Source: a virus
Length of the DNA: 64,000 nt
Reading direction: 5' to 3' (one strand)
Virus record (IMG/VR): IMGVR_UViG_3300029787_000023
Span: 6,215-70,214 of that record
In this document: piece after piece, positions 1-64,000 of the stretch
Layout: each line of letters starts with the position of its first letter
How positions within the stretch are numbered: position 1 is the first letter of the stretch
The notes under the pieces: model-generated
What the model was told of the DNA's origin: nothing
The model's input: the letters and a program-made list of their open reading frames with translations, nothing else
Database searches by the model: none
Translations under genes and position numbers: made by a program

Positions 1-305
1 CATTTCTCCTTGTTGGCCCAGTATGCCGCGCTCATCTTGCCCTTCTTGATGTTCTTAGCGTGGCGGGCTTTGAAGCTGGCCCTCTTCTTCTTCATCTTTT
101 CGGTTTCACCCTCTTTGGGCTTACCAGCGGTCTTTGCGCCTTGCTCACCGAAGCGTATGATCTTGAACTTACCCCCTTCGCAGGCCAGCACGATGTGACT
201 CTTCTTCGGGTGGCTGGGTGTACGCTTCGGCTTATTGCAACCTTCGAGGCCATGTTCGGCCAAGATCTTCTTCTTGCGTACAGCGGTGTAGTAGTCGTCA
301 GCCAT
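1..305 (-). CDS. Small basic conserved phage protein, 3' end truncated by the window edge (not in ORF track)
   Basis: Hand translation: MADDYYTAVRKKKILAEHGLEGCNKPKRTPSHPKKSHIVLACEGGKFKIIRFGEQG...RASFKARHAKNIKKGKMSAAYWANKEK. ATG overlaps the portal stop (TAATG). The NKPKRTPSHP..SH/IRFG/FKARH/AAYWA pattern recalls proteins of aquatic phages. Confidence 0.8.
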   Translation of the reverse strand, partial: MADDYYTAVRKKKILAEHGLEGCNKPKRTPSHPKKSHIVLACEGGKFKIIRFGEQGAKTAGKPKEGETEKMKKKRASFKARHAKNIKKGKMSAAYWANKEK

Positions 306-2029
306 TATTGCTCTCTGATTGGAGCGCCCCCGCCTGCGGCGAGTGCTTGGTCAGGTGAGACGCCGGCTTCTTGAGCCAAGGCCGCCATAAGTTCAGGCGG
401 GAGACCTCCTCCACCTTCTTGTGGTGGTGCTTGCTCTTGTGCCTTGACTGCGGCCCCTCCCAGTGCCATCTGCTGCTGGGCTTGAGCCTGGGCTTGAGCT
501 TCTTCGGCGACCTGTTCTTCGGGCTTGAGCAACTTGACCGGTAGTCCCATGCTCCGTACGATCTCTTCGATAAGACCGCGGGCATTGATGTTCGGGTCTG
601 CCTGCAACAGCGGGATCATCTGAATCAGAGTCTCGATCTGCACCGAAGGGTTCTGCCTGATTGGATTGTAGCTGACCATCTCGAAGTCAACCTCGATGTC
701 TTGGATGAGTCCAAGATCGACAGCAGACCAATCATTGCTGCCTGTGATGCGCACCATCTTCTCACCCTTCATGTATTTACGGGTGAGGTAGAACGCTTTT
801 GCCGCGGCATCTTCGAGCGCGGCGTTGATATGACCCTCTCGAGTTGCCAGACGCGTCCGCATCTGTGCGTCGATGATTGCCATCTCCGTTGCGGTGCGGG
901 CTCCTGTGACTTGACCGCGGGCGGCTTCAGCCAGCGCGCTAATGAATGCCGCGTCACCTTCCATACGAGCGATGAACTCTTGCACACCTACAGGATTCTG
1001 CGGCATAGGCATCTCGTAGAACAGAGTGTTGAGAGCTCGCAAGGCTTCAGCGTTCTGTGGTGCGATACCTACAAAACTACCGACAGATGCCGTGACTGCC
1101 TTGTTGAGATCCTCTTCGCTGATCCGACCGGCATCGTACAGAATCCTCGGAATCTGCAGATATGTGATTCGCTTGAGGTGAGTCAGCAAGTCGTTGATCG
1201 TTTCCTGCTGGTTCAGTACGAGCTGAACCTCAGACAGCCCCAGGCAATCTACTCCTGACTGGTTCAGACTGAACATGGAGTAGGGGATGTAGTCGATCTC
1301 GTCTTCGAATACGACTTGCTCGCCTTGCTCCAAGTAGTGCTTTACTTGGTTGGTCTCTCGATCGTAGTACTCATAGATCGTGACCCACTCGAAAGCATCT
1401 CGTACGGAGTTTGCTTCTCTGCCCTGCTTGTCACCAAGCAACCACTTCGGGTAGCGATCAGGAGTGACTTCACTCATCTTGACGTTGTACAGTCCTGAGT
1501 TCACACGACGCTTGAACTCGTGAAACGGTACAACGGTAGCCTCAAGCCAATATCGAATGTCGTCAGGGTCGCGCACTGTCAGGTCGAAGAATACCGTAGA
1601 GGGGTCGCAGACCTTGACTACCGGTCGGTCTTCTACGACGTCCCAGCCTGTCTTGAAGATACCGCGCTTGCACAGCACCGCGTCGATAAGAGCCGTAGCC
1701 GCACGCCGACGCATGTTGTTTGCGCTGAAGATGTACTCCATCAACCCGTTGACGGCAGGCGCCGCATCTTGGCTGTGCCTGTTTCGAGGGTTAGCTGACA
1801 CCTGCGGGTTGGGTCCGAGAAGCGCGCTGACGGCTGTGTCTGCAATCGAGTAGATAAGATTCTTACTGCACAGGTGCAGCTGCGTCGACTTCTGCAAATC
1901 AGCAGACTTGTTCGAGTAGAAGTCACCACGATAATAACGACGAGCTTTGTCGAACTGCTTCTTCTCGTTGTTCTCGTAGAACTTCTTGTGCCGCTCTATG
2001 AGCGTGGACAACTTAGGCATTAGAGTCAT
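305..2029 (-). CDS. Portal protein
   Basis: 574 aa, downstream of the terminase. Portal-like segments (IADTAVSALLGPNPQVSANP, GIFKTGWD, ARGQVTGARTATE) and a Q/A/P-rich C-terminal tail. True start may be the ATG at 2020. Confidence 0.88.
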   Translation of the reverse strand: MTLMPKLSTLIERHKKFYENNEKKQFDKARRYYRGDFYSNKSADLQKSTQLHLCSKNLIYSIADTAVSALLGPNPQVSANPRNRHSQDAAPAVNGLMEYIFSANNMRRRAATALIDAVLCKRGIFKTGWDVVEDRPVVKVCDPSTVFFDLTVRDPDDIRYWLEATVVPFHEFKRRVNSGLYNVKMSEVTPDRYPKWLLGDKQGREANSVRDAFEWVTIYEYYDRETNQVKHYLEQGEQVVFEDEIDYIPYSMFSLNQSGVDCLGLSEVQLVLNQQETINDLLTHLKRITYLQIPRILYDAGRISEEDLNKAVTASVGSFVGIAPQNAEALRALNTLFYEMPMPQNPVGVQEFIARMEGDAAFISALAEAARGQVTGARTATEMAIIDAQMRTRLATREGHINAALEDAAAKAFYLTRKYMKGEKMVRITGSNDWSAVDLGLIQDIEVDFEMVSYNPIRQNPSVQIETLIQMIPLLQADPNINARGLIEEIVRSMGLPVKLLKPEEQVAEEAQAQAQAQQQMALGGAAVKAQEQAPPQEGGGGLPPELMAALAQEAGVSPDQALAAGGGAPIREQ

Positions 2030-2147
2030 CCTTCTCTTTCTTAGGCGCTGCTTTTGCCTTGCCGCGATTCTTGATTGCGCGCTTGTAGATCTCTTGACGT
2101 GTGGTCACAGATTGGGGTCGGTATACTTTTTGTTGCTTCTTTGCCAT
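2013..2147 (-). CDS. 44-aa lysine-rich hypothetical protein (not in ORF track)
   Basis: MAKKQQKVYRPQSVTTRQEIYKRAIKNRGKAKAAPKKEKDDSNA fills the terL-portal gap exactly. Confidence 0.6.
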   Translation of the reverse strand: MAKKQQKVYRPQSVTTRQEIYKRAIKNRGKAKAAPKKEKDDSNA

Positions 2148-2148
2148 G

Positions 2149-3798
2149 TTACAACCAGTCTCGAGGTGGGGGAGCAAAAGGGTTCAGCGCATCGTCTCGA
2201 CGACGCTTCTTATGTCTGTCCAAGTCAGATATGCTTAACTGACCCGGTAGTCGGGGTCTCTGTACGTCCCCGATATTAGCTTGTGTGAAGTGTCGGCGCG
2301 AGAGGATATCCGCGGCCATAATAGCAGTTCGGGCTCTATCGAAGTGATGAGTTGTACCGTCGAGCCCTTTTACGCGCTTCTTTCGACTACCATCGTAGTT
2401 GATGAGCTGGTGCAAAAGACCACGTGAGCGAATGGTGATGTCGTTCTGTCTTAGCATCTGCACGAGTCGCGCCTCTGCTTCTTGGATTCGTTTTTCAGTA
2501 GCGTACCAACCTGGGTGGTTCCTGCTTGTCCACAACAGGTTCTTGCAGTTCTTGTCTTTAAGCACAGCAATACATGCCGTGGCGTTGGACTCGACTGCAA
2601 GCAGGGCGCCGTTGTAGTAGCCCTGCAGACGCATCAAGCGATAGGCAAAGCGGCCGGGGTCTTCTCGATCCTCCCAGAAAGCGACTTCACGCCGCTCAAG
2701 TGCGTCCCATACAGTCAAGGCGCTCTTATCGCCTGAGCCACCAAACCCGGCGGGGTCAGCCGTAATGATGTACTGACTGTTGACGCGGGGCTTGTCAAGC
2801 ACACAACAACCGACAGTCGCCAAAGGCGGATCGGGTACAGCTCGTGCCAGTGCGGGCTTCAACACATCGGCAGGCATGATCGGGGCCATCGAGCCCAACC
2901 AACCGTCGTACGGGTCTGACGGATACTTGGAGCTGAACAATCGAGCATCACCGACAAACTCTGTATTGAGCGCAGAGCGTCTGAACGCAAGGTTCTCCGA
3001 TGTCATGCCCTCATGATGCTGCAGATACGTGAGCTCTTCTTCGGTAGGTTGAAAGTCGGGGTCGTCGATCTGACAGCTGTCGTCGTCCCACCAGTCTAAG
3101 AACAGAGGACTGAATCGGCTCTTGTCTTCGAGGGCTGACCGCCACATCTGTTCATGGTGCGAGCCTGCGCGACCTGGCGTTGACTCAAGAATGACTCGAG
3201 CATTCTTACGCTTGTTAACTGTAGGGAAGATATTGATGGCCGCTTTCTTCTGCCATTGCGCTTCACCAAACTCGGTGATGACCAAGCGGTCAATAGAACG
3301 ACCGATCGCGGGCGACCGCCCGCCCGCAGTCAGGACCTTGATCCCTCCACCATGACAAAAGTGCATCTGAGTCGTTCCTGCCTTCCGACCTTTGGCCATC
3401 GGCATCCTGACATCAGCAGGTAGGCGGTTGTACGAGAACAGGATTCGCTCGAAGATATCCTCTGCTGTGTCTTGGCGCTCAGCGATGAGAAGTCCCTTGA
3501 CGCCCTCGAGATACATGCAATCGCGCAACAAGAGCATGACCGAGATGGTTGTAATCTTCGCCTGACGAAACTTATTTACGATGACCCAGCGATTGTCGTG
3601 TACGGCTTGTAGAAGCTTGCGCTGAGTCTTGGTCGGTTCGAGGTATCCGATGCTCTCGTTCTCTCGTACGATCTGACACATCGATACGAATGCGTCGGGC
3701 GTAGAGAACATGGCGTGAACCTTACTCTGGTTCAAGTCTGGGTGATACGCCAGCTTGGCGCCACCGGCTAAGAGCTTAGGAGGCTTACGCTTGTTCAT
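2149..3798 (-). CDS. terL: Terminase large subunit
   Basis: KFRQAKITT Walker-A-like (KxRQ type), LVITEFGE Walker B, ESTPG coupling motif, RNase H-like nuclease ITADPAG...DKSA...AVESN. Adjacent to the portal. Confidence 0.92.
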   Translation of the reverse strand: MNKRKPPKLLAGGAKLAYHPDLNQSKVHAMFSTPDAFVSMCQIVRENESIGYLEPTKTQRKLLQAVHDNRWVIVNKFRQAKITTISVMLLLRDCMYLEGVKGLLIAERQDTAEDIFERILFSYNRLPADVRMPMAKGRKAGTTQMHFCHGGGIKVLTAGGRSPAIGRSIDRLVITEFGEAQWQKKAAINIFPTVNKRKNARVILESTPGRAGSHHEQMWRSALEDKSRFSPLFLDWWDDDSCQIDDPDFQPTEEELTYLQHHEGMTSENLAFRRSALNTEFVGDARLFSSKYPSDPYDGWLGSMAPIMPADVLKPALARAVPDPPLATVGCCVLDKPRVNSQYIITADPAGFGGSGDKSALTVWDALERREVAFWEDREDPGRFAYRLMRLQGYYNGALLAVESNATACIAVLKDKNCKNLLWTSRNHPGWYATEKRIQEAEARLVQMLRQNDITIRSRGLLHQLINYDGSRKKRVKGLDGTTHHFDRARTAIMAADILSRRHFTQANIGDVQRPRLPGQLSISDLDRHKKRRRDDALNPFAPPPRDWL

Positions 3799-3953
3799 CC
3801 TTTTGCAGATCCCTTGTACCCATTGGCGTACATTGCAGCCATCTGACGCTTCGCTTTCTCTTTGGCGCCTTTGCCCTTGTACACTTTGCCACGCTTTCCG
3901 AACTTCCAGCCGGTAACCTTACCGTCTTTGTTTCTGATTGCTATAAGTGGCAT
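3795..3953 (-). CDS. Small basic phage protein
   Basis: MPLIAIRNKDGKVTGWKFGKRGKVYKG...AKRQMAAMYANGYKG. GAGG RBS upstream; ATGA overlap with terL. Confidence 0.7.
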   Translation of the reverse strand: MPLIAIRNKDGKVTGWKFGKRGKVYKGKGAKEKAKRQMAAMYANGYKGSAKG

Positions 3954-4006
3954 GGGATCCTCCTCGCGAGATATGATAACATTCCGAGTAGTCATGGAGA
4001 AGCACG

Positions 4007-4177
4007 ATGGCCGCTGACGTTAAAGCAACGACGCAAAAAGAAATCAAACCGGCGGCCGAGAAACTCACACCGGCGCAGGCAAAGGGCCGCCGTAGGCTGA
4101 TTAGGAAGATGGTCGGTAAGGGTAGCGCTTTTCGAGTTGCGTCGGGCGCGGAAAACAATCCCCGCGGACTATACTAA
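4007..4177 (+). CDS. 56-aa basic hypothetical protein (not in ORF track)
   Basis: GGAG RBS, then MAADVKATTQKEIKPAAEKLTPAQAKGRRRLIRKMVGKGSAFRVASGAENNPRGLY*. Confidence 0.55.
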   Translation: MAADVKATTQKEIKPAAEKLTPAQAKGRRRLIRKMVGKGSAFRVASGAENNPRGLY

Positions 4178-4320
4178 AAATGTAATTCGACTTGCTTTGT
4201 CAAGCTCGATGATGTAAGCATTGAGTTGAACCCGTCTTTGTCGGTAGCCTACGGGTCCGTCAGCGAAACGAGCCGGGCAGTCAAGCAACGCAATATTTCT
4301 TTCTCTTTATTGAGGCTACA

Positions 4321-5406
4321 ATGGCTATTTCAAACGAAGTACTGAATACGACCTTCGAGGATCTACGTGGTCCCCTGGTCAATTCTTTCGTTCGAAGCAA
4401 TGAGCTGTTCGAGGCGCTGTCTGACAAGGCACGGATGCCCATGGAAGGAGGTTCTCTCATTGAGCGAACCTTCACCGGTGGTGCTCCTGCTCGTGGTGTT
4501 GGCGTCTACGTCGGTGATGAGCTTTTGAACATGACTCGGCGTCAACAGATTAAAAAGTTCCAAGTGGAACCGCATCGTCTGGTTGTCGCTATTAACATTC
4601 CGAAGCGTGAGCTTCTGATGAACAGCGGCAAGCTTGCTGTCATCCGACTCATCGAGGAATACCCTCAGACCGTAATGGAAGGTGTGAAGGCAGACATCAA
4701 CAAGTACTTGCTCACTGGTGTGAGTCGAGGCTTGGTCTTCCAGACTGCCGAACTTCGCGGTCTTATGACTCTGAACGGTGAGAAGACTTCTGGAATCGGA
4801 ACTGGTGTGACCCACGGTCTCATCGACTTCGCGGCTCCATCGGCTCAGACTCAGGAAGTTCAGGGTGTCGACAAGGCTGAATCGTACTTCCACTTCAACC
4901 AGTTCGTTCAATCGTCTGGCTGGAGCGCGAATGGTATGCTGAAGCTTCGCGAAACCTACCGTAAGTGCGCTCATTACGCTGGCGGTGTCGGAAAGGGACC
5001 AGATCTCATCATCATGGATGATGCGACTTATGGAAACTTCGAAGATACTCGACGTAGTAATGTCCGTGTCAGTGTTGTTCAAGATCCAGATGATAAGAAG
5101 GGCGCTAATCTGCTCGGCCTCGAACTCGGTGCCGCTCAGGTTTACAGTTCTCTTGATCTGGATACGACCGACTTCACTGAAGATTCGGGATCCGAAGCTG
5201 ACCCGACCGAGGGAATCTCTTACTTCCTGAACACCGATTATCTGGAGTTTCCAATGCACGAAGCTCCCACGATCGGCAAGTTCGAGGAGCGAGTTGGTGA
5301 CCAAGATGTCGTGACAGCACTCTTCTCAATGCAGGGCAATCTTATCTGCACTAAGCTTCCCGCACAGGGTGCTTGTGTTGGTACGTCCGGCGTAACGATC
5401 GCTTAA
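4321..5406 (+). CDS. Major capsid protein (HK97 fold)
   Basis: 361 aa. N-terminus (NTTFEDLRGPLVNSFVRSNELFEAL...EGGSLIE) and GPDLIIMD / YFLNTDYL / GNLICT segments resemble phage coat proteins. Followed by a cement gene and terminator. Confidence 0.85.
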   Translation: MAISNEVLNTTFEDLRGPLVNSFVRSNELFEALSDKARMPMEGGSLIERTFTGGAPARGVGVYVGDELLNMTRRQQIKKFQVEPHRLVVAINIPKRELLMNSGKLAVIRLIEEYPQTVMEGVKADINKYLLTGVSRGLVFQTAELRGLMTLNGEKTSGIGTGVTHGLIDFAAPSAQTQEVQGVDKAESYFHFNQFVQSSGWSANGMLKLRETYRKCAHYAGGVGKGPDLIIMDDATYGNFEDTRRSNVRVSVVQDPDDKKGANLLGLELGAAQVYSSLDLDTTDFTEDSGSEADPTEGISYFLNTDYLEFPMHEAPTIGKFEERVGDQDVVTALFSMQGNLICTKLPAQGACVGTSGVTIA

Positions 5407-5417
5407 AGGAGGTCATT

Positions 5418-5894
5418 ATGGGAACTGTAAAGACTGATTCTTTTAGTACGACCTACTCTACGGAGCAGTATGCTCTGGGTAGTCTCCGCACTCAACCCGC
5501 TGATGAAGTTACGGCTGCAGATGCGTCTCTTAAGGGAGATCGTGTCTGGATGTTTGTGAAGGCATCCAGCTCCGGTGTTGCCGTGAATGACCTGCTGGAG
5601 CGTGACTCCACCAGTGACCCATTCCAGGCCAAGACCTCTTCGGCTACCGCCAGTATTAGGCGTGCGCTTTTGGTCGGCGTTGCTGATCACGCGATTGCAG
5701 CCAGCCAGTACGGTTGGGTTATTGTTCGCGGAGCTTGCGTCATTAAGAGTAGCGGCGTTAGCGCGGGGGCTACTGTAGCGTCTAAGACTACTGCCGGGAC
5801 AGTTGAAGGGTCTTCAGCTGCAGGAGCTGTGATTGGTTATGCGACCAGCGCGACTTCCGGTGGTGTGTGCGATCTGTACCTTGATCTGCAGTAA
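5418..5894 (+). CDS. Capsid cement/decoration protein
   Basis: Ala/Ser/Gly-rich 158 aa directly after the capsid gene, with GVADHAIAASQYGWVIVRG. AAGGAGG RBS before ATG 5418. Confidence 0.7.
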   Translation: MGTVKTDSFSTTYSTEQYALGSLRTQPADEVTAADASLKGDRVWMFVKASSSGVAVNDLLERDSTSDPFQAKTSSATASIRRALLVGVADHAIAASQYGWVIVRGACVIKSSGVSAGATVASKTTAGTVEGSSAAGAVIGYATSATSGGVCDLYLDLQ

Positions 5895-5915
5895 CTCGCT
5901 GTAACGTGATACATT

Positions 5916-5951
5916 AGGGTCGGGGCTCAAAAGGCCCCGGCCCTTTCTTTT
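5916..5951 (+). terminator. Rho-independent terminator after the capsid genes
   Basis: agggtcggggct-caaa-aggccccggccct hairpin followed by ttctttt. Confidence 0.85.
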
Positions 5952-5960
5952 GGAGAGACA

Positions 5961-7496
5961 ATGGACGCGTCACTCGGAGCTCTACGCAATCGACTACTCG
6001 AGATGCGAGCATGGGACAGTTCGGGCACTACGTTCGACAATCGGGTTCGTGAGGCGCTCAACACTGCCTTGGACCGAATGTCAGGAGACGTGCCTGAGGC
6101 TTTGATCCCCGCGCAAGAGACTATTGTACTTCTGCCCGATACTGACAGTAGTGCTCATAACTTGAAGATCAACGCGACTTCTGAGAAGCGTGTGCTCAAG
6201 CTGACTGATACCGCAGGAGTGATCCTCGGTAATACGGTCTCGGCTGATGCCACAGCACGGTCTTGGTACACAGGTACATACAAATCAGACGGTACATGGG
6301 ATGGTTTGATGCATCTCGAGATTACCGACTCAAGCGGAATCATTCACCGCAGACAGGCCCGAGAGTGGTTTGTCACGGGCGACACAGCACACGTCACGAT
6401 TGACCGACCTTGGCCGAACACTTCAGATACTTTGATGGCTTTTCGCATCTACCAGCCTGAGTTCTTCGTTCATGACGACGTGATGGAAGTTCTCGAGCCT
6501 GCTCGTGTGTATGACAGCGGGCGTCAGCAAGTGTGGGCTATCGATACTGCTGGAGCTTATCGACAGGACATGGTCGACTTTCAGGCTAACTCGACGGGTG
6601 TACCTTATCGCATGTGGCGCGGAAGGCACTTTCAGCTACCCGCACCGCGACAGACGCCGCTGGCAGAGCCCCGGTCTACGGCTGCGTCGGATACTTCGAT
6701 TCCGCCCAACCCTTGGGCTGGTCCTGAGCAGGAAGGTAGCTTCCGCTTCTGCTTTACTTATGTCTGGGGTAAGCGAGATGACAGCGTCAGCGTAGCGCCA
6801 GGCACCTTCAGAGACCCGCTCTTCGAGAGTGCGCCGTCTCCGGTCAGTGAAGTGTTCGATCACACACAGAATACAAACTGTTCGATCTTGGTTCAGACGA
6901 CCAACATCGACGCGATGCAAGACTTCGGAGACAGCACGACGACGCGCTACGGTAAGTCCGGTCTTCGTATCCGCATCTACGTAGCGCGCGACTCTGTTCG
7001 TACGGCTGGCCTGGGATCGTACAACCGTGTTGAGTCTGCCGGTATCTTCTATCTGTTGACCGAGATCGAACCTACCAATGCGGCTGTGACCGGTAAAGAG
7101 GCCAGCTTCGTTTGGACAGGCAGCGTCACACCAGACTACCATCGGCCGCTCAAGCACTCGACCGGGTATTACTCCTACAGTGTGTTTCCGCACCAAGACG
7201 CTCGGTACGAACTGGACTTCCGCGTCTTGAAACTTCCAATGAAGTTCGACAATGATCAGGACACGGCTCCGATTCAGCGAGATGCGGTACCTGCGCTGCT
7301 TGAGCTCGCCCTGTATTACATGTCTTTGATCGACGGTGTCGATCAGCAAGGAGCCCAGCTCCACATGGAACGATATAATCAACTCGTAATGCGCTACCGA
7401 TTGAACTATGCTAACCCAGGACGGGTGGTTGAGCCTGTTCCTATCGGTGGTCACTACAAGCGATCACAGTTCGGTACGTTCTCGAACACCGACTAA
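5961..7496 (+). CDS. Head-tail adaptor (tail tubular protein A-like) with inserted domains
   Basis: Helical N-terminus (LGALRNRL...VREALNTAL) and adaptor-like C-terminus (KLPMKFDNDQDTAPI...ALLELALYY). Position after the capsid genes. Confidence 0.6.
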   Translation: MDASLGALRNRLLEMRAWDSSGTTFDNRVREALNTALDRMSGDVPEALIPAQETIVLLPDTDSSAHNLKINATSEKRVLKLTDTAGVILGNTVSADATARSWYTGTYKSDGTWDGLMHLEITDSSGIIHRRQAREWFVTGDTAHVTIDRPWPNTSDTLMAFRIYQPEFFVHDDVMEVLEPARVYDSGRQQVWAIDTAGAYRQDMVDFQANSTGVPYRMWRGRHFQLPAPRQTPLAEPRSTAASDTSIPPNPWAGPEQEGSFRFCFTYVWGKRDDSVSVAPGTFRDPLFESAPSPVSEVFDHTQNTNCSILVQTTNIDAMQDFGDSTTTRYGKSGLRIRIYVARDSVRTAGLGSYNRVESAGIFYLLTEIEPTNAAVTGKEASFVWTGSVTPDYHRPLKHSTGYYSYSVFPHQDARYELDFRVLKLPMKFDNDQDTAPIQRDAVPALLELALYYMSLIDGVDQQGAQLHMERYNQLVMRYRLNYANPGRVVEPVPIGGHYKRSQFGTFSNTD

Positions 7497-7515
7497 CACA
7501 ATTACAGAGGTGAAA

Positions 7516-7974
7516 ATGTCCCTGAAGTCTTTCGCACTACCTCGCCCTCAGCTGGGCGACAAGATGTACAAGTTTACTCTGACGAAGCAAGTCGAAGAGT
7601 GTCTTGTCGTTAGCATCATCGGTCCTCCTGATAACCCTGAGTACTGGTCCGCTACGCTACTCACCAAGAATGGTGTTGAGTTCGTCGGATCTGATCGTGA
7701 ATACCGCGGTCGCCACGACTGGGTACCCATCACATGGATGTTCGACGAGGAGCGCAAGGTGTGGGTCGCACCCCTCGACGACGGTGCGTCGAAGGACGCA
7801 GACAAGGTCGACTGGAACGTACCGGCTCCCAAGGCTGGTGAGAAGTACATGAGCTGGCGTGCTCGCGTGTTCCGTGAGATTCCTGCGCTCAAGAAAGACG
7901 CTCAGGCAACTGAGATTCTATCTGACGTTTGGAAGAGCAAGTCGTCTGATTCGGTCGAAGCTGCAGAGGCATAG
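7516..7974 (+). CDS. Hypothetical protein
   Basis: GAGGTG RBS before ATG 7516; within the structural operon. Confidence 0.7.
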   Translation: MSLKSFALPRPQLGDKMYKFTLTKQVEECLVVSIIGPPDNPEYWSATLLTKNGVEFVGSDREYRGRHDWVPITWMFDEERKVWVAPLDDGASKDADKVDWNVPAPKAGEKYMSWRARVFREIPALKKDAQATEILSDVWKSKSSDSVEAAEA

Positions 7975-7992
7975 TCGCTTCGGGGTTGAGTC

Positions 7993-10131
7993 ATGGCAGG
8001 TCCAAGTAACCAACAACCGATCGACATGATCATCCCTGCGGGGGAAGCTCAAGTTCTTTTCGCGGCGACTAACCTCGCTCATGAAATCCTGAACTTCGAG
8101 CGCACCCCCGAGGGGACGTTGAAGTCAGTCGTCGGCCCTACTGTCTACGAACCCAAGCGACTCCTCGAGGTTCCAGGCGGTCACTTCGAAGAAGAAGAAT
8201 ATCGAGCGATCGTCGAATCGGAGGGGTCGTCTGTTGGTTTAGGCGAGGAAGGCTACGGCATTTTTCATGCCGGATTGTCAGGTGGCGTAGCCGACACTCT
8301 GGTTGTCCGTGCGGGCGACAAGCTGCGTCGGCACCATGGCTGGTCTCGTTCTTTCGATGAACTGACCATACCAGACACGCTTACCAAAGAGTCGCGTGCT
8401 CGGTATCCCGATCAGTTCTTGGCAATGAATGACAAGATCATCTGGACAAACGGTATTGACCGTGCGTTGAGTATCAGCCCCGACGGTATGGTCATACCGC
8501 TCGGATTCGCCAATGTACCGGGATCACCTGTTGTAGATGGACCACAGCAACCGGCTCCTGAAGGCAGAGACTCTTACTACCCTAATGCTTTGGGCTACTC
8601 GTGGGGCGGAGGCATCGGAACCTATGGAGACTTGCTTGACGGCTTTACAGGCTGTATCCGGGCAGGCGCCTGGTTCTACTACACTCAGTGGGAGGACATC
8701 CACGGCAACCTGTCTCAGCCGTCTGCTGCCAGTAATATCGTAACGATTGAAACGATCCAAGCTGACCCACTTGAGACGATGGGGGCTGACTCGGGCGAAG
8801 AACTCGAGACTGGCGCAGAACTAACTGACCTGGCTCGACAGTTTATGGTCCGTGTCGCAGGCTCAGCTCCCGACCATTGCACGGCGGTCAGGATTTATAG
8901 GACTAAGGATACGAAGAACGTCGACCCGTCTCCATACTTGGTGGTGCGCATACCAGGCAAGTCTCAGGTGTTCTTCTCAGACAGTAAAGCTGACGGACTA
9001 CTTGGCGCTGCTATGACAAGGACCGTGGCCGTACCGGTGTTTCGAATGATGTGTACGCATCAAGGCTGCCTGGTTGTAGCCAACACACCAGACGATCCGG
9101 GCATCGTTCGTAGGTCTCAAGTCGGGTTTTCCGGTACTTTTAATGCGAGTGACTTTATCTACCCAGACTCGGGCGGGGCTGAAGTCACAGGTATCGCGTC
9201 TCACGGCGGGCAACTCATCGCGTTTACTCGTACGAGCACCTATGTACTGCAAGACTTCGTAAACCCTGTTCCGCTGGCTCAAGGTATCGGATGTATTGCG
9301 CCACGGTCGATCAAGGCACTGGCCGACGGTTCTTTGATCTGGCTCAGCGAAGATGGGTTCTACATGCTCAAGGGAGACAGCATCATCCCTGCCAGCTTAG
9401 CTATCGCACGCTCGTTGAGACATGGAATCAACAAGCCTCGAGCATCAATGGCGGTCGCTGCGATTGATCCCGTCAGCAAAGAGTACCGATGCGCGCTTAC
9501 CCCCGCCGGCGCAACAGCAAACACTCTCATTCTGACTTTCGACGGTCAGAACTGGAAGCGGCAACAACTCGGTATTGAAATAGCTGATATGTGTCAGACA
9601 GACGACTACCGCAAGTATCTATTAGCCGTAGGTAAAGACGAGGCCACTGACCGGTACGACGTCTTTGTGCTGGGACGAGAGACTATAGCGTACCGCCCCA
9701 ACCCTCGAGATGTGGTGTACCGCTCGGCCTGGATGAAGGGTAACGAGACGGGCTTGGCTGTGCTGAACATCAGAAGCATGTACATTGGTATGCTCGACGC
9801 CTTTGACGGCGAGTTTGAAGTGCGCTTCTACCGCAACGGATCATTCAAGTCAGTCATTTCGATGACTGATGTAAAGCCCATCGGAACTGATGACGACAGC
9901 GGCGTTGTAGTTGACTTGGCTGGTAAGGCGGTCATTGGTACGTCGAAAGCGCATGATCCGAGATTGTTTTACCGGCAGGTGCCTGTGGGACTCGAGAACG
10001 TCACGTCTTGGGCTTTTGAGATCAGGGCATCCTACCCCACCCGACTACACCTGGCTGCGTTTGGCTTTGATGTCAGCGTCGCTACATCAGGTAATGTGCG
10101 CGGCCGTATCCCCCATCGATCTGATGTTTGA
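7993..10131 (+). CDS. Tail nozzle/stabilisation protein (tail tubular B or P22 gp10-like beta-propeller)
   Basis: 712 aa with NFERTPEGTLK near the N-terminus and EVTGIASHGGQLIAF, GIGCIAPRSI, LIWLSEDGFY segments typical of podovirus nozzles. Confidence 0.7.
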   Translation: MAGPSNQQPIDMIIPAGEAQVLFAATNLAHEILNFERTPEGTLKSVVGPTVYEPKRLLEVPGGHFEEEEYRAIVESEGSSVGLGEEGYGIFHAGLSGGVADTLVVRAGDKLRRHHGWSRSFDELTIPDTLTKESRARYPDQFLAMNDKIIWTNGIDRALSISPDGMVIPLGFANVPGSPVVDGPQQPAPEGRDSYYPNALGYSWGGGIGTYGDLLDGFTGCIRAGAWFYYTQWEDIHGNLSQPSAASNIVTIETIQADPLETMGADSGEELETGAELTDLARQFMVRVAGSAPDHCTAVRIYRTKDTKNVDPSPYLVVRIPGKSQVFFSDSKADGLLGAAMTRTVAVPVFRMMCTHQGCLVVANTPDDPGIVRRSQVGFSGTFNASDFIYPDSGGAEVTGIASHGGQLIAFTRTSTYVLQDFVNPVPLAQGIGCIAPRSIKALADGSLIWLSEDGFYMLKGDSIIPASLAIARSLRHGINKPRASMAVAAIDPVSKEYRCALTPAGATANTLILTFDGQNWKRQQLGIEIADMCQTDDYRKYLLAVGKDEATDRYDVFVLGRETIAYRPNPRDVVYRSAWMKGNETGLAVLNIRSMYIGMLDAFDGEFEVRFYRNGSFKSVISMTDVKPIGTDDDSGVVVDLAGKAVIGTSKAHDPRLFYRQVPVGLENVTSWAFEIRASYPTRLHLAAFGFDVSVATSGNVRGRIPHRSDV

Positions 10132-10139
10132 GGTGAGCC

Positions 10140-11897
10140 TTGCCTTATATCTTCCCTAAAAGAAAGCTGAGAGACTCCGACATACTTGATGTTGTCGAGC
10201 TCAATGAAGACTTCATTCCTGCGGCTGAAGTGTGTGCGGGTAATCTCAACGCCCACAATATCCAAGAAAACGTCACTCCCGACTTCAGACGCAACAACAC
10301 TGATGAGACGGCCTACTACAAGTACGCGTTCAATGTTGTAGACGGAGACCCCAAATTAGGTTCTGCAAGTTCGACGAGTTCGGCGGCATACACATTCCCC
10401 CGTTTGTCGAGTTTTACAGGTGAGCACCAAGTTCGAAACGACAACTCTTGGGATGTCGTCGATTCAAGTAGTCTTCGAGTCTCGGCTTTCAGCACTGGTG
10501 TCTCGACTCTCTGGATTACAGCTTACGCGCAGTACTTCTGGATGGGATTCGTTGCCGCGACAAAGGTCCGCCTCTCGGGAAGTGACGTACCTAAAGCGGC
10601 TCAACGCACTCATCACCTGTGGGCTTCCGAGGGCAACGGAAACTGCCGACTGCAGTTTGCGATTCGAGTCAATGGTCGTATCATCGAGTCAACGATTACC
10701 GGTAAGCAATACGCTTTCGAGAACTCGGTCGAGCCTATCCGGTCTAAATATCAACGGGGTGGAGGTATTGGGTTCGGAAGTAGCCGTAGGAAGGGAGACT
10801 ACAAGTTTCCTGGCCCGCACGGTACATGGACTGAAGGTGCCACAGCCTTAGGCCCGGTAGCGATTCCTGTACGTCTGGGGTGTCACCATCCGGTTCAACC
10901 CGGCAAGCACATCATCGATCTCGTTGTTCGAAGGCTACCGCGAATCGACGGAGATGACGATAAGCAAGACTTAGAAGACACGACTATAGATGACGACATT
11001 GTCTTGGTCGGATCACGAAAGTTGTTTGTCGTAGAGCTTAAAAGGCATCCGACGGCTACTTCAACTTTGACTTCTACTTCCGTACCTGCCTTCGAGACCG
11101 AAGACACGATAACGAGCGCTGAACTGCAGACAAGTCGCACAGACACGATTCGTACGGCGCTCAACACAGTCAAGAGAGGTGCCCTGGCTCGTGGCGCACT
11201 CAACCACTATCATCTCAAGTCACCTGTAATCGCAGCCAATCAGATCACACGTAATGACTCGACTGCGTCTTTTACAGCGCGTTACCCAGGTCACGGTTCA
11301 TGGAAGAGCACGGTCCACACAAACAAGTTTACGACCAGCTCGTCAGGTATCGGATTCTATAACCTCGAGACGTCTTCGGGTAAGTTTCAAGTTGGTCCGG
11401 CAACAGGTACGTCGTTTAGCTTGACTGAGCCATCTATCTTTATTGTGACGGGGAGTGTACAGCTGCACGGAATCAAGAACGACACGGCATACGGCGGCTT
11501 TGGCTCAGGTACATCAGCGACAAATGTCGGTATCGCTACAATGGCTAACTTCGCTGCGATTGCTCTGGGAATCACTACAGCCAGTTCAAGTATAGAAACC
11601 ATGTTGGCCAGCTGCATCTCGTACGTCAACTCGTTCAACGCGATCACGCACAATCACAATACGAGCTCAGACCCGCCGACAGACTTTAGCGATCACGACA
11701 AAAGTTTCGATGAAGAGGTCAATGTACCGATCTTTCACGTATTCACGTCAACTGAGCTATCGTCGCTATCGAGCGGTGAAGACATCGCAACCTTCAATAT
11801 CTATGGTTCAGCGCTTTCGGCAGCCGATGGCGGAGTCGTCCCGGTCAAGGTGTTTTACCAGAGATGCAACCTATCCGTGATTCAGCTGTTCATTTGA
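10140..11897 (+). CDS. Putative virion structural protein
   Basis: 585 aa, Ser/Thr-rich, TTG start after GAGGTG, in the tail module. Confidence 0.6.
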   Translation: MPYIFPKRKLRDSDILDVVELNEDFIPAAEVCAGNLNAHNIQENVTPDFRRNNTDETAYYKYAFNVVDGDPKLGSASSTSSAAYTFPRLSSFTGEHQVRNDNSWDVVDSSSLRVSAFSTGVSTLWITAYAQYFWMGFVAATKVRLSGSDVPKAAQRTHHLWASEGNGNCRLQFAIRVNGRIIESTITGKQYAFENSVEPIRSKYQRGGGIGFGSSRRKGDYKFPGPHGTWTEGATALGPVAIPVRLGCHHPVQPGKHIIDLVVRRLPRIDGDDDKQDLEDTTIDDDIVLVGSRKLFVVELKRHPTATSTLTSTSVPAFETEDTITSAELQTSRTDTIRTALNTVKRGALARGALNHYHLKSPVIAANQITRNDSTASFTARYPGHGSWKSTVHTNKFTTSSSGIGFYNLETSSGKFQVGPATGTSFSLTEPSIFIVTGSVQLHGIKNDTAYGGFGSGTSATNVGIATMANFAAIALGITTASSSIETMLASCISYVNSFNAITHNHNTSSDPPTDFSDHDKSFDEEVNVPIFHVFTSTELSSLSSGEDIATFNIYGSALSAADGGVVPVKVFYQRCNLSVIQLFI

Positions 11898-11905
11898 GGT
11901 GATCT

Positions 11906-12730
11906 GTGACCGTATCAACTCCCTATACTTATGTAGACGGACTCGTCCTCGCACCGGCTGAGCACAACAAGAACATCTACAGCCCCGACTCAGGGGTTGG
12001 TCTGATGTCTGAGATCAACGGAGGGCTCAACACAACAAACTTCGACTCTTCGTTCAAGGTCAGTGATGAACACGTGTGGCCGGGCGAAGTTATGCGGGGC
12101 ACTCAAGAGTCTCTGGTCGAAACGACGGACTATTTCAGTGATGCGTTCTCAGACATTCCTGAGAGCAGCACATCTACATCGGGGTCGTATCGACCGATCA
12201 TTGGTTGCTCGGCTCGAATCTATGTACCTTACGCAGTGTCGGTCGCTCTCTGGGAGTGGTCTTTCTTCTTCTCACCCTTCAAGATTTTCACGGAGAGTAA
12301 CATTGCAGCGTTGGCTGAACGCCAGTTTGATCTGTCAATCAAGGCTCGATTGGATGGTACGGCTCTACCGCATACACAGCGAGCAATACCTCACTCTGTG
12401 CTTCTCGGTATCAAAGACGCCTCAGGCAGCCGCAAGGTAAAGGATCGAACGCCAGGTGACCGCACTTTTGATACCCTGAGGCGCGAGCCTTCTGTGTCGA
12501 TGCAATGGGACATGAATCACATGGAGACGGGGGTTGCCGCAGGGTGGCACAGCTTAGATCTTATGATCTATATGTCGCCTGTCTTGGATCGGTCTCAAGA
12601 TGAAAACGAGGGGATCTTGACGGCTGAAGTCGACCGTAAAGTTGGTACTCGAAACGCTGAGTTTGATCACAAGTTTTATCAGCGGTTGACTTTTGGTGTT
12701 CGCAATGCGCGAGTCTTAACCATTCTTTAG
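11906..12730 (+). CDS. Putative virion structural protein
   Basis: 274 aa. N-terminal YTYVDGLVLAPAEHNKNI resembles tail-appendage attachment motifs. Confidence 0.6.
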   Translation: MTVSTPYTYVDGLVLAPAEHNKNIYSPDSGVGLMSEINGGLNTTNFDSSFKVSDEHVWPGEVMRGTQESLVETTDYFSDAFSDIPESSTSTSGSYRPIIGCSARIYVPYAVSVALWEWSFFFSPFKIFTESNIAALAERQFDLSIKARLDGTALPHTQRAIPHSVLLGIKDASGSRKVKDRTPGDRTFDTLRREPSVSMQWDMNHMETGVAAGWHSLDLMIYMSPVLDRSQDENEGILTAEVDRKVGTRNAEFDHKFYQRLTFGVRNARVLTIL

Positions 12731-12769
12731 AGAAACACGATATACTTGGTTCGAGTTTAGGAGGTAGAT

Positions 12770-13552
12770 ATGGCCGCACCGGCAGCACCATTGATCACGA
12801 AAGCGGCCGCACCTGTGGCTGGCGGTATTATGAGTCAGTCGACCGCTCCTGCCTTGGGGGATGTGTATGCTAAGCAGGCCGGGGGAAGTATCGTACCGAC
12901 GGCTAGTTCGGGCTCTGGTAATACAAGTCCTTTAAGTTATTTAGCTAAGCAAGCAATGGGCGGGGTTGCCGGAAAAGTACCCCAAATTGCTGTAAACGCG
13001 GCTCTGTACGGTCTCGGAAAGGGTATACACCGCTTGACTGCTGCGGGAAAGGCTGACGCTTTACAGAGGAAGCGAGACCAGGCCAAGGCAAGGCAACACG
13101 GAACGTCCGAGAAAGCAAGGGCTGCCGCCGCGATCGAGTCTGACAAAGCCCTTCAGGGCGTAGCTGCCGAAAAGCGTGCCATGGTCGACGAGATGATACG
13201 CTCCCAGAGAGCCGCGGGAGGATTTCAAAGCGGTATCATTGAAGGAGCTGTAGGCGCCGCAACAGATGTCTCAGACGAAGCTGCAGCGTTGCACGCCGCG
13301 GGTCAGGCAGCGGCAGAGCAGGCAGACGCAACCGAGGTCGCTGACGCACAGCAACGAAACGCCGAGAGGTCGGCTCAGCTACAGTCGGACATTATGGGTA
13401 TCATGGGTGTGGGTCAGGAGATGACGCCCCAACAACAGGCCATCGCGCAGCAAACTGTGCCCGGCTATACCGCGGATCCTCGGCGAGAAGCTTACGATGA
13501 ACTTCGGCGCCTGTCGGCGGCAATGGAAGCTCGAGAGAGGGCAACAACATGA
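12770..13552 (+). CDS. Putative internal virion (ejection) protein
   Basis: Ala/Gly/Gln-rich helical 260 aa with AGGAGG RBS. Precedes the very large genes, as in podovirus ejectosome clusters. Confidence 0.55.
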   Translation: MAAPAAPLITKAAAPVAGGIMSQSTAPALGDVYAKQAGGSIVPTASSGSGNTSPLSYLAKQAMGGVAGKVPQIAVNAALYGLGKGIHRLTAAGKADALQRKRDQAKARQHGTSEKARAAAAIESDKALQGVAAEKRAMVDEMIRSQRAAGGFQSGIIEGAVGAATDVSDEAAALHAAGQAAAEQADATEVADAQQRNAERSAQLQSDIMGIMGVGQEMTPQQQAIAQQTVPGYTADPRREAYDELRRLSAAMEARERATT

Positions 13553-16500
13553 CATTCGGTATAAACGCAGATACCCAAAGCATGGCTTTAGCGAGCGCAG
13601 GCGTGGACCCGCGTGTTGAGTACACGACAGATCAAACGCGTCATCACGAAATACTTGTCGATGTGTTGACTCTCGCCATGGGAGCCACGATAAGACTCGA
13701 TGAGAGCATGCTCGAAGGCGAGCAGCGGTTCGAGTTAGAGCGCTTCAACGTTCAGGCCGAGGCGCTCATCCACAACGATGAGATGATTAATGATCTCTTA
13801 GAGATGGAAGGTAACTTCACGCAGCAGAGGTACGAAACTTTGCAGCGCGCCTGGGCAGACGCGGCCGAGCTCGAACAAGATCTCGACGCAGACCGTTCAA
13901 GGTATTCAGCGTCGGTTGTGGGTTCAGCGGCTCGGACAGGACGAACAAACGTCTCGGCGGGTATTCAGGAACTTATGCGGGTGTATGATCCGGCAACGTC
14001 GCCTCTCGATCGCGTGGGCCGTCTACATAAGCCTCACTCCATACGAATGTGGCTTAGGGACTCGAATGTCGGCGCGGACGGAAGTCACGGGACCGCCTTG
14101 CTGCGTGCGATTGACGCCGCGGGTACGATCGAAGGCGGTGACACCGCAACGCTGATAAGTCAGGCCAACGTAGCGATTACCGGTTTGTTAGGCGGCCCAG
14201 GAGCATCAGCAGACTTAGTACGTCAGTTTCAGAGTGACGTCGCTGATGCTATCGCAGTTCAGCGTGAGATCGCAACCTTTCGCCGTAGCCGCCTCGACCT
14301 CGCAGATACTGTCGGCAGTAATCCTGAGGAGTTCTTCTCTAACAGAGACAATATCATAGCTCTGAGAGACGAGTTTACAGAGAGACGGCGCGGGGTACTG
14401 GAAAACTACGGCGCCGAGATCCGAACCGTAGGCTCAGCTGAACGCACAGCACAAGAATACGAAGACTTCCAGAATGATGTCGCTCACTACAACTACTACA
14501 GAGACATCACTGACTCGATCTTGCCCACAGTTCTTGAACTTACGAGGGGCTCTGAGTCACTGGCGGCCCCTGACCCGTCTACCTTTGCTCCGCTTCTTCG
14601 TTCGTTGGTCGATGGCGGGGACCAGTCTTGGGCGGCTCAACATGGTTACGACCCCAACCAGTTGATCCAAGAAATCGACGGTGAGTTTTACACTGGCGCA
14701 GCTGCCATGAATGCTCTGACCGAGTTCTATCGCGAGCTGAACAGCGGCAATGTTCCGAGAGCCAGTCTGCGTCCAGTACAAGACCGTCGTGTACTGGGTC
14801 GACGTTTCGGTCCCCTGGGTATCATAGATCGACCCCAAACAGTCGGTGTGACCACTCTCAACTTGAACTTGTCCCAAGACGGCAGCCGCGGGTCTCAGCA
14901 GACAGAAGACTTGCTTGACCTGTATACGCTGCCTACGCAGATGAGGCAGCTACCTGAGCTCAGCGGTCAAGAAGGCTTGTTTGCTGTGATCAACACAGGC
15001 GACACTCCTTATCTGGCGTCTCCGCAAGAAGTGTTGCAGATCTTAGCCGCTGACGGACCCCAAGTGTCTCAGCTGGTACGAAACGACAGCACCGAGTCTA
15101 TTTATAGTTTTGCCGGTAAGCTGGTCGGCACTGAAGACTTCACGCTGAGCATAGACATGTCCCGCGGAGTTCATGTCCGTGTTGGTGACGAAGTTATCGA
15201 TTTGTCCAGCGTCACCGCGCGTAATCGGTTTGCCGAGGCCGATCTACTTCGTAGCGCTGTCCTCCAGACTACAGAAGACAACCTCATACCGTACTCTGTC
15301 CGAGATGAGCGAACCGATGAGTTGCTTCGATGGGCGACAGTCGACGACTTGAATCAGATGCCTGAAGGTACTGTAATAGCGTTAAACAGTCACGCTACCC
15401 GGTCAGGCGCGGACGGCCGTATAAGCCTGGCGCACGTCCGTCGACTATACGAGTCTGATGATCCGCGATACCGTGAAATGATTCATCCGAATCTTCGTAA
15501 CCTTGCTGGCGACCTTACACTTGTAGGAAGAGACGAGATACCCCCATCAGCTCAGCTATATGCCTCGATGGGTCGGACACACTCTTCTAACGTCGCCGAT
15601 GACACGGTCACGCTCCACACAGCGCACGGTATCATAGAGCTAGACCGAAGCTTGGTTGGAGAGCACGAGGTCATTGGTGACAGCAGCCGTGACAACACAG
15701 GTCAGGTACGGAACGCGTTGCGCTTCTCTCGTACCTATCGTCGGGCTACCGAAGGTCTACCCGTAACAGGCGCCGGCGCACCTCGAGCCGACGTGATCGG
15801 GGAGTCTCCTCGGTCTCGAGGACGCGGCGGTATCGAGATTGTAGACAGCCGCGGAAATCGCCCTGGCAGATTTAGGCAGAGTGGTGTGTTCCAGTTCCTC
15901 ATGCGCGACCCCGTGGTTAGCGCAAAACAATATGTCGAGGCAGTAGCCGATGCCACGCCACCCAATCCTGAGGCTCAGGCAACGGCAGAGAGTCTTGCAG
16001 AGGGAGTTGTAGAAGGTGATGCCAATATAGAAGACGTCGCAAACACGCTAAGCGAGGCCGAGGGCGATGCGGCAGAGCAAGGCCAAGACGTCTCGGCAGA
16101 GGAGTCTGCCGATCTGTCAGTCACGCCTGAGGGAGCCGCTTTTGAGTTTACCGAAACTCCTCGAACTTTACCCTCGGGCGAACTGGTCATTGACTGGAAC
16201 GATGCTGACGGAAACGTGTATCGGTACAACACCGATACAGGGGAGTATTCTTACCAAGCAGGCGGAGAAGGCGATTTCGCTGTTCAACGAAACGCGGGCG
16301 GCGTCGAAGCCGTTAAAGGAACCTTCTTAGGTGATACTAAACCGTGGGACGAAGACCCGGCGGTCACTGAGCCAGATCCCTTCACTGGAACAGAGGTAGA
16401 TCTCGCAGAGTTAGATCAAGAAGCCGCACCCACACCCGCACCGGGAACAAGTGATCGCTCTACGACCCCGCAACCTACACCTGAAGCTGAGGACGAGGAG

Positions 16501-17283
16501 GAGGACAATACGCCTCTGGGTAGGCGGTTCAGAGACTTCATGGCTAACTTCCGTAGAGCTGAACAAATCGCGGAGCAACCCGAAACTGAAGGGCGTAGGC
16601 GAGAAGGTGCTCCGGGCAGTTCCGAAAGACCCGATGTTATGTTTGACCTTAGCGATCTTCCTGAAGGCGAACCCACGGCCGAGGAGGCTGTGGCCGCAGC
16701 AGGTTTGCCTGACAAGGCTGGAAGGACTCAGCGTATAGATAGAGTGCGGTTCCAAGAAGCGATGCGCAGCCTACTGGCTGAGCCTAACATCATGCCGTAC
16801 CCGACGAGTGTTGGTACTCGAGAGACTCTGCAGCATGACATATTAGATAGTCCGATTGAAGACATTGAAGAGCGCTACAGCCTGGCCTATGACGCGCCAA
16901 GTTCCGAGGTTTGGAACAATTCAGCAGACCGAGCCCGAATCGTCAAGCTACTAAAGCAACACCCGCGATACGAAGAGCTAATGCGGGCGCCTCAAGTCCA
17001 GCAAGCTTCGGGCGGCGCTTCTTTAGACGACATGGTTGAACGGGGCTCGAACTCTCGAGAGATGTTCCGCGTACTCCAAGCAATGGAGAGCGCGAGACAG
17101 ACCATTCCGCCCGCGTCGCCGACGCCGTCGTCTCAACCTGAGGCGGCTGTAGTGCCGGGTCAGTCGGGGTTACCTGACATACCGACAGAACTAAACCCGG
17201 TGATGGCTGGAGTAATGTCACGCAGAAGCGACTCTCAGGCAGACCCCCTAACAGGTAGTCGATTAGGAGAGCTTTCACCATGA
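13549..17283 (+). CDS. Large putative internal virion protein (1244 aa)
   Basis: Long ORF with ATGA overlaps at both ends and an acidic low-complexity C-terminal third. No enzyme motif recognised. Confidence 0.6.
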   Translation: MTFGINADTQSMALASAGVDPRVEYTTDQTRHHEILVDVLTLAMGATIRLDESMLEGEQRFELERFNVQAEALIHNDEMINDLLEMEGNFTQQRYETLQRAWADAAELEQDLDADRSRYSASVVGSAARTGRTNVSAGIQELMRVYDPATSPLDRVGRLHKPHSIRMWLRDSNVGADGSHGTALLRAIDAAGTIEGGDTATLISQANVAITGLLGGPGASADLVRQFQSDVADAIAVQREIATFRRSRLDLADTVGSNPEEFFSNRDNIIALRDEFTERRRGVLENYGAEIRTVGSAERTAQEYEDFQNDVAHYNYYRDITDSILPTVLELTRGSESLAAPDPSTFAPLLRSLVDGGDQSWAAQHGYDPNQLIQEIDGEFYTGAAAMNALTEFYRELNSGNVPRASLRPVQDRRVLGRRFGPLGIIDRPQTVGVTTLNLNLSQDGSRGSQQTEDLLDLYTLPTQMRQLPELSGQEGLFAVINTGDTPYLASPQEVLQILAADGPQVSQLVRNDSTESIYSFAGKLVGTEDFTLSIDMSRGVHVRVGDEVIDLSSVTARNRFAEADLLRSAVLQTTEDNLIPYSVRDERTDELLRWATVDDLNQMPEGTVIALNSHATRSGADGRISLAHVRRLYESDDPRYREMIHPNLRNLAGDLTLVGRDEIPPSAQLYASMGRTHSSNVADDTVTLHTAHGIIELDRSLVGEHEVIGDSSRDNTGQVRNALRFSRTYRRATEGLPVTGAGAPRADVIGESPRSRGRGGIEIVDSRGNRPGRFRQSGVFQFLMRDPVVSAKQYVEAVADATPPNPEAQATAESLAEGVVEGDANIEDVANTLSEAEGDAAEQGQDVSAEESADLSVTPEGAAFEFTETPRTLPSGELVIDWNDADGNVYRYNTDTGEYSYQAGGEGDFAVQRNAGGVEAVKGTFLGDTKPWDEDPAVTEPDPFTGTEVDLAELDQEAAPTPAPGTSDRSTTPQPTPEAEDEEEDNTPLGRRFRDFMANFRRAEQIAEQPETEGRRREGAPGSSERPDVMFDLSDLPEGEPTAEEAVAAAGLPDKAGRTQRIDRVRFQEAMRSLLAEPNIMPYPTSVGTRETLQHDILDSPIEDIEERYSLAYDAPSSEVWNNSADRARIVKLLKQHPRYEELMRAPQVQQASGGASLDDMVERGSNSREMFRVLQAMESARQTIPPASPTPSSQPEAAVVPGQSGLPDIPTELNPVMAGVMSRRSDSQADPLTGSRLGELSP

Positions 17284-20200
17284 GCGAGCCGGCCCCGATA
17301 GAGCAGCCGTCTACTACGGCACCACCTATGCCCCCGAGGGTACCTGCGTCTCAGAGGGTCAACACACAAGGGGCAATCATCGAGGAGGCCAGCGGCAGTG
17401 ATGCGTTGTTCGATCCATTCGCTGAACCTTTGCCTGAGATTGTCGAAGCAGCACCAGAACCTGTTCAAGTTACGACTCAACCTGAAGTTACGACTCAACC
17501 TACGCCTACGCTTACACCTGATCCTGATCCTGATCCCGTACCTGCGCCTGGGCCAGACCTAACTCAAGAGTTAGAGCGACCGGCTCAAACTACGACTACA
17601 ACTACGCGTACGACTACGCCTACGACTACAACCCTTACCTCCGCACCTACAGAGACGGCTGAACCCGAACCTGAGGAAGAAGAAAGCCGCTACGGTGCTT
17701 ACGCCGGCGAAGACGGTAATATTGATTACAGTCAAATCGAGAGTATGCAGGCCGTCCAAGATCTGGCACTGGGGCTCGGCTCAGACACGTTTGACGAGGC
17801 TGGAATCGAGCAGGGTCAAAACGTCGTTCGAGACATGGACTTTAGGCAACTTATGGGTCAGCTCCCCGAGGAAGAGCAGGAGGCCGTTGTAAACGCTCGC
17901 CCGATGCGCGTGCTCGAGGTACGCGACTTTTTGGCTGCGCAGGCCGGTGGTGGTGGTGTCCCTGTACCGTTTGACTATGGAACTCTTTCAGACTTTGAAA
18001 CATATGATCCTACAACCGGGGAGCTTATAAACAAAGAACTCACCCAGGCAATGGTGAATGAACTTATTGAGTCTGGAGGTTGGCGCGGCGACCGGGCGCA
18101 GACTGGGTTTTGGGTATCGTCTCAAGAAGCTGTTGATGACTTCGATCGTGCTCGCGAGGCACTTAGTGGCTTTCAGGGGCTGCGAGACATCAACCGACTA
18201 CTAAGCGAGACGAACCCTTTAGACTCTGAAGCCGAGATGCGTGGTTGGCGCACAGACGACAATGCGCCCACAACCGACGGGTTTATGTGGGGGTCTCGAG
18301 GTTTTAACGACCCCGCCCCCGGTGACGTCGAGGCTAATCCAGTCAGTGACGCGACTGCGGCTGGAGGTGGTGGTTGGCGCGCAACCAACGGTATGTATGT
18401 TGTTCGTCAGACACAAGATCCCGGAACAACGATTTTCCCCACGATCAGGGGCGAGACTATTCAGCGTACGTCCCCCGGTCTTGGGCGATCACCTAATCCA
18501 TACATATACGAGAACGACGAAGCGCGACTGCTTGAACAAGAAGAGTACACTCTTTGGGAGAATCAACTCCAGCACTACGGCCAGCACCAGCAAGGCCGAC
18601 TGACCCCCGATGAGCGGGCTGCGATACGTCGTGAGGCCGCATCGTCTAATGCCGTCATCCATATGCACCATAATTTAGAGTCGAGAAATGTTGATTTGGA
18701 CACGCAGTTTTATAATTTAAGTGGCCCCGCCCGCGCAAACCTCATGTTTCACCAAGGCGTGTTTCTCGGCCAACAGTTAGCGCCGCTGGGTAATGCGCGT
18801 GACGGGACAGATCAAAACGCGGGTTACTGGACGATTCCAGCTCGACGCGCTGCTTTGGAGACCCTTAGGGCAAAAGAAACCGCAACTGCGCGGCAACTGC
18901 GCGGAAATCTACACCGCAGCGTGCGCCGAATGTATCAGGCAGCGGCCATGCTGCACCAGTTTCCTTATGAGCGCATCAATGCGATGTTGCCTGCGAACCT
19001 ACAATCGTCTGAGCTCGGTATCGACACACCAGAAGGTGGTCGAGTTGGGGCTTACGGGCAGATGCGTCAAGGCGTGCCCGAAGCCGCGCAGCGAGAATAT
19101 GATCGAATGATCTATGGCCAACTCACAGCTGACGACTTGGACGATCTGACTGCGGGCCTTTCTGAGCATCGTCGGCTTTACGCGGAAAACCGACAACCAC
19201 CCGACTGGATGATGATCATCGAGGATGCTCCTGGGAGAGCTCGTGGTGGCGCGACTTATGAGCGTCTGCATGAGATTATTAAGAGTCAACTTGTATTGCG
19301 CGGGGGAACAACGGGCGGCGACATGCAGCCGCTACATGCGGCGTTCTACACAGAGCGTGACCAGGCCGCGGCGAGGGCTGAGATGCGTCGCTTGAACTCA
19401 CAGCGCGTAGCACTCAACCAAGCGACTCTTGTTGCTTATCGATCTGGTGATCCTGAAGCCACAGCGATGGGTGACGCGTTGGCGGTGTTAGACCAGCGTA
19501 TCGCCCGACAGCAGATAGAGACCGACCCGCGGGAAGTGGTCTCGAGCACGACAGCAACAGTGCAGAATGCGCCTGACGGCTCAGCGGGAGCCGTCATTCT
19601 CGCAATGGCAGGTGAAGCTCCTGACCCTACAAGCGCCACCCCCGGCGCCACCTTACCTGGACCTCGTCTGACCTACCCGGCGCGTATTACCCGAGAGTCG
19701 AATCCGGCACGGCGAGCCGAACTCGAAAGCGAGTACTTGGCCGATCTGCTTACTACTAACTTGACCCGTACTATGAGTGTGCAGCTTCAGATAAGGCAGA
19801 ACTTAGCCGTCGTACAGGACACTACGGACAAGATAGAAGCGACTGATACAGGTCTGATGAGAGGGCTCGCGTTACCCTCTGGCAGCGGCGCCGACACAGG
19901 GGCTCTGGGAATCACACAAGCGACCAGCCCTAACCTGCTAAGAGTCATTACTGAGAATGGCGGACTGTCACACAACGACCCGAATAACGACCCTATCGCG
20001 CAGGCTCGTGCAAGGCTCCAACGAGAGTTTAGTTTAATTCGAGACCGTAATCCTCAAGTAGACGCCGACGACTACGGCTCTATGGTCGACTACTTTTTGA
20101 CGGCTATGGTACAAAACGAAAACGTCTATATGAGGCCTGCTGTCCCTTACCGTCAAAGACGTACGGTTGAAGTTGATGACGGTCAAGGCGGGACAAATAC

Positions 20201-20660
20201 TAGACCCTACCATTATCGTGTTGTACGTCAGGGGTCCGAGGAATCTGACTCAGTCTACCAAGGCCGCATAATCGAGGCAGCAAACAGAGGTGACGTGTTC
20301 TCCGCCGCCTACCACTTTCAGAACACCGGTCCGTACGGCGTAACTTTCACCTACCCCGGCGACGCCTTCAATGATCTCGCTCCAACTGATCAAGCCATAC
20401 TTATGGAAGCTGCGAAGAGGTACGACGAGGCTATCGCGCGCCGGCAACCTTACTGGGCAGCCGCTAACGCTGACACGAGGGCTCAGTCGGAAATCTCAGC
20501 CAGACCAAGGCAGGCGCTATACGGAACTCGCCGCGGTAGAATCCGGGGCGGTGATCTAACCCGATATGACGCATCTTCCCTTTATGGTCAGCTGGCTGTG
20601 TTAAACTTCGCTTATGCACGCCTGCTCACAGGTACAGGTGACGCGCCCGAGACGGATTAA
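17280..20660 (+). CDS. Large putative internal virion protein (1126 aa)
   Basis: Pro/Thr-rich N-terminus (VTTQPE twice, PDPDPDP, poly-Thr); coupled to its neighbours. Confidence 0.6.
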   Translation: MSEPAPIEQPSTTAPPMPPRVPASQRVNTQGAIIEEASGSDALFDPFAEPLPEIVEAAPEPVQVTTQPEVTTQPTPTLTPDPDPDPVPAPGPDLTQELERPAQTTTTTTRTTTPTTTTLTSAPTETAEPEPEEEESRYGAYAGEDGNIDYSQIESMQAVQDLALGLGSDTFDEAGIEQGQNVVRDMDFRQLMGQLPEEEQEAVVNARPMRVLEVRDFLAAQAGGGGVPVPFDYGTLSDFETYDPTTGELINKELTQAMVNELIESGGWRGDRAQTGFWVSSQEAVDDFDRAREALSGFQGLRDINRLLSETNPLDSEAEMRGWRTDDNAPTTDGFMWGSRGFNDPAPGDVEANPVSDATAAGGGGWRATNGMYVVRQTQDPGTTIFPTIRGETIQRTSPGLGRSPNPYIYENDEARLLEQEEYTLWENQLQHYGQHQQGRLTPDERAAIRREAASSNAVIHMHHNLESRNVDLDTQFYNLSGPARANLMFHQGVFLGQQLAPLGNARDGTDQNAGYWTIPARRAALETLRAKETATARQLRGNLHRSVRRMYQAAAMLHQFPYERINAMLPANLQSSELGIDTPEGGRVGAYGQMRQGVPEAAQREYDRMIYGQLTADDLDDLTAGLSEHRRLYAENRQPPDWMMIIEDAPGRARGGATYERLHEIIKSQLVLRGGTTGGDMQPLHAAFYTERDQAAARAEMRRLNSQRVALNQATLVAYRSGDPEATAMGDALAVLDQRIARQQIETDPREVVSSTTATVQNAPDGSAGAVILAMAGEAPDPTSATPGATLPGPRLTYPARITRESNPARRAELESEYLADLLTTNLTRTMSVQLQIRQNLAVVQDTTDKIEATDTGLMRGLALPSGSGADTGALGITQATSPNLLRVITENGGLSHNDPNNDPIAQARARLQREFSLIRDRNPQVDADDYGSMVDYFLTAMVQNENVYMRPAVPYRQRRTVEVDDGQGGTNTRPYHYRVVRQGSEESDSVYQGRIIEAANRGDVFSAAYHFQNTGPYGVTFTYPGDAFNDLAPTDQAILMEAAKRYDEAIARRQPYWAAANADTRAQSEISARPRQALYGTRRGRIRGGDLTRYDASSLYGQLAVLNFAYARLLTGTGDAPETD

Positions 20661-20663
20661 ACC

Positions 20664-23600
20664 ATGCCAGAACCGGTTACTGAAAGCACACCTACACTTG
20701 AAGAGTTGCAACGTCAGGGTCAAATGATCGACCCCGCAGTAGATGGCGGGCTTCGACCGATGACAGAGGATGAGCTTGCAGCTCGACCCTCATATATCAC
20801 GCAACCTACTGAAAGTGACGAGCCTGAGCTAACGACGGACTTGTCTGATTTGCGAAGGGCGTTGCCTAGTGAGGGGCCTGGTAGTCTGAACTACTACATA
20901 GAAAATATTAGACGGGCGCGCCCTGAGTTTACCAGCGATCAAGTCGAAGAGCGTGCGGCAGCCGCAGCTGCAGCTTACATGCGCCAGACGCCTGACCCAG
21001 ACAGGGAGCGCTTTTCGCGAGAGATGAGTCTGCTCGAGTCAGCAGAAGCCATTAACTTGACTGAATACGCTCGGCGCGTGGGTTCACTTTCGAGTGATGT
21101 GCCCGTACAGCAGATCTTGAGCGACATGGCAGAAGAAGCCGGTATGTCACCCGACCAGTACATCGCTATTGGTCAGCAAGCGGGGTACAACTTCGAAGGC
21201 ATGGCTCGAGACATTCGAGAGCGGGGGATGAACCCCAACGCGGTTGTCCGTCTATCTTCTGTTCGTGGTGAGCCCGGTTACGCCGTAAACGCCGAGGTAG
21301 CGGCCCGCCGAACCGAAGGTGCTCGACGAGTCAGAGAGACGCGTGAAGCGATAGAATCAGGCGATATCGAATCCTTGATGGAGATAGACGACCCTCGAAT
21401 AGAGATTGTCGGTAGCTCAAGCAGAACGGCTCGATCTGTCTCTGCAGGATCCCCCGCATTCGATGAATTAGACCGGTACGTTACTCAGTTGCTGGTCAAT
21501 CCTGAGATGAACTTGGTTTACCAGAACGCGTCGTTTTTGACAAGCTCAAACGCGATGCAGCGCTACGCTGACGACGCGGTTGAAGTTTACCTCAACCGAT
21601 TTGGTCTGAGTCCTGACGACCGACTGTATGGACAAGCCCGCGCATACTTCTACAAGCGAGCCGTAGATGACGTGGCCGCTATTGTAGCTGTCGGACGCTG
21701 GCCTGGAAGTACCATACTTACCGACGATTTGATGAATCGTATACTCGGTACAGCAGACGATGTTCAGCTCGGAGACTCAGGTCTGTTCATTCCCGGTGAA
21801 GTTCGAGGTCTGGTACCCGAGGCATTAGGCGGATCGTCTTCCCGCATGCAAGTTGTCGGTATGTCTGCTGACGGATTCCCGTTGATGGCACCTGTCGAGA
21901 ACTACATCGCGTTCGGTGAAATGGTCGACAAGCCAGGTAGTTACTTTGCAGGTATTGCTCGAGGGGCGCTCGAAGGCGACATCACAGATCTCGCTTCGTT
22001 CTCAGAGGCGGGTCTTCGTGGTATGGGAAGTTCCGACACTGGGATGAACGTCGGGCTGGACTATATCGGCGACAACCCAAATCTGAGCACGACGGAGCAA
22101 GCGGCGATCTACCTTGCAGGTACCGGAGCTTATGTCCTGTCGCCCGACACGCTTACATTTGTTGGCGGTCTCTTAGGCAAGGGAGTCAAAGCCGCCTATC
22201 GAGGCGTAAGACTCAGACCCGTCAGAGAAGTCAACAGACTCACTGAGCAAGCAGCGCGAGCTCGCCTCTCAGGTAACTTTGAAGAAGCGACACGTATCGA
22301 GTCTGAACTTAGGCGTGTATCGGGTCGAGGGACTGAAGCGAACTTGGCAGGTCAGATTGACGCGGACGACGCTCGACTCGCGCAGCGCTTCAGTCAACGT
22401 GGTGTCGAAGGCGCCGAAGACATCATGGGTCCGGGGGCCGACGAGTTAGACGAGATTCTTATGATGGATGATCCTGTGCATCGGCACGCATCCGCACGAC
22501 GTCAGGCGCTTACAGATTCAGAGACCGGTGAGATGCGCGGTGGATTTGAGGGGCTGCTTAACCCCAAAAGGGCGTTGGACGCGCTCGACGAACTGGAACT
22601 TAAATATGAGAAAGGTCTACTGACTCCAGAGGGAGCACGCGCATTACGCGCCGTCGAAGAGGACATCGCAAACTTGGCGGTCGACTTAGAGAAGCTGGGC
22701 ATCACGGACCCATACCAGCAAAGACTCGTAGAAGACCTACTGCGCAAGCAACTGAGCCGTAACCCAAGCAATGTAGACGGGATCGTTAATTCTGTTGATG
22801 ACTTGGTCCGAGGATTCCCCGAGACAGCAGACGACGCAGTCGAAGGTCTCGCTGAGTGGGCTCGTGGTATTGCCCAAAAAGGCTCTGACGCGACTGAAGG
22901 TGCGCCATCCTTGGATCAAGTACTCGGGGCGATCGAACGCGCAAGGACGGCTGTTCGAACGAACAACGAGATCCGCGCTGTGGCTATGGGATACCACACT
23001 GACTACACCAATAGTCTGCTGGGTAACAAGAGAACTGGTATTGATCTGGCCGCGGCAGGTGCCCGTGAGGCACCCGAGGTCCATCCTCTGCGACCTATGA
23101 CGCCTCAAGCTATCGATTTCTTTGATCGACTCAGAATGGCGGGCGTCGTAGAAGAGACGGCACTCGACAATGCGCGTGTTCTGGACGAGCTGGTACGCAC
23201 GCTTGCCAGTCGGCAGGGTAGAGACGCGAACGGTCTTTGGGAGTTACTTGGCGGTATAGAAGTTCGCCGGCTCGCGGGCATGGCCGATGAGACCGAGGTT
23301 GCAGCGGTGGTACGTGCTGTTGAGGACGCACCCACTCCATCTGCTGCAAGACCAACTCCTGAACCCGCGGCTCGACCTACAGGGCGTCGGTATATTGGAG
23401 GTAGGGGGCCGCTGTCAGCTGAAGCCAGCGCAAAATTAGACGACCTGAGAGCCCGTCAAGCGAACGCTACAGGACCAAAAGCGGAACGAATCCAGGCTGA
23501 AATCGATGAACTTATCGGCGAGGCTCCCGTCCGCCCGACACCACCGGCACCGGCACCGGCGGCGAGGCCGGCACGTCCAGCACGCCCAGCACGCTTAGGG

Positions 23601-26600
23601 GATATTGACCCCGGACCACGCCCGGCCCGACCTTTAGTTTCGCCCGAGACGCCTGCAGCTGCTCCCTTCGGCGTTCCGCAGCGAATCGCACTTGAGCCAG
23701 AAGGTCAGGTAAGCAGAGTTTTAGCTAACCTTAGAACTCAACAGGCAAGCGTTGTAGAAGAGTCTCGTCAGATTATACCGGCCAGCGGCGCACGTCAGTC
23801 GATTCGAGAAGCCGGGGTGCCGCCTCGCAGTGACGTAGAGAAGCTATCGCCTGAATTACGCAGAAGCGCATTTGGGACAGACGATGTTGACGAGGCGCTC
23901 GAGAGAGCCCAGACATTCGTAGATCTCGACAGAGGTGCGAAAGAGCTTCAAGCAACTATGGATGAGGTGGCGAGGCTCGGGGACCAGCCTGTGCCTGGTA
24001 TCGGTGCGATGCCAAGCACTGCAGATGAGGCGCAACAAGAGATATCGTCACTGGTTGATGAGTTCATGCGGCTTGAAGGACCTCAAGGCCGTCGCATGGA
24101 GGCATCCACTCGAAATGCCCGGTTAGAACTGATTCGAGACCGCGTACGGAAAATCGAAGACGAGGTGTTGGCTGTAGCTGACGAGATGCAGCCTATGCGG
24201 GGGGCGCTCCCAGAACCAAAACCTTCAGGTATACCAGGGCTAACTGTCGAAGAGTTCACGGAGATCATTGAAGGATTTGAGGATGGGCGCGCTGCAGCGA
24301 GATATCTCGCAGGCTCAGCCGATAGTCCTGCCGCCCGACTGGTCGCCGCAAGGATCGAACCTCACTTAGATAATGTTCAAATCAGGGTGCTCAAGCCAGG
24401 TGACCCCATACCCGTGAACTACGGGAATGAAACACTCGGCGCAATTCTTAGGCCGGGTCAATTTTCGGCGGTCAAGCAAGCTTACGGTGTAAGTGACGAA
24501 GTAGAACTAATCTTACTGACATCTGCTCAAGCAAACGCGAGGTACGCAGGAACTAATGTAGAGACGCTCCTACACGAGTTAGTTCACTCGGCTACGGTAA
24601 ATCGACTTGTAGAAGGTATCACCACAGCAGACTCAAGATTTAATAAAGTCCGGCAACTAAATAGAGTCCGAAATGTCGATCAAACCCGACCACTGCGTAA
24701 GTCTCCTTTGCCCAGAGCCCGTATGCTGGGCGACGACGTATCTGACTTATCTCGGGCTGCAATCGAACTTGAAGATCTGGCAACTGGTCCTGTGGCCACA
24801 GCACTGCGGGAATACCACTTAGCTTTAGAGCCTGGAGGACTCAGGCTGGGTCAAGACCCCTGGAATGTCTATGAGTTAGTCTCATACGCTTTGACCAACA
24901 AGCCGTTTCAAGACTTCCTGGCAGGAATCAAGATAGCGGGAACAGACGAGACGATTCTCAGTCGATTTACCCAAATCGTTATGCGGCTTCTCGGTTTTTC
25001 CCCTAATGAGAGGACCGCTCTCAGCGAAGTCATACGACTCACGGATAATCTACTTAATGCAGAGTCAAAGGCCCTAACAGGCAGAACAGCGGCGGACACT
25101 CTCATATTTGCTAAGGGAGCAGATGATGCCGCGCCGGCTGCGTCCGAGACGTTTAGAGCGCAGGCGCAACAAATAGTCGAGGCTCAGGGGGTCAATGTTG
25201 ACGACTTTTTCAGGATGTTCGAAGACCTCGTTACTCGTGGTCAAGCAGATGCAGACAGCGCTGTAAAAACAACACTTGAGACTTTAGGTGCTACCACTGA
25301 GACAGCGGGAAAACCTGTCGATGATCTTGTCGATTTGGCTAAGATTGAGGTTCAAAGATTAAACGACACAAGAGTCGCGCCGGCTGCGGTAGACGAAGTT
25401 GCTGCGGTTGCAGCTCCTGTACTTTCTCCGACTCAAGTGCAGAATCGTGTCCATCTGGCGCTTCAGCGTAACGTAGAAGTTCTCGAGGCCCGTCTCGCGT
25501 CAACGACTCAGGCCGTGCATAAAGAGCAGGCGGCACTTGAAGCGCTGGTCCCGCAGAAGCCCGTCCGCGCTTCGATACTTAATCAGGCCACGCAAGGCAT
25601 TGATCCGTCAGACATGCGAGTCACGTCACGTGCGAGCGATGACGGCCGAGTGTTGACTGAGAGAACCTTGACCGAACCCGAACTTGAACTTGCTGGTAGG
25701 GCTCAAGCCCACGTCAGCAACAAGCGACAGATTAGTGACCTGAGACAAGGTATAGACGAAGAGCGCGAAGTCATTGCCGCCTTGCAGCGCACCGTGTCGC
25801 CGCAAAGAGCCGAGGTCGCGGAAGAACTGGGTGAAGAGCTCGCACAAGAAGCTGCCGATCTACAAGCTGTCGTGAAACGTCGGGATGCGGTACAGCGACG
25901 GATGGCTGCCGATGAAGCAGAACTACCGGGCAGCGCAACAGACCTTGACCGGGAACTTCTAAGCAGTTTGAATCGAGACATCGACGTTATTCGGTCCGGT
26001 CAGATGAGCGACCGGGAACTTGATCAACTCAAGAGGTACCGTGACTTGCTGCAGAAGCAGGTCGATGACGGGGTCGAAGGAGCAGACGAGGCTGAAGTGG
26101 CTATCTTGTCGCAGCTAATCGACCGGGTTGAAGGTCGGGCTGTGCGCCGAGCGCAGGCTGAGCCGCTGCCCCGAACAGAGTTGCAGCAAGCCCGGTCAGA
26201 GTATGCTGAATCTGCAGACGCTCTGACGGCAGCGAAGAACGCTGAAAGGGAAATTGACGACGCGATTCACGTCTTGGGCGATGAGATCGGTGCTGCCCGC
26301 GCCAGAGTCACACCTGAGCCTCTGCCGCCTGCAGTGCAAGCGCGAGTCGACGAACTCGACGACTTAATCAATAAGATGGAAGAGACCATGGATCTCGGGC
26401 AGGAAGTCTCGCCCGACGGCACCATCTTCACGCCACGATTCCCTGGACGTCAATACGGTCCAACACGTGCCCGAGAGACGACAAGGCTGCCGGATGATCC
26501 TGACTACGGGTTTGAAGCCTGGACTGATCACCAGCGACTTAGATACGCAAGACTGCAGCAAGAGCGCGCCGACTTAATAAGACCTCGAAACCTGGCCACG

Positions 26601-29600
26601 GACTCGGCTCAAGCAAAGCAACAGGCGGCTTTTGCAACCACGATGCGGGTACAGCTCGGTCAGGCAACAGATCTCGCACTGGCTGGAGAGGACTTTCGGG
26701 CACAGGTGCTGAGATTAAGAGTCGTTCTTCCCGCGTACCACCCAGACTATACAGCGTACAGAGGTGTTGTCCAGACCTTGCTGAAGCGCGTAGATGACGG
26801 TCAAATCACCAACATAGACGAACTTCGACAGTCCTGGGCGAGAGCCAGAAGTCAGTTCGTCGACAACCACCCCGAAGGCCCTGCTGTCGCCGTGAGGGAG
26901 ATTCAGGAGGGCGAAGCAAGAGCGGCCGGCGCCATCATTAGGAATAGAAACCAGGCGGCCGATTTAGCCCGAACATTAGACGACCCTCTTGAGCGTCTCA
27001 ACAGACACGGAGTCGACGCACCAGAGCACCCCCAACACGCGGAGTTCGCCAGCTTTGTCGAATCCAAGAGAAAGGCAGCGACGCGAACCGACGAGGCTTT
27101 CCTCCGATTCGACGCGGCTGAAGAATCTCTCGATACAGCCAGAAAAAATGTGATGGACTACGCCGCGCGAGCCACTGAGCCCGCTGAGATCGAAGAAGCC
27201 GCTGTTGTATTGCGTCCTGGGCCGCCACGTCCAAGCAGCATGAACGCCACTAACCTTCAATTCTACGAAGACGGCAAAGCGATTCTGTATCTCTTCGTGA
27301 CTGAGGGTGACCCCGGCAGACTTGTCGAGGAGCTGGGTAAGATCGTAACTCGGATGCTTGGTCCTGAAGACATGGATCAGGTCGTTGCCTGGCTGGGTAA
27401 GCGAGGCGTCAATATCACGCACCGGAATGGTCGATTCATCGGAGATGCGGCCACTGTCGCCAGGGCAGAAGATTACTTTGGAGAGGCATTAGAGAGATAC
27501 ATCCGAACAGGCGAGAACACAGATTCTCGCATGACCCGTATCTTCACTACGACTCGAGACGCCATCGGCAATGTGTATAGAGCCGTTACTCGAAGTGGTA
27601 TCAAGCCTACCCCTGAGATTGACGACTTCTTCTCAAAGGTACTGCCCAAGGTTGCGGGATCAGATGGAATTGCTCCGGTTACACGCAACGCAGTACTCAA
27701 GCAAGTCTTCGACGAAGACCAAGAGATGGGTCAAGTCAGTGCAATAGGGCTAATCGAAGCCGAGGCTCGGAGACTCGGGATGCCTTTCGACAAAGAGGCG
27801 ACGCTCCGTAATATGGACGACTTGTTTAAGGGCGCGACGGCAGACAATCCGATCGGGCAAAACATCGTAGTCACCCTTGCGGAGCCGATTCGATTCCCAG
27901 AACTCGCCGTGCTGAACCCGAAGTTTGCTCAACCCAGAACCACGTTTACGTTGCAGGAAATCGCGCAGTTAGACCAGGCACTCAAGACCAACCGCATGGC
28001 ACTTCAGCATAGCCGAAACATGGCCGTGTCTTTTCGCGGGCGCAAGGCTCTAATCGAAGGAAGCGCGCTGACACCTGACCAGATGATCGACGAGATATTC
28101 TCTCGTTACGGTGAGATGGGCGTGGGGCAGAGAGTCCTATTCGGTGGACCTTTTGGTAGAGTCTCCAAGGCAGTAGCCATCGGCGGTGATGTTGACCGGC
28201 ACATGCGTTCACTGACCCCTTATGCGCGCGGTCTGGTTCGAGCCGGCGACCGTAGCATCAAGCAGATGATGGGTGATCTTGGACGAATCATCTACGAAGG
28301 TTCGAGAACTAACCAAAGAGGTCAGATTTACGCTTTCTTGGGCGGCGAGCCTATGGCGTTTACTCGTGGTGGACGGCAAGCTTTGTCCAGCGGCGAAGAC
28401 TTCATGGACGCCACTCGAGACAACATTCGCATGGTATTCGAGGCTATCGATCCTAAGATCAAGTCAACTCTCACACGATACCTCGAAGATACTCGAAGGG
28501 CTTATGACGAAGGTGGTTTAGGTGCTGTAGGTGAAATGTTTGCGGGTCGCGGGCCTTACGCGCTGAACCGAGCTCAAGCAGACGACGCAAGAAGACTCAT
28601 AAGCCAGCTGACCGCGAGAGAGGGGTTTCAGTCGACCAACATGATGTCGATGTTTCGTAATGCTCTTGAGATCGCGGAGCAGCCTGTCAAGGGTAAAACG
28701 GGACGCGCAATTTTGAACGACCCCAATAAGATGGCGTTGTTCTTAGAGTCGGTCGCCTATGCAGGAGGTCAGACTCGACGCGGACCAATAAAAACAGCAA
28801 CCGCCTTTGCAGGGTCCTCCGCTGAACGTGCCCAGACTTTGATCGAAGACTTTCGAAACGTGCTCTTTCTCGGGGCCGACCCTGCGAAGATACCGACTGA
28901 AATTTCTCAGCTCTATGAAGTCGCGACAAACTCGTTTGCTACAGTTGTAGGTACCGTAGGAGCAGGCAGAAACGTCAAGCTCAGGTGGGTCGGTCAAGGT
29001 ATTGCAGTACCTGTCGACGCGTACGATGGGCTGCGCCGTATGATGATGGGGCTGCCGGTAGATCCCAATCAGCATGCCGGACTATTCGCTATGTCGCGGC
29101 GACTCGGAACAAACATCGAAATGCTGAAAGACGACTTTGTGCAGGGGCGAGTAACGATAAAGACAGAAGACGGAGTTAGTCAACTTCGAATGCAAGACAC
29201 AGGTTTTGTGCTTCCCGCAGTGGCCCGACAAAGACTCGCGGCTGCGATGAAGATCGCAACACCTGATCCTGAAAGACTGATAAACCCCACATTCTTTGGC
29301 GGGTCTCAGGCACACCCAGGCGGTGTCGAAGATGTCTTTGCGTTTGTACATAACCAGTACAAGATCCAGCTAATCCGTGGTCGAGGTATGCTGAAGCAAG
29401 GCTACTTCACCATGAACACGATGGACAACGTAGTTCAAACCGCTGCAGTCACAAACAAACAGGGCTTCCGGTTAGCTATAGCGAATCTACCTCGAGTATT
29501 CCTACAGAATGTCATGTCCGTACCTGGCGCACTACCACTCTTCGGGTTTGCTGAGACTACGGCTCTCTTTACCGCCGCTACAGGTACTTTTGCGATCGAA

Positions 29601-31673
29601 AAAGCGTCAGCTGCGGCAGCCCGTTTTGGTGTCGGACCAGGACGCATCAAAGCTGCGGAGAGGCTACGCGAGCTGTTGTCGGGCGCCGGTGACGTCGTGG
29701 GCGAACGCTTGGCTAAAATCGCGCGCATCGGAGCGGCTGACATACGAGTGAGTGACGTCATGACCTTAAAGCGACCTTATGTAAGAATCGGTGACACAGT
29801 GTACGAGACCTCGTCCATCAGGCGCGACGCAGTCGAAGCCGGTGTCATGGCTTCATTTGACACACGTCAGCTGAGTACAGGACTCAAGAACTCGGGTCGA
29901 ATGCTACGTAGATCCTTGCAGCGCCAAGCAGATGCAGCCACAGAGGCAGGCGATATACGTCGACTCAATGCGATTCACGTCACGATGGACACTTTCGCGG
30001 ACTACTTCAGGCATCTCGATGATGCGGCAGAGGCTTGGTCTGAGCGAGAGCGTCTCGGTCTGATGATCACAATGATGGGTGCGGGTTTCGATTCAAAGAC
30101 GGCAGCAAGAATGACAGTCGACGCTCTGTTTGACTACGCAGGTTCGATGACAGCATTCGAGCAGAATATATTGATTAACGCTGCCGTGCCTTTCTGGGCT
30201 TACGTCAAGAATGCAAACCGGCGTGTTCTTAACCTACTTTGTTCAGCTCGCGGTGCGTACAAGCTGGGCGTGCTTCGTAGAGGGTTGGACGCGGGACCAG
30301 AAAGCATACAGTGGCTGCTTTATGAAGGCTTGGTTGACCCTTATGGGATGGACGTCGATTCTATGACAGTCGACGAGCAAGAGGCTTACTTCTCATTCAT
30401 TAGTATGCTTGAGAATGGCATGTTTGCGAACCCCGCTGAGATCGACGCCCTTGATGCAAACCAGAGGTCTCAAGTCGAGCGTTTGATCTTTACAGACGAA
30501 GAGCGGCTGGGTGACCCCGAGAACAACATCGCGCCTAAGACGTTTGACGATCTGACCGATGAGCAGATTGACCGGCTACTCAATGGATACAATGGCCTAC
30601 CTCCTCGAACCGTACGCGAACAAGTACGTCAGATGTTCCTGGGCAACCCGACTCTCTACCTTGAGCAAGGCAAGGCGTACACGCGTAGTGAGATGATCGA
30701 CTTAGCCGCACAGTCGCAGCTGTATCACCCAAATACCTTGATGTATGAGGTTGTAGACACAAGTCGCGCAGTTCCGAGACCCAATCCCGCGGCTTACGGC
30801 AGATACACTCGGGGCTTGCCTGGATTTACATTCACGATGCCTATGGTCGATGAGATGTCTCGATACATCGAAACTGTCCAAAGAAGCGACCAGGGCAAAG
30901 AAGGCATCTCAATCGCAGGTAACGAAGCGCCCTTCCTTCACGTAGTTGCGCCGCCCGACCTGATTCAAGGCGCGTACACACACTTTTTGGCTCAAGCGGC
31001 GTCGTCTTTCTTGCTCGCAGAAGCCGTCGTCAGCACAGGGCAGTCGCTTGTTCGTGGCGGACCTGACCTCAGTGACGAGGTAACTGACTACGATCCTGAA
31101 GGTACGACAGCTGAGTACCAGTTCTTTGTCGGCGGTGAGCAGTACACCGTATCAAGGACCGGTAGCGCCCTAATCGAACAACTGGAGCCCATCGTAGACT
31201 TAGGGAGGATGCCGACCGTCGAACTCGTCCGCAGCTCGTTCGAAGATCCCGACCGGCCATCCACGGCTCCTGTTCGAGTCTCACGCGCTATGCACTTAGG
31301 GATGCAAGACATGGGTCTCTTGAGCGGCTTGACATACGAAGTCTCTACAGGTCAAGTAGACCCGTATGACGGTACAGTTATCGAGCACCCACGTTATTAC
31401 GTGAGCCCCGGTACACCCAAGCTTATCTATCGACTCACGCCTATTCTGGCTGACTACAATCGACACACACTTAGATCTGAGTTGTCTGAGATCGAAGGTG
31501 CGCTGGAGCAATCTGAAGACGAAAGAGTCCAGAGTAGACTGATGTATCTCGAGCTGCTAAGGTTTGCAGGCTTCAGAGTCGTCCAAGAAATCGGGTCTAA
31601 GTCTGCGTACCAGATGGGCTTCGACACAGAGGCGCGCTCGCTTGAAGCACAGTCGCGCCAAATCAATCGCTGA
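20664..31673 (+). CDS. Giant virion/ejection protein (3669 aa), polyvalent-protein-like, with zincin metallopeptidase domain
   Basis: ETLLHELVHSAT (HExxH, about 24573-24587) with downstream ELVSYALTNKPFQDFL. A second degenerate zincin-like segment LVEELGK...EDYFGEALERYIRTG. Helical C-terminal region with FDY...PFWAY typical of large ejection proteins. Confidence 0.7.
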   Translation: MPEPVTESTPTLEELQRQGQMIDPAVDGGLRPMTEDELAARPSYITQPTESDEPELTTDLSDLRRALPSEGPGSLNYYIENIRRARPEFTSDQVEERAAAAAAAYMRQTPDPDRERFSREMSLLESAEAINLTEYARRVGSLSSDVPVQQILSDMAEEAGMSPDQYIAIGQQAGYNFEGMARDIRERGMNPNAVVRLSSVRGEPGYAVNAEVAARRTEGARRVRETREAIESGDIESLMEIDDPRIEIVGSSSRTARSVSAGSPAFDELDRYVTQLLVNPEMNLVYQNASFLTSSNAMQRYADDAVEVYLNRFGLSPDDRLYGQARAYFYKRAVDDVAAIVAVGRWPGSTILTDDLMNRILGTADDVQLGDSGLFIPGEVRGLVPEALGGSSSRMQVVGMSADGFPLMAPVENYIAFGEMVDKPGSYFAGIARGALEGDITDLASFSEAGLRGMGSSDTGMNVGLDYIGDNPNLSTTEQAAIYLAGTGAYVLSPDTLTFVGGLLGKGVKAAYRGVRLRPVREVNRLTEQAARARLSGNFEEATRIESELRRVSGRGTEANLAGQIDADDARLAQRFSQRGVEGAEDIMGPGADELDEILMMDDPVHRHASARRQALTDSETGEMRGGFEGLLNPKRALDALDELELKYEKGLLTPEGARALRAVEEDIANLAVDLEKLGITDPYQQRLVEDLLRKQLSRNPSNVDGIVNSVDDLVRGFPETADDAVEGLAEWARGIAQKGSDATEGAPSLDQVLGAIERARTAVRTNNEIRAVAMGYHTDYTNSLLGNKRTGIDLAAAGAREAPEVHPLRPMTPQAIDFFDRLRMAGVVEETALDNARVLDELVRTLASRQGRDANGLWELLGGIEVRRLAGMADETEVAAVVRAVEDAPTPSAARPTPEPAARPTGRRYIGGRGPLSAEASAKLDDLRARQANATGPKAERIQAEIDELIGEAPVRPTPPAPAPAARPARPARPARLGDIDPGPRPARPLVSPETPAAAPFGVPQRIALEPEGQVSRVLANLRTQQASVVEESRQIIPASGARQSIREAGVPPRSDVEKLSPELRRSAFGTDDVDEALERAQTFVDLDRGAKELQATMDEVARLGDQPVPGIGAMPSTADEAQQEISSLVDEFMRLEGPQGRRMEASTRNARLELIRDRVRKIEDEVLAVADEMQPMRGALPEPKPSGIPGLTVEEFTEIIEGFEDGRAAARYLAGSADSPAARLVAARIEPHLDNVQIRVLKPGDPIPVNYGNETLGAILRPGQFSAVKQAYGVSDEVELILLTSAQANARYAGTNVETLLHELVHSATVNRLVEGITTADSRFNKVRQLNRVRNVDQTRPLRKSPLPRARMLGDDVSDLSRAAIELEDLATGPVATALREYHLALEPGGLRLGQDPWNVYELVSYALTNKPFQDFLAGIKIAGTDETILSRFTQIVMRLLGFSPNERTALSEVIRLTDNLLNAESKALTGRTAADTLIFAKGADDAAPAASETFRAQAQQIVEAQGVNVDDFFRMFEDLVTRGQADADSAVKTTLETLGATTETAGKPVDDLVDLAKIEVQRLNDTRVAPAAVDEVAAVAAPVLSPTQVQNRVHLALQRNVEVLEARLASTTQAVHKEQAALEALVPQKPVRASILNQATQGIDPSDMRVTSRASDDGRVLTERTLTEPELELAGRAQAHVSNKRQISDLRQGIDEEREVIAALQRTVSPQRAEVAEELGEELAQEAADLQAVVKRRDAVQRRMAADEAELPGSATDLDRELLSSLNRDIDVIRSGQMSDRELDQLKRYRDLLQKQVDDGVEGADEAEVAILSQLIDRVEGRAVRRAQAEPLPRTELQQARSEYAESADALTAAKNAEREIDDAIHVLGDEIGAARARVTPEPLPPAVQARVDELDDLINKMEETMDLGQEVSPDGTIFTPRFPGRQYGPTRARETTRLPDDPDYGFEAWTDHQRLRYARLQQERADLIRPRNLATDSAQAKQQAAFATTMRVQLGQATDLALAGEDFRAQVLRLRVVLPAYHPDYTAYRGVVQTLLKRVDDGQITNIDELRQSWARARSQFVDNHPEGPAVAVREIQEGEARAAGAIIRNRNQAADLARTLDDPLERLNRHGVDAPEHPQHAEFASFVESKRKAATRTDEAFLRFDAAEESLDTARKNVMDYAARATEPAEIEEAAVVLRPGPPRPSSMNATNLQFYEDGKAILYLFVTEGDPGRLVEELGKIVTRMLGPEDMDQVVAWLGKRGVNITHRNGRFIGDAATVARAEDYFGEALERYIRTGENTDSRMTRIFTTTRDAIGNVYRAVTRSGIKPTPEIDDFFSKVLPKVAGSDGIAPVTRNAVLKQVFDEDQEMGQVSAIGLIEAEARRLGMPFDKEATLRNMDDLFKGATADNPIGQNIVVTLAEPIRFPELAVLNPKFAQPRTTFTLQEIAQLDQALKTNRMALQHSRNMAVSFRGRKALIEGSALTPDQMIDEIFSRYGEMGVGQRVLFGGPFGRVSKAVAIGGDVDRHMRSLTPYARGLVRAGDRSIKQMMGDLGRIIYEGSRTNQRGQIYAFLGGEPMAFTRGGRQALSSGEDFMDATRDNIRMVFEAIDPKIKSTLTRYLEDTRRAYDEGGLGAVGEMFAGRGPYALNRAQADDARRLISQLTAREGFQSTNMMSMFRNALEIAEQPVKGKTGRAILNDPNKMALFLESVAYAGGQTRRGPIKTATAFAGSSAERAQTLIEDFRNVLFLGADPAKIPTEISQLYEVATNSFATVVGTVGAGRNVKLRWVGQGIAVPVDAYDGLRRMMMGLPVDPNQHAGLFAMSRRLGTNIEMLKDDFVQGRVTIKTEDGVSQLRMQDTGFVLPAVARQRLAAAMKIATPDPERLINPTFFGGSQAHPGGVEDVFAFVHNQYKIQLIRGRGMLKQGYFTMNTMDNVVQTAAVTNKQGFRLAIANLPRVFLQNVMSVPGALPLFGFAETTALFTAATGTFAIEKASAAAARFGVGPGRIKAAERLRELLSGAGDVVGERLAKIARIGAADIRVSDVMTLKRPYVRIGDTVYETSSIRRDAVEAGVMASFDTRQLSTGLKNSGRMLRRSLQRQADAATEAGDIRRLNAIHVTMDTFADYFRHLDDAAEAWSERERLGLMITMMGAGFDSKTAARMTVDALFDYAGSMTAFEQNILINAAVPFWAYVKNANRRVLNLLCSARGAYKLGVLRRGLDAGPESIQWLLYEGLVDPYGMDVDSMTVDEQEAYFSFISMLENGMFANPAEIDALDANQRSQVERLIFTDEERLGDPENNIAPKTFDDLTDEQIDRLLNGYNGLPPRTVREQVRQMFLGNPTLYLEQGKAYTRSEMIDLAAQSQLYHPNTLMYEVVDTSRAVPRPNPAAYGRYTRGLPGFTFTMPMVDEMSRYIETVQRSDQGKEGISIAGNEAPFLHVVAPPDLIQGAYTHFLAQAASSFLLAEAVVSTGQSLVRGGPDLSDEVTDYDPEGTTAEYQFFVGGEQYTVSRTGSALIEQLEPIVDLGRMPTVELVRSSFEDPDRPSTAPVRVSRAMHLGMQDMGLLSGLTYEVSTGQVDPYDGTVIEHPRYYVSPGTPKLIYRLTPILADYNRHTLRSELSEIEGALEQSEDERVQSRLMYLELLRFAGFRVVQEIGSKSAYQMGFDTEARSLEAQSRQINR

Positions 31674-31714
31674 TTACTTTAGTCAAATAGGATATACTCG
31701 CCTCGGAGATCAAA

Positions 31715-32146
31715 ATGTCAAATTACAACGGCTGGCGTAGACTGGGACATACCGCTGACAGCGGCGTGAGTCTCAGTAACACTTTTGCGGTCACAGCCCT
31801 GACAGGTAGTGATGCCACACTGGGCGGATCAGACATCCCCACTGTCGGTAACCTGCAGAACATCGAGTTCGAGCTCACATCCATCAGCACTGCCGCCTCG
31901 GTCACTATGTATCTGGCTCGAGACTCTGTCGGTGACTACCCGATTACACCATCTGTTGGATCTGGCGCAACGCAGAATATCAACACGGGCATCACAAGTG
32001 GTAAGGGCTCGGTTATCTTTACGATCGAGTACGACTACAAGCACTTTGCTGCTGTCAGTAACTCGACCGCCGGCACTATCTATCTCGTAGCTAAAGTCAA
32101 TGCTGGGTCGGCTACCGCCCAAGTACGGCTCAACTGGAGGTCATAA
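31715..32146 (+). CDS. Small putative virion protein
   Basis: 143 aa, beta-rich, GGAG RBS, coupled to the tail fibre gene. Confidence 0.65.
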   Translation: MSNYNGWRRLGHTADSGVSLSNTFAVTALTGSDATLGGSDIPTVGNLQNIEFELTSISTAASVTMYLARDSVGDYPITPSVGSGATQNINTGITSGKGSVIFTIEYDYKHFAAVSNSTAGTIYLVAKVNAGSATAQVRLNWRS

Positions 32147-33933
32147 TGGCAGGTTCGGTTTACCACAAAGGTACGGTATTCTCGCGCCAGCTGGACATTG
32201 ACGCGGATGGAAACGCGACAGTCTCTGGTGACCTGACCATTAGCGGTGACACGACCACGATCTCCACGACCAACATGGTCGTCAAAGATAAATTTGTAGA
32301 GCTGGGCAACGGTGTTACCGGTACTCCTTCTGGTGACGCGGGTATCGTCGTCGAACGGGGCTCAAGCACGAACGCAGGACTTATCTGGGACGAGAGCGCC
32401 GATACTTGGAAAGCTTGCACTACTTCTGCCACAGGCGCGAGCTCGGGTAACCTAACCCTTACAGATGCGGCTTTAGCTGCGGCGGCGATCACTGCTTCAG
32501 GAAACATTACGACTACCGGCGATCTTATTCTCGACGACGGTGGATCTCTGAAGGAAGCAGGCGGCACTGCTGCGATCACCTTCGACGGCTCTGGACATGT
32601 GACCAAGATCGGCCAAGACTCGATGTCGTCTGGCGATGTGCTGACCTGGGATGGATCGAAGTTCGTAGGTGAGGCTCCTACTGTCGGTGACATCACAGGC
32701 GTGACGGCGGGCGTTGGACTCTCTGGAGGAGGTGCCTCGGGAGCCGTCACTCTCACGCTGGACCTGTCTGAGCTTAGCGATGTTACTCCTGTAAATGGAG
32801 ACAAGCTCGCTACTCTTGATTCAGATGGATCTACTGAGCAGCTTACTACTGTGGCCTCACTCGCCACCCTTTTCGCAGGTACAGGACTCACAGCGTCCAG
32901 TTCTGTAATCGGAGTAGATGCTTCCCAGACGCAGATCACTGCTGTTGGAACCATTGCTACAGGAGTCTGGCAAGGTACAGCTATCGCTTCTGCCTACATC
33001 GCGGCCGATGCGATTACTGGGGCCAAGATCGCAGACGATGCGATTAACTCCGAGCACTACACCGACGGCTCCATTGATACTGCCCATATCGCCGATGACC
33101 AAGTAACCCTGGCGAAGATGGCCGGTCTTGCTCGAGGTAAGATTATTGTCGGCGATTCTTCGGGCAACCCCTCGGCCTTGGCTGCAGGTTCGAACGGCAA
33201 GATCCTCGTAGCCGACGCAAACGGCGACCCTTCTTGGACGACGCTAAGTGGAGACGCTTCTTTAAGTGCCGGTGCTCTGACGATTGCTACGGGGGCAGTT
33301 GAACACGCGATGTTGGCGGGCGATGCCGTCGACGGTGACAACATTGCCGACGACTCAATCAACTCTGAGCATTATGTGGACGGCTCCATCGACACGGCTC
33401 ATATTGCAGACGACCAAGTCACTCTGGCTAAAATGGCTGGACTGGCTCGGGGTAAGATCATCGTCGGTGATTCCAGCGGAAACCCATCAGCCCTGGCCTC
33501 AGGGGCCAATGGTAAGATTCTCGTCGCTGACGCGAATGGTGATCCCTCTTGGACAACTTTGAGCGGTGACGCCACATTGAGCGCAGGCGCCTTGACCATT
33601 GCTACTGGTGCGGTCGAGCACGCTATGCTTGCTGGCGATGCGGTAGATGGCGATAACATCGCAGATGACTCAGTTAACTCTGAGCACTATGTAGATGGGT
33701 CGATCGATACTGCCCACATCGCTGACAATCAGGTGACCCTCGCAAAGATGGCGGGCCTCACTCGGGGGAGCCTCATCCTTGGAAACGCCAGCGGAGATCC
33801 ATCAGCTTTGGGGATTGGGTCTAACACCTATGTCCTCACTTCAGACGGGACAGACGCTGCCTGGGCAGCAGCTTCCGGGGGCGCTGCCGCTGACGACCAC
33901 AATACCGTTCTTCATATGCAAGTTTTCTCGTAG
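32146..33933 (+). CDS. Tail fibre-like protein with internal repeats
   Basis: TVSGDLTISGDTTTISTTNMVVKDKFVEL...DAGIVVERG...WDESADTW module, GDITGVTAGVGLSGGG, and 105-aa repeats containing SEHYVDGSIDTAHIAD. Confidence 0.8.
   Translation: MAGSVYHKGTVFSRQLDIDADGNATVSGDLTISGDTTTISTTNMVVKDKFVELGNGVTGTPSGDAGIVVERGSSTNAGLIWDESADTWKACTTSATGASSGNLTLTDAALAAAAITASGNITTTGDLILDDGGSLKEAGGTAAITFDGSGHVTKIGQDSMSSGDVLTWDGSKFVGEAPTVGDITGVTAGVGLSGGGASGAVTLTLDLSELSDVTPVNGDKLATLDSDGSTEQLTTVASLATLFAGTGLTASSSVIGVDASQTQITAVGTIATGVWQGTAIASAYIAADAITGAKIADDAINSEHYTDGSIDTAHIADDQVTLAKMAGLARGKIIVGDSSGNPSALAAGSNGKILVADANGDPSWTTLSGDASLSAGALTIATGAVEHAMLAGDAVDGDNIADDSINSEHYVDGSIDTAHIADDQVTLAKMAGLARGKIIVGDSSGNPSALASGANGKILVADANGDPSWTTLSGDATLSAGALTIATGAVEHAMLAGDAVDGDNIADDSVNSEHYVDGSIDTAHIADNQVTLAKMAGLTRGSLILGNASGDPSALGIGSNTYVLTSDGTDAAWAAASGGAAADDHNTVLHMQVFS
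33031..33810 (+). repeat. About 2.5 tandem copies of a 315-nt (105-aa) coding repeat in the tail fibre
   Basis: NSEHY codons recur at 33046, 33361 and 33676, an exact 315-nt period. Confidence 0.92.
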
Positions 33934-33942
33934 GATTTAACG

Positions 33943-34302
33943 ATGGCTACTATTTCAAAAATCTGCCTTTCCGGGTCTACTGATGGCCGTCCCGTTATTG
34001 TTGCGGCGGACGCTTCAACAGGCACTACGATCCATACCGGAGCTTCGACTGCTGCCGACTACCATGAGATTTGGATGTGGGCGACGAACTACAATACATC
34101 TACTGAAACTCTGGTTCTCCAATGGGGAAACACCACGGGCTCTGATTCGATGATCACAACGATCAATCCTAATGAGACCGTTCTGGTTGCCCCCGGCTGG
34201 ATTATCAAGGGGAACTCTACGCCATTAATCGTGAAAGCCTACAGTACCACAGCAAATAAAATAAATATCGTCGGCTACGTCAACTTTATTGATGCAGCAT
34301 AA
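33943..34302 (+). CDS. Tail-fibre-associated small protein
   Basis: LSGSTDGRPV...GTTIHT...EIWMWATN...NIVGYVN, a pattern recalled from proteins following fibres in aquatic phages. Confidence 0.7.
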   Translation: MATISKICLSGSTDGRPVIVAADASTGTTIHTGASTAADYHEIWMWATNYNTSTETLVLQWGNTTGSDSMITTINPNETVLVAPGWIIKGNSTPLIVKAYSTTANKINIVGYVNFIDAA

Positions 34303-35144
34303 TGAGTAGACGTACACGAAAACCAGGTCCGATCAATCTCCAGACGACTATGAAGCAGAGTCGGGAGATTATCGGTCGCAGTGAATGGATCTCCATCGAC
34401 ATCAACGATGGGAGCTGGACACAGAACGACCCTAACAGCACGCTGGTCAGCACGTCTACTGCGGCTGCGGGTATGACCATTTCGCTCGAGTCAGACCGAG
34501 ACGGTGATGATTGGACCGTCGCGGCTCAAGATTGTGTTCGGTGGTATAAGCCACTCGCTACGCCTGTCGGCAGCTTGATGACTTGGGACAGCGAGTTTGG
34601 AGTCGAGTTCCTTGTTCAACGTATGTCCACTACGGCAAACGACGAGAACTTCCTGGTTGCCTGTCTCTCGGATGATCCAACAGATCAAACCAACCAGCCC
34701 TGGGCGGGGGGCAAAATTGTCAATGATACGAATGGTGATCTACAGCTCCGAATCGGAGGCGACCAAGACCTAAACTTGGCCACAGGCGATGCATCCGATC
34801 TCGGCAGTACACCCAAGTGCTACATTAGCTGCATGCTTCAAATTACCGATGACCGAAGCAGCGACGCGATCGAGCCTATCGGCGTAGCTGGCATCGTCTT
34901 AGATTCAGACAGTGACGCTTTAAGCAACATGCTGATGAATGGTCAGAACATCGGGTGGAACAACTCCAATCATGTTTATCTGGTTATTGCTGCTGGCTGG
35001 GAAGCTTCAGGAGCAAGCTCAGACTCCAGTGCAGTCTGGAAGGTCTGGTATCGGTTGACCCACAGCTTCTCAAAGATGGATCCGGTTTATGTTCCTGGCG
35101 GCGGAAAGAATCCACGTGGCGGCGTCTACGGTCAGTCGAGATAA
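34302..35144 (+). CDS. Hypothetical protein, possibly receptor-binding
   Basis: 280 aa, Trp/Asp-rich, TAATG-coupled. Confidence 0.65.
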   Translation: MSRRTRKPGPINLQTTMKQSREIIGRSEWISIDINDGSWTQNDPNSTLVSTSTAAAGMTISLESDRDGDDWTVAAQDCVRWYKPLATPVGSLMTWDSEFGVEFLVQRMSTTANDENFLVACLSDDPTDQTNQPWAGGKIVNDTNGDLQLRIGGDQDLNLATGDASDLGSTPKCYISCMLQITDDRSSDAIEPIGVAGIVLDSDSDALSNMLMNGQNIGWNNSNHVYLVIAAGWEASGASSDSSAVWKVWYRLTHSFSKMDPVYVPGGGKNPRGGVYGQSR

Positions 35145-35146
35145 TA

Positions 35147-35503
35147 ATGTCGAGTAGGCGCAGGCGAGGTGGATCTTCTTCGGCTGATATCGACGAGCTG
35201 AGAAGTAAGATAACCCGCGCCGGTGTACAGCCTGACCGCGCAGTCTCGACTTCCAGTCACGCGCCGTACGGATTCGACGTCAACGGTAACCTAAGTGTTA
35301 CGGGCAATGGCACTGTTTCCGGTAACCTCTCAGTAGCCGGCACCGGGCTCACAGTTACGTCCACGACAGGTGCCTTAATCGTACCTCGAATGACCACGAC
35401 ACAACGCAACGCTTTGACTGCAGCTGTCGGCATGATAATCTACAACACAACAGATTCTAAATTCCAAGGCTACGCAGGTAGTTCCTGGGTCAATCTTCAT
35501 TAG
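35147..35503 (+). CDS. Short fibre-like protein
   Basis: GNLSVTGNGTVSGNLSV and VPRMTTTQRNAL...GMIIYNTTDSKFQGY fibre motifs; ATG 35147. Confidence 0.7.
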   Translation: MSSRRRRGGSSSADIDELRSKITRAGVQPDRAVSTSSHAPYGFDVNGNLSVTGNGTVSGNLSVAGTGLTVTSTTGALIVPRMTTTQRNALTAAVGMIIYNTTDSKFQGYAGSSWVNLH

Positions 35504-35511
35504 GAATCACC

Positions 35512-35880
35512 ATGGCTTTCTCTGCTAGCCCGGCTGATGGTCGGTATACATATCAAATGTTCAACGACACCGACGTCGACGAGAACGTCAAAGTCGACGT
35601 GACCGGCGGTGCGGCGACTCTGTACTATCTGGACTGCGTGAGCTCAGACTCGAGCAACGTACTGTACGTGAAGTTCTTCGACGCGGCTGTTGTCGATCGC
35701 GGTACGACTCCTCCGATCTTGGCGGTCGAGATTCCAACCAGTGGCAGTAAGCGGCTGAGTTTTCCTGACGGCATCGAGTTCGCTACAGCAGTGTCCTACT
35801 CTTGTGATCGATCTGGTGGAACCGCCGCCGGTACTGCTCCCGCCGCAGACAAAATGACCATCCGATTCGTAGTTACCTGA
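35512..35880 (+). CDS. Small beta-rich virion protein (paralog of the next gene)
   Basis: YVKFFD...GTTPP...FPDGIEF matches YVKLWD...GTTDP...FPDGFAY in the next ORF. Confidence 0.7.
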   Translation: MAFSASPADGRYTYQMFNDTDVDENVKVDVTGGAATLYYLDCVSSDSSNVLYVKFFDAAVVDRGTTPPILAVEIPTSGSKRLSFPDGIEFATAVSYSCDRSGGTAAGTAPAADKMTIRFVVT

Positions 35881-35887
35881 GGTTAAT

Positions 35888-36268
35888 ATGGCTATTTCGT
35901 TAGCAGACGAGTACACAACTCCGTTCTTCACGTTCACGGCAGAAGACATCGAAGCAAACGCGACCGATGAGGTTGTCGACTCCACCTCGGGAACCTTCTA
36001 TACACTTCACGTCAACAACACAGCGAATGCGAGCACGCAGGTCTACGTGAAGCTGTGGGACAACAACAACGCAAGCAACGTAACCGTAGGCACCACCGAC
36101 CCTGACTGGGTCTTTCCTGTTGCCGGGGGCAAGACAAAGCAGTTCTGCTTCCCTGACGGGTTTGCTTATGGCACAGGACTTGTCATGGCATGCTTGACCG
36201 CTGCAGGTACGGCAGGTACTACAGGACCCACAAGTGCGGTCATCGTCCGTATCGGCCTCACTACTTAG
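35888..36268 (+). CDS. Small beta-rich virion protein (paralog of the previous gene)
   Basis: GAGG RBS; shares motifs with 35512-35880. Confidence 0.7.
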   Translation: MAISLADEYTTPFFTFTAEDIEANATDEVVDSTSGTFYTLHVNNTANASTQVYVKLWDNNNASNVTVGTTDPDWVFPVAGGKTKQFCFPDGFAYGTGLVMACLTAAGTAGTTGPTSAVIVRIGLTT

Positions 36269-36276
36269 GAGTAATC

Positions 36277-36504
36277 ATGGCTTTGACCAGACAACAGCGT
36301 CGTGAGCGTCGCCGAAACATTATCAAGAAAGCGATTGAGTGCGCCGAAGCGATCTTCCCTGAAGACGAAGAAGCTCGACGCGAATGGGTTGCTGCGCTAA
36401 TAGCGTCTCAGCTCGATATCCCCGGTCTCGGAGAGGCGGCTGAGAGGCGCCTGTTTTCCGTTATGATCGATCTAATCATGGATATCGTGGACGGAGACGA
36501 GTGA
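36277..36504 (+). CDS. Hypothetical protein
   Basis: AGGAG RBS, then MALTRQQRRERRRN...LDIPGLGEAAE. Confidence 0.65.
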   Translation: MALTRQQRRERRRNIIKKAIECAEAIFPEDEEARREWVAALIASQLDIPGLGEAAERRLFSVMIDLIMDIVDGDE

Positions 36505-36824
36505 TGGACGAAGCATTGAAGAAGAAACTTATCGGAGCCGCTACGGCCGGTGTCGCTGCGTTCATGTTTGGCGGAAGTCAGATCGTAGATCTGGAGAATC
36601 GACTCTCGGCTCTCGAAGAGATCCACCCTGAATTGAAGCAAGCCGAACTCGACGCAATCGCCGAGGAGCTTGAAAGCGAAGAGCCGGTAGAGGCTTCAGC
36701 TGAACCCGAAACGGAGACGCCGTCAATCGAGGGGCACGATCACCTTGAGATCAACGAGAACGACGAATGGGTTCCTGTTGAAGAGATTGAAGAACCCGCC
36801 GTCAAAGAAACAGAGGAGGACTGA
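36504..36824 (+). CDS. Hypothetical membrane-anchored acidic protein
   Basis: KKKLIGAATAGVAAFMFGG hydrophobic segment, short coiled coil, acidic tail. Confidence 0.65.
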   Translation: MDEALKKKLIGAATAGVAAFMFGGSQIVDLENRLSALEEIHPELKQAELDAIAEELESEEPVEASAEPETETPSIEGHDHLEINENDEWVPVEEIEEPAVKETEED

Positions 36825-37057
36825 TGGAAGCCAAGACCGCAGCTGCAGCAGGTGCCGGGGCGGTTACGCTTCCTATGGCTGCCGTGTTTGGGTGGTTAAC
36901 CACTCAGATCGGTGACTTAGAGGATCGGATTCGCGCCATCGAACTCGACATGGCGACGACGCAGCAAGACGTCGAGGCCACAAAAGAGTCGGCAGACGAA
37001 ATTCACCAGATATTAGATCGTGCTTTTCCAAGAACCGGAACTAACCCAGGAGGATAA
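36824..37057 (+). CDS. Small membrane/coiled-coil protein
   Basis: N-terminal hydrophobic stretch, then LEDRIRAIELD coiled coil. Confidence 0.6.
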   Translation: MEAKTAAAAGAGAVTLPMAAVFGWLTTQIGDLEDRIRAIELDMATTQQDVEATKESADEIHQILDRAFPRTGTNPGG

Positions 37058-37061
37058 CCCA

Positions 37062-37283
37062 ATGTTCGTGCTCTTACTTACTTCATGCGCGTCAGTTGCA
37101 ATTGCCGATCAGCCTGAGTATGAGTACGGTGATTGGGACGCGCTCGCCGAAAGAATCCAAGACTTGGACACTGAAGGCGAACTAATTGACGTCGAGCCAA
37201 TCGTCACACCCCCTGACGAAATAGTCGAGCCTGAAGCACCCATCGAAGAAACAACCCCAGAAGAGGCAGAATCGCCAGAGTAG
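37062..37283 (+). CDS. Small exported acidic protein (possible lipoprotein)
   Basis: GGAGG RBS; MFVLLLTSC signal/lipobox-like start. Confidence 0.5.
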   Translation: MFVLLLTSCASVAIADQPEYEYGDWDALAERIQDLDTEGELIDVEPIVTPPDEIVEPEAPIEETTPEEAESPE

Positions 37284-37291
37284 AGGACACA

Positions 37292-37624
37292 GTGGACATA
37301 GAGTTAATCAATGCTCTTGAAACACTAGGACTCGTACCTATGCTCGCTTATATCTGGTGGACGGGGAACAAACATCAAGAACAGCTCGAAGAGCGGATGG
37401 ACCGTCATCGCGCCGAAGACAGAGAGCGTCATGATGCAATGGTGCGTGGTTGGCAGAGACAACTCGAAGAACTGGAGCAGCGCAGTGACGATCGCGTCGA
37501 GGCAGTCAGAGAGCGTTATGACGCCGTTGTAGAGCGCTATAACAATGAAAGAGACAAGCTTTTTCAGGAGATCGACCGTAAACTCGACGACGTTATCCGC
37601 TTTTCCGGTCCGAGAAACGGATGA
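37292..37624 (+). CDS. Holin-like single-TM coiled-coil protein
   Basis: LGLVPMLAYIWW TM followed by a charged coiled coil; BhlA-like architecture. Confidence 0.45.
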   Translation: MDIELINALETLGLVPMLAYIWWTGNKHQEQLEERMDRHRAEDRERHDAMVRGWQRQLEELEQRSDDRVEAVRERYDAVVERYNNERDKLFQEIDRKLDDVIRFSGPRNG

Positions 37625-37844
37625 AGAAGATGGACGAAGCCGACAAGGTTCAACTTGTCCTCTGCATACTCATCGCACTTGTCGTGTGGTGGGCCATGTT
37701 CTAACGGCCTCGGCTCGAGCACGGCTCGCTGTACCGTAGACACCAACCCACCTCCCTGCCTGACACCAGACATGGAACCCGCAGAGAATCATCCCGTGCG
37801 GTGTGTGCCACGCGCCCAACCAGACAAGAGGCGAGTCGTACATT

Positions 37845-38135
37845 CTAAGCCCCTTTTAGACTTCGATCCGCGTAACGCTGCTCTCGACTACTCTGACCCA
37901 AATCTACCAGCACACTAATCCATTCGCCGTAGTTCTCAGGCTCTTCATGCGTCGTGCTCGACGAGGAGAAGGCTTCAGCTAACCCGCGCACATGGCGCAG
38001 CGTCGGTGTCCGAGCTCCAGTCTCGAGACGGCTTACTTCGGGCTGCGTCAGGTCTGCCCTGCGCGCAAGCTCGGCAAGACTCCAATTGCGGTTCTTTCTG
38101 TGTTCACGGACAAACTGACTAAATCCACTTTCCAT
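37845..38135 (-). CDS. XRE (cro/CI-type) HTH transcriptional regulator
   Basis: VREHRKNRNWSLAELARRADLTQPEVSRLETGARTPTLRHVRGLAEAF is a canonical HTH_3. GAGGAGG RBS. Confidence 0.92.
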   Translation of the reverse strand: MESGFSQFVREHRKNRNWSLAELARRADLTQPEVSRLETGARTPTLRHVRGLAEAFSSSSTTHEEPENYGEWISVLVDLGQSSREQRYADRSLKGA

Positions 38136-38152
38136 TGTGACCTCCTCATTCG

Positions 38153-38218
38153 ATCTTAGCTTTATGTTGACGTCCCGTCAAGTTTTAACTTGACACGCTG
38201 GTTGGTGCCTTATAGTCT
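38153..38218. promoter_or_regulatory. Divergent sigma70-type promoters with a palindromic operator
   Basis: Plus strand: TTGACA(38190)-N17-TAGTCT toward the helicase. Minus strand: TTGACG-N17-TAAGAT toward XRE. Palindrome TTGACG-TCC-CGTCAA at 38167-38181. Confidence 0.7.
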
Positions 38219-38236
38219 CAGTTCAAAGAGGACACC

Positions 38237-40168
38237 ATGTGGGACCAACCCCGACTTGAATATCAAGTCTTCAACTCTGCCGATGTACTACATCAACTTG
38301 AGGCGCTCGTGCCGGGTTGCTTGGTGTACCTCAGAGTTCGTCGAGGCGCACGGAGCTGGAAAGTGAGGCTGGCTAAGCTGGACCTGACATCCCCTGAGTT
38401 GGAAGGGTGCGAGGCTGAGTCTTACGAGGTCATCGTACCGCTTCACGGGGGCTGGCTTGTCGAAGGTCACCTGCAGAGATCGGGTGTGCACTACACGGGT
38501 TTACCGAAAGACGTCGCTGACATTACTGCTTGGGACGACAGCGAAAGACAAGAGTTGATTGATGTCGGCGAGAAGTTTCTGAAGCTTCGTATTGACCGCG
38601 GAGAAGTCAAAGAGTTCGTCGCTGAGACGGCGACGCCGTACCAGAAGATGAATATCGCTTGGGCGATCAACCGACCCTATGTCATGAACGTCTGGGCTTG
38701 CGGCTCAGGCAAGACTCTTGGGTCTCTGCTGGCGTCTCTGCGCTGGCCGTTGAGTCCGATTCTTGTGATCTGTCCTGCCAAGGCACGGCATGTCTGGTGG
38801 AGTCAAGTTCAAGAGTATACGAACATCAAGCCTTTTCGCGTCAAGCCTTCTTCCGATATGAGGAAGAAAGACCAGACTCTGCAAGACTACATGAAAGAGT
38901 CTTACCGATTTAACCGACGCCCCTTTGTAATTATCGGCGCCGAGTCGTTAGCCGATAACTCACAGGTTCTTGACATACTACAACCGCACGTGTTGATCTT
39001 CGACGAGATTCACATGCACGGAAGCCAAAAGCGCTGGGTCGCCATTCAAGAAGAAGACGGCAGCGTCAGCTTCGAAAAGAAGAGAACGACAGCCAGTGGA
39101 AGAAAGGGATCGAAAGTAGACCGAGTCAACCGAGCCGTCGCAATCATGGAAGCCAGCAGGCACCCATGTGTGAAGCTACGCATCGGTCTAACAGCAACAC
39201 CTCTCGATGATGGCCGGCCTCGGAGGCTATGGTCGCAGCTGGATCTCCTGTCTCCAGGCGGATTCGCCCACAGCTACCGACGATTCGCTGAGCGCTATTG
39301 TGACGCTCGAGACGGGACTTTCGGCGGACTGGATGACACAGGCTCGAGCCACATTAAAGAGCTCAGAGCCCGATGCTCGTTCTTTACGCATGAAGTACCC
39401 TATTCAGAGTCGCACTCCGAGCTTCCCTCGACCCGCGTGCAGGTCATGTACCTGCCGTCAGAACAACTCAATAGGTCAGAGCGGTGGAGCGACAAGCAAA
39501 CATTTAATCAAGCGATCAAGTCGTTTCATAAGCAAGCGACAAATCCATTGGAGAGGGAACGTGTCATTGAAGCCAGATTGGCCGAGGCATGTAGTAGGAA
39601 GCGGAAATACGTCGTCCAAGAGACTATGGAGGGACTCAAGGGCGGCGGCAAAGTCGTCATCTTTACAGCTCGGCGTCGGGAGACTGAACTGTGGGCGCAT
39701 CAGATTCGTAAGGCTCTGAAGCGCGGTGATGAGGCTTTGGGTGAGGTCCCGGTTTGGATGGGCCATGGTGGTGTAAGCGAAGTCGAACGAGACGACATGG
39801 TCGATTCGTTCAGAGGGTCGGAGGGGCCCTGCGTTCTGGTGGGAACAGGACAGGCTTTCGGAACCGCCGTAGATGGTATGCAGACCGCGGACCTTGCCAT
39901 TTTCGCTATGCTCCCCTGGAAGCCGGGAGATTTTACACAATGGAAGGGACGCTTTGATAGACTCGGAGGTCGCGCCACGCTGCTCAAGGTAGTGGTGGCG
40001 TCTGGAACATACGACGAGAGGGTGGTTGACATCCTCGTCGAGAAGTTCGGCCCCATCGAAAAGTTCCTCAAAGCAGATGAGCTAAAAGGGCTGGATCAGA
40101 AACTCCTCGGACTCGAGGACAAGGAAGCCATCGTGGATAGCATCATCAGCAAGTTAGGAGCCGCATGA
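38237..40168 (+). CDS. SNF2-like SF2 helicase
   Basis: ACGSGKT, ILVICPA, IFDEIH, GLTATP, LWSQLDLL and QWKGRFDRLG motifs. Confidence 0.9.
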   Translation: MWDQPRLEYQVFNSADVLHQLEALVPGCLVYLRVRRGARSWKVRLAKLDLTSPELEGCEAESYEVIVPLHGGWLVEGHLQRSGVHYTGLPKDVADITAWDDSERQELIDVGEKFLKLRIDRGEVKEFVAETATPYQKMNIAWAINRPYVMNVWACGSGKTLGSLLASLRWPLSPILVICPAKARHVWWSQVQEYTNIKPFRVKPSSDMRKKDQTLQDYMKESYRFNRRPFVIIGAESLADNSQVLDILQPHVLIFDEIHMHGSQKRWVAIQEEDGSVSFEKKRTTASGRKGSKVDRVNRAVAIMEASRHPCVKLRIGLTATPLDDGRPRRLWSQLDLLSPGGFAHSYRRFAERYCDARDGTFGGLDDTGSSHIKELRARCSFFTHEVPYSESHSELPSTRVQVMYLPSEQLNRSERWSDKQTFNQAIKSFHKQATNPLERERVIEARLAEACSRKRKYVVQETMEGLKGGGKVVIFTARRRETELWAHQIRKALKRGDEALGEVPVWMGHGGVSEVERDDMVDSFRGSEGPCVLVGTGQAFGTAVDGMQTADLAIFAMLPWKPGDFTQWKGRFDRLGGRATLLKVVVASGTYDERVVDILVEKFGPIEKFLKADELKGLDQKLLGLEDKEAIVDSIISKLGAA

Positions 40169-41124
40169 AACTGATCGACGCAGGACGAAGCGCAAGAGGG
40201 TGGTCAAGGATCGGCCAGTTTATGAAGTGTCCCCAGCTCTTTGCCTACACCAACCGTATGAACATCGACCTCATTCCAGCGAGCGCGCTGACTCGAGGAT
40301 CGATCGGCCACATTCTACAGGCACACCAACACGCAATCTGGGGCGCTCAGCAAGGTGGTTGCTGGGTCGATGAGGACTGGGTCACTGACGCGTCTCAGCT
40401 AATGGATCCCGAAGACGCAGCTCACGCCTACTGCGACAAAGAAGGTCAGGGGCATGAGCACCTGGACCGTATGATCGAATGTTATCGAAGATACATGGCT
40501 CGATTTCCCGAACCACCAGGTAGAATCTGGGGTGTCGAGTGTCCGGTCACGGCGACTCTCGGAAACAAAAACGGTCAGTGGGGCCTGTGGGTTCAGACAG
40601 AAGGGACAGAGATTGAGCCGACGCCGCTCGACTGTCCCGGTCATCCTGACCACGGTAAGCCGCTCACACTCAGCAGGCGCCTCGACCTGGCCATCATAGA
40701 CCGCGCGGGTAAGTACTGGGTGTGGGATCACAAGCATCAAGCCCGCGTCGTCGCTTCGAGGAGTGTCGACGCCTATGCCATCGACGGAGGCTTCGCTGCC
40801 TTCCGCATCATGGGCAAGCAGATATGGGGACGCGACTTCGGTGGCGTAGCCCTCAATCTTATCGAGACACAGGCTCCATGGAAGGTCGCACGACCTACCG
40901 TACCTTCAACACCACACAGAGACACACACTTCGCCGAAATGCTGTGGCAAGCAGAGCACAACCTGGCTCGACTCGACTTGCGCGGCGGCCACTGGAGCTG
41001 GCCAAAGGCGCAACACGAAACTACCTGCTATGGCCGATACGGTGCTTGCGGTGGAATTCGGATGTGCTTTTACGGAGAATCGTCTCTTCCTGCTGGACAA
41101 AGAAAACCGACCTCGATAAGTTAA
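40165..41124 (+). CDS. PD-(D/E)xK exonuclease (Cas4/AddB-like)
   Basis: KCPQ...RGSIGH, RLDLAI...VWDHK catalytic motifs, C-terminal CYGRYGACGGIRMC cysteine cluster. Confidence 0.8.
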   Translation: MKLIDAGRSARGWSRIGQFMKCPQLFAYTNRMNIDLIPASALTRGSIGHILQAHQHAIWGAQQGGCWVDEDWVTDASQLMDPEDAAHAYCDKEGQGHEHLDRMIECYRRYMARFPEPPGRIWGVECPVTATLGNKNGQWGLWVQTEGTEIEPTPLDCPGHPDHGKPLTLSRRLDLAIIDRAGKYWVWDHKHQARVVASRSVDAYAIDGGFAAFRIMGKQIWGRDFGGVALNLIETQAPWKVARPTVPSTPHRDTHFAEMLWQAEHNLARLDLRGGHWSWPKAQHETTCYGRYGACGGIRMCFYGESSLPAGQRKPTSIS

Positions 41125-41161
41125 CCGAACCCTGAGTAAAAACCCCCATAAAGGAGATGTC

Positions 41162-42148
41162 ATGCACAATGGCACAGCTACGCATCCGTCTGTCATGATC
41201 GCGTCTTACGGTAAGCCGAAGAAGCGTAAAACGTCAGATATGCTCGCCGCATTCCCCAAGGCTCTGTTCCTTGGTGTTCCCAGTGCAATCGCACTTGTCG
41301 CGCAGAATGAGCTCGGCTTTACGCCGGCCGTTCACCCCAACCCACCGAAGACTCTACCCGAACTCGTTAGTCTTCTTGAGCAGCTGGCTGCAAGTGACAT
41401 TGCGTCTCAGTACGGTGCGGTTGTAATCGACGACGCCAGCCACATCTGTAAGCACTCGATGCTGGTCTGGGAGTCTGAAGCTCCTGTAGGTCGAAGCGGT
41501 AAGAAAGACCGGTTCTGGACTTACCAGCAGCTAAACCGATATCTACTCGAGATGTCTGGTCTTGCGCGCCACCTGGGCGTTCACCTGGCCATGACTTTTC
41601 ATGAGCGTCAGCCCGGCTCCAACGCCGATGGCCGCTTCAGTCCTGGCGGACCTGACGTCCCTTCCCGAAACCAGACGGAGACGATTCCTTCTTGGTGCGA
41701 CATCAACGTTCGCGCCATGGTGGATCCCAGCTATCCTGACCCTTGGTTTCCTTCTGTTTATTACTGTGATCCTACCGACAGTGACTGGGTAACAGGCGAC
41801 CGGACTGGCGTATGCACCAAGCGTACTCCAGGCAATATCCGAGAGATCCTGCGTGCCAGCGAGTCCGATTATCGACTCGACCGAATCGATGGATTAGAGT
41901 GGCAGGACGATGTCGCGGAGGCCGTCTCTGAAGACGTTGCCGCTGGCGTCGATCCTCGCATCGTAGTTCAAGAGATTGCAGGCAAGGTTCAACAGAACCC
42001 TCTGCATCTCAGGTGGGCGTGCCAAGATGGTATCGCTCGCGGCGTCTTGCGGTTGACCAAGCAGCGTGGGTTGTTTGATTTTGCCGTCAATCAGGTCGAG
42101 GAACGGAAGAGCAGTGGAGTGCTGCCTCCTCCCCCTCCGACCACTTAA
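41162..42148 (+). CDS. Sak4-like (AAA_24) ATPase/recombinase
   Basis: YGKPKKRKTS Walker-A-like, VVIDDAS Walker B, MTFHE, IPSWCD. Lies between a nuclease and an SSB candidate, the usual Sak4 context. Confidence 0.7.
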   Translation: MHNGTATHPSVMIASYGKPKKRKTSDMLAAFPKALFLGVPSAIALVAQNELGFTPAVHPNPPKTLPELVSLLEQLAASDIASQYGAVVIDDASHICKHSMLVWESEAPVGRSGKKDRFWTYQQLNRYLLEMSGLARHLGVHLAMTFHERQPGSNADGRFSPGGPDVPSRNQTETIPSWCDINVRAMVDPSYPDPWFPSVYYCDPTDSDWVTGDRTGVCTKRTPGNIREILRASESDYRLDRIDGLEWQDDVAEAVSEDVAAGVDPRIVVQEIAGKVQQNPLHLRWACQDGIARGVLRLTKQRGLFDFAVNQVEERKSSGVLPPPPPTT

Positions 42149-42186
42149 CCGGGGCTCAAACCCCATCCTCAAGGAGAAAAAAGCTC

Positions 42187-42825
42187 ATGACTACATTCAT
42201 GATTCCTGGCAGTGCATTCAATGGCGTTACCGCTCTCGGTACCGCTCCACCCAAAGCTGGCTACTACGAAGTCAGCATCGTCGAGATCGAGAACAAGTCC
42301 AGCGACAAGTTCGGATCGCGTCGCTTCCACGTTCAGTTTCCCAACGGGTTCAAGATGTTCGACTTCGTTCATCTTCCATGGGACACGGACAACAATGGTC
42401 AGGCCGTTCAGGTTCCTGGTCTGTCTGAGAAGCAGGTTCGTGGGCGCACTGCTGCTCTTATCACCATCCTCCAGTCTCTGGGCTACTCCTATCAGGAGAT
42501 TACCGCAGCTCAGGGCATTCACGATGACTGGTTCCTCACCAGCAAGACCCAGCGAAAGGGATATGTTGAGTTCATTCCTGGTCAGCGTGGCGTGCAGGGC
42601 TCCTACAGTAACGTCAAGTCATGGGTATCTAAGGCTACCTACGACCAGCTGAAAGATACTGAGGTAGCCCAGCCTGCCGCTGCTGCTCCAGCAACGAACA
42701 ACAACCTCAACCTGCCGCCGGCTACAGCTACGATGGCTCCCATGCCCGCCAACGGAGCTGGAGCTCCCTCGGTTGGCGCTGCTCTGCCACCTCCCCCATC
42801 GGCAGCTCAGCAGATCGTCAGCTGA
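42187..42825 (+). CDS. Putative ssDNA-binding protein (DUF669-like)
   Basis: PPKAGYYEVSIVEIE N-terminus, YSNVKSW, Pro/Ala-rich tail; follows the Sak4-like gene. Confidence 0.55.
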   Translation: MTTFMIPGSAFNGVTALGTAPPKAGYYEVSIVEIENKSSDKFGSRRFHVQFPNGFKMFDFVHLPWDTDNNGQAVQVPGLSEKQVRGRTAALITILQSLGYSYQEITAAQGIHDDWFLTSKTQRKGYVEFIPGQRGVQGSYSNVKSWVSKATYDQLKDTEVAQPAAAAPATNNNLNLPPATATMAPMPANGAGAPSVGAALPPPPSAAQQIVS

Positions 42826-42882
42826 TCTTGAGGAGGCGCAGGGAGGCATGGCCTACAGATGCCTCACCCCCTTAGGAGTGTA

Positions 42883-45642
42883 ATGTTGCAACCTCTTGAA
42901 AAGCGATACGACCCACAAAGTTGTGGCGCTCGATGCGACATTTGCCCTCTCAGGAAGAATGGTGAACTATCGGATGACGAATGGTCACCAGTCCCTCCTG
43001 AGATACACAACGGAGCCACGACACTTGCTGTGACGGAAGCTCCCGGTCTTGAGGAGGTCGGAAGAGGCCGACCCCTCATAGGCCGTTCTGGTAGAGAGTG
43101 GGGCAATGCTCTACTCGCTATCGCTAAGAAGCGGCCAGACATCGATCTAACAAACGTCATTCTCTGCAGACCCCCAGGTCAACCATCTGGTGCGTGGACT
43201 CGCATGGAGAAGAAGCTTGATCAAATCAACAGACGGAGAAGCAAGGAGGGTAAAGACCCTCTACCTCACCCGGCTACATGCTGCCGACCTCGTCTGCTGA
43301 ACACAGCGTCCAGGTACCGTCACATCATCACTTTAGGTAAGACAGCGACACAAGCCCTGACAGGCACAAGCGCATCGATTCATGCGTCTCGAGGCGGCCC
43401 TGTATGGGTAGACGAGGAGTGGCGTATGGTGCCCAACAGAGGCGCCCACATGATCATGCCTACGCTGCATCCATCATTTGTCGTGCGCTCTCCCAGCTGG
43501 AGAAGCGTTCTTCATTCAGACTTAGCGAAGGGGTTTCGTTGGTTTGAGAATCGGCTGCGGTGGACTGACCCCGACATCTTATGGAGACCTACCCCTGATG
43601 AGCTTGTAGCGTGGTTGAGCCAAGCCGCGCCCTTTTGGTCATACGACGTCGAGACCGACGGCAAAGATGCTCTGGCCTGCCGATTACGCACCATAGCCAT
43701 CGCCACACCTGACCTCGACAAGATGGGCAAGGCAGCACGGGCAGAGATCTCAACAGTCTCCCAAGCAGTAGGCATCAGCATCCTGTCGGCAGATGGCGGA
43801 ACAAAGTTCTACTCGCAAGAAGACGAAGACGCGATCAAGCAGATACTCATGACTGCAATGACCGATGGTCGCGTATGGGTTGGACACAATGCCGGGTTCT
43901 TCGACCGCTTAGTCATAGAGCGTTGGCTTGGTATTGCTCCAGCTCCTTTGGTAGACACACTCTTCCCCACACGCTTTCGCGCACCAGACCTGCCCAAAGG
44001 ACTGAAGACGATCGGCTCCATCCTCACAGATGTAGAGCGCTGGGAGACGTCAGAGAAGGGCGTCAAGATCGCAACAGGTGCAACAGATGACGATGAGCTG
44101 TTGCGCTACAACATCGTCGACGCAGTGGTCAATGCTCGAATCGTTGTACCGCTCATTGATGCGTCATCGAATGCAGGCGCCTTCCGACCTCTCAACCAAG
44201 AGTTCAAGCCGCGAGGATGGGGCGAGGGTAAGCCTTGGAATCTGTTCGAGGTAGACCACAAGACTCAAGAGATGTGCCTTGAGATGCACCGCAACGGTGT
44301 GTGGGTGGATCAAAAGATTCGTATGGGTCTCGAAGTCGAATACACCGTCAGTATCGACAAGAGACGAAAGAAGCTGGACGAGATGGCTCGAAGCATCGGG
44401 CTGAAGAAGCTGGACATGAAGTCAGTCAACGATGACGGCTTCAACCCAGGATCTGCAGATCAGATACGCAATCTCTTCTACAACAAGTGGAAGCTGTCGA
44501 TTCCACCACACATGGAGTCTCGCGACTTCTTCACCGAGTCAGGACTACCCGGCACCGGCGATGCGGTACTTCGAGGTCATCTGTCCAACCCTGGTCTGTC
44601 GGCCGCGCAGAAAGCGTTTATCTACGAGCTGAGACTATACCGTCGAGAGAAGAACAAGATACTCGGTACAGTCCTTCTGCCTATGCAGAGAAGAGACGTC
44701 GACCCCAAGAAAGGTCTTGTATGGCAAGACGGTCGTGTTCGAAGCAACTGGAACGCACACACCACCAGTGTCGGACGCCTGAGCTCAAGCGGCCCCAACC
44801 TACAGAACATCGGTAACCGTAAGGGACAAGGCAGACTCAAGAGCATCTTCGCTGCACCACCAGGCCGCGCCTACATCGGGGCTGACCTCGATCAAGCCCA
44901 TCTTCGAATCACCGCAAGCTTCTGGCAGATCCCTCGTCTACTTGAGTGCTTCGTAGAGAACAAGGACCCACACAACCTGCTGGCCTATGACATCTTCGGC
45001 AGCAAGTTCAAGCATGCCGATGGTTGGGGGCCTGATGGGTTCAGCCTTCTCAAGAAGCCGATAGGCGGGCAGGCCAAAGCCATGCGAGACGTCATGAAGA
45101 CGTTCCGCTATGCATCTATCTACTGGGCCGACCCCAGTACAGTTTGGCAGGTCCTAACGTCAACAGAGACAAACGACGGCAAGCTGCCCTACTTGGACAT
45201 CGAGCCCAGAGAAGTCAGGCACTTTCACCAGCAGTGGTTGGAAGCTGAGCCTGAGTGGATGGACGCTTGGGGTCGAATGCTCGAGATTTACCGCGAACAA
45301 GGCTATATGGAAGAACCTGTCCTGGGTCGGCGATCCGGGAATTTGTCTGATGGAAAGAAAAATGAAGTCGTCAACTTCCCTGTGCTGGCCGCTGAAAGTT
45401 CACTCATGCGGCTGGCAGAACAAGAAATTATCTCTGCGTTCCCTTTCGGGTTCGCTGGCCCAGGAACAGGTCTTATCCACCAGTGTCACGACAGCGTCTG
45501 CATCGAAGTCCCTGATGAGGGGGAAGAGCAGCTGGAGAAGTGGAGACAGCAAGTTGAAGAGTGTATGACCCTGACCATACCTGGCTGGGAAGTTGTACTC
45601 ACATCAGAAGCCGATATAGGCAAAAACTTAAAGGAGGTCTAA
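42883..45642 (+). CDS. Family A DNA polymerase with N-terminal family-4 uracil-DNA glycosylase-like domain and 3'-5' exonuclease
   Basis: UDG: CARCDICPL, EAPGLEE...PLIGRSG, TNVILCRPP, TLGKTA, TLHPS. Exonuclease: YDVET, GHNAGFFD, YNIVD. Polymerase: GRLSSSGPNLQNI, DLDQAHLR, RDVMKTFRYASIY, HQCHDS. AGGAG RBS before ATG 42883. Confidence 0.93.
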   Translation: MLQPLEKRYDPQSCGARCDICPLRKNGELSDDEWSPVPPEIHNGATTLAVTEAPGLEEVGRGRPLIGRSGREWGNALLAIAKKRPDIDLTNVILCRPPGQPSGAWTRMEKKLDQINRRRSKEGKDPLPHPATCCRPRLLNTASRYRHIITLGKTATQALTGTSASIHASRGGPVWVDEEWRMVPNRGAHMIMPTLHPSFVVRSPSWRSVLHSDLAKGFRWFENRLRWTDPDILWRPTPDELVAWLSQAAPFWSYDVETDGKDALACRLRTIAIATPDLDKMGKAARAEISTVSQAVGISILSADGGTKFYSQEDEDAIKQILMTAMTDGRVWVGHNAGFFDRLVIERWLGIAPAPLVDTLFPTRFRAPDLPKGLKTIGSILTDVERWETSEKGVKIATGATDDDELLRYNIVDAVVNARIVVPLIDASSNAGAFRPLNQEFKPRGWGEGKPWNLFEVDHKTQEMCLEMHRNGVWVDQKIRMGLEVEYTVSIDKRRKKLDEMARSIGLKKLDMKSVNDDGFNPGSADQIRNLFYNKWKLSIPPHMESRDFFTESGLPGTGDAVLRGHLSNPGLSAAQKAFIYELRLYRREKNKILGTVLLPMQRRDVDPKKGLVWQDGRVRSNWNAHTTSVGRLSSSGPNLQNIGNRKGQGRLKSIFAAPPGRAYIGADLDQAHLRITASFWQIPRLLECFVENKDPHNLLAYDIFGSKFKHADGWGPDGFSLLKKPIGGQAKAMRDVMKTFRYASIYWADPSTVWQVLTSTETNDGKLPYLDIEPREVRHFHQQWLEAEPEWMDAWGRMLEIYREQGYMEEPVLGRRSGNLSDGKKNEVVNFPVLAAESSLMRLAEQEIISAFPFGFAGPGTGLIHQCHDSVCIEVPDEGEEQLEKWRQQVEECMTLTIPGWEVVLTSEADIGKNLKEV

Positions 45643-46067
45643 TGCAGGCCGCGAAATGGTTCTTGGCGCATAGCCGACAAGATGACGTGTCTGACATCGC
45701 TGAATGGTCACAGACTTTACTGGGTCAGCTAAACCTACCTGACTGGAGTGTGGAAGTCATACCCGGCAGAGACGACTTTCAGTCTCGTGCTTCAGCTCTT
45801 GGAGGCTGGAAAGCATGGTGCAATGACGTACCTCACGGTTGCAACTATGATGGCTCACCTATGTTTCATGGCGTAGTGGTGCCTTTAGACATCGAAGCTG
45901 AGACGCCGGTTGTAGGTCGCGCCACCGCGTCGATCATACAAGGATTCCTTGAAGAGCATAAACATGTGTTTGCTTGGTGCCCTGGTACACACCGGTTTAA
46001 ACAAATCACTGCGCTGGAAGACACCAACGTTGACAACTGGAAAGGCTGGTCGGCGGTCATTTTTTGA
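45642..46067 (+). CDS. Hypothetical protein (possible flavodoxin-like NDT/TIR fold)
   Basis: TAATG-coupled to the polymerase; WFLAHS...VIPG...GVVV...KHVFAW strand pattern. Confidence 0.65.
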   Translation: MQAAKWFLAHSRQDDVSDIAEWSQTLLGQLNLPDWSVEVIPGRDDFQSRASALGGWKAWCNDVPHGCNYDGSPMFHGVVVPLDIEAETPVVGRATASIIQGFLEEHKHVFAWCPGTHRFKQITALEDTNVDNWKGWSAVIF

Positions 46068-46133
46068 CCTTGACCGCTAAATGTAGGGTAGTTATTATAC
46101 CGCCACGGAAACCCTGAACCCGTAGGAGAAACC

Positions 46134-47891
46134 ATGAAACAGGAAAAGCCCTGGATTAAAAAGATCGAGAGCAACGTCAAGAGTCCGACCGGCGACATAT
46201 GGAATGTCGAGATCGGCAAGCACACGCTTCTCGTTGGATCAAACACATCACACAAGAGCGCTGTCACTCAGTCTCTTGAGCTCGCACTAAGTGCGGCTGC
46301 AGACGACATCGTTAATCGCAACGAAGTCAAGGACGGTGCGCTTCTCATGAGCCTGTCGCCCAGCGACTATCTTGAGTGTACGGCCGTCATCAACGACGGT
46401 ACCGAGGCGTACTACCGACTCGAGTCAGAGAAGGGCAAGGTCGGCCGCCCCAAGCATGACACTGAAGTTGACTGCAGTATGTCTCTGCCTCTACGTCTCG
46501 TACGCAAAGCGCTTGCTGGTAGCTCAACTACTGCACGCAAGTCCTTTGTTCTGTGGGCCGCACAGAACGCAGACCGAGAGGATGTGCTTGCGCAGATACC
46601 TGCTAACTATCATGCACGCTATGAAGATCTGGCCGAGCACATCGGGCGCAACCTGTCTGAGATCGAGACCTTGATCGCGGTCACCGACTACACAAGCAAG
46701 TCTCAAAGAGACAGCGCCAAAGAGGTCAAGGGTGCCGAAGCTGTCTTCGACAAGCTGCGCGGCGATCTGGACGAGCGCCCCTCCGACACTGAGATGTACC
46801 ACTTCTCCGAGGAGGTCAAGCGTCTGCAAGCGTTACTGGTCGCGTCCGCGGCCGGTCCGACAGACCCCAACCTCAAGCGCATTCAAGCGAACAAGTACGT
46901 GCTGGACTGGGCTGTTGAAGAAGACATGAGCAGCTGCCCCAGCTGCAGTAGCGAAGTCGGGCACAGTCACTTGGTTGCGTGCGCTGACTATTACGGTAAC
47001 GCAGAGCGAGGCACGATCGCACAACTCGAGGCCGAGTCTACGCAGTCGTCTGACATGGAAGCCATCAAGCATCAGCTGAATGTGGCTGAGTCCAAGCTGT
47101 CGATGATGATCGCTGCTGCAGGCAAGTGGGACACAGTCATGCAAGCCAAGGAGACTGCACTGTCCATGAAGCAGCAGGTCGAGAGGTACAAGGAGATGAA
47201 GAAGATCTGCGAAGATGCAGTGGGTCATCTTGTCCGCGTATTCGGTAAGACCTTCTCAGATGGCGTCAGTCGCTTCCTGCCTGATGGCTGGGACTTCGGT
47301 ATCGAACTCGAGGATCAAGGCCGTGATGTGTTCCGCATGGGCCTCAGAAGAAACGACAAGCTGTGCTGCGCTTTGTCAGGTGCCGAGTGGGCTGCAGTCA
47401 CAACTGCGATTGCTATGCAGATGTCTACGCCAAGTGACGCACCTTCTGTGTTGATCCCTGAGGATCGTGCCTGGGATGGCTCGACCCTGTCTGCTGTGAT
47501 GCGGGCATTCTCCAAGTACGACGGTCAGGTTCTCATGGCGAGCACCATTCGCCCCAAGGGTCGCAGCCCGAAGAACTGGACCATCATCGACATGGACAAG
47601 TGGTTGGAGGAGCAGATCGAGGGAAAGCCTGAAGAGGAAGAGCTGGAGTTGGGGCAAGCTCCGTCTGAGTTCGTTCCGCGCACCAACGTGACGAGTACCT
47701 ACGCGATTCGAGTCTTACACGGACTCGGATATTTGGACGAGCAGATCAATGCGATGCAGGCCGAAGCTGCTGCAAAGATCATTAGCGGGGGGCATTTAGC
47801 CTCTTGCACTGAAATCTTAGCTGACGGAAACTTCCAAGTAATCGAAGCCGGTAACTTGGTGCCGCTTCCAAAGGCTACTCAGTTCAAATGA
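46134..47891 (+). CDS. SbcC/Rad50-like coiled-coil ABC ATPase
   Basis: LLVGSNTSHKS Walker-A-like, coiled coil with central CPSC zinc hook, LSGAE signature, LIPEDRAWD divergent Walker B/D-loop. Confidence 0.75.
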   Translation: MKQEKPWIKKIESNVKSPTGDIWNVEIGKHTLLVGSNTSHKSAVTQSLELALSAAADDIVNRNEVKDGALLMSLSPSDYLECTAVINDGTEAYYRLESEKGKVGRPKHDTEVDCSMSLPLRLVRKALAGSSTTARKSFVLWAAQNADREDVLAQIPANYHARYEDLAEHIGRNLSEIETLIAVTDYTSKSQRDSAKEVKGAEAVFDKLRGDLDERPSDTEMYHFSEEVKRLQALLVASAAGPTDPNLKRIQANKYVLDWAVEEDMSSCPSCSSEVGHSHLVACADYYGNAERGTIAQLEAESTQSSDMEAIKHQLNVAESKLSMMIAAAGKWDTVMQAKETALSMKQQVERYKEMKKICEDAVGHLVRVFGKTFSDGVSRFLPDGWDFGIELEDQGRDVFRMGLRRNDKLCCALSGAEWAAVTTAIAMQMSTPSDAPSVLIPEDRAWDGSTLSAVMRAFSKYDGQVLMASTIRPKGRSPKNWTIIDMDKWLEEQIEGKPEEEELELGQAPSEFVPRTNVTSTYAIRVLHGLGYLDEQINAMQAEAAAKIISGGHLASCTEILADGNFQVIEAGNLVPLPKATQFK

Positions 47892-48109
47892 AATGTCCTC
47901 GCTGCGACAGCAAGACCCGTGTGACTTCCAGCCGGACGGCGTTTACGCCACAAGGTTGTAAGTCGGCGGGTTTGGCTAAGCGAGCCGTATCATGGTTTAC
48001 TGAAGACTGGGTGTCTCGCGTGCGCTGTTGCACCAAATGCAACTGGAGAGACTACACAGTTGAGATATGTATAGACGACTTGAAGTCAGGCTGGAAGCGC
48101 AAAGCTTGA
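47888..48109 (+). CDS. NrdR N-terminal-like zinc-ribbon protein
   Basis: MKCPRCDSKTRVTSSR...RVRCCTKCNWRDYTVE. Confidence 0.75.
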   Translation: MKCPRCDSKTRVTSSRTAFTPQGCKSAGLAKRAVSWFTEDWVSRVRCCTKCNWRDYTVEICIDDLKSGWKRKA

Positions 48110-48216
48110 CACGTACCCTGCAACCTCGATAGATTGGGTGAAGCCATGCTGCATCTCCTATCGGTTTGGCTCAGGGTTTAGGCGTCGTCCGTCTGCTTAG
48201 TCGGGCGGCGTCTTTT
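48106..48216 (+). ncRNA. Candidate small RNA of about 75 nt, with its promoter and intrinsic terminator
   Basis: TTGACA(48106)-N18-TAGATT(48130). Hairpin aggcgtcgtccg/cgggcggcgtct plus ttt at 48180-48216. The 5' part is complementary to leaders of upstream genes. Confidence 0.5.
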
Positions 48217-48259
48217 GCTTACGGGATATGAACAATGCTGACCACATCGGAGATGGACA

Positions 48260-50323
48260 ATGACAGTCATGGGAGTGACACAAGAAACTAACGACATTTT
48301 GAGCGGCCTCCTTGAAGCGGTGAAGAGTGCGGACAATGATGCCAAGAAGCAAGCATGGGCAGGCGTGCAAGACCCTGACGTGCTCGACGCACTGGCAGAC
48401 GAATGGAAGAAAGACAGTGAGCGTATCAGCACCATGCTGTCTACGATCGAGTCTGTACCGGGCCAAGTAAACAAGGCAAGGAACCTTCGCTCTGCAATCA
48501 AGCGTCTCGCAGACGAGCGCATGCAGAAGATCATCGAGTCTCAAGTGACTATGATGGAGCAGGAGCTCTTGGCTCTCTGTACGATGAGCGCGGCTCTCGG
48601 AGCCAGTTCTCCTCCAGCTACCGTCATCGAGAAGTCGGTGCTCGATATGCTGCGCGTACCGAGAGGCTATGAGATCGACGTCTCTGGCGTATACAAGCTG
48701 AGCGCAGGAATGGACGGAGACATCAGCAGAAGTCGAGTGGCTCCAGCTCCTATCTTTATATCGGGCCGGACCATCGATGTGCTCACCGGAGAAGCGAAGC
48801 GACAGGTTGTCTGGCGCGGCCCCGCCGGATGGTGCTCCAGAGTGATCGACCGCCGGACGATCTTAGACACCTCGCGGATCATGGCACTGGCAGACCTCGA
48901 AGCGCCGGTCAGCAGCAACCACATCTCACAGGTTGTCTCCTACCTTGCTGACTTCGAAGCGGAAAACAACCACCGCTTCCCTGCGGTACAGTCGGCGTCC
49001 CGCATGGGGTGGCTACCAGATGGCGGTTTCCTTTTACCGGACAAACACTATACGACAGATCAAAAGCCATCTTCGTTCGCGTTGACCGCACCTCCAGGAC
49101 TGGAGACCATCTCGCAAGGATGGAAGAGCAAGGGTTCTTGGTCCGAGTGGAAAGTCGCGATCGAGAACGTACTCGAGTATCCGTACATGATGATCGCCAT
49201 CTATGCTTCAGCCGCAGCCCCCATCCTCGAAGTACTGAAGCTACCCGGCTTCGTCGTGGACTTCAGCGGTGAGACTTCGGGCGGTAAGACTACGGCGCTT
49301 CGATTGGCTGCGTCTGTGTGGGGTAAGCCTTCTGACAGCTACCCCACGGCTATGTACAGCTGGGATGCCACCAAGGTCTGGATCGAGCGTACTACCGGAT
49401 ACCTGCACAGCCTGCCCCTCATCCTCGACGAGACCAAGCGAGTTCGTCACCCCCGGATGATCCGTGACGTCATCTACGACTTCTGCCAAGGTCAGGGTCG
49501 CGGTCGAGGTAACCCGGATGGCACGCGTCGTATCGAGTCTTGGCGCACCGTGCTCATCAGTTCTGGAGAAGGTGCTGCGACCTCGTTCAGCCAAGACGCA
49601 GGTACGCGAGCTCGGGTTCTCAGCCTCAAGGGCAAGCCTTTGGGAGATGATCCCAGAGCAGGCGGCAAGATGAGTGAGAACTTGCAGGTCGACCTGGCAG
49701 GCACCTATGGTCACCTGGGTCGGCGCATCATCGAATACTTGGTCGGCAACCAAAAGAGCCATGACCGCATTCGTGAGATCTTCCGCAACTCGAGAGATGG
49801 TTACGCGGCTATCGCTAAGACTGCTGTGGCTCGACGTCACGCGGCTCACTTGGCTGCACTCGACGTCGCAGCTACTATCGTCCATCAGATGGGTATACCC
49901 AAGCCTGTAGAAGATCCCTTCGCGCACTTGATCGAGAGTGCCTTCGCTGCAGGAGAAGACGCAGACAGGCCACTGTCAGCCATGCAGGACTTAGTCAGCT
50001 GGTGTGCCGCCAACCAAGCACGATTCTATGGTCGACATGATACGTCTTCGATGGGCATCGCTCGGGTACCGCACTCGGGATGGGGTGGAAGCTGGAGCGG
50101 CAAAGACGACTGGGACTACATCGCAGTCACAGCACTGACTATCCGAGAAGTACTCAAGGAGCTGGGCTACCACCCAGAAGAACTCCTCACTCGATGGGAC
50201 GAGCGTGAGTGGTTGTACCGTGGCCGCGGTCGAAACAGGACTCGAGTGGTGCGCGTGGATGGTGTATCGATTCGTTGCTACTGCATCAAGAGAAGCACTG
50301 CAGACCTGGCATTGGAAGACTGA
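48260..50323 (+). CDS. DUF927-domain replicative helicase/ATPase
   Basis: SASRMGW, FSGETSGGKTTAL, SVWG, PLILDE, GQGRGR, WRTVLISSGE, TYGHLGR, and a C-terminal winged-helix-like region. Confidence 0.85.
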   Translation: MTVMGVTQETNDILSGLLEAVKSADNDAKKQAWAGVQDPDVLDALADEWKKDSERISTMLSTIESVPGQVNKARNLRSAIKRLADERMQKIIESQVTMMEQELLALCTMSAALGASSPPATVIEKSVLDMLRVPRGYEIDVSGVYKLSAGMDGDISRSRVAPAPIFISGRTIDVLTGEAKRQVVWRGPAGWCSRVIDRRTILDTSRIMALADLEAPVSSNHISQVVSYLADFEAENNHRFPAVQSASRMGWLPDGGFLLPDKHYTTDQKPSSFALTAPPGLETISQGWKSKGSWSEWKVAIENVLEYPYMMIAIYASAAAPILEVLKLPGFVVDFSGETSGGKTTALRLAASVWGKPSDSYPTAMYSWDATKVWIERTTGYLHSLPLILDETKRVRHPRMIRDVIYDFCQGQGRGRGNPDGTRRIESWRTVLISSGEGAATSFSQDAGTRARVLSLKGKPLGDDPRAGGKMSENLQVDLAGTYGHLGRRIIEYLVGNQKSHDRIREIFRNSRDGYAAIAKTAVARRHAAHLAALDVAATIVHQMGIPKPVEDPFAHLIESAFAAGEDADRPLSAMQDLVSWCAANQARFYGRHDTSSMGIARVPHSGWGGSWSGKDDWDYIAVTALTIREVLKELGYHPEELLTRWDEREWLYRGRGRNRTRVVRVDGVSIRCYCIKRSTADLALED

Positions 50324-50604
50324 TGGCAGACCCCCAGGAGATACTCGAGTGGATCGGTCAGATCGAGTGCGATGCGCTCCGTCTTGAGCCTGCAGAGTTC
50401 TACGATCCATTCATCCTGGGTGTGGCCTATCGATGTCATACAGGACCGCTACTGGTCTATGACATGCCTGCGATACTCGAGGCCCATGTCAAAGAAGGCA
50501 TGACCTACACAGAGGCAGAGGAGTACTTCAACTTCAACACACTGGGCGCATGGGTCGGAGAAGGCACACCTATATTCCTTGACACCTCACCCGGAGACAG
50601 CTGA
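50323..50604 (+). CDS. Conserved phage hypothetical protein
   Basis: ILGV...LVYD...GMTYTEAEEYFNFNTLGAWVGEGTPIF pattern recalled from aquatic phages. Confidence 0.75.
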   Translation: MADPQEILEWIGQIECDALRLEPAEFYDPFILGVAYRCHTGPLLVYDMPAILEAHVKEGMTYTEAEEYFNFNTLGAWVGEGTPIFLDTSPGDS

Positions 50605-50792
50605 TGCCGATCTACGAGTACCAGTGCCCCGTCTGTAAGAAGAAGCGAGAGATGCTTCAACGCATGAGCGACGCAAAGGCTCCTGTGTGTGAGCCCTGCG
50701 CCAAGAAGATGACGCGGCTGATCTCAAGCACCAGCTTCTCTCTGAAGGGCGACGGTTGGTACAAGGACGGCTACGGGCTCAGGAGCGAATGA
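50604..50792 (+). CDS. FmdB-family zinc-ribbon protein
   Basis: MPIYEYQCPVC...CEPC...RLISSTSFSLKGDGWYKDGY. Confidence 0.88.
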   Translation: MPIYEYQCPVCKKKREMLQRMSDAKAPVCEPCAKKMTRLISSTSFSLKGDGWYKDGYGLRSE

Positions 50793-52057
50793 ACTACACC
50801 TACTTCGCAAGCGGGGCAACGATGGCAGTGGATCTACTGGGATTCGCTGACATCGATCACCCGGCAGGCATCACCGTCGACATCATGAACGAAGAGTCCC
50901 ACGCAGCCGTGCTGTCACTGGCAGGTACGGGGCTCAAGATATTCATCGACTCGGGTGCCTTCAGCGAAGTCAAGGTAAATCGAAGAGGTCAGATCAAAGT
51001 CGTCCGTCCTATCGACGAGGCTGAGTGGCGCAGACGCATCGGTGTATATCGAGACCTGGCAAAGAGACTCAAGTCTCAGCTCTACGTCGTTGCCCCCGAT
51101 CGTGTGGGCAGTCAGAAGGAAACGATGCAGAGGTTGGTGCGCCACCTTGATGAGCTCAGAGAAGTGAGCGAGGAGGGAGCCAACATCTTGGTGCCCCTGC
51201 ACCTGGGCGAGATGACACAGATAGAGATGCACCATGCCGTATCGAGAATGATGGAAGGTATGAACTGGATGCCTGCACTACCGTGTAAGAAGGCAGCGAC
51301 CAGTGCGGAAGAGATCCTCGAGTACTGCGATGTGATGAGGCCGAACCGTGTCCACCTGCTCGGCGCTGGTCCCAAGAGCGAGGTAGCCTTTCAAGTGCTG
51401 GACATCATCTGCACCCAGACCGATGTCTATATGGACAGCTGCTGCCTTCGCTCGAACTCAGGTTTGACGAATGGTAGAGGGGGCGGTCCTCGAGTGCTGA
51501 CCATTGCCAAGGCACTGACCGATGCCGCGGGGTATCAGTTCGGAGAAGCGCGCAGACTCTCGATCTCGATGACGTTCCAGCAAGACACCGAGTTGATGTG
51601 GCGCTACCAGACGGGTGCTGTGAAGTGCCCTGACGGATCGGTCATAGGCAGTGCGTACTGTGTGCTCGGCTTGTCGAGATACCTTGCCGTCGCCATAGAC
51701 GACGCTGAAGCCATTGAAGAGTACTTGGGCGACCCACCGACAGGGAATCTCTACGTAGGGCTCTGGGACTTAGATACGGCTGAGCTACTGGGTCTGGCGG
51801 AGTTCGACGCTGAACACCCATTCACGCTTCACCTTAGCTGTGATCTCCCTGAAGTCGTCGAGTTCTGGTTTCTGGCCCAGTGCTTCAGACAAGTTCAGTT
51901 CAAGCTACCCCATAGAAGAGTCGCCTTGATCATCGCACCCAGGATAAAGAGCGCGATTAAATACCGGAAGTCTTGTTTGGCCATAGAACCTTGTGGAGCT
52001 GAACCTGCATCCGAGCCAGCACCTTGTCCTGGAGCATCCACTCAGCCAGGTCTTTAG
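50789..52057 (+). CDS. TGT-fold (DpdA-like) base-exchange transglycosylase fused to a degenerate Mom-like domain
   Basis: IFIDSGAFS, VAPDRVG, VPLH, RVHLLG and MDS motifs of tRNA-guanine transglycosylase/DpdA-like proteins; adjacent to queE/queC. The C-terminal region aligns with ORF 54484-55266. Confidence 0.7.
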   Translation: MNYTYFASGATMAVDLLGFADIDHPAGITVDIMNEESHAAVLSLAGTGLKIFIDSGAFSEVKVNRRGQIKVVRPIDEAEWRRRIGVYRDLAKRLKSQLYVVAPDRVGSQKETMQRLVRHLDELREVSEEGANILVPLHLGEMTQIEMHHAVSRMMEGMNWMPALPCKKAATSAEEILEYCDVMRPNRVHLLGAGPKSEVAFQVLDIICTQTDVYMDSCCLRSNSGLTNGRGGGPRVLTIAKALTDAAGYQFGEARRLSISMTFQQDTELMWRYQTGAVKCPDGSVIGSAYCVLGLSRYLAVAIDDAEAIEEYLGDPPTGNLYVGLWDLDTAELLGLAEFDAEHPFTLHLSCDLPEVVEFWFLAQCFRQVQFKLPHRRVALIIAPRIKSAIKYRKSCLAIEPCGAEPASEPAPCPGASTQPGL

Positions 52058-52598
52058 GATCCAGCACGCCCCACACCGGAGACAGCAGGTAGTTTGCGTT
52101 GTGCTTACTCATAACTTCGAGCGCCCAGTCATAGTCCTGCCGGGAGCCGATCACGATCTTGACCTCGTCACCCTCGCCAAGCAGTTCGATATTCGACCAC
52201 AAGTTCTTGGCTGATTCGCCTGAGCTCGGTGCCTTCAAGTCCATGATCGTGCTGACACTCAGCGGTACTTCGGCCACGCTGATCGAGCCCGACGTCTCAA
52301 GTAAGACCTCGTAGCCTTCATCGAGGAGCGTCTGCATCAGAGTCATGCACTCCTTCTGAGCCAAGGGTTCACCCCCTGTGACTTGCACTAAGGGTATCTC
52401 CAGTTCGTCGACCTTCGATATGATCTGCTCGATCGACATCCAGTCCCCGCCGCTGAAGGTGTACTCAGAGTCGCACCACGTGCAGCGTAGGTTGCAGCCT
52501 GTCAGACGCACAAAGGCGCAGAGACGGCCAGCATGAGTGCTCTCTCCCTGCACCGACGCATAGATCTCTGTGACCTTCAGGCGAGGCAACTGTTGCAC
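51957..52598 (-). CDS. queE: 7-carboxy-7-deazaguanine synthase (radical SAM)
   Basis: EIYASVQGE, FVRLTGCNLRCTWCD (CxxxCxxC), VTGGEPL, LETSG, DLKAPSSG, QVQLHK. Start probably TTG at 52589. Confidence 0.95.
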   Translation of the reverse strand: MQQLPRLKVTEIYASVQGESTHAGRLCAFVRLTGCNLRCTWCDSEYTFSGGDWMSIEQIISKVDELEIPLVQVTGGEPLAQKECMTLMQTLLDEGYEVLLETSGSISVAEVPLSVSTIMDLKAPSSGESAKNLWSNIELLGEGDEVKIVIGSRQDYDWALEVMSKHNANYLLSPVWGVLDPKDLAEWMLQDKVLARMQVQLHKVLWPNKTSGI

Positions 52599-53140
52599 TC
52601 CCCGCAGGGCTCACCGTCTCGGGGCTCGTAGCAAGACCACCAACCATCGAGTTCGATACTTGCGGCTTCATCCTTGATCTCTTGCTTCGTCATGTTGATC
52701 AAGGGGGCCTCGACACTGACACCCCAGTCCGACGCCAGCGTGTCCTGTAGGTCGATCCAATCAGGCCGACAGTCTGGGTAGTCTGCGTTGTCTCCGAGAT
52801 TGGCTCCGTACCACACAGCCTCGGCCCCGATCGAAGAAGCGACGTTGACACCGAAGGCGATCATCACTTGGTTACGAGCTGCAAGTACTCGAGGACCAGG
52901 CGTACCTACACCAAGGTTCATTGTGTCTGTGCCCCACAGAGGTAGGCTCATCTCGATGCTTCTGATCGAGTGACCATCCTTGTGCTTCTGCTGCAACCAC
53001 TTGCTCACAGCTTCAGACTCTTGGGGCGCTGCGGGATGAGCGTAGCGAAAGAACAGGACAGCCAGCTCCTTACCCTCACGGAGCGCACGTTCCGCAAGAA
53101 GCATGGAGTCGAGTCCTCCTGAGAAGAGGAGTAAGATCAT
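52577..53140 (-). CDS. queC: 7-cyano-7-deazaguanine synthase
   Basis: LLFSGGLDS PP-loop, ARN, YPDCRP, APLINMTK, WSCY...PCGECNSC zinc site. Confidence 0.92.
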   Translation of the reverse strand: MILLLFSGGLDSMLLAERALREGKELAVLFFRYAHPAAPQESEAVSKWLQQKHKDGHSIRSIEMSLPLWGTDTMNLGVGTPGPRVLAARNQVMIAFGVNVASSIGAEAVWYGANLGDNADYPDCRPDWIDLQDTLASDWGVSVEAPLINMTKQEIKDEAASIELDGWWSCYEPRDGEPCGECNSCLA

Positions 53141-53544
53141 CCGTCGATCAATGCCTCAAGCAGATCGACCGCGCTCTTGCGTGTCTTGCCTGCCTTCTCA
53201 GCCGCCAGCAATGCCGCAGCATAGGCGCTGTAGTCGTTGTCTGCGAGAGCCTTGCGTAGATTGCGCACAGACATATCGAGTAGGTCCATGACTTCAGCCG
53301 GTACCTCGACAGCCGCGGGCTCTTCGACGGGGGGAGACTCGTCTACGACGGTGGCTCCCAGCCTCTCTGTCAACTCCGCAAGGTAGTGGAACGAGCCATA
53401 CACGCGAGCGAATCCCTGCCCACTACGCATGCTCTCTGTGATCTCAAGATGCTCGATCTCGATGTACTGACGGATCGGGTTGTAGGCGCGGTTCCAGCGA
53501 GTTCGGGTATCGGGGCCGCTGAACTTGAGACTAATGGAAAGCAT
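53137..53544 (-). CDS. Hypothetical protein, first gene of the queCE operon
   Basis: AGGAGGAG RBS; ATGA overlap with queC; small helical C-terminal domain (LLAAEKAGKTRKSAVDLL). Confidence 0.7.
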   Translation of the reverse strand: MLSISLKFSGPDTRTRWNRAYNPIRQYIEIEHLEITESMRSGQGFARVYGSFHYLAELTERLGATVVDESPPVEEPAAVEVPAEVMDLLDMSVRNLRKALADNDYSAYAAALLAAEKAGKTRKSAVDLLEALIDG

Positions 53545-53707
53545 GACTCCTCCTTGGGTTGGTCCTATAACTTGTATGATCGATCATCTCAACCTCCTTG
53601 TCAATGTTCTTAGACATCATCGTTCCCTGTGTACCAGAGAGCGAATCCATCCAGAAGACAAGGCACCCAGATGATCGAGGTAGCGACTAAGAAACCTTCC
53701 AAGAAAG

Positions 53708-54043
53708 TCATGGGATCCCCACCTTGTAGCCAGTACAGGGACAGCCAGGATCGGAACATTGACACCAGTCCTGTTGACCTTCCCAGACATCGTAGTGATC
53801 TTCCTCTGCGTCTTCCTGGGCACGAGCAAGAGTGTCGAAGACTTCAACTTCCGGCGCCTCGTCCCAAGACACGTACCAGCGAGACTCGAACTTACCGGCC
53901 GGTGCGGAGCGAACCTCGCACCATCGATCATCGTCGATCTCAAGACGGAGCATCACGTCGACTTGGTCTTTGAGCTCATGGTTGAGTTTGTCGTCCTGCC
54001 AGTCGCAGCCCTCGTACTCAGGCGGGTTCGGTAGTCTTCTCAT
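53708..54043 (-). CDS. Hypothetical acidic protein with C-terminal Cys cluster
   Basis: GGAGG RBS; ends WCQCSDPGCPCTG. Confidence 0.65.
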   Translation of the reverse strand: MRRLPNPPEYEGCDWQDDKLNHELKDQVDVMLRLEIDDDRWCEVRSAPAGKFESRWYVSWDEAPEVEVFDTLARAQEDAEEDHYDVWEGQQDWCQCSDPGCPCTGYKVGIP

Positions 54044-54224
54044 CTTCCACCTCCTTCTTCAATCGAACCAAGACAGGCGTACCTTCCTGGGCGTTGGCGA
54101 TCCGAATACACACGCCGTGCATGATGTCCTGCACGTTACCGCAGTTAGCCATCTGTCGAACCATCGCCTCGGAGCGAAGCCGCTTGAAGGCGGCGTCTGA
54201 TATATGCAGTTCAATCTTCCTCAC
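54018..54224 (-). CDS. Small hypothetical protein (ribbon-helix-helix-like)
   Basis: MRKIELHISDAAFKRLRSEA start pattern; coupled to neighbours. Confidence 0.55.
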   Translation of the reverse strand: MRKIELHISDAAFKRLRSEAMVRQMANCGNVQDIMHGVCIRIANAQEGTPVLVRLKKEVEDEKTTEPA

Positions 54225-54484
54225 GCTTCCTCCCTTACTACCTGCGCCAGCGGGTTCATAGTCATGTGATTGAGACTGCGGTAGACATCGGCAAAGACCT
54301 CGTTGAAGGCTTGAGTCGCCTGCTCAGGGTCCATGCCGTTGACGATGCAGAGAGTAGCCAAGCAGAGCATGATCTCGCCTGGGGTGCGCTCGTCGTCGAC
54401 GTGACCCTCGACCAGTTCGTACAAGGCACGACGAAACTCGAGTGGTGGGTCGACACGTTGTGCGGCGGGTAGTTTAGCGGACAT
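54221..54484 (-). CDS. Hypothetical protein
   Basis: TAATG-coupled to the Mom-family gene. Confidence 0.6.
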   Translation of the reverse strand: MSAKLPAAQRVDPPLEFRRALYELVEGHVDDERTPGEIMLCLATLCIVNGMDPEQATQAFNEVFADVYRSLNHMTMNPLAQVVREEA

Positions 54485-55266
54485 TATAGTTCTCCCTTTG
54501 GGTATGGTAGGTTTGCCTTGAATCGGCGAGTGGTTTGTTTCTTCTGTCTCTTGTTTCCAAGAGCCCAGACGTAGGCATGATTGCCTGGATGTGATTGCTT
54601 TCTCAGTAGGCCCAGGTCGATGACTCGATCGATCCAGTCGGCCGCTTCCTCGCCAGGTTCACGAAGCGGAGCCCCGATGTCGACGAGCTGACGTTCGACG
54701 TAGAACCTGCCGCGCTCTCCGTTGCGGAGTTTGTTGAGCGTGCGTCGGTAGAAGGTCTGACCCTGCGGTCCGATGTAGGTGATCTTCGATGTGCTCTTAC
54801 CCACATAGATGCCGTTGTGTGCCTGGTAGATCGTGCCCAGATGACCAGGCATGAAAACCGAACCGTCAGGTCTTTCGCGGGGAATGGGGTCGCTGAAGGA
54901 CAGGATGAAGCGTACGTCGGGAAGTCGCTGCTCGACCACTCGGAAGCACTGAGCCAGGAACCACGTCTCCGCATTGGAGGCGACCTCGTCGAGAATGACG
55001 AGCCTGTTCAACTCGACACCTTCATGTTGGTCGGCACCGTCCACGTAGCGGGCGAAGGTCAGCGGGTGGGCAGGCACACCGAAGACGGCGACCCCTACTA
55101 ACTCGGGACCGTCCAGCTTCCACAAGCCGACACGAATCCGCGCAGCAGGGTAGCTGCCACTGTAGTGGTGCTCGGTGATGAACTCCTTGGCGACCTTGTC
55201 AGAGTCGATGGGGATCACCACGTACTTTGACGTGTCAATAACTTTGTCTGGCTTGTGTCTGGACAT
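54484..55266 (-). CDS. mom: Mom-family (GNAT-fold) DNA adenine modification protein
   Basis: FITEHHYSGS, LVGVAVFGVP, ELNRLVILD...NAETWFLA, ILSFSDP, GHLGTIYQAHNGIYVG: the motif series of Mu Mom homologs. Confidence 0.85.
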   Translation of the reverse strand: MSRHKPDKVIDTSKYVVIPIDSDKVAKEFITEHHYSGSYPAARIRVGLWKLDGPELVGVAVFGVPAHPLTFARYVDGADQHEGVELNRLVILDEVASNAETWFLAQCFRVVEQRLPDVRFILSFSDPIPRERPDGSVFMPGHLGTIYQAHNGIYVGKSTSKITYIGPQGQTFYRRTLNKLRNGERGRFYVERQLVDIGAPLREPGEEAADWIDRVIDLGLLRKQSHPGNHAYVWALGNKRQKKQTTRRFKANLPYPKGEL

Positions 55267-55284
55267 TACAGTTCTCCTTCCCTC

Positions 55285-55312
55285 AGTGTATCAACTCATG
55301 ACATCCCGTCAA
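55285..55312 (-). promoter_or_regulatory. Sigma70-like promoter of the Mom-family gene with operator-like palindrome
   Basis: Minus strand TTGACG-N16-TACACT with TG extension. ATGACATCCCGTCAA matches the XRE-promoter palindrome at 13 of 15 positions. Confidence 0.55.
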
Positions 55313-55315
55313 GTA

Positions 55316-55825
55316 TTACTTACGACGAGGTAGCTTCAAGTCTGTGCCCCAGGTCTCAGCCAGTGACAGTCGAATCATCTCGACAGCAGCCGGACCAAGT
55401 CTCGGGATCTCCAACAGGTCGTCGACGGTGTGCCGAAGTAGCTGCTCGACAGATCGAATCCCGGCGTTGGTCAACAGGTTCACGATGCGCTTCGGGAGTC
55501 GTAGAGCTGAGAGCTCCTGTTCTTCCATCTGGCAGATAAACTCCTCCGCCGCTTCTTCCTCCCCGTCCCACTCTGATGTCGTGATCTCGATCCGATCCTG
55601 CTGCCAGTCCGAGTTGGGCTGGTACACGATCAGTGCGTCGCCCTCGACCATCTCCAGCAGAACCCGTGCGGGTAGGTCGGGGATGGTGCTCGCCAGCTTG
55701 AACAGTCTCGCTGCCTGGTTGCGGCTCTCCTGGGTCAGAGACGTGTCGTCGCTGTTGAGCGCCCACTTGACCAGTCCCGTGACCGTCAGGTAGCTGTTGC
55801 TGTGGATTGTATATTGCGCGTTCAT
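55316..55825 (-). CDS. Protein with RNA polymerase alpha-subunit C-terminal domain-like region
   Basis: LSALRLPKRIVNLLTNAGIRSVEQLL...DLLEIPRLGPAAVEMI follows the alphaCTD pattern (L.LS.R..N.L...GI..V.DL...LL.IPN.G.KS..EI). Confidence 0.8.
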   Translation of the reverse strand: MNAQYTIHSNSYLTVTGLVKWALNSDDTSLTQESRNQAARLFKLASTIPDLPARVLLEMVEGDALIVYQPNSDWQQDRIEITTSEWDGEEEAAEEFICQMEEQELSALRLPKRIVNLLTNAGIRSVEQLLRHTVDDLLEIPRLGPAAVEMIRLSLAETWGTDLKLPRRK

Positions 55826-55827
55826 GA

Positions 55828-56172
55828 TTATGCCTCCAGCACGTCGAGTGCTTTCTTGATTAGATACTTGGCGTCGGTGTCAAAGATGTCGTAGTACATG
55901 CCTTCCGCATCGAGGTAGCAGGCATCCTTGCAGTACAGGTCTTGGATGTCCCAGTTGAGTACCTCGACCCACCCGCTCTGTCTTGTCCAGAACTCGGCGA
56001 TAGCGTAGCTGCCTGGGCTACCCGAATGGAAGCTACGCAGTCGTATCCGTAGACGACGACTTGTAGCCAAGTTTCCAGTCTGCGAGTCGTACTTGTTGAT
56101 CCGTACGATGCGGTCCAGATGACACGCCTGACCTTTGATGTAATAGCTGTTCTGAATGAACTCGGCTTTCAT
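55828..56172 (-). CDS. Hypothetical early protein
   Basis: MKAEFIQNSY start with GGAAGGT RBS; ATGA overlap. Confidence 0.6.
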   Translation of the reverse strand: MKAEFIQNSYYIKGQACHLDRIVRINKYDSQTGNLATSRRLRIRLRSFHSGSPGSYAIAEFWTRQSGWVEVLNWDIQDLYCKDACYLDAEGMYYDIFDTDAKYLIKKALDVLEA

Positions 56173-56378
56173 GACCCACCTTCCTTGGTGTCTTGGGGTT
56201 CGGGGTACGCGCGGAGAGTAACGAAGCAGTTGGCCTCGCATCGATGGCACCACTGTGTGGAGCTGCAACTTCCTGAGCCAAACCAGTCGTCGGACTCACC
56301 CGTGTTCGGGTTGACCCACATGGCGACTTGGATGTCCTCTCCACCACACTCTTCGCATACATATACTTCTCTTGCCAT
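56169..56378 (-). CDS. Small zinc-finger protein
   Basis: CEECGG...WVNPNT...WCHRC. Confidence 0.7.
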   Translation of the reverse strand: MAREVYVCEECGGEDIQVAMWVNPNTGESDDWFGSGSCSSTQWCHRCEANCFVTLRAYPEPQDTKEGGS

Positions 56379-56611
56379 TACTCACCTCCCGTGAACATAG
56401 GATCGTTGTCTGGAATGTCGTCAATCGGATCGAGGATGTCCCACGCATCATCAATACGCGCAGACTCCACCTCCAAAAGCGGAGCATGATAACTTTGACC
56501 CTTTCTCTGGTGGGAAATACCCGCTTCCGTCAGTTGACTTTCCAACCACGCCAGCTTGGGGTCATTGGTACGCTTAGTGAATCTCACGAAGGTTACGGAC
56601 TCACCCATCAC
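56378..56611 (-). CDS. Hypothetical early protein
   Basis: GGGAGGT RBS; KRTNDPKLAWLE...SYHAP...IDDIPDNDP. Confidence 0.65.
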   Translation of the reverse strand: MMGESVTFVRFTKRTNDPKLAWLESQLTEAGISHQRKGQSYHAPLLEVESARIDDAWDILDPIDDIPDNDPMFTGGE

Positions 56612-56820
56612 TCACCTCCCTTTGCTTGCTCGATTGCTTCTGCTCCGCAGGTGGCACACGTCCAGATGTCTTGCTCGTCTGGAGCGTGCAGCACTTGGCA
56701 GTCGGACTTTGTCGATAGTTCAACGAAGTTACCCTCGCCGTCCACAATCCAGTCTTCGGTTACGTGCGCCGTAACGACGAACTGTTTGTGGTCTTTGTCC
56801 TGTGGGCATACCATCATCAC
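56608..56820 (-). CDS. Small zinc-binding protein
   Basis: CPQDKDH...AHVTEDWIVD...WTCATCG. Confidence 0.65.
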   Translation of the reverse strand: MMMVCPQDKDHKQFVVTAHVTEDWIVDGEGNFVELSTKSDCQVLHAPDEQDIWTCATCGAEAIEQAKGGE

Positions 56821-56975
56821 TATCCTCCGTTGTATACGTGATATCGTCCGTCCAGCTCACACTGGATGAACAGGTTCAGCTTCGTGTTTCTGTCGCAGAA
56901 AGCCATGGCTTCTGCGAGTGTCAGAAACGCCTTGATCGAAACGACTGTGGGCCCGTATGGTGAAGGACTGCCCAT
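56820..56975 (-). CDS. 51-aa hypothetical protein (not in ORF track)
   Basis: MGSPSPYGPTVVSIKAFLTLAEAMAFCDRN...YNGG*; GGGAGGT RBS; fills the gap exactly. Confidence 0.55.
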   Translation of the reverse strand: MGSPSPYGPTVVSIKAFLTLAEAMAFCDRNTKLNLFIQCELDGRYHVYNGG

Positions 56976-57571
56976 CACTCACCTCCCTTTCTGTCTGGGT
57001 GATGAGGCTCGTCTCGCATCATCTCCTTGGCTTGTTCGAAGGTCGTGTCCTCGATCCATCGAACCGCGTTGGTCCATTCCTCGTCGTCCTCTGCGAAGAC
57101 AGCGAGAGTCGGAAGGCCAGAGTCGACGATGCCCTCGGGGTACCAGACCACGCTGTCGCCGTTGCGGTTGACGTATGCCATGACTCGGATGTCGCCGCCC
57201 AGACACCACTCGTTCCAGTGTCGGTCGGGTGAGTCGAGTACGTTTGCTGGATCCTTCTTCAGTGATTGATACAGGGGACGACCATCGAGATGTTGGTCGT
57301 AGCGTGCGGGGCCTTCCGTGATGTGGATGACGGGGCACAGAGTCCACTGCTCGGTCCATCGGCACCAGCACTTGCGGCACGTGTAGTCGCGGTCCTCTGT
57401 GTTCCAGTCGTCTTGGTCGGACTCGAAGGTCAGGTCGGACCAGCCAGCGCCGCACGCGGGGCATGTGCTGCCCTGTCGGTTGGGCATGCTGATCGCGACG
57501 TCCTCGGACGTGGCGTGCTTGAGTTCGTCTTTCGTCAGTGTCTTCTGCTTGGTCTCTTGTAGGCGGCTCAT
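56975..57571 (-). CDS. Hypothetical protein with zinc ribbon
   Basis: CPACG...CRKC...WTEQW. Confidence 0.65.
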   Translation of the reverse strand: MSRLQETKQKTLTKDELKHATSEDVAISMPNRQGSTCPACGAGWSDLTFESDQDDWNTEDRDYTCRKCWCRWTEQWTLCPVIHITEGPARYDQHLDGRPLYQSLKKDPANVLDSPDRHWNEWCLGGDIRVMAYVNRNGDSVVWYPEGIVDSGLPTLAVFAEDDEEWTNAVRWIEDTTFEQAKEMMRDEPHHPDRKGGE

Positions 57572-57783
57572 ATCACGTTCCTCGTCGGGTTTAGGATCTC
57601 GGCCAGTTCATCCATGATGCTGGTCGTGCGGTCGTAGTTGGAAGAAGTCTCGGGGTCGGAGCAGTCGGAGTACTCGACCTCGATCATCGCGGGGTTCGGT
57701 GCGTGGCACTTGCGGCAGATGTGCAGGTCATCCCAGAACGTGTCGTAGGCCAGACAGCACTTGGTGCGTAGTTGCTTTTCCAT
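57568..57783 (-). CDS. Small Cys-rich hypothetical protein
   Basis: KCC...ICRKC; coupled start and stop. Confidence 0.55.
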   Translation of the reverse strand: MEKQLRTKCCLAYDTFWDDLHICRKCHAPNPAMIEVEYSDCSDPETSSNYDRTTSIMDELAEILNPTRNVI

Positions 57784-58118
57784 CAGGCACCCCGCGAGAT
57801 GTAGAGACGGTTCGCATCGTCGCGGGTCAACAGGTCGCCCATGGCGAAGACCACACCAGCCTCGATAGCGACGGTGTAGCTGATGCCACCCTTCGTCGCG
57901 TTGGCCTGGTATGCGAAGGACTCACCCTCGTTGATACGGACCAGTGTGCGGCCCAGCATGCGACCAGATATACGGACAGTCTTGCCGCTGGCCGCACGCT
58001 TGATGGTGAAGCCGCCGCACGTGTGCAGGCCGACGACCGTGTACTTAGAGCCAGTACGGCTCGTAAACTCAGCGCCGATGTCGACGCCCATGATGGTTGC
58101 TAACTCAGTCATGTTCAC
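57783..58118 (-). CDS. Hypothetical early protein
   Basis: GAGGAG RBS; first gene of the leftward early cassette. Confidence 0.65.
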   Translation of the reverse strand: MNMTELATIMGVDIGAEFTSRTGSKYTVVGLHTCGGFTIKRAASGKTVRISGRMLGRTLVRINEGESFAYQANATKGGISYTVAIEAGVVFAMGDLLTRDDANRLYISRGA

Positions 58119-58212
58119 TCCTCGGGCTCCCGCCCTGTTGACTCTTGAATAATACCAGGTCGTCAGTGTTATGCCAGTCCGTCAGTGATCTCCTGACATT
58201 CTCTTGACAATA

Positions 58213-58496
58213 TGCTACGACTGTAACGACAATGTAACGACCCGTCGTAGCACCCGATAAACAAGGAACAAAGGGAGCTCTCGATCGATTTTATTCAATG
58301 TTACGACCCCTGCGTTTAGAGGGGGGTCTGAAAGTCAGATTCATGATTTATCGACTCAGTCAGTGGAGCGAGCCTTCCCCACGTACCTATAGAACACTTC
58401 ATGTCGTAACATATACTTTTGTGGCCCATTGTCTCGGTCGAACCTGTTGTCTCGATGTAACGACGGGGTCGTAGCAGGGTCGTAGCAGTCGTAACA
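58213..58496. repeat. Cluster of ten TG(C/T)(T/A)ACGAC nonamers (iteron-like; origin or packaging-site candidate)
   Basis: Forward copies at 58213, 58222, 58233, 58299, 58456; reverse copies at 58244, 58403, 58468, 58479, 58488. All in a non-coding gap. Confidence 0.85.
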
Positions 58497-58520
58497 TTTC
58501 GGGTGTGTTATACTGTTCTT

Positions 58521-59036
58521 ATGGATGACACCGACGAAACCACTGCCCCAGCGAATCAGCCGCTGTCGATCGTGCCGACAATCGTAGCTGCGGTCGGCGA
58601 AGAAGAGATCGTCGAGATGCTGGTCGAAGAGAGTCGATTCAAAGGTGAACCAGAACTACGTGCGGCCGCGGCTCGATTACTCGAAGCTGGGTACACAGTT
58701 CAGAGTGTCGCGCGTCGACTTAAAATACGTGCCTCGACTGTGTGGAAATGGTCATCAGAACCTGAGATCGCCGCCTCGATCAGATCCGGTGCCGAATATC
58801 GACGTAAGGTAATAGGTCAAGACCTTGAAGCCGCTGCAGAAGATGCACTCTCAGCTCTTGTAGAGATCGTTCGCGACCCTGGGATCAATCCCAAGGACAG
58901 AGTTAAAGCTTCGGAGGTCATTTTAGACCGATGCGGCTTGATATCCGGCCCAGAATCGGGTCAAACTACCGCTATCGCAGTCGATATTGACTTCGATGAA
59001 CGTCTGGCCCGCATCGTGGCTGGAAATCGGACCTAA
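58521..59036 (+). CDS. Putative terminase small subunit (HTH)
   Basis: HTH (AARLLEAGYTVQSVARRLKIRASTVWKW), then ALSALVEIV...DRVKASEVILDRCG as in TerS-like proteins. TG-extended TATACT -10 upstream. Confidence 0.65.
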   Translation: MDDTDETTAPANQPLSIVPTIVAAVGEEEIVEMLVEESRFKGEPELRAAAARLLEAGYTVQSVARRLKIRASTVWKWSSEPEIAASIRSGAEYRRKVIGQDLEAAAEDALSALVEIVRDPGINPKDRVKASEVILDRCGLISGPESGQTTAIAVDIDFDERLARIVAGNRT

Positions 59037-59037
59037 A

Positions 59038-59415
59038 ATGCACTCAGAATCCCCGAAAATGATCATCATCGCGAAGAAAGACGCCATGGGAGACGAACAT
59101 CCCGACTTTTCCGGTCCCGGATTCGCTTCGGCCCGGAAAATGTTGCTTCTCGCAGCCGCCGGCCCGGAAGAACCGGGAACTATCATCGAAGATGAGGACG
59201 CCGACCCGGTCGGGGAGCCGGAAGAGCCGGATTCGCCGGACGAACTCGCCGAAATGACGCCGGATCACCACGCGGAGATCATGGAGATCGTCGGAGAACT
59301 CCGAAAAGCGTCCGAGACGCATGCCGGACAGGCCGATCGTCTCGAGGAGATCTGCCGGAAGATGTCGGGCGACTCGAGCGACTCCGGCTACGGCGAGGAA
59401 CGCGAACTAACTTGA
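59038..59415 (+). CDS. Acidic hypothetical protein with CCGG-rich coding sequence
   Basis: Starts 1 nt after the TerS-like stop; ELRKASETHAGQADRLE segment. Confidence 0.55.
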   Translation: MHSESPKMIIIAKKDAMGDEHPDFSGPGFASARKMLLLAAAGPEEPGTIIEDEDADPVGEPEEPDSPDELAEMTPDHHAEIMEIVGELRKASETHAGQADRLEEICRKMSGDSSDSGYGEERELT

Positions 59416-59425
59416 GCTCAGCCAG

Positions 59426-59468
59426 AAAACCCCCCACCAGCTCGACGACATGTCGGGCCAATGGGGGG
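59426..59468 (-). terminator. Probable intrinsic terminator between convergent genes
   Basis: cccccca...gctcgac-gacat-gtcgggc...tgggggg stem with TTTT on the minus strand. Confidence 0.5.
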
Positions 59469-59532
59469 CGGGAGTGAACTGCTTACGGTTGACCATCGGT
59501 CACCGGTAACGTATCACCGGTGAACCGACGCG

Positions 59533-59877
59533 TCAAGTCCTGAACTGGTTGATGTAAGTATACATCTGCTCGACCGATAGTCTCTCGGTCCGGCTTAGCC
59601 GGTCGCGGCCGCTCGAGTCCGTGCACGTTAGCGCGTTCAAGTCTTCGAGCCACATCTCGACCGACCGCGGATCGGGCGCCTTTACTTCGTGGAGCTGGGC
59701 CGACACCTTCTCGAGACTGTCTTCGATCCGGCTGGCCTCGGTCTGGACATTGGATATCATCGATAGGATATCCTCCTTCAGTCCGTCGGGGTCTTCTTCG
59801 ATCCGACGTTCGATCTTCCATGCGTGGTTGAATAGGGAATCGAGCGCCGTCTCTGCTGTTTTGATGATCTCGGACAT
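59533..59877 (-). CDS. Hypothetical coiled-coil protein
   Basis: AAGGAGG RBS; 114 aa. Confidence 0.65.
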   Translation of the reverse strand: MSEIIKTAETALDSLFNHAWKIERRIEEDPDGLKEDILSMISNVQTEASRIEDSLEKVSAQLHEVKAPDPRSVEMWLEDLNALTCTDSSGRDRLSRTERLSVEQMYTYINQFRT

Positions 59878-59879
59878 GG

Positions 59880-60134
59880 TTAGTCCTCCTTTGATACGTT
59901 TTCGTTCAGGTGATCGAAGAATGTGATGGCTGTGGCGAGGTTCGCCAGTTCTACTTCGAAGTCGTCGACGTCGTAGTGTGGGCCGGGATCGGATTTCTCG
60001 GGGCTGTCGGGATAGACCCCGTGATCTTTGAGGTAGTCATACGAGCGCTCGATGTAGTCTCCGACCGCGTGCATGATGTCACCCCACTGGCCGACGGTTA
60101 GCGTGATCGTCTTGCGTCTGTCGTGGTCACTCAT
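59880..60134 (-). CDS. Hypothetical protein
   Basis: GGAGG RBS; 84 aa. Confidence 0.6.
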   Translation of the reverse strand: MSDHDRRKTITLTVGQWGDIMHAVGDYIERSYDYLKDHGVYPDSPEKSDPGPHYDVDDFEVELANLATAITFFDHLNENVSKED

Positions 60135-60291
60135 AGCTTCCTCCGCTCAACTCGTGGATGATCTTCTGACGGGACAGGACCCGCTTAACGCGCTCCCAGT
60201 CGATCGCGTCCAGTACTTCTCCCGCGTCTGCGCTCGGGTCGGCGTCTACTTCGTGCAAAATGTGCTCGATGATCTGGATAAGTTCATGCAT
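60127..60291 (-). CDS. Small hypothetical protein
   Basis: MHELIQIIEH start after GGGGGA RBS. Confidence 0.55.
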   Translation of the reverse strand: MHELIQIIEHILHEVDADPSADAGEVLDAIDWERVKRVLSRQKIIHELSGGSYE

Positions 60292-60302
60292 AGCGTCCCC
60301 CC

Positions 60303-60944
60303 TTAGTGCTTGTGGTAGTCGATGTTGTCGACGGTAGAATCCCAGCAGGCTCGGCAATCTCCGCACTGGTTGCCCTGTGTGGGCGCTGGGCACGTGTGGC
60401 CGTCTCCGAAGTCGACGGTGGACGTTGGATAGCCTTGCATGGCCTTAGCGGGGCCTTTGCCTACCATCGGAGCAGAGACGCGGACCGTCAGATTGGCAGG
60501 CCATGAACCCGCAAGCATAGCGCGGGCAGCCTTGATCATGCGAGTCTCACGTGTCGGCGCCCAAAACTGGACATCGGGAAGACTGCGCGCGACTGCGACC
60601 CACTGACGGACGTGATCAAGACTCTGAAAATCTCCGCTGTCATGGATGCGGAAATACGCGTCTGCGGGGTTCGTGTAGCGGTCGATCATGAAGGTCATAG
60701 CCTCGACCCACCGCGGATGTGTCAACGCGTCCAGACGTCGATTCAGACCCTTTTGCACGGATGGCGTCCCGTAGTTACCGCGGAAAGCATAGCAGGAGGC
60801 GCACGTGGAGCCCTTGACTTTGCGTAGCTTTGAGCCTACCTTGCACGCGGATGCAGGTAGAGAGGTAGAATAACCAGGCATTTTGGACGGCGTACCGAGT
60901 CCCGATGCATGACCTATGATGTCTTTCGCTTCTTTAACCAACAT
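60303..60944 (-). CDS. GP88-family Cys-rich (radical-SAM-like) phage protein
   Basis: PSKMPG.S.SLPA..C..GSKL.K..GS.C..CYA, RIHDSGDF, FWAPTRE, NLTVRVS, CPA..QGN.CGDCRACWD. Confidence 0.8.
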   Translation of the reverse strand: MLVKEAKDIIGHASGLGTPSKMPGYSTSLPASACKVGSKLRKVKGSTCASCYAFRGNYGTPSVQKGLNRRLDALTHPRWVEAMTFMIDRYTNPADAYFRIHDSGDFQSLDHVRQWVAVARSLPDVQFWAPTRETRMIKAARAMLAGSWPANLTVRVSAPMVGKGPAKAMQGYPTSTVDFGDGHTCPAPTQGNQCGDCRACWDSTVDNIDYHKH

Positions 60945-60987
60945 GTTTACTCCCTGTGCCGAGTGGGTTGTGTCTCGACATGTTCAT

Positions 60988-61034
60988 AGTTTATAGGGTC
61001 GATACCAAGGTGTCAAGGATAAAATAAAATAAAA
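60988..61034 (-). promoter_or_regulatory. Strong sigma70-type early promoter with UP-like A/T tract
   Basis: Minus strand TTGACA-N17-TAAACT preceded by ttttattttatttta. Confidence 0.75.
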
Positions 61035-61370
61035 TCGATACACCAGTTTAAACCGGTTGAATCGCCAGCTCTTCGATATCTCCGCCGGTCGCCAGCTCCG
61101 CCGGTCGTGCTTCCGATCTTCCGGCCGGCCGGACCTATCATGCGCGCGCGTATCGCCGGCCGGGGCTGCCGGGACTGCCGGCCGACCGACCGGTCGACCG
61201 GATCGGCCGGACCTATCATGGCGAAGCCATGATCTGGACTTGACAAGGCCAGAGCTCGAAACTACTCGAAGGTTCGACTTCGTCGACTTCGAGCGCTGAG
61301 CTCTTGACGTCGAAAGTCAAGGGCTAAAGTGATGGTTCAAGTTTCGTCGACTTCGAGTGTCTCAAGTGTC

Positions 61371-61424
61371 TTGACATTCTCCTGACATAATACTTGACAC
61401 CTTGGTTCGATATCGTGCTATAGT
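61371..61424 (+). promoter_or_regulatory. Rightward early promoter(s)
   Basis: TTGACA at 61371 and 61394; extended -10 TGC-TATAGT at 61416-61424. TTGACACCTTGGT is shared, inverted, with the leftward promoter. Confidence 0.55.
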
Positions 61425-61465
61425 TGTTGTGGGTCGCACCTTTACCTTGACCCATTGGAGTGAAC

Positions 61466-61783
61466 ATGGAAGGCAATATCATGGGACGAAGAAAGTTCTT
61501 TGCACAACTCAGAAAGAGAGGTTTCGTCAAGGCACGTCTACAAATGACGCGCGTAGCCTTGACCTATACTCGCGAGTCTGACCAGCTGTCAGTCACAGTC
61601 CCGAAGAATCATTCGAACACGTTCCACATTTTGGGCGGCAATGGTTCGGTCCCTACTGGTTTTTTCGTTCGGTCGAACCGCAGCCCTGTCCTTGGTCGCC
61701 ATATCCCTATCGAGTGGTGTCCTCTTGAGACCTGTCTTGACATCATCGACGGCGTCATTATCTGCGCCGAAGGGGGTGAGTGA
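61466..61783 (+). CDS. Hypothetical early protein
   Basis: GGAG RBS; start uncertain (61460, 61466 or 61481). Confidence 0.6.
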   Translation: MEGNIMGRRKFFAQLRKRGFVKARLQMTRVALTYTRESDQLSVTVPKNHSNTFHILGGNGSVPTGFFVRSNRSPVLGRHIPIEWCPLETCLDIIDGVIICAEGGE

Positions 61784-62007
61784 TGGAGTTTTCATCGACT
61801 CTCGTTCCTGCCTACGGTCGCGACTATCGCAGCAAGAAGGCTATCCAGTCCGACCTCAAAGAAGGCCGTCTCGACTTCCGTATCTGTGACGTCTCAAGTC
61901 GTTACGACGGTCGCTATATCAATGGACACGACCTATCCGCTGAAGGCTACACTTCAGTGTGGGTCCGCTACGGTAACCTCCGCAAGATTGCACAGGTGAC
62001 ACTATGA
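61780..62007 (+). CDS. Conserved small phage early protein
   Basis: TLVPAYGRDYRSKKA...DF...GRYIN...VRYGNLRK pattern recalled from other phages. Confidence 0.7.
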   Translation: MMEFSSTLVPAYGRDYRSKKAIQSDLKEGRLDFRICDVSSRYDGRYINGHDLSAEGYTSVWVRYGNLRKIAQVTL

Positions 62008-62276
62008 CCGCGCGCGAGTTCCTTGAGTCTGGACTGTGGGCCGCGGTCGACAACGCCCACGATATGCTTATCGGTCCGATGCACGAGACCGAGTATGCCT
62101 TCGGCGTCATCGTCATGGATGTCATGTGGGGTGCTGCCGAGTCGTACCCCGACAGCGGATATCTGAACGTCCAGTATGACGACGACAACGAGGTCCGCTT
62201 CACCCGAGGCGACCTCCGACCGCATCTACTGGCTGTCATTGCCGAGGCCGTCAAGCGCACCGAGGCCGAGTCATAG
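62004..62276 (+). CDS. Hypothetical protein
   Basis: ATGA overlap; 90 aa. Confidence 0.6.
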   Translation: MTAREFLESGLWAAVDNAHDMLIGPMHETEYAFGVIVMDVMWGAAESYPDSGYLNVQYDDDNEVRFTRGDLRPHLLAVIAEAVKRTEAES

Positions 62277-62504
62277 ATTCACTCCGACGCCGGTCGGCCT
62301 TCGGGCCGGCCGGGATACCGCAGCCGCCGGACGCCGGACAATTATAATTATGTTGCTGGCCGTCTCGAAAGAGCTCGGCCGGTTCGCGCTCGAGCTCACC
62401 GCCGGCCGGAAATCCGGGATACCCGCCGGACCGGCCGGACCCGGAACTATCATCGCAAGCGATGCTTGCGACTTGAGCTCGAGCTGATCGCCAGGTCCAG
62501 ACGC

Positions 62505-62537
62505 AGAAAAGCCCCCCGACCCGAAGGCCAGGGGGCT
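62505..62537 (-). terminator. Intrinsic terminator with UUCG loop
   Basis: Minus strand agccccctggcc-ttcg-ggtcggggggct followed by tttct, just after the 62544 stop. Confidence 0.75.
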
Positions 62538-62543
62538 ATTGAT

Positions 62544-62822
62544 TCACGCTTTGCTATTTTGATACGCCCAATACGCATCCATCTCATCCTGCGGATGAGG
62601 TTGCGCGTAGCCGTCATCTCGAAGAGTGTGATACTCGAGGTCGCTGACGGTTGCTCGAGCGCTGTCCTGCGACCACTTCTCTTCGAGTTTCTCATTCTCG
62701 AAGGCCGCATGCTGCAGCGTGTCAAGGGACTCGCTGTCATAGACAGCGAAGCCCCAGGACTCGAGGTATTTCTGCAGGTCGTCTCGATTCATATCGGTGA
62801 ATCGTCCGTAAATTTTAGGCAT
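62544..62822 (-). CDS. Hypothetical protein
   Basis: AAGGAG RBS; LESWGFAVYDSESLDTL. Confidence 0.65.
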   Translation of the reverse strand: MPKIYGRFTDMNRDDLQKYLESWGFAVYDSESLDTLQHAAFENEKLEEKWSQDSARATVSDLEYHTLRDDGYAQPHPQDEMDAYWAYQNSKA

Positions 62823-62832
62823 GTTCATCTCC

Positions 62833-63033
62833 TTATAGGTGGATTGACTTGAGTTCTTCGATTCGTTCTTCCAGTCCTGGCTTGACCCAAGTGTCGGTTT
62901 CTCTGTCCCAGACAGACGCTATCTCGTCTTCGGCCATCCTCTGAAGTTCGTCGGGATGGACGCTGACGTCAACATTCTTTGCCCATGTAAGAAGGGCTTC
63001 TAACTCGAGATCTGTGGTTGAAAGGTCGGGCAT
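62833..63033 (-). CDS. Hypothetical protein
   Basis: GGAG RBS before MPDLSTT. Confidence 0.6.
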   Translation of the reverse strand: MPDLSTTDLELEALLTWAKNVDVSVHPDELQRMAEDEIASVWDRETDTWVKPGLEERIEELKSIHL

Positions 63034-63075
63034 GTTCAGCTCCAAGAGCTCCCCCGAAGGGGAGCTGGCTAAGGT

Positions 63076-63216
63076 TTATCGAATCCGCGTAGCTACGATC
63101 GAGGGATGGTAGCCTTGACAGATTTCAGAGAATTCGGCTTTGCCGAAGTACTTGTTACACTTACGGGTGGACCACTGTTCAGTGACCCCCGTTTCGATGA
63201 AGGTGATTTCCCACAT
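63076..63216 (-). CDS. 46-aa hypothetical protein (not in ORF track)
   Basis: MWEITFIETGVTEQWSTRKCNKYFGKAEFSEICQGYHPSIVATRIR*; GGAG RBS; flanked by twin hairpins. Confidence 0.6.
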   Translation of the reverse strand: MWEITFIETGVTEQWSTRKCNKYFGKAEFSEICQGYHPSIVATRIR

Positions 63217-63257
63217 GGGGACTCCGATGCTCCCCCCGAAGGGGGAGCGGTTAGGGT

Positions 63258-63488
63258 TTAGTCGTAGCCAATCCGAAGTACTTGTAGAGACTTGACCCCT
63301 TCGGCAGGGGTCAAGCCATTGTCGAATGTCCGACGCCAGGGCTTGTCGGCAATGTCAAAGACTCCGAGGCCGATGGCCTCCGTGATGATGCGGTCAACCG
63401 AAGTCAGCCACGTCATGAAATCCCAGTCACCACCGCAGTACTCTTCGAAGTCGGCCATGCGGATGGCCGCCCAGTCATCGGCGTTCAT
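63258..63488 (-). CDS. Hypothetical protein
   Basis: FMTWLTSVD...GLGVFDIADKPWRRTFDNGLTPAE. Confidence 0.65.
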   Translation of the reverse strand: MNADDWAAIRMADFEEYCGGDWDFMTWLTSVDRIITEAIGLGVFDIADKPWRRTFDNGLTPAEGVKSLQVLRIGYD

Positions 63489-63647
63489 GGCGCGTCTCCA
63501 CTGGGCTGAGGATGGCGTGTAGGCTCAGGGTGAATCCCGTAGCCATACACAAGGATGCGATAGACAGAATGAATGTTTCCATAGTTGTTCACTCCCATGG
63601 ATTGTGAAGGGTGCCCCCGCCCCGATATGGGGCGGAGGCCGTGACTC

Positions 63648-63998
63648 TTATCCTTGCTCGTCGATGTCTACTGCAACCTTGACGGCGAAGACGTCGAGGT
63701 ACTTAGTGGTCAGTCGACCGTTCGCAAGCTGGGGTGCCTTCAGTGGCTTCACAAGTGCATCCTTGGCCGTATCCATGGTCTCGAATCGACCCTGCAGGGC
63801 CAACTCGACCACCTTGGCCATCGTCTCAGTATTGACGCGGTTCGCAAGGAGCGCGGCAATCTTCGACCATGGTACGGTAGCAGGCTTAGGCTTGGGCTCG
63901 CCGATGACGATTCCGTAGCCGATACCAGGAACGAAGCGTCCGTGGTACTCACCAGGCTCGAGTAACGCGCGGGGTCCGCACGGCTCGCCTTGTATGTC
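63648..63998 (-). CDS. Hypothetical protein, 5' end outside the window
   Basis: Open frame DIQGEPCGPRALLEPGEYHGR...ATVPWSKIAALLANRVN...DIDEQG*. Confidence 0.6.
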   Translation of the reverse strand, partial: DIQGEPCGPRALLEPGEYHGRFVPGIGYGIVIGEPKPKPATVPWSKIAALLANRVNTETMAKVVELALQGRFETMDTAKDALVKPLKAPQLANGRLTTKYLDVFAVKVAVDIDEQG

Positions 63999-64000
63999 CG

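What the first reader, a model, noticed from the sequence alone, without database searches (positions are those of the whole stretch)
50789..55266. DpdA-like transglycosylase fused to a degenerate copy of the phage's own Mom domain: candidate coupled deazaguanine/Mom DNA hypermodification system
Seen: the C-terminal part of ORF 50789-52057 (nt about 51674-51922) reads SRYLAVAID...YVGLWDLDTAELLGLAEFDAEHPFT...EFWFLAQCFRQVQFKLP. The intact Mom-family ORF (54484-55266, opposite strand) reads SKYVVIPID...RVGLWKLDGPELVGVAVFGVPAHPLT...ETWFLAQCFRVVEQRLP. The blocks are colinear and WFLAQCFR is identical, yet codons differ synonymously (ttt/ttc, gcc/gct, aga/cga), which points to protein-level selection rather than a fresh duplication. 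The fused copy lacks the HHY, ELxR, SFSDP and GxIYQA motifs, so it is probably non-catalytic. queE and queC lie between the two genes. Known: QueE and QueC make preQ0; DpdA-type TGT-fold enzymes exchange guanine in DNA for 7-deazaguanines; Mu Mom is a GNAT-fold enzyme making N6-carbamoylmethyl-adenine. I do not know of a described DpdA-Mom fusion. Inference: the pseudo-Mom domain may dock the transglycosylase onto active Mom or onto the same DNA/replisome site, giving doubly modified DNA, or directing the GNAT enzyme to decorate the inserted deazaguanine.
Basis: partly seen in the sequence, partly recalled or inferred. Interest (0 to 1): 0.88.

Follow-up and report, generated by a model that had tools for sequence, protein, structure and literature searches.

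The report
DpdA-like enzyme fused to dead Mom half
A marine phage carries a gene that joins a DNA base-swapping enzyme of the deazaguanine type to a shortened, inactive copy of the phage's own adenine-modifying enzyme Mom, and this rare fusion has been kept by selection for a purpose not yet known.

Summary
ORF 50789-52057 (422 aa) has two domains.

**Barrel (residues 1-265).** It is a TIM barrel. Its best solved structural match is the DNA preQ0 insertase DpdA (7ui4, Z 15.0), followed by two tRNA-guanine transglycosylases. A profile comparison aligns its invariant DSGAFS, D104 and H189 motifs with the invariant motifs of phage DpdA1 (E 2.6e-5). No Pfam TGT, DpdA or DUF6610 model reaches its cut-off.

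**Tail (residues 295-389).** It is a truncated GNAT half, homologous to residues 9-122 of the phage's own Mom (BLASTP E 2e-14). It groups with that Mom clade in a tree (SH-aLRT 98.8). The equivalents of Mu Mom's essential R111, S124, D149 and R151 and the HTH-like insertion are all missing.

**Distribution and selection.**
- 5 of 121 family members carry the tail.
- Tail dN/dS is 0.125, against 0.096 for the barrel.
- queE overlaps the gene's 3' end in all 5 loci that reach that far.
- Mom follows in 2 of 2 loci long enough to show it.

The tail is acidic, so it is unlikely to be a DNA clamp. Docking onto Mom remains untested, because the complex job gave no verdict. The scan has not flagged this fusion on other DNA.

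The parts
50789..52057 (+). Whole fusion gene (422 aa plus stop): DpdA-like barrel, linker, pseudo-Mom half, disordered end
   Evidence: ORF and translation. Full-length homologues P0006-P0009 at 97, 86, 54 and 51% identity. AF2 model pLDDT 87.3, pTM 0.84.
50789..51583 (+). Residues 1-265: TGT-superfamily TIM barrel with family-invariant D54 (DSGAFSE), D104, H189, G192, G194, D216, R235
   Evidence: Invariant columns over 120 sequences. VIA-align top hits: DpdA 7ui4_A Z 15.0, arcTGT 13.8, TGT 13.2, next rows 12.3 or less. hhalign against 7 phage DpdA1: probability 74.6%, E 2.6e-5, 134 columns.
51584..51670 (+). Residues 266-294: linker. The nearest non-fusion homologue, P0010 (292 aa), ends here.
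   Evidence: P0010 sequence and alignment by eye. W271, Y273, Q274, P281, G283 and S284 are invariant in the 5 fusions.
51671..51955 (+). Residues 295-389: truncated, catalytically dead GNAT half derived from the lineage's own Mom (beta1 to beta5; 18-residue deletion that removes the ELNR strand)
   Evidence: BLASTP E 2e-14. Alignment. Tail-only model: best solved match Mu Mom 8bv8_B, Z 8.0. Tree SH-aLRT 98.8. dN/dS 0.125.
51956..52057 (+). Residues 390-422 plus stop: disordered end that overlaps queE tail to tail
   Evidence: pLDDT below 50. dN/dS 0.74, 5.06 and 1.83 in this frame, meaning the constraint comes from queE on the other strand. Absent from P0009.
51957..52598 (-). queE (7-carboxy-7-deazaguanine synthase, radical SAM)
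   Evidence: TIGR04349 E 2.5e-83. PHROG 2076 E 3.6e-34. Pfam Radical_SAM.
52577..53140 (-). queC (short form, 187 aa)
   Evidence: Pfam QueC E 8.2e-30. PHROG 1550 E 3.1e-38. TIGR00364 scores 94.3 bits, below its cut-off of 150.3.
53137..53544 (-). Unknown 135-aa gene leading the queC-queE block, conserved in relatives
   Evidence: No family hit. 74% and 61% identical copies in the same position in L013 and L014.
54484..55266 (-). Intact Mom-family enzyme (260 aa). It keeps the equivalents of Mu Mom H58, Y59, R111, D149, R151 and Y159, with Thr at the S124 position.
   Evidence: Pfam Mom E 5.2e-31. Alignment to PDB 8bv8, read with the residue list in PMC13219725 section 13. Family consensus.

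Best explanation
The gene encodes a two-domain DNA-modification protein. The N-terminal barrel is a divergent member of the TGT/DpdA base-exchange superfamily. It most likely swaps guanine in the phage's own DNA for a 7-deazaguanine, either preQ0 or a close precursor. That base would be made by the adjacent phage QueE and QueC from host-supplied CPH4, since the phage has no FolE or QueD. The C-terminal domain is a pseudo-enzyme. It is the acidic N-terminal half (beta1 to beta5) of a duplicate of this phage lineage's own Mom, added to the end of a roughly 290-aa barrel protein. It has lost every residue known to be essential for Mom chemistry, and it lacks Mom's basic DNA-binding half. Selection has kept it, so I read it as a structural or protein-contact module. 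It either packs on the barrel and dimerises the enzyme, or it pairs with the obligately dimeric Mom. I do not read it as a catalyst or a DNA clamp.

Shown: the folds, the motifs, the origin of the tail, the loss of catalytic residues, purifying selection and conserved gene order.

Inferred: DNA as substrate, the identity of the inserted base, and the tail's role.
For: **Barrel**
- Of 48,161 solved chains, the top three are DpdA 7ui4_A (Z 15.0, rmsd 3.2, 196 aligned), archaeosine TGT (13.8) and TGT (13.2). Unrelated TIM barrels start at 12.3.
- hhalign of the 120-sequence family profile against 7 phage DpdA1 gives probability 74.6%, E 2.6e-5. It pairs DSGAFS with DSGAFS, APDRVGDQ with LDGIGD, and vHLLGlG with vHGFG. 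These columns are invariant in both alignments.
- The order Asp(+4 Phe), Asp, His, Asp matches DpdA D95/F99, D130, H181, D256 (passages of PMC10164549).
- BFVD hits include 5 phage proteins named queuine tRNA-ribosyltransferase among the 50 rows shown; 3 of them are among the 23 matches at E 1e-3 or better.
- The 97%-complete genome has no other TGT or DpdA, although it encodes QueE and QueC. PMC10516641 (passages) reports that all viruses known to harbour 7-deazaguanine DNA encode a DpdA.
- queE overlaps the gene's 3' end in 5 of 5 loci that extend past it: the window, L002, L012, L013 and L014.

**Tail**
- BLASTP E 2e-14 against the phage's own Mom.
- All 5 tails hit the own-clade Moms (P0002, P0126, P0127) first, by 9 to 30 bits over the fourth-ranked Mom.
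- In the tree, the 4 tails plus the 4 own-clade Moms separate from 63 other Moms with SH-aLRT 98.8.
- The tail-only model best matches Mu Mom 8bv8_B (Z 8.0). All but two of the 50 rows are named acyl- or aminoacyl-transferases.
- dN/dS for window against L012 is 0.125 in the tail (29 synonymous, 18 non-synonymous changes) and 0.096 in the barrel.
- The tail is retained at 54% and 51% overall identity, where dS is saturated.
- Net charge is -10 for the tail and +10 for the uncopied half of Mom.
- Mu Mom is a tight dimer whose tested interface residues, Y28 and W48, lie in the N-terminal part (PMC13219725 section 13).
- pTM 0.84 for the whole chain is consistent with fixed packing of the two domains.
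Against: - No Pfam TGT, DpdA or Beta_protein match for the barrel. DUF6610 (the DpdA4 family) scores 16.1 bits against a cut-off of 27, and only 3 of 120 family members hit it at all.
- The Foldseek PDB search ranks sugar epimerases level with TGTs.
- There is no conserved Cys/His zinc cluster of the kind that bacterial DpdA and TGT share. The 7 phage DpdA1 sequences also lack an invariant Cys.
- hhalign did not extend to the proposed nucleophile D216.
- 0 of 33 non-fusion family loci have QueC, QueE or Mom within the fetched flanks. A complete 275-kb phage with a family member has no QueC.
- Many family members sit inside polyvalent proteins. The family may therefore do something other than deazaguanine insertion.
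- The tail evolves faster than the barrel: 42% against 61% identity to P0008.
- The Mu dimer residue W48 aligns with a Lys in this phage's Mom.
- PAE was not available, so domain packing is not shown.
Confidence: 0.55

Rival explanations
1. Physical coupling. The pseudo-Mom domain heterodimerises with active Mom through the retained N-terminal dimer surface. One complex would then install both a deazaguanine at G and the Mom adduct at A on the same DNA.
For: Mu Mom is an obligate dimer, and the monomeric W48A variant is nearly inactive (PMC13219725 section 13). The tail covers the homologous N-terminal region (model 3-106 against chain 20-173). The tail derives from the same Mom clade that the phage keeps. 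Intact Mom follows the fusion in 2 of 2 loci long enough to show it. The acidic tail could face Mom's basic half.
Against: Y28 and W48 are not conserved in this phage's Mom, so the dimer mode is unknown here. The window-type tails have diverged far from Mom, with a path length of about 4 changes per column. Only two loci inform the co-occurrence, and Mom is common in phages (1381 homologues).
Confidence: 0.25
2. The barrel is not a deazaguanine DNA transglycosylase. It would be another nucleobase-transfer or glycosylase-type module of the TGT superfamily, like the TIM-B regulators or polyvalent-protein domains, and its position beside queE/queC would be incidental.
For: The family lies outside all DpdA/TGT HMMs. 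0 of 33 non-fusion loci carry que genes. Family members are embedded in giant proteins with SNF2 helicase, LPD38, ddrB-ParB or methyltransferase domains. The best BFVD hit is an ART-PolyVal-like protein. A 2026 preprint describes TGT-related TIM-B proteins with non-DpdA roles (passages of 10.64898/2026.10.19.760177).
Against: The tail-to-tail overlap with queE is conserved in 5 of 5 informative loci. The phage has no other candidate insertase. The DSGAFS, D, H and DS motifs match phage DpdA1. DpdA is the top structural hit. Pfam Beta_protein gives no match.
Confidence: 0.2
3. The tail is a nucleic-acid handle. It would keep Mom's pocket for a tRNA 3' end or a flipped base, and would steer the barrel to DNA or even to tRNA.
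For: Mom binds Gly-tRNA(Gly) and dsDNA (abstract and section 13 of PMC13219725). The invariant E358-x-WFLAQC helix corresponds to the helix that starts at Mu S124, in the donor-binding region. Other family members carry variable accessory domains at either end.
Against: The tail is strongly acidic in 3 of 5 proteins (net -10, -10, -8). The basic cleft and the HTH-like insertion assigned to DNA binding are missing. The R111 strand is deleted.
Confidence: 0.15
4. The tail is a decaying remnant with no function.
For: All catalytic residues are lost, it evolves faster than the barrel, and it is rare (5 of 121 members).
Against: dN/dS is 0.125 over 95 codons, close to the barrel's 0.096, while the overlapped end gives values above 1 in two of three comparisons. 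The frame stays open in 6 independent contigs: the window, L002, L012, L013, L014 and the source of P0009. 23 columns are invariant across the tails and Mom.
Confidence: 0.07

Closest known systems
Phage DpdA1 (for example Enterobacteria phage 9g 9g_00003, and phage CAjan)
   Same: TIM-barrel base-exchange scaffold. Identical DSGAFS motif. Aligned second Asp and H-x-x-G-x-G motif. Sits beside que genes. No invariant Cys.
   Different: No detectable tblastn similarity to any of 50,697 GenBank phage records. Below every Pfam cut-off. Carries a C-terminal pseudo-Mom domain. The phage supplies only QueE and QueC.
Bacterial DpdA of the Dpd system (Salmonella Montevideo, PDB 7ui4)
   Same: Best structural match (Z 15.0). 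Same order of acid/base Asp with +4 Phe, Asp, His, nucleophile Asp.
   Different: The bacterial enzyme has a zinc site, a 128-residue Ins8 and needs the DpdB ATPase. Here none of these is seen, and a GNAT half stands after the barrel.
DpdA4 / DUF6610 (Halovirus HVTV-1 gp69)
   Same: The only Pfam model that gives any signal (E 0.0089, residues 99-200). It is itself a distant TGT relative (PMC10516641 passages).
   Different: 16.1 bits against a cut-off of 27. Only 3 of 120 family members hit it. DpdA4 is described as specific to archaeal viruses.
Mu Mom (PDB 8bv8), the tRNA(Gly)-dependent adenine N6 modifier
   Same: The tail shares ancestry and the beta1-beta5 GNAT topology. The phage also has an intact Mom.
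   Different: The tail lacks the R111, S124, D149, R151 and Y159 equivalents, the second half of the fold and the HTH-like insertion. It does not hit Pfam Mom.
Eukaryotic TGT QTRT1-QTRT2 (an active subunit paired with a dead paralogue)
   Same: The concept is shared: a transglycosylase that works with an inactive paralogue domain. QTRT2 6fv5 appears in the structural list at Z 11.9.
   Different: Here the dead paralogue comes from a different enzyme family (Mom/GNAT), not from the TGT itself. The analogy rests on recalled knowledge of QTRT2.

Membership tests
TGT/DpdA superfamily | TIM barrel most similar to solved TGT/DpdA structures | tested here: met
   7ui4_A Z 15.0, 1iq8_A 13.8 and 3unt_A 13.2 are ranks 1-3 of 48,161 chains. 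The next rows score 12.3 or less. The margin is modest, and Foldseek ranked epimerases level with TGTs.
TGT/DpdA superfamily | Match to a curated sequence model (Pfam TGT PF01702, DpdA PF23859, DUF6610 PF20314) | tested here: not met
   No TGT or DpdA match in the genome at E up to 10. DUF6610 scores 16.1 bits against a cut-off of 27. Only 3 of 120 family members hit DUF6610 weakly.
TGT/DpdA superfamily | General acid/base Asp followed at +4 by an aromatic residue (DpdA D95/F99) | tested here: met
   D54 is invariant and F58 nearly invariant. They are aligned by hhalign to the invariant D72-S-G-A-x-S of phage DpdA1. The residue roles come from PMC10164549.
TGT/DpdA superfamily | Base-recognising Asp and His (DpdA D130, H181) | tested here: met
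   Invariant D104 and H189 align with DpdA1 invariant D114 and H196. Equivalence to D130 and H181 is inferred from their order.
TGT/DpdA superfamily | Nucleophile Asp (DpdA D256) | tested here: inconclusive
   D216-S217 are conserved in the family (D216 invariant, S217 nearly invariant), and D215-S216 are invariant in DpdA1, each about 20-27 residues after the His. The hhalign alignment stopped before this point.
TGT/DpdA superfamily | Structural zinc site | tested here: not met
   No Cys among the invariant or nearly invariant columns of 120 sequences. The same holds for the 7 phage DpdA1, so this feature may define only cellular TGT and bDpdA.
TGT/DpdA superfamily | Neighbourhood of 7-deazaguanine synthesis genes | tested here: met
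   For the fusion clade, queE is present in 5 of 5 loci that reach past the 3' end, and queC in the 4 that reach further. For the wider family, 0 of 33 loci.
TGT/DpdA superfamily | Guanine/7-deazaguanine exchange activity on DNA | not testable with these tools
   Needs nucleoside mass spectrometry or a base-exchange assay.
Mom family (PF25680), applied to the C-terminal domain | Match to the Pfam Mom model | tested here: not met
   No hit at E up to 1. Only one of the 5 fusions reaches E 0.055.
Mom family (PF25680), applied to the C-terminal domain | Homology to Mom and a GNAT fold | tested here: met
   BLASTP E 2e-14 to 7e-25. 8bv8_B is the top hit at Z 8.0. The model's alignment included Mom homologues, which leans it towards this fold. 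The full-length model, built without them, shows the same order of secondary-structure elements.
Mom family (PF25680), applied to the C-terminal domain | Essential residues R111, S124, D149, R151 and the HTH-like insertion (Mu numbering) | tested here: not met
   The R111 strand is deleted, the S124 position is Phe or Leu, and everything after beta5 is absent.
Mom family (PF25680), applied to ORF 54484-55266 | Pfam model and essential residues | tested here: met
   108.3 bits against a cut-off of 27.1. R88, D126, R132, Y146, H34 and Y35 are present. Thr101 stands at the S124 position, which is the consensus of this subfamily.

The most novel reading that the evidence does not exclude
The pseudo-Mom domain tethers the deazaguanine insertase to active, dimeric Mom. 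That would create a single machine writing two chemically unrelated hypermodifications, at G and at A, on the same phage DNA. The barrel would also define a sixth DpdA-type subfamily, invisible to HMMs, that is widespread in metagenomes and in polyvalent proteins.
Probability: 0.2. Interest if true: 0.85.

Novelty: new variant of a known kind. Interest (0 to 1): 0.6.

Why it matters
DpdA is used as the signature gene for 7-deazaguanine DNA (PMC10516641). This barrel family escapes every current DpdA/TGT model. It still carries the DpdA motifs and, in this clade, overlaps queE. If it is active, surveys of deazaguanine-modified viruses undercount them.

The fusion is also a clean natural case of a DNA-modifying enzyme recruiting a dead half of a second, unrelated DNA-modifying enzyme from the same genome. 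Now that Mom's chemistry and dimeric structure are known (PMC13219725), this can be tested directly. The main question is whether two hypermodification pathways are physically coupled.

I found no paper describing a DpdA-Mom fusion. The search for 'DpdA, Mom, 7-deazaguanine, phage' returned 3 papers. I searched only the first (PMC8306585), where 'Mom' occurs once, in a reference title. The other two I saw only as listing rows, with 1 to 2 occurrences of 'Mom' each. The search for 'DpdA5, DpdA-like, TGT-like, DUF6610' listed 12 papers, none on such a family by title. The Mom paper holds neither 'fusion', 'fused' nor 'deazaguanine'.

Tried and rejected
**Complex prediction.** Mom (alignment A4) with tail residues 285-392 (alignment A3) gave no verdict: score 0.00 in both runs, and the controls were not run. 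This is evidence neither for nor against binding.

**Foldseek against the PDB.**
- The full model gave TGTs at about E 1e-5, but D-allulose epimerases and old yellow enzymes scored the same. It was not decisive.
- The tail model gave no match at E 1e-3 or better. SpeG-type GNATs scored about 0.1, and 8bv8_B came at rank 26.

**Sequence searches that found nothing useful.**
- PDB sequence searches with P0001 and with the family profile found nothing relevant.
- Megablast of 48000-58000 and tblastn of P0001 against 50,697 phage records gave no match.
- PADLOC gave no hit for either protein.
- HMMER of the 111-aa tail against 1.84 billion representatives found only its own cluster (P0007) and a repetitive 175-aa protein, P0245. 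I judge P0245 spurious, because its BLASTP against Mom gives E 0.045 on a WYLVQC repeat. No free-standing tail and no other fusion was seen at that sensitivity.
- A viral-contig scan with Mom found only distant Moms at 26-42% identity. I could not ask whether own-clade Moms occur without the fusion.

**Other dead ends.**
- PF26345, the precomputed domain on many 400-aa homologues, is not in the local Pfam copy. Its name is unknown to me.
- The promoter scan found two minus-strand sites, upstream of the 135-aa gene and of mom. The count (2) does not exceed the shuffles (mean 2.4), so they are leads only.
- No tRNA gene is in the window.
- Model coordinates and PAE were not available, so I could not inspect contacts between barrel and tail.
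The contigs of P0008, P0007, P0010 and P0127 could not be looked up by identity.
They could show that this family or fusion was already listed.

Full report
**Setting.** The window is bases 6215-70214 of a 70,214-base virus record that is rated 97% complete. The finding covers the end of a plus-strand replication block and the start of a convergent minus-strand block. Upstream lie a DUF927 helicase with a Cch HTH domain (48260-50323) and a zinc-ribbon ORF (50604-50792). The gene order is: fusion gene 50789-52057 (+), queE 51957-52598 (-), queC 52577-53140 (-), an unknown 135-aa gene 53137-53544 (-), three small ORFs, Mom 54484-55266 (-), and a protein with an RNA polymerase alpha-CTD-like end at 55316-55825 (-).

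**The observation.** It is correct in every checked detail.
- BLASTP aligns residues 292-380 of the 422-aa protein with residues 9-122 of the phage's Mom at 34% identity, E 2e-14.
- WFLAQCFR is shared.
- The alignment shows that the fused copy lacks HHY, the ELNR strand (an 18-residue deletion), SFSDP and everything after it.

**The N-terminal domain.**
- The word-indexed homologue search returned 153 proteins, of which 120 were listed. Almost all match only residues 5-260 or so.
- An alignment of 120 sequences has invariant D54, A57, E60, W80, V101, A102, D104, H189, G192, G194, D216 and R235.
- The AlphaFold2 model is confident: pLDDT 87.3, pTM 0.84.
- Aligned against 48,161 solved chains, its three best matches are the DNA preQ0 insertase DpdA (7ui4_A: Z 15.0, rmsd 3.2, 196 residues), archaeosine TGT (Z 13.8) and bacterial TGT (Z 13.2). 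Ordinary TIM barrels follow from Z 12.3. Foldseek alone could not separate TGTs from sugar epimerases.
- To test the sequence level, I took 7 phage DpdA1 proteins from the 233 records that match phage 9g DpdA. I chose them from 14 rows spread down the ranking.
- Profile-profile comparison gives probability 74.6%, E 2.6e-5 over 134 columns. It pairs the family's DSGAFSE with DpdA1's DSGAFS, APDRVGDQ with LDGIGD, and HLLGLG with HGFG.
- In bacterial DpdA the active site is D95 (acid/base) with F99, then D130, H181 and D256 (nucleophile) (PMC10164549, passages). The family's D54/F58, D104, H189 and D216 follow the same order. The last pairing is by inspection only.
- BFVD adds several phage proteins named queuine tRNA-ribosyltransferase, and a polyvalent protein as the best hit.

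Against simple membership:
- No Pfam TGT, DpdA or Beta_protein match.
- Only a sub-threshold DUF6610 (DpdA4) signal, in 3 of 120 members.
- No match to any of 50,697 GenBank phage genomes.
- No conserved zinc ligands.

I therefore call it DpdA-like: a member of the superfamily, but not of a described subfamily.

**The wider family.** This weakens the functional inference.
- None of the 33 non-fusion loci I fetched (8 viral, 25 metagenomic) has QueC, QueE or Mom within the flanks, by tblastn with the window's proteins.
- None of 5 viral records has Pfam QueC. One of them is a complete 275-kb phage, and one is the fragment that ends inside queE.
- In four loci the barrel lies inside ORFs of 1271 to 2059 aa that also carry SNF2 helicase, LPD38, ddrB-ParB or methyltransferase domains. 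These are polyvalent proteins.
- A 2026 preprint shows that TGT-like barrels (TIM-B) can have other roles.

In this phage, however, the barrel gene is the only TGT-type gene. It overlaps queE tail to tail in all 5 loci that extend past its end. The phage makes QueE and QueC but not FolE, QueD or QueF. A base-exchange enzyme fed by these two genes is the economical reading.

**The C-terminal domain.**
- Only 5 of 121 family members (P0001 and P0006-P0009) carry it. The next best BLASTP E-value against Mom is 0.55.
- An exhaustive HMMER pass over 1.84 billion representatives found no other copy.
- The nearest tail-less homologue, P0010 (292 aa), ends where the tail begins.
- Every tail hits the lineage's own Mom clade first: P0002, P0126 and P0127. 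For the P0008 tail this is 94 bits against 67 for the next Mom.
- I built a tree on 90 columns with 4 tails, the 2 Moms from the window and L014, and 65 of the 119 listed Mom homologues (the best-scoring ones). The tails plus own-clade Moms fall on one side of a branch with SH-aLRT 98.8. The method was quick, the columns are few and there was no bootstrap.
- The tail-only model (pLDDT 82.2) best matches the Mu Mom crystal structure, Z 8.0. Other GNATs follow, including FemA and MprF. That model's alignment included Mom homologues.
- I mapped the phage Mom to 8bv8 and read the residue roles from section 13 of PMC13219725. The intact Mom keeps the H58, Y59, R111, D149, R151 and Y159 equivalents, with Thr at the S124 position. 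The tail has none of R111, S124, D149, R151 or Y159, and it lacks the HTH-like insertion.

**Selection.**
- Between the window and L012 (86% identical protein), dN/dS is 0.096 in the barrel and 0.125 in tail residues 295-389, from 29 synonymous and 18 non-synonymous changes.
- Against L002 the tail gives 0.236, from only 11 changes.
- The last 33 codons, which overlap queE, give 0.74, 5.06 and 1.83. They are constrained by the other strand and are probably not a functional peptide.
- Against L014, dS is saturated.
- The tail is less conserved than the barrel: 83 against 91%, 42 against 61%, and 36 against 57% identity.
- The tail is therefore maintained but evolves faster. This fits a binding or scaffold role better than either catalysis or decay.

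**What the tail does.** It is acidic: net -10, -10, -8, -1 and -5 in the five proteins. It corresponds to Mom's acidic half (-5). Mom's basic half (+10) was not copied. This argues against a DNA clamp. Mu Mom is a tight dimer whose tested interface residues lie in the N-terminal region, which leaves self-association or pairing with Mom as the leading ideas. The single complex job returned no verdict. Co-occurrence with Mom rests on 2 of 2 informative loci.

**Verdict.** This is a real, selected and rare fusion of a DpdA-like barrel with a pseudo-Mom half, in a phage that also encodes QueE, QueC and intact Mom. It is a new variant of a known kind. The chemistry of the barrel and the role of the tail are still inferences.

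Noticed in passing
L021:6077-12253, L032:8894-13774, L019:167-4513, L020:6816-10628: The same barrel domain lies inside giant ORFs (1271-2059 aa) that also carry SNF2 helicase, LPD38, ddrB-ParB or methyltransferase domains. These are polyvalent proteins of phages and mobile elements. One locus (L036) has an ORF of about 4600 aa that holds it.
   Followed up: partly
homologues P0011, P0012, P0014, P0016, P0017 and others: Many homologues of about 400 aa carry an N-terminal domain that is precomputed as PF26345. That family is not in the local Pfam copy, so I could not name it.
   Followed up: partly
window 51957-52057; L014 2313-2419: The fusion gene and queE converge and overlap by about 100 bases in every relative. 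In the fusion's frame this stretch gives dN/dS of 0.74 to 5.06. Antisense or transcriptional interference between the two genes is possible.
   Followed up: partly
window 53137-53544 (-): An unknown 135-aa gene overlaps the start of queC by 4 bases. It is conserved in L013 (74%) and L014 (61%). It matches no family. The Atlas model gives only a weak ACT-like resemblance for residues 1-70 (TM about 0.42).
   Followed up: partly
window 55316-55825 (-): The protein just upstream of mom ends in an RNA polymerase alpha C-terminal-domain-like helix-hairpin-helix (Pfam RNA_pol_A_CTD E 1.2e-7, residues 102-155).
   Followed up: partly
window 52598; L012 and L013 queE: In L012 and L013 the codon after the GTG that matches the window's queE start is a stop. 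The true queE start is therefore probably a few codons downstream of 52598.
   Followed up: no
L014 1124-6911 against the window: Divergence is uneven between the two phages: QueC 92%, Mom 86%, QueE 67%, the unknown gene 61%, and the fusion protein only 54% identical. This suggests fast evolution or recombination around the fusion-queE junction.
   Followed up: partly
window 54484-55266: This Mom subfamily has Thr where Mu Mom has the essential Ser124. The consensus of the 120 aligned sequences is GETWFLA.
   Followed up: partly

Follow-up and report, generated by a model that had tools for sequence, protein, structure and literature searches.

Directional CCGG arrays beside the small terminase gene of an uncultured marine phage, a candidate packaging signal

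What function could three dense clusters of the tetranucleotide CCGG serve in the genome of a phage? The window analysed here is a stretch of 64,000 nucleotides that makes up most of the 70,214-bp genome of an uncultured marine phage. A first-pass annotation of this DNA had pointed to three CCGG-rich islands with approximate counts, and recounting on the plus strand gives 14 CCGG in island 1 (59111-59387, starts 59111-59384), 13 in island 2 (61053-61210, starts 61053-61207) and 13 in island 3 (62290-62444, starts 62290-62441). Island 1 lies inside the gene for an acidic protein, island 2 in a divergent intergenic region, and island 3 is formed by two sub-arrays that flank an AT-rich core (62339-62353). 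These are the only CCGG-dense islands in the window, as every 200-bp interval with at least seven CCGG falls within them and the maximum elsewhere is six. The enrichment is not a matter of composition bias: in 1000 dinucleotide-preserving shuffles of each island, the mean counts were 4.0, 3.3 and 3.7 and the maxima 10, 9 and 9 for islands 1, 2 and 3, respectively. The 9-nt spacings that had been remarked on (59218/59227/59236 and 61160/61169/61178) are exact. Cultured phages offer little guidance. A blastn search of 59000-62600 against 50,697 phage records returned no match, tblastn with the small terminase (TerS) matched no cultured phage, and the only cultured relatives of the major capsid protein, the large terminase, the helicase and GP88 are remote ones, so that no cultured phage with mapped ends is usable. 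Rfam returned a single chance-level snoRNA row over 58000-64000 (E 0.3), and none of the literature matches listed for CCGGAC and phage concerned phage cis elements.

The repeated unit within the islands is directional and reads (G)CCGG(A/T)C on the plus strand. CCGG(A/T)C accounts for 14 of the 40 island CCGG sites, with asymmetric and conserved flanks (G preferred at -1, A/T at +1, C at +2) and a spacing between units of 4-12 nt. CCGGAC outnumbers GTCCGG 8:1 over 59000-62600 and 8:0 within the three islands. In addition, every island carries a CCGGAC(C)/CCGGAA-CTATCAT block at its end. The conserved plus-strand motif described in the first pass, CCGGRMCTATCAT, is indeed present, exactly at 61129, 61207 and 62441 and, differing by a single letter, at 59174; all four copies are on the plus strand. 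Longer conserved blocks are found on the same strand. A 33-nt block ending in CTATCATCG (59156-59188, repeat family D3) is 85% identical to a second 33-nt block (62423-62455), whose last 21 nt, GCCGGACCCGGAACTATCATC, are identical in three relatives (L003, L004 and L005). Island 2 contains two copies of CGGCCGGACCTATCATG (61126-61142 and 61204-61220), a 17-nt exact repeat of family D12. In island 3, the block CGCCGGACGCCGGACA is followed by the AT-rich core (62325-62353), and this whole segment is identical in the window and the same three relatives though its flanks vary. Of the three islands, only island 3 has such an AT-rich core.

Since the unit has a palindrome of 4 bp at its core, as restriction-modification sites typically do, the islands could be tied to CCGG restriction or methylation, either as decoys for such enzymes, as had been proposed, or as a methylation-sensing switch of the kind formed by the methylated hexamers of P1 pac. 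Consistent with this, CCGG outside the islands is slightly rarer than expected (210 sites versus 263 from the Markov model; 420 versus 526 on both strands), and twelve phage loci sharing GP88 with the window contain no CCGG at all in 5-12.6 kb, suggesting selection on CCGG in this ecological neighbourhood. A reader of the palindrome, however, would have no use for the asymmetric conserved flanks, densely packed sites would suffer cutting rather than gain protection, and profile searches of the ORFs found no DNA methyltransferase. The decoy proposal also leaves both the directional CCGG(A/T)C unit and the conserved 21-nt block unexplained, and we regard any such role as extremely improbable.

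The same annotation had described a paired hairpin after each motif copy and had suggested N4-type hairpin promoters. In phage N4, the virion RNA polymerase reads early promoters in which a conserved sequence is followed by a small hairpin with a 3-nt loop, a few copies standing on the same strand. In the window, pairing stands at two of the four motif copies. The predicted DNA fold beats shuffles in two tests at 61213 (z -2.2 and -4.8), where a hairpin with an 8-bp stem and a GAA loop (61213-61236, plus strand) overlaps the second CTATCAT of island 2, and at 62447 (z -2.9 and -3.0). The fold at 59180 is weak (z -0.8 and -1.6), and at 61135 there is none (z +2.0 and +0.1). Among relatives (L003, L029, L030 and L045), only two of nine foldable copies reach z < -2, one of which has the window sequence while the other lies 8-9 nt further along. 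The contig end of L029 holds a tenth copy that is too short for folding. The hairpin next to the motif is therefore mostly missing in relatives and is not conserved.

These results bear on the possibility that the islands are phage-specific promoters, all pointing rightward, in which CCGGAC-C-TATCAT would provide a -10-like sequence with an upstream element, followed by a hairpin, for a virion-borne or modified RNA polymerase. The likeness to N4 lies in a hairpin with a 3-nt loop after motif copies that all share one strand and cluster within 3.3 kb of the putative early region. Moreover, TATCAT, TATAAT or TATATT directly follows CCGGAC in the four window copies, the island 3 core and L045, where the element lies about 30 nt ahead of a start codon, and an ORF of 3669 aa has the size of the N4 virion polymerase. 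This protein, however, has no PHROG, NCBIfam or PDB match (PDB: 0 at E up to 1), Pfam yields a single, sub-threshold hit to a Pro-kumamolisin activation domain, and the polymerase motif patterns looked for are all absent. Nor was a sigma factor or polymerase found among 75 ORFs scanned against Pfam; a very divergent virion enzyme is possible. The sequence has no sigma-70 -35 element at the right distance, no conserved 3-nt-loop hairpin stands at a fixed distance from the motif, and CTATCAT is missing from L007 and L008 despite their arrays. Two of the three islands, with the copies at 59174 and 62441, point into converging genes. N4-type promoters are thus poorly supported, and we consider a promoter function very unlikely. 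Separately, an ESM Atlas search with the middle part of this protein of 3669 aa produced only weak leads, to large-polyvalent-protein domains.

The genes around island 1 point elsewhere. Just upstream lies terS (58503-59036, plus strand), whose product combines a helix-turn-helix with a long helical hairpin according to profile and fold matches. The protein matches Pfam HTH_23 (E 1.8e-6), and 37 of 38 members of its family match the PHROG terS family phrog_2538 (best E 1.1e-9). A profile of the family retrieves the small terminases 7joq (E 3e-4) and 6w7t (E 8e-4) from the PDB. Among the best 16 Foldseek rows, 2ao9, which we take to be a terS-like structure, comes first, followed by 7joq, 6w7t and Sf6 small terminases, with weak E values of at least 6e-3. 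On the strength of these PHROG, PDB profile and fold matches, the product is a small terminase, with an N-terminal helix-turn-helix and a helical core that is homologous to the oligomerisation core of known TerS. The next gene (59038-59415, plus strand) encodes the acidic protein of 125 aa, for which no family match was found and whose homologues come after terS in most of 49 loci scanned. Island 1 begins within this gene, 75 nt past the terS stop, and occupies the part that encodes a variable linker; islands 2 and 3 lie at 2.0 and 3.3 kb. Within island 1, CCG makes up eight of the ten Pro codons, compared with 167 of 734 (23%) in 17 large genes, and CCGG falls in all three reading frames. This indicates that island 1 is selected as DNA although it lies inside a gene.

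The arrays extend well beyond this genome. Relatives whose flanking proteins show only 47-63% identity have the three-island layout and the CCGGAC unit as well, whereas the CTATCAT block is confined to the closest relatives, is absent from the array-bearing L007 and L008, and shows no enrichment across the 49 terS loci (15 on the plus strand versus 14 on the minus strand). In L007, the CCGG run extends into the 3′ end of terS. The terS coding strand is favoured, with CCGGAC:GTCCGG ratios of 14:1 in L034, 13:1 in L075, 7:0 in L045 and 7:1 in L054; GTCCGG units do occur in the left sub-array of L005. Twelve loci retrieved with GP88 as the query were checked for synteny. CCGG islands are present in five, which are the only ones with terS and/or the acidic gene adjoining (the L003 contig is cut inside the acidic gene), and the seven loci without islands have neither gene. 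We also mapped the arrays on a terS tree of 40 loci found with terS as the query plus the window (41 rows), using a crude label of at least seven CCGG in the 500 nt downstream of terS (L033 carries only two CCGG in-gene as called). Enrichment just 3′ of terS is seen in 12 of the 41 rows, on deep branches, and 28 of the 29 array-less rows group into three clades (12, 7 and 9 rows). Four changes on the tree account for the label, and none of 500 shuffles needed as few. The arrays are real, directional, conserved and selected as DNA, they adjoin terS, and they go with it in many lineages.

The islands also frame a cassette of small, putative early genes. The leftward operon comprises four genes (59533-60944, minus strand) beginning with a GP88-family gene (60303-60944; PF17338, E 3.5e-30); it is preceded by a sigma-70-like promoter from the promoter scan (61016-60988, minus strand) and ended by a terminator-like hairpin with a T run (59430-59469, minus strand; fold -13.2 kcal/mol), which is missing from the consensus-scan list. 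The rightward operon comprises three genes without family matches (61460-62276, plus strand). Beyond island 3 lies a terminator, supported by scan and fold (62510-62537, minus strand), which ends another leftward operon, a long one beginning with the large terminase gene. With one island at each converging end of the cassette and one at its divergent centre, the arrangement raises the possibility that the islands are operator or boundary arrays for another phage or host DNA-binding protein. Such a protein would insulate or time expression of the cassette, for instance by blocking read-through where operons converge. No plus-strand terminator of the rightward operon was found ahead of island 3, and cassette content changes among relatives while the flanking arrays stay, both of which would fit such a role. 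Against it, TerS and the acidic neighbour are the only candidate regulators common to all array-bearing loci, and the position of island 2 relative to promoters is inconstant, being upstream in the window and within the first rightward gene in L008. We judge this reading unlikely.

The phage also encodes a Cch/SaPI-Rep-like primase-helicase (48260-50323) with a DUF927 domain and a C-terminal HTH_56, matching the SCC Cch helicase family. The islands might therefore be replication-origin iterons, in which CCGG(A/T)C would be bound by the C-terminal HTH of this helicase, the sub-arrays would flank a melting core and the clusters would act jointly. SaPI origins contain 6-12 penta- or hexanucleotide iterons that face each other across an AT-rich centre and are bound by the Rep C-terminal winged helix (PMC9371898). 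Island 3, with its two sub-arrays around an AT-rich core, resembles this precedent, as does the presence of a Rep-like helicase. HTH_56 is 64% identical in the array-bearing G001 versus 46-53% in five array-less genomes, a drop that somewhat exceeds that of the core (77% versus 64-72%) and is a mild hint of co-variation, and terS directly follows the helicase gene in four of five array-less complete relatives. The arrays here, however, lie 8-12 kb from the helicase gene rather than immediately 3′ of it (end at 50323, first island start at 59111), and their units run one way (8:0) instead of facing each other. Islands 1 and 2 have no AT-rich centre, and cumulative GC and AT skew track gene orientation only, with no turn at the islands. 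In addition, G003 keeps CCGGAC arrays with a very different helicase (30% identical over residues 242-592 only) that has no C-terminal match, so the C-terminal domain does not co-vary with the units there. An origin function is, in our assessment, unlikely.

We tentatively favour the explanation that the islands are recognition arrays for the small terminase and thus a candidate pac-like packaging signal, which we hold to be possible and short of probable. This reading draws on the identity of TerS, the start of island 1 close behind terS, the run into terS in L007, the co-occurrence of arrays and terS in the GP88 loci and on the terS tree, and the placement of the unit on the terS coding strand together with DNA-level selection inside a gene. 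It also accords with the scarcity of CCGGA outside the islands (56 observed versus 178 expected from base composition and 79 from the Markov model, both strands), as avoidance of stray sites would give. Of the functions first proposed, the general one of a cis-acting signal in this putative early region is supported by the selection at DNA level, the strand preference and the recurrence in relatives, and a packaging site fits best. According to this model, TerS subunits, each contributing one helix-turn-helix, would form a multimeric ring that holds an island through summed weak contacts, the units being many weak directional (G)CCGG(A/T)C sites for the TerS encoded upstream of island 1. The better-conserved 3′-edge blocks (CCGGAC-C-TATCAT, and CGCCGGACGCCGGACA with the AT-rich core) may nucleate the complex or be cut by the large terminase. 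The three islands could be gathered by TerS or be alternative start sites, and packaging would be directional, beginning or ending beside the putative early-gene cassette.

Precedents for such an arrangement exist. In P1 pac, sub-arrays flank a distinct core. Seven hexanucleotide repeats are clustered in a complex packaging signal at the P1 small-terminase gene (PMC11260489). The phage arrays share with this PacA system the clustered repeats of one hexanucleotide, here far above shuffled counts, and the sub-arrays around a core. They differ in having 13-14 units per cluster, three clusters over 3.3 kb, units that are directional and not palindromic as a whole, and a first cluster in the gene after terS, where that of P1 is in terS. 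SPP1 pac likewise has three direct-repeat sets, spanning promoters and the start of the small-terminase gene, and a ring of helix-turn-helix motifs in SPP1/SF6 binds through many weak contacts (PMC4737164). The repeats of that region are few and longer. The isolated SF6 TerS DNA-binding domain showed little preference for the pac repeats (PMC4737164), which counts against the pac-like reading. Four further points weigh against it. The 3.3-kb spread of the islands is far wider than any described pac site, the SPP1/SF6 pac region being a compact few hundred bp. The 29 array-less rows of 41 imply that this TerS family does not require arrays, the co-occurrence of arrays and terS is confounded by common descent and by the use of terS as the query, and the large terminase gene lies 13 kb away on the circular map.

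A related proposal takes the arrays as a tripartite system that would mark both ends of a small-gene cassette entering the cell first, in which the two 33-nt blocks would be the cut sites of a terminal repeat of about 3.3 kb and the arrays would be terminase landing pads as well as stop or hold signals in stepwise DNA entry, partly written into the disordered linker of a coding gene. In T7, irregular arrays of a directional word on the 7-nt scale flank the terminal repeat, by the concatemer junction and the early region. The arrays here are alike in their irregular, directional short words, whereas every complete relative yields a circular assembly. The paired ends of G001, G006 and G007 join as circular or arbitrarily cut assemblies, and the G008 pair is uninformative. 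Logan contigs of four runs (X1, X2, X3 and X5) span all three islands without pile-ups of starts or ends, or joints, at the islands. Unit depths in X1 (23.9, 32.6, 36.1, 36.4, 46.5 and 47.3) do not match the two-fold change in depth expected of such a repeat between 59189 and 62455, although contig depth cannot settle the point. We consider a terminal repeat improbable. Some relatives' contigs do stop at the arrays (L003 inside island 1, L004 15 nt past CTATCAT, L069 inside an array) while most other contig ends lie in genes; these stops were rejected as phage termini and read as assembly breaks at repeats. The proposed terminal repeat would carry the putative early genes and would span 1.7-2.7 kb in relatives.

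Recognition of its own DNA by a terminase is described at sequence level for only a handful of phages, and small-terminase rings appear to be weak binders of little specificity. An explicit, countable candidate array in abundant uncultured marine phages would offer a natural series for testing recognition by summed weak contacts, as the arrays are directional, conserved on deep branches, lost in whole clades and partly placed in a coding linker. If the packaging reading is true, the arrays would also serve in practice as markers from which to predict where packaging starts in phage genomes from metagenomes. If they mark a terminal repeat or an origin instead, they would still be a key cis element of a phage group without a cultured member.

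Two minor observations concern GP88. Its structural model (pLDDT 88.5) has no clear fold match. L006 was rejected as a negative control, as it has only GP88 in common with the window, lacks terS and the helicase, and is a different phage; it carries a repeat of its own, four copies of GTCCCTAC arranged as inverted pairs, which looks like an ordinary operator.

The three CCGG-dense islands of the window are a real and conserved cis element at the level of DNA, in keeping with the cis-acting signal proposed in the first-pass annotation. CCGG occurs 250 times genome-wide, and 40 of these copies start at 59111-59384 (14; island 1), 61053-61207 (13; island 2) and 62290-62441 (13; island 3), the only places with at least 7 copies per 200 bp; elsewhere the maximum is 6. 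The islands have a G+C content of 63-68%, and local G+C is not the cause of the counts, because 1000 dinucleotide-preserving shuffles per island yielded means of 4.0, 3.3 and 3.7 copies and maxima of 10, 9 and 9. The islands noticed by eye are thereby borne out, and the 9-nt spacings described between CCGG copies are exact. Across the islands, CCGG is preferentially preceded by G (-1) and followed by A/T (+1) and C (+2), and the repeated unit is (G)CCGG(A/T)C rather than bare CCGG. This unit is directional, with CCGGA outnumbering TCCGG by 18 to 6, GCCGG outnumbering CCGGC by 28 to 11 and CCGGAC outnumbering GTCCGG by 8 to 1 in 59000-62600. Every island is laid out as array, core and array. 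The core of island 1 is CTATCAT with a short hairpin, that of island 2 is CTATCAT with alternating GC followed by a second CTATCAT and hairpin, and that of island 3 is AT-rich, with CTATCAT and a hairpin further on. Outside the islands, counting both strands, CCGG is rarer than expected (420 copies, where base composition predicts 787 and a Markov model 526), as is CCGGA (56, where they predict 178 and 79, respectively).

Island 1 lies in a variable linker of the 125-aa acidic protein encoded at 59038-59415 (+). Its CCGG copies use all three reading frames (7, 5 and 2), and 8 of its 10 Pro codons are CCG, compared with 167 of 734 in 17 large genes and 48 of 312 in those genes when the next codon begins with G. 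The spread over frames and the CCG bias therefore indicate that the word is selected as DNA and is not a by-product of the protein.

The islands also share a plus-strand motif, as originally described: CCGGRMCTATCAT is exact at 61129, 61207 and 62441 and has one mismatch at 59174. The copies are longer than was first seen, with an exact repeat of 17 nt within island 2 and one of 33 nt, 85% identical, shared by islands 1 and 3 at a spacing of 3267 nt. The accompanying claim of a hairpin after every motif held in part. In single-strand DNA folds, the hairpins at 61213 (z -2.2/-4.8) and 62447 (z -2.9/-3.0) beat shuffled sequence, that at 59180 was marginal, and the 61135 copy had none; in the related loci L029 and L030, hairpins beside the motif are mostly missing. 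This bears on the suggestion that the islands are hairpin promoters like those of phage N4, an analogy that requires a virion RNA polymerase. A 3669-aa ORF had no PHROG, NCBIfam or PDB match and contained none of the polymerase motif patterns looked for; in Pfam it gave a single match, to a Pro-kumamolisin activation domain, below threshold (E 2.1e-4; 22.0 bits, cut-off 23.5), and the leads from an Atlas search, to large-polyvalent-protein domains, were all weak. A Pfam scan of 75 ORFs revealed no such polymerase or sigma factor, the hairpin is not conserved, and in islands 1 and 3 the copies of the motif face converging genes. N4-type promoters are thus largely set aside. A -10-like hexamer does lie directly 3′ of CCGGAC at several sites, in the related locus L045 well placed before a start codon, and a factor-dependent promoter at these hexamers is possible.

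In the gene and operon layout, the islands bracket and divide a 3-kb small-gene cassette: islands 1 and 3 lie where operons converge at its two edges, and island 2 lies in its divergent centre. At the left edge, the small-terminase gene terS (58503-59036, +) ends 2 nt before the acidic-protein gene, 3′ of which a hairpin with a minus-strand T run (59430-59469, -) terminates an operon of four small leftward genes (60944 down to 59533, -). The first of these encodes the GP88-family protein (PF17338), and a sigma-70-like promoter precedes the operon (61016-60988, -). Island 2 occupies the gap between this promoter and a stretch containing four TTGAC(A/G) hexamers, upstream of three small rightward genes (61460-62276, +). 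Island 3 lies 3′ of these genes and abuts the terminator (62510-62537, -) of a long leftward operon that begins with the large terminase and portal and continues across the contig junction. In cultured marine phage records the GP88 gene is often terminal; from the layout and from such terminal homologues in several cultured records, we infer that the cassette holds 'early' genes. In the window and L003-L026, the GP88-family protein has invariant C34, C48, C51, C185, C194, C197 and C200 and an HDSGD-like motif; its structural model is confident and alpha/beta, with no clear fold match.

The GP88 protein query recovered 26 IMG/VR loci, of which L003, L004, L005, L007 and L008 (GP88 identity 95, 70, 69, 62 and 58%, respectively) have evident CCGG islands; L009 reaches the CCGG count too, but against a background of 16 CCGG per kb. 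Paired CCGGAC matches fall within the homologous region in 4 of 4 cases in the complete genome corresponding to L008 (G001), and in 5 of 5, on one strand only, in the 63%-complete record corresponding to L007 (G003). The three-island order is common to the window, L005, L007 and L008, and the L004 contig has the last two islands side by side. Alignment of island 3 from the window, L003, L004 and L005 revealed two blocks that do not vary: CGCCGGACGCCGGACA, which precedes the AT-rich core, and a stretch of 21 nt with CTATCATC at its end. Around them the arrays differ in sequence and length, with indels of lengths not divisible by three, and keep their CCGG richness. CTATCAT is found only in the closest relatives; it is missing from L007 and L008, and L045 carries CCGGACCTATATT. 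In L069, an 8-nt-period array of CTGCCGNN with CCGGCT units occupies 7980-8162 at the contig end, about 2.5 kb after terS, and the contig stops inside it. In L006, an unrelated 70.8-kb phage with GP88 in common, the GP88-adjacent intergenic region (reverse complement 6800-7130; G002:18435-18662) has four copies of GTCCCTAC as two inverted pairs, found nowhere else in that genome, which look like an operator.

A candidate reader of the arrays is encoded beside island 1. The 58503-59036 product, which has an N-terminal helix-turn-helix, is taken as a small terminase because of its PHROG, PDB-profile and Foldseek matches. Its family has 134 matches, many on 70-74 kb contigs; of 38 members, 37 hit phrog_2538, a small-terminase family of PHROG, and two other terS families are hit by 19 members each. 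The family profile matches the PDB small terminases 7joq (E 3e-4) and 6w7t (E 8e-4), and the best Foldseek rows for its AlphaFold model (pLDDT 82) are 2ao9, 7joq, 6w7t and the Sf6 small terminase, with weak E-values. Among the 12 of 26 GP88 loci checked for synteny, terS and/or the acidic neighbour is next door in only five, all with islands (the L003 contig is cut within the acidic gene); the other seven have neither gene there. A terS alignment query gave 51 loci, of which 49 were analysed (two at 29% identity were dropped), and the 500 nt after terS are CCGG-enriched in L029/30, L033, L034, L045, L051, L054, L059, L066, L069, L074 (26 CCGG) and L075/76. In a terS tree of 40 loci and the window (nine near-duplicates omitted), the 12 array-bearing rows sit on deep branches and 28 of 29 array-less rows form three clades of 12, 7 and 9. 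The array label, which is count-based and crude (L033 is a case in point), changes 4 times, and none of 500 shuffles gave as few. This pattern fits an old terS-array association with several losses, and is not independent of common descent.

The leading but tentative reading is that the islands are a novel form of the repeat arrays by which terminases recognise DNA. By analogy, the closest described systems appear to be the P1 pac site, with seven hexanucleotide repeats in an excerpt of PMC11260489, and the SPP1 pac region, with three direct-repeat sets at the terS gene in an excerpt of PMC4737164. Unlike these systems, the window phage has 13-14 units per cluster, tripartite arrays that surround a gene cassette and spread over 3.3 kb, strictly directional units and one cluster written into a neighbouring gene, within its linker. 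Assembled public-run contigs span all three islands with no end pile-ups, and the end pairs of three relatives (G001, G006 and G007) join as circular or arbitrarily cut assemblies. The L003, L004 and L069 contigs stop in arrays, and the likeliest cause is that assembly broke off at the repeats.

Ranked second after the small terminase as reader of the arrays is the Cch/SaPI-Rep-like primase-helicase (48260-50323), which would make the islands part of an origin. Its C-terminal domain, at residues 573-687 and of the HTH_56 type, resembles the domain with which SaPI Rep proteins bind iterons, as described in an excerpt of PMC9371898, and helicase domain identities hint weakly at co-variation with the arrays. 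However, G003 retains CCGGAC arrays though the core of its helicase shares only 30% identity and nothing in it matches the C-terminal domain, the helicase gene is far from the islands, and the CCGG units point one way and not toward each other.

The proposal that the islands are decoys for CCGG restriction, or methylation sites, was not sustained: a reader of the palindrome has no need of asymmetric flanks or the 21-nt block, and a methyltransferase was not found. Selection nevertheless clearly acts on CCGG in the ecological neighbourhood, where 12 GP88-sharing phage loci (L011-L019, L021, L027 and L028; 40-47% G+C; 5-12.6 kb each) have zero CCGG, a striking avoidance.

The window covers bases 6215-70214 of one contig, 70,214 bp long. 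The contig has a G+C content of 55%, and its ends (window 63936-64000 and genome 1-66) overlap imperfectly by ~65 bp with a few mismatches; the assembly is of circular type with an arbitrary break point, and probably mixes strain variants. No close cultured relative was found, and the sequencing runs containing the sequence are marine or seawater metagenomes. The gene set is that of a tailed phage, with a P22/SU10-type portal, large terminase, major capsid protein and tail fibre, and, besides the primase-helicase, an SNF2 helicase and a family A DNA polymerase (42859-45642, +) with an N-terminal uracil-DNA-glycosylase (UDG)-superfamily domain (PF03167, E 2e-13). Three consecutive giant ORFs 3′ of the tail genes (13549-31673, +; 1244, 1126 and 3669 aa), the first two likewise without PHROG, NCBIfam or PDB matches, may be ejected internal virion proteins. 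An RNA polymerase alpha C-terminal-domain protein (55316-55825, -; PF03118, E 1.2e-7, and NCBIfam rpoA rows) may tamper with the host polymerase. A QueC-like PP-loop enzyme (52577-53140, -) and a Mom-family protein (54484-55266, -) lie near each other, a pairing suggestive of DNA hypermodification; neither a transglycosylase nor a methyltransferase turned up. These QueC-like, Mom-like and alpha-CTD-like genes belong to 8 kb of variable genes that separate the primase-helicase gene from terS in the window, and in four of five array-less complete relatives (G006, G007, G008 and G009, corresponding to L085, L088, L084 and L086) the distance from the end of the primase-helicase gene to the start of terS is 86-495 nt.
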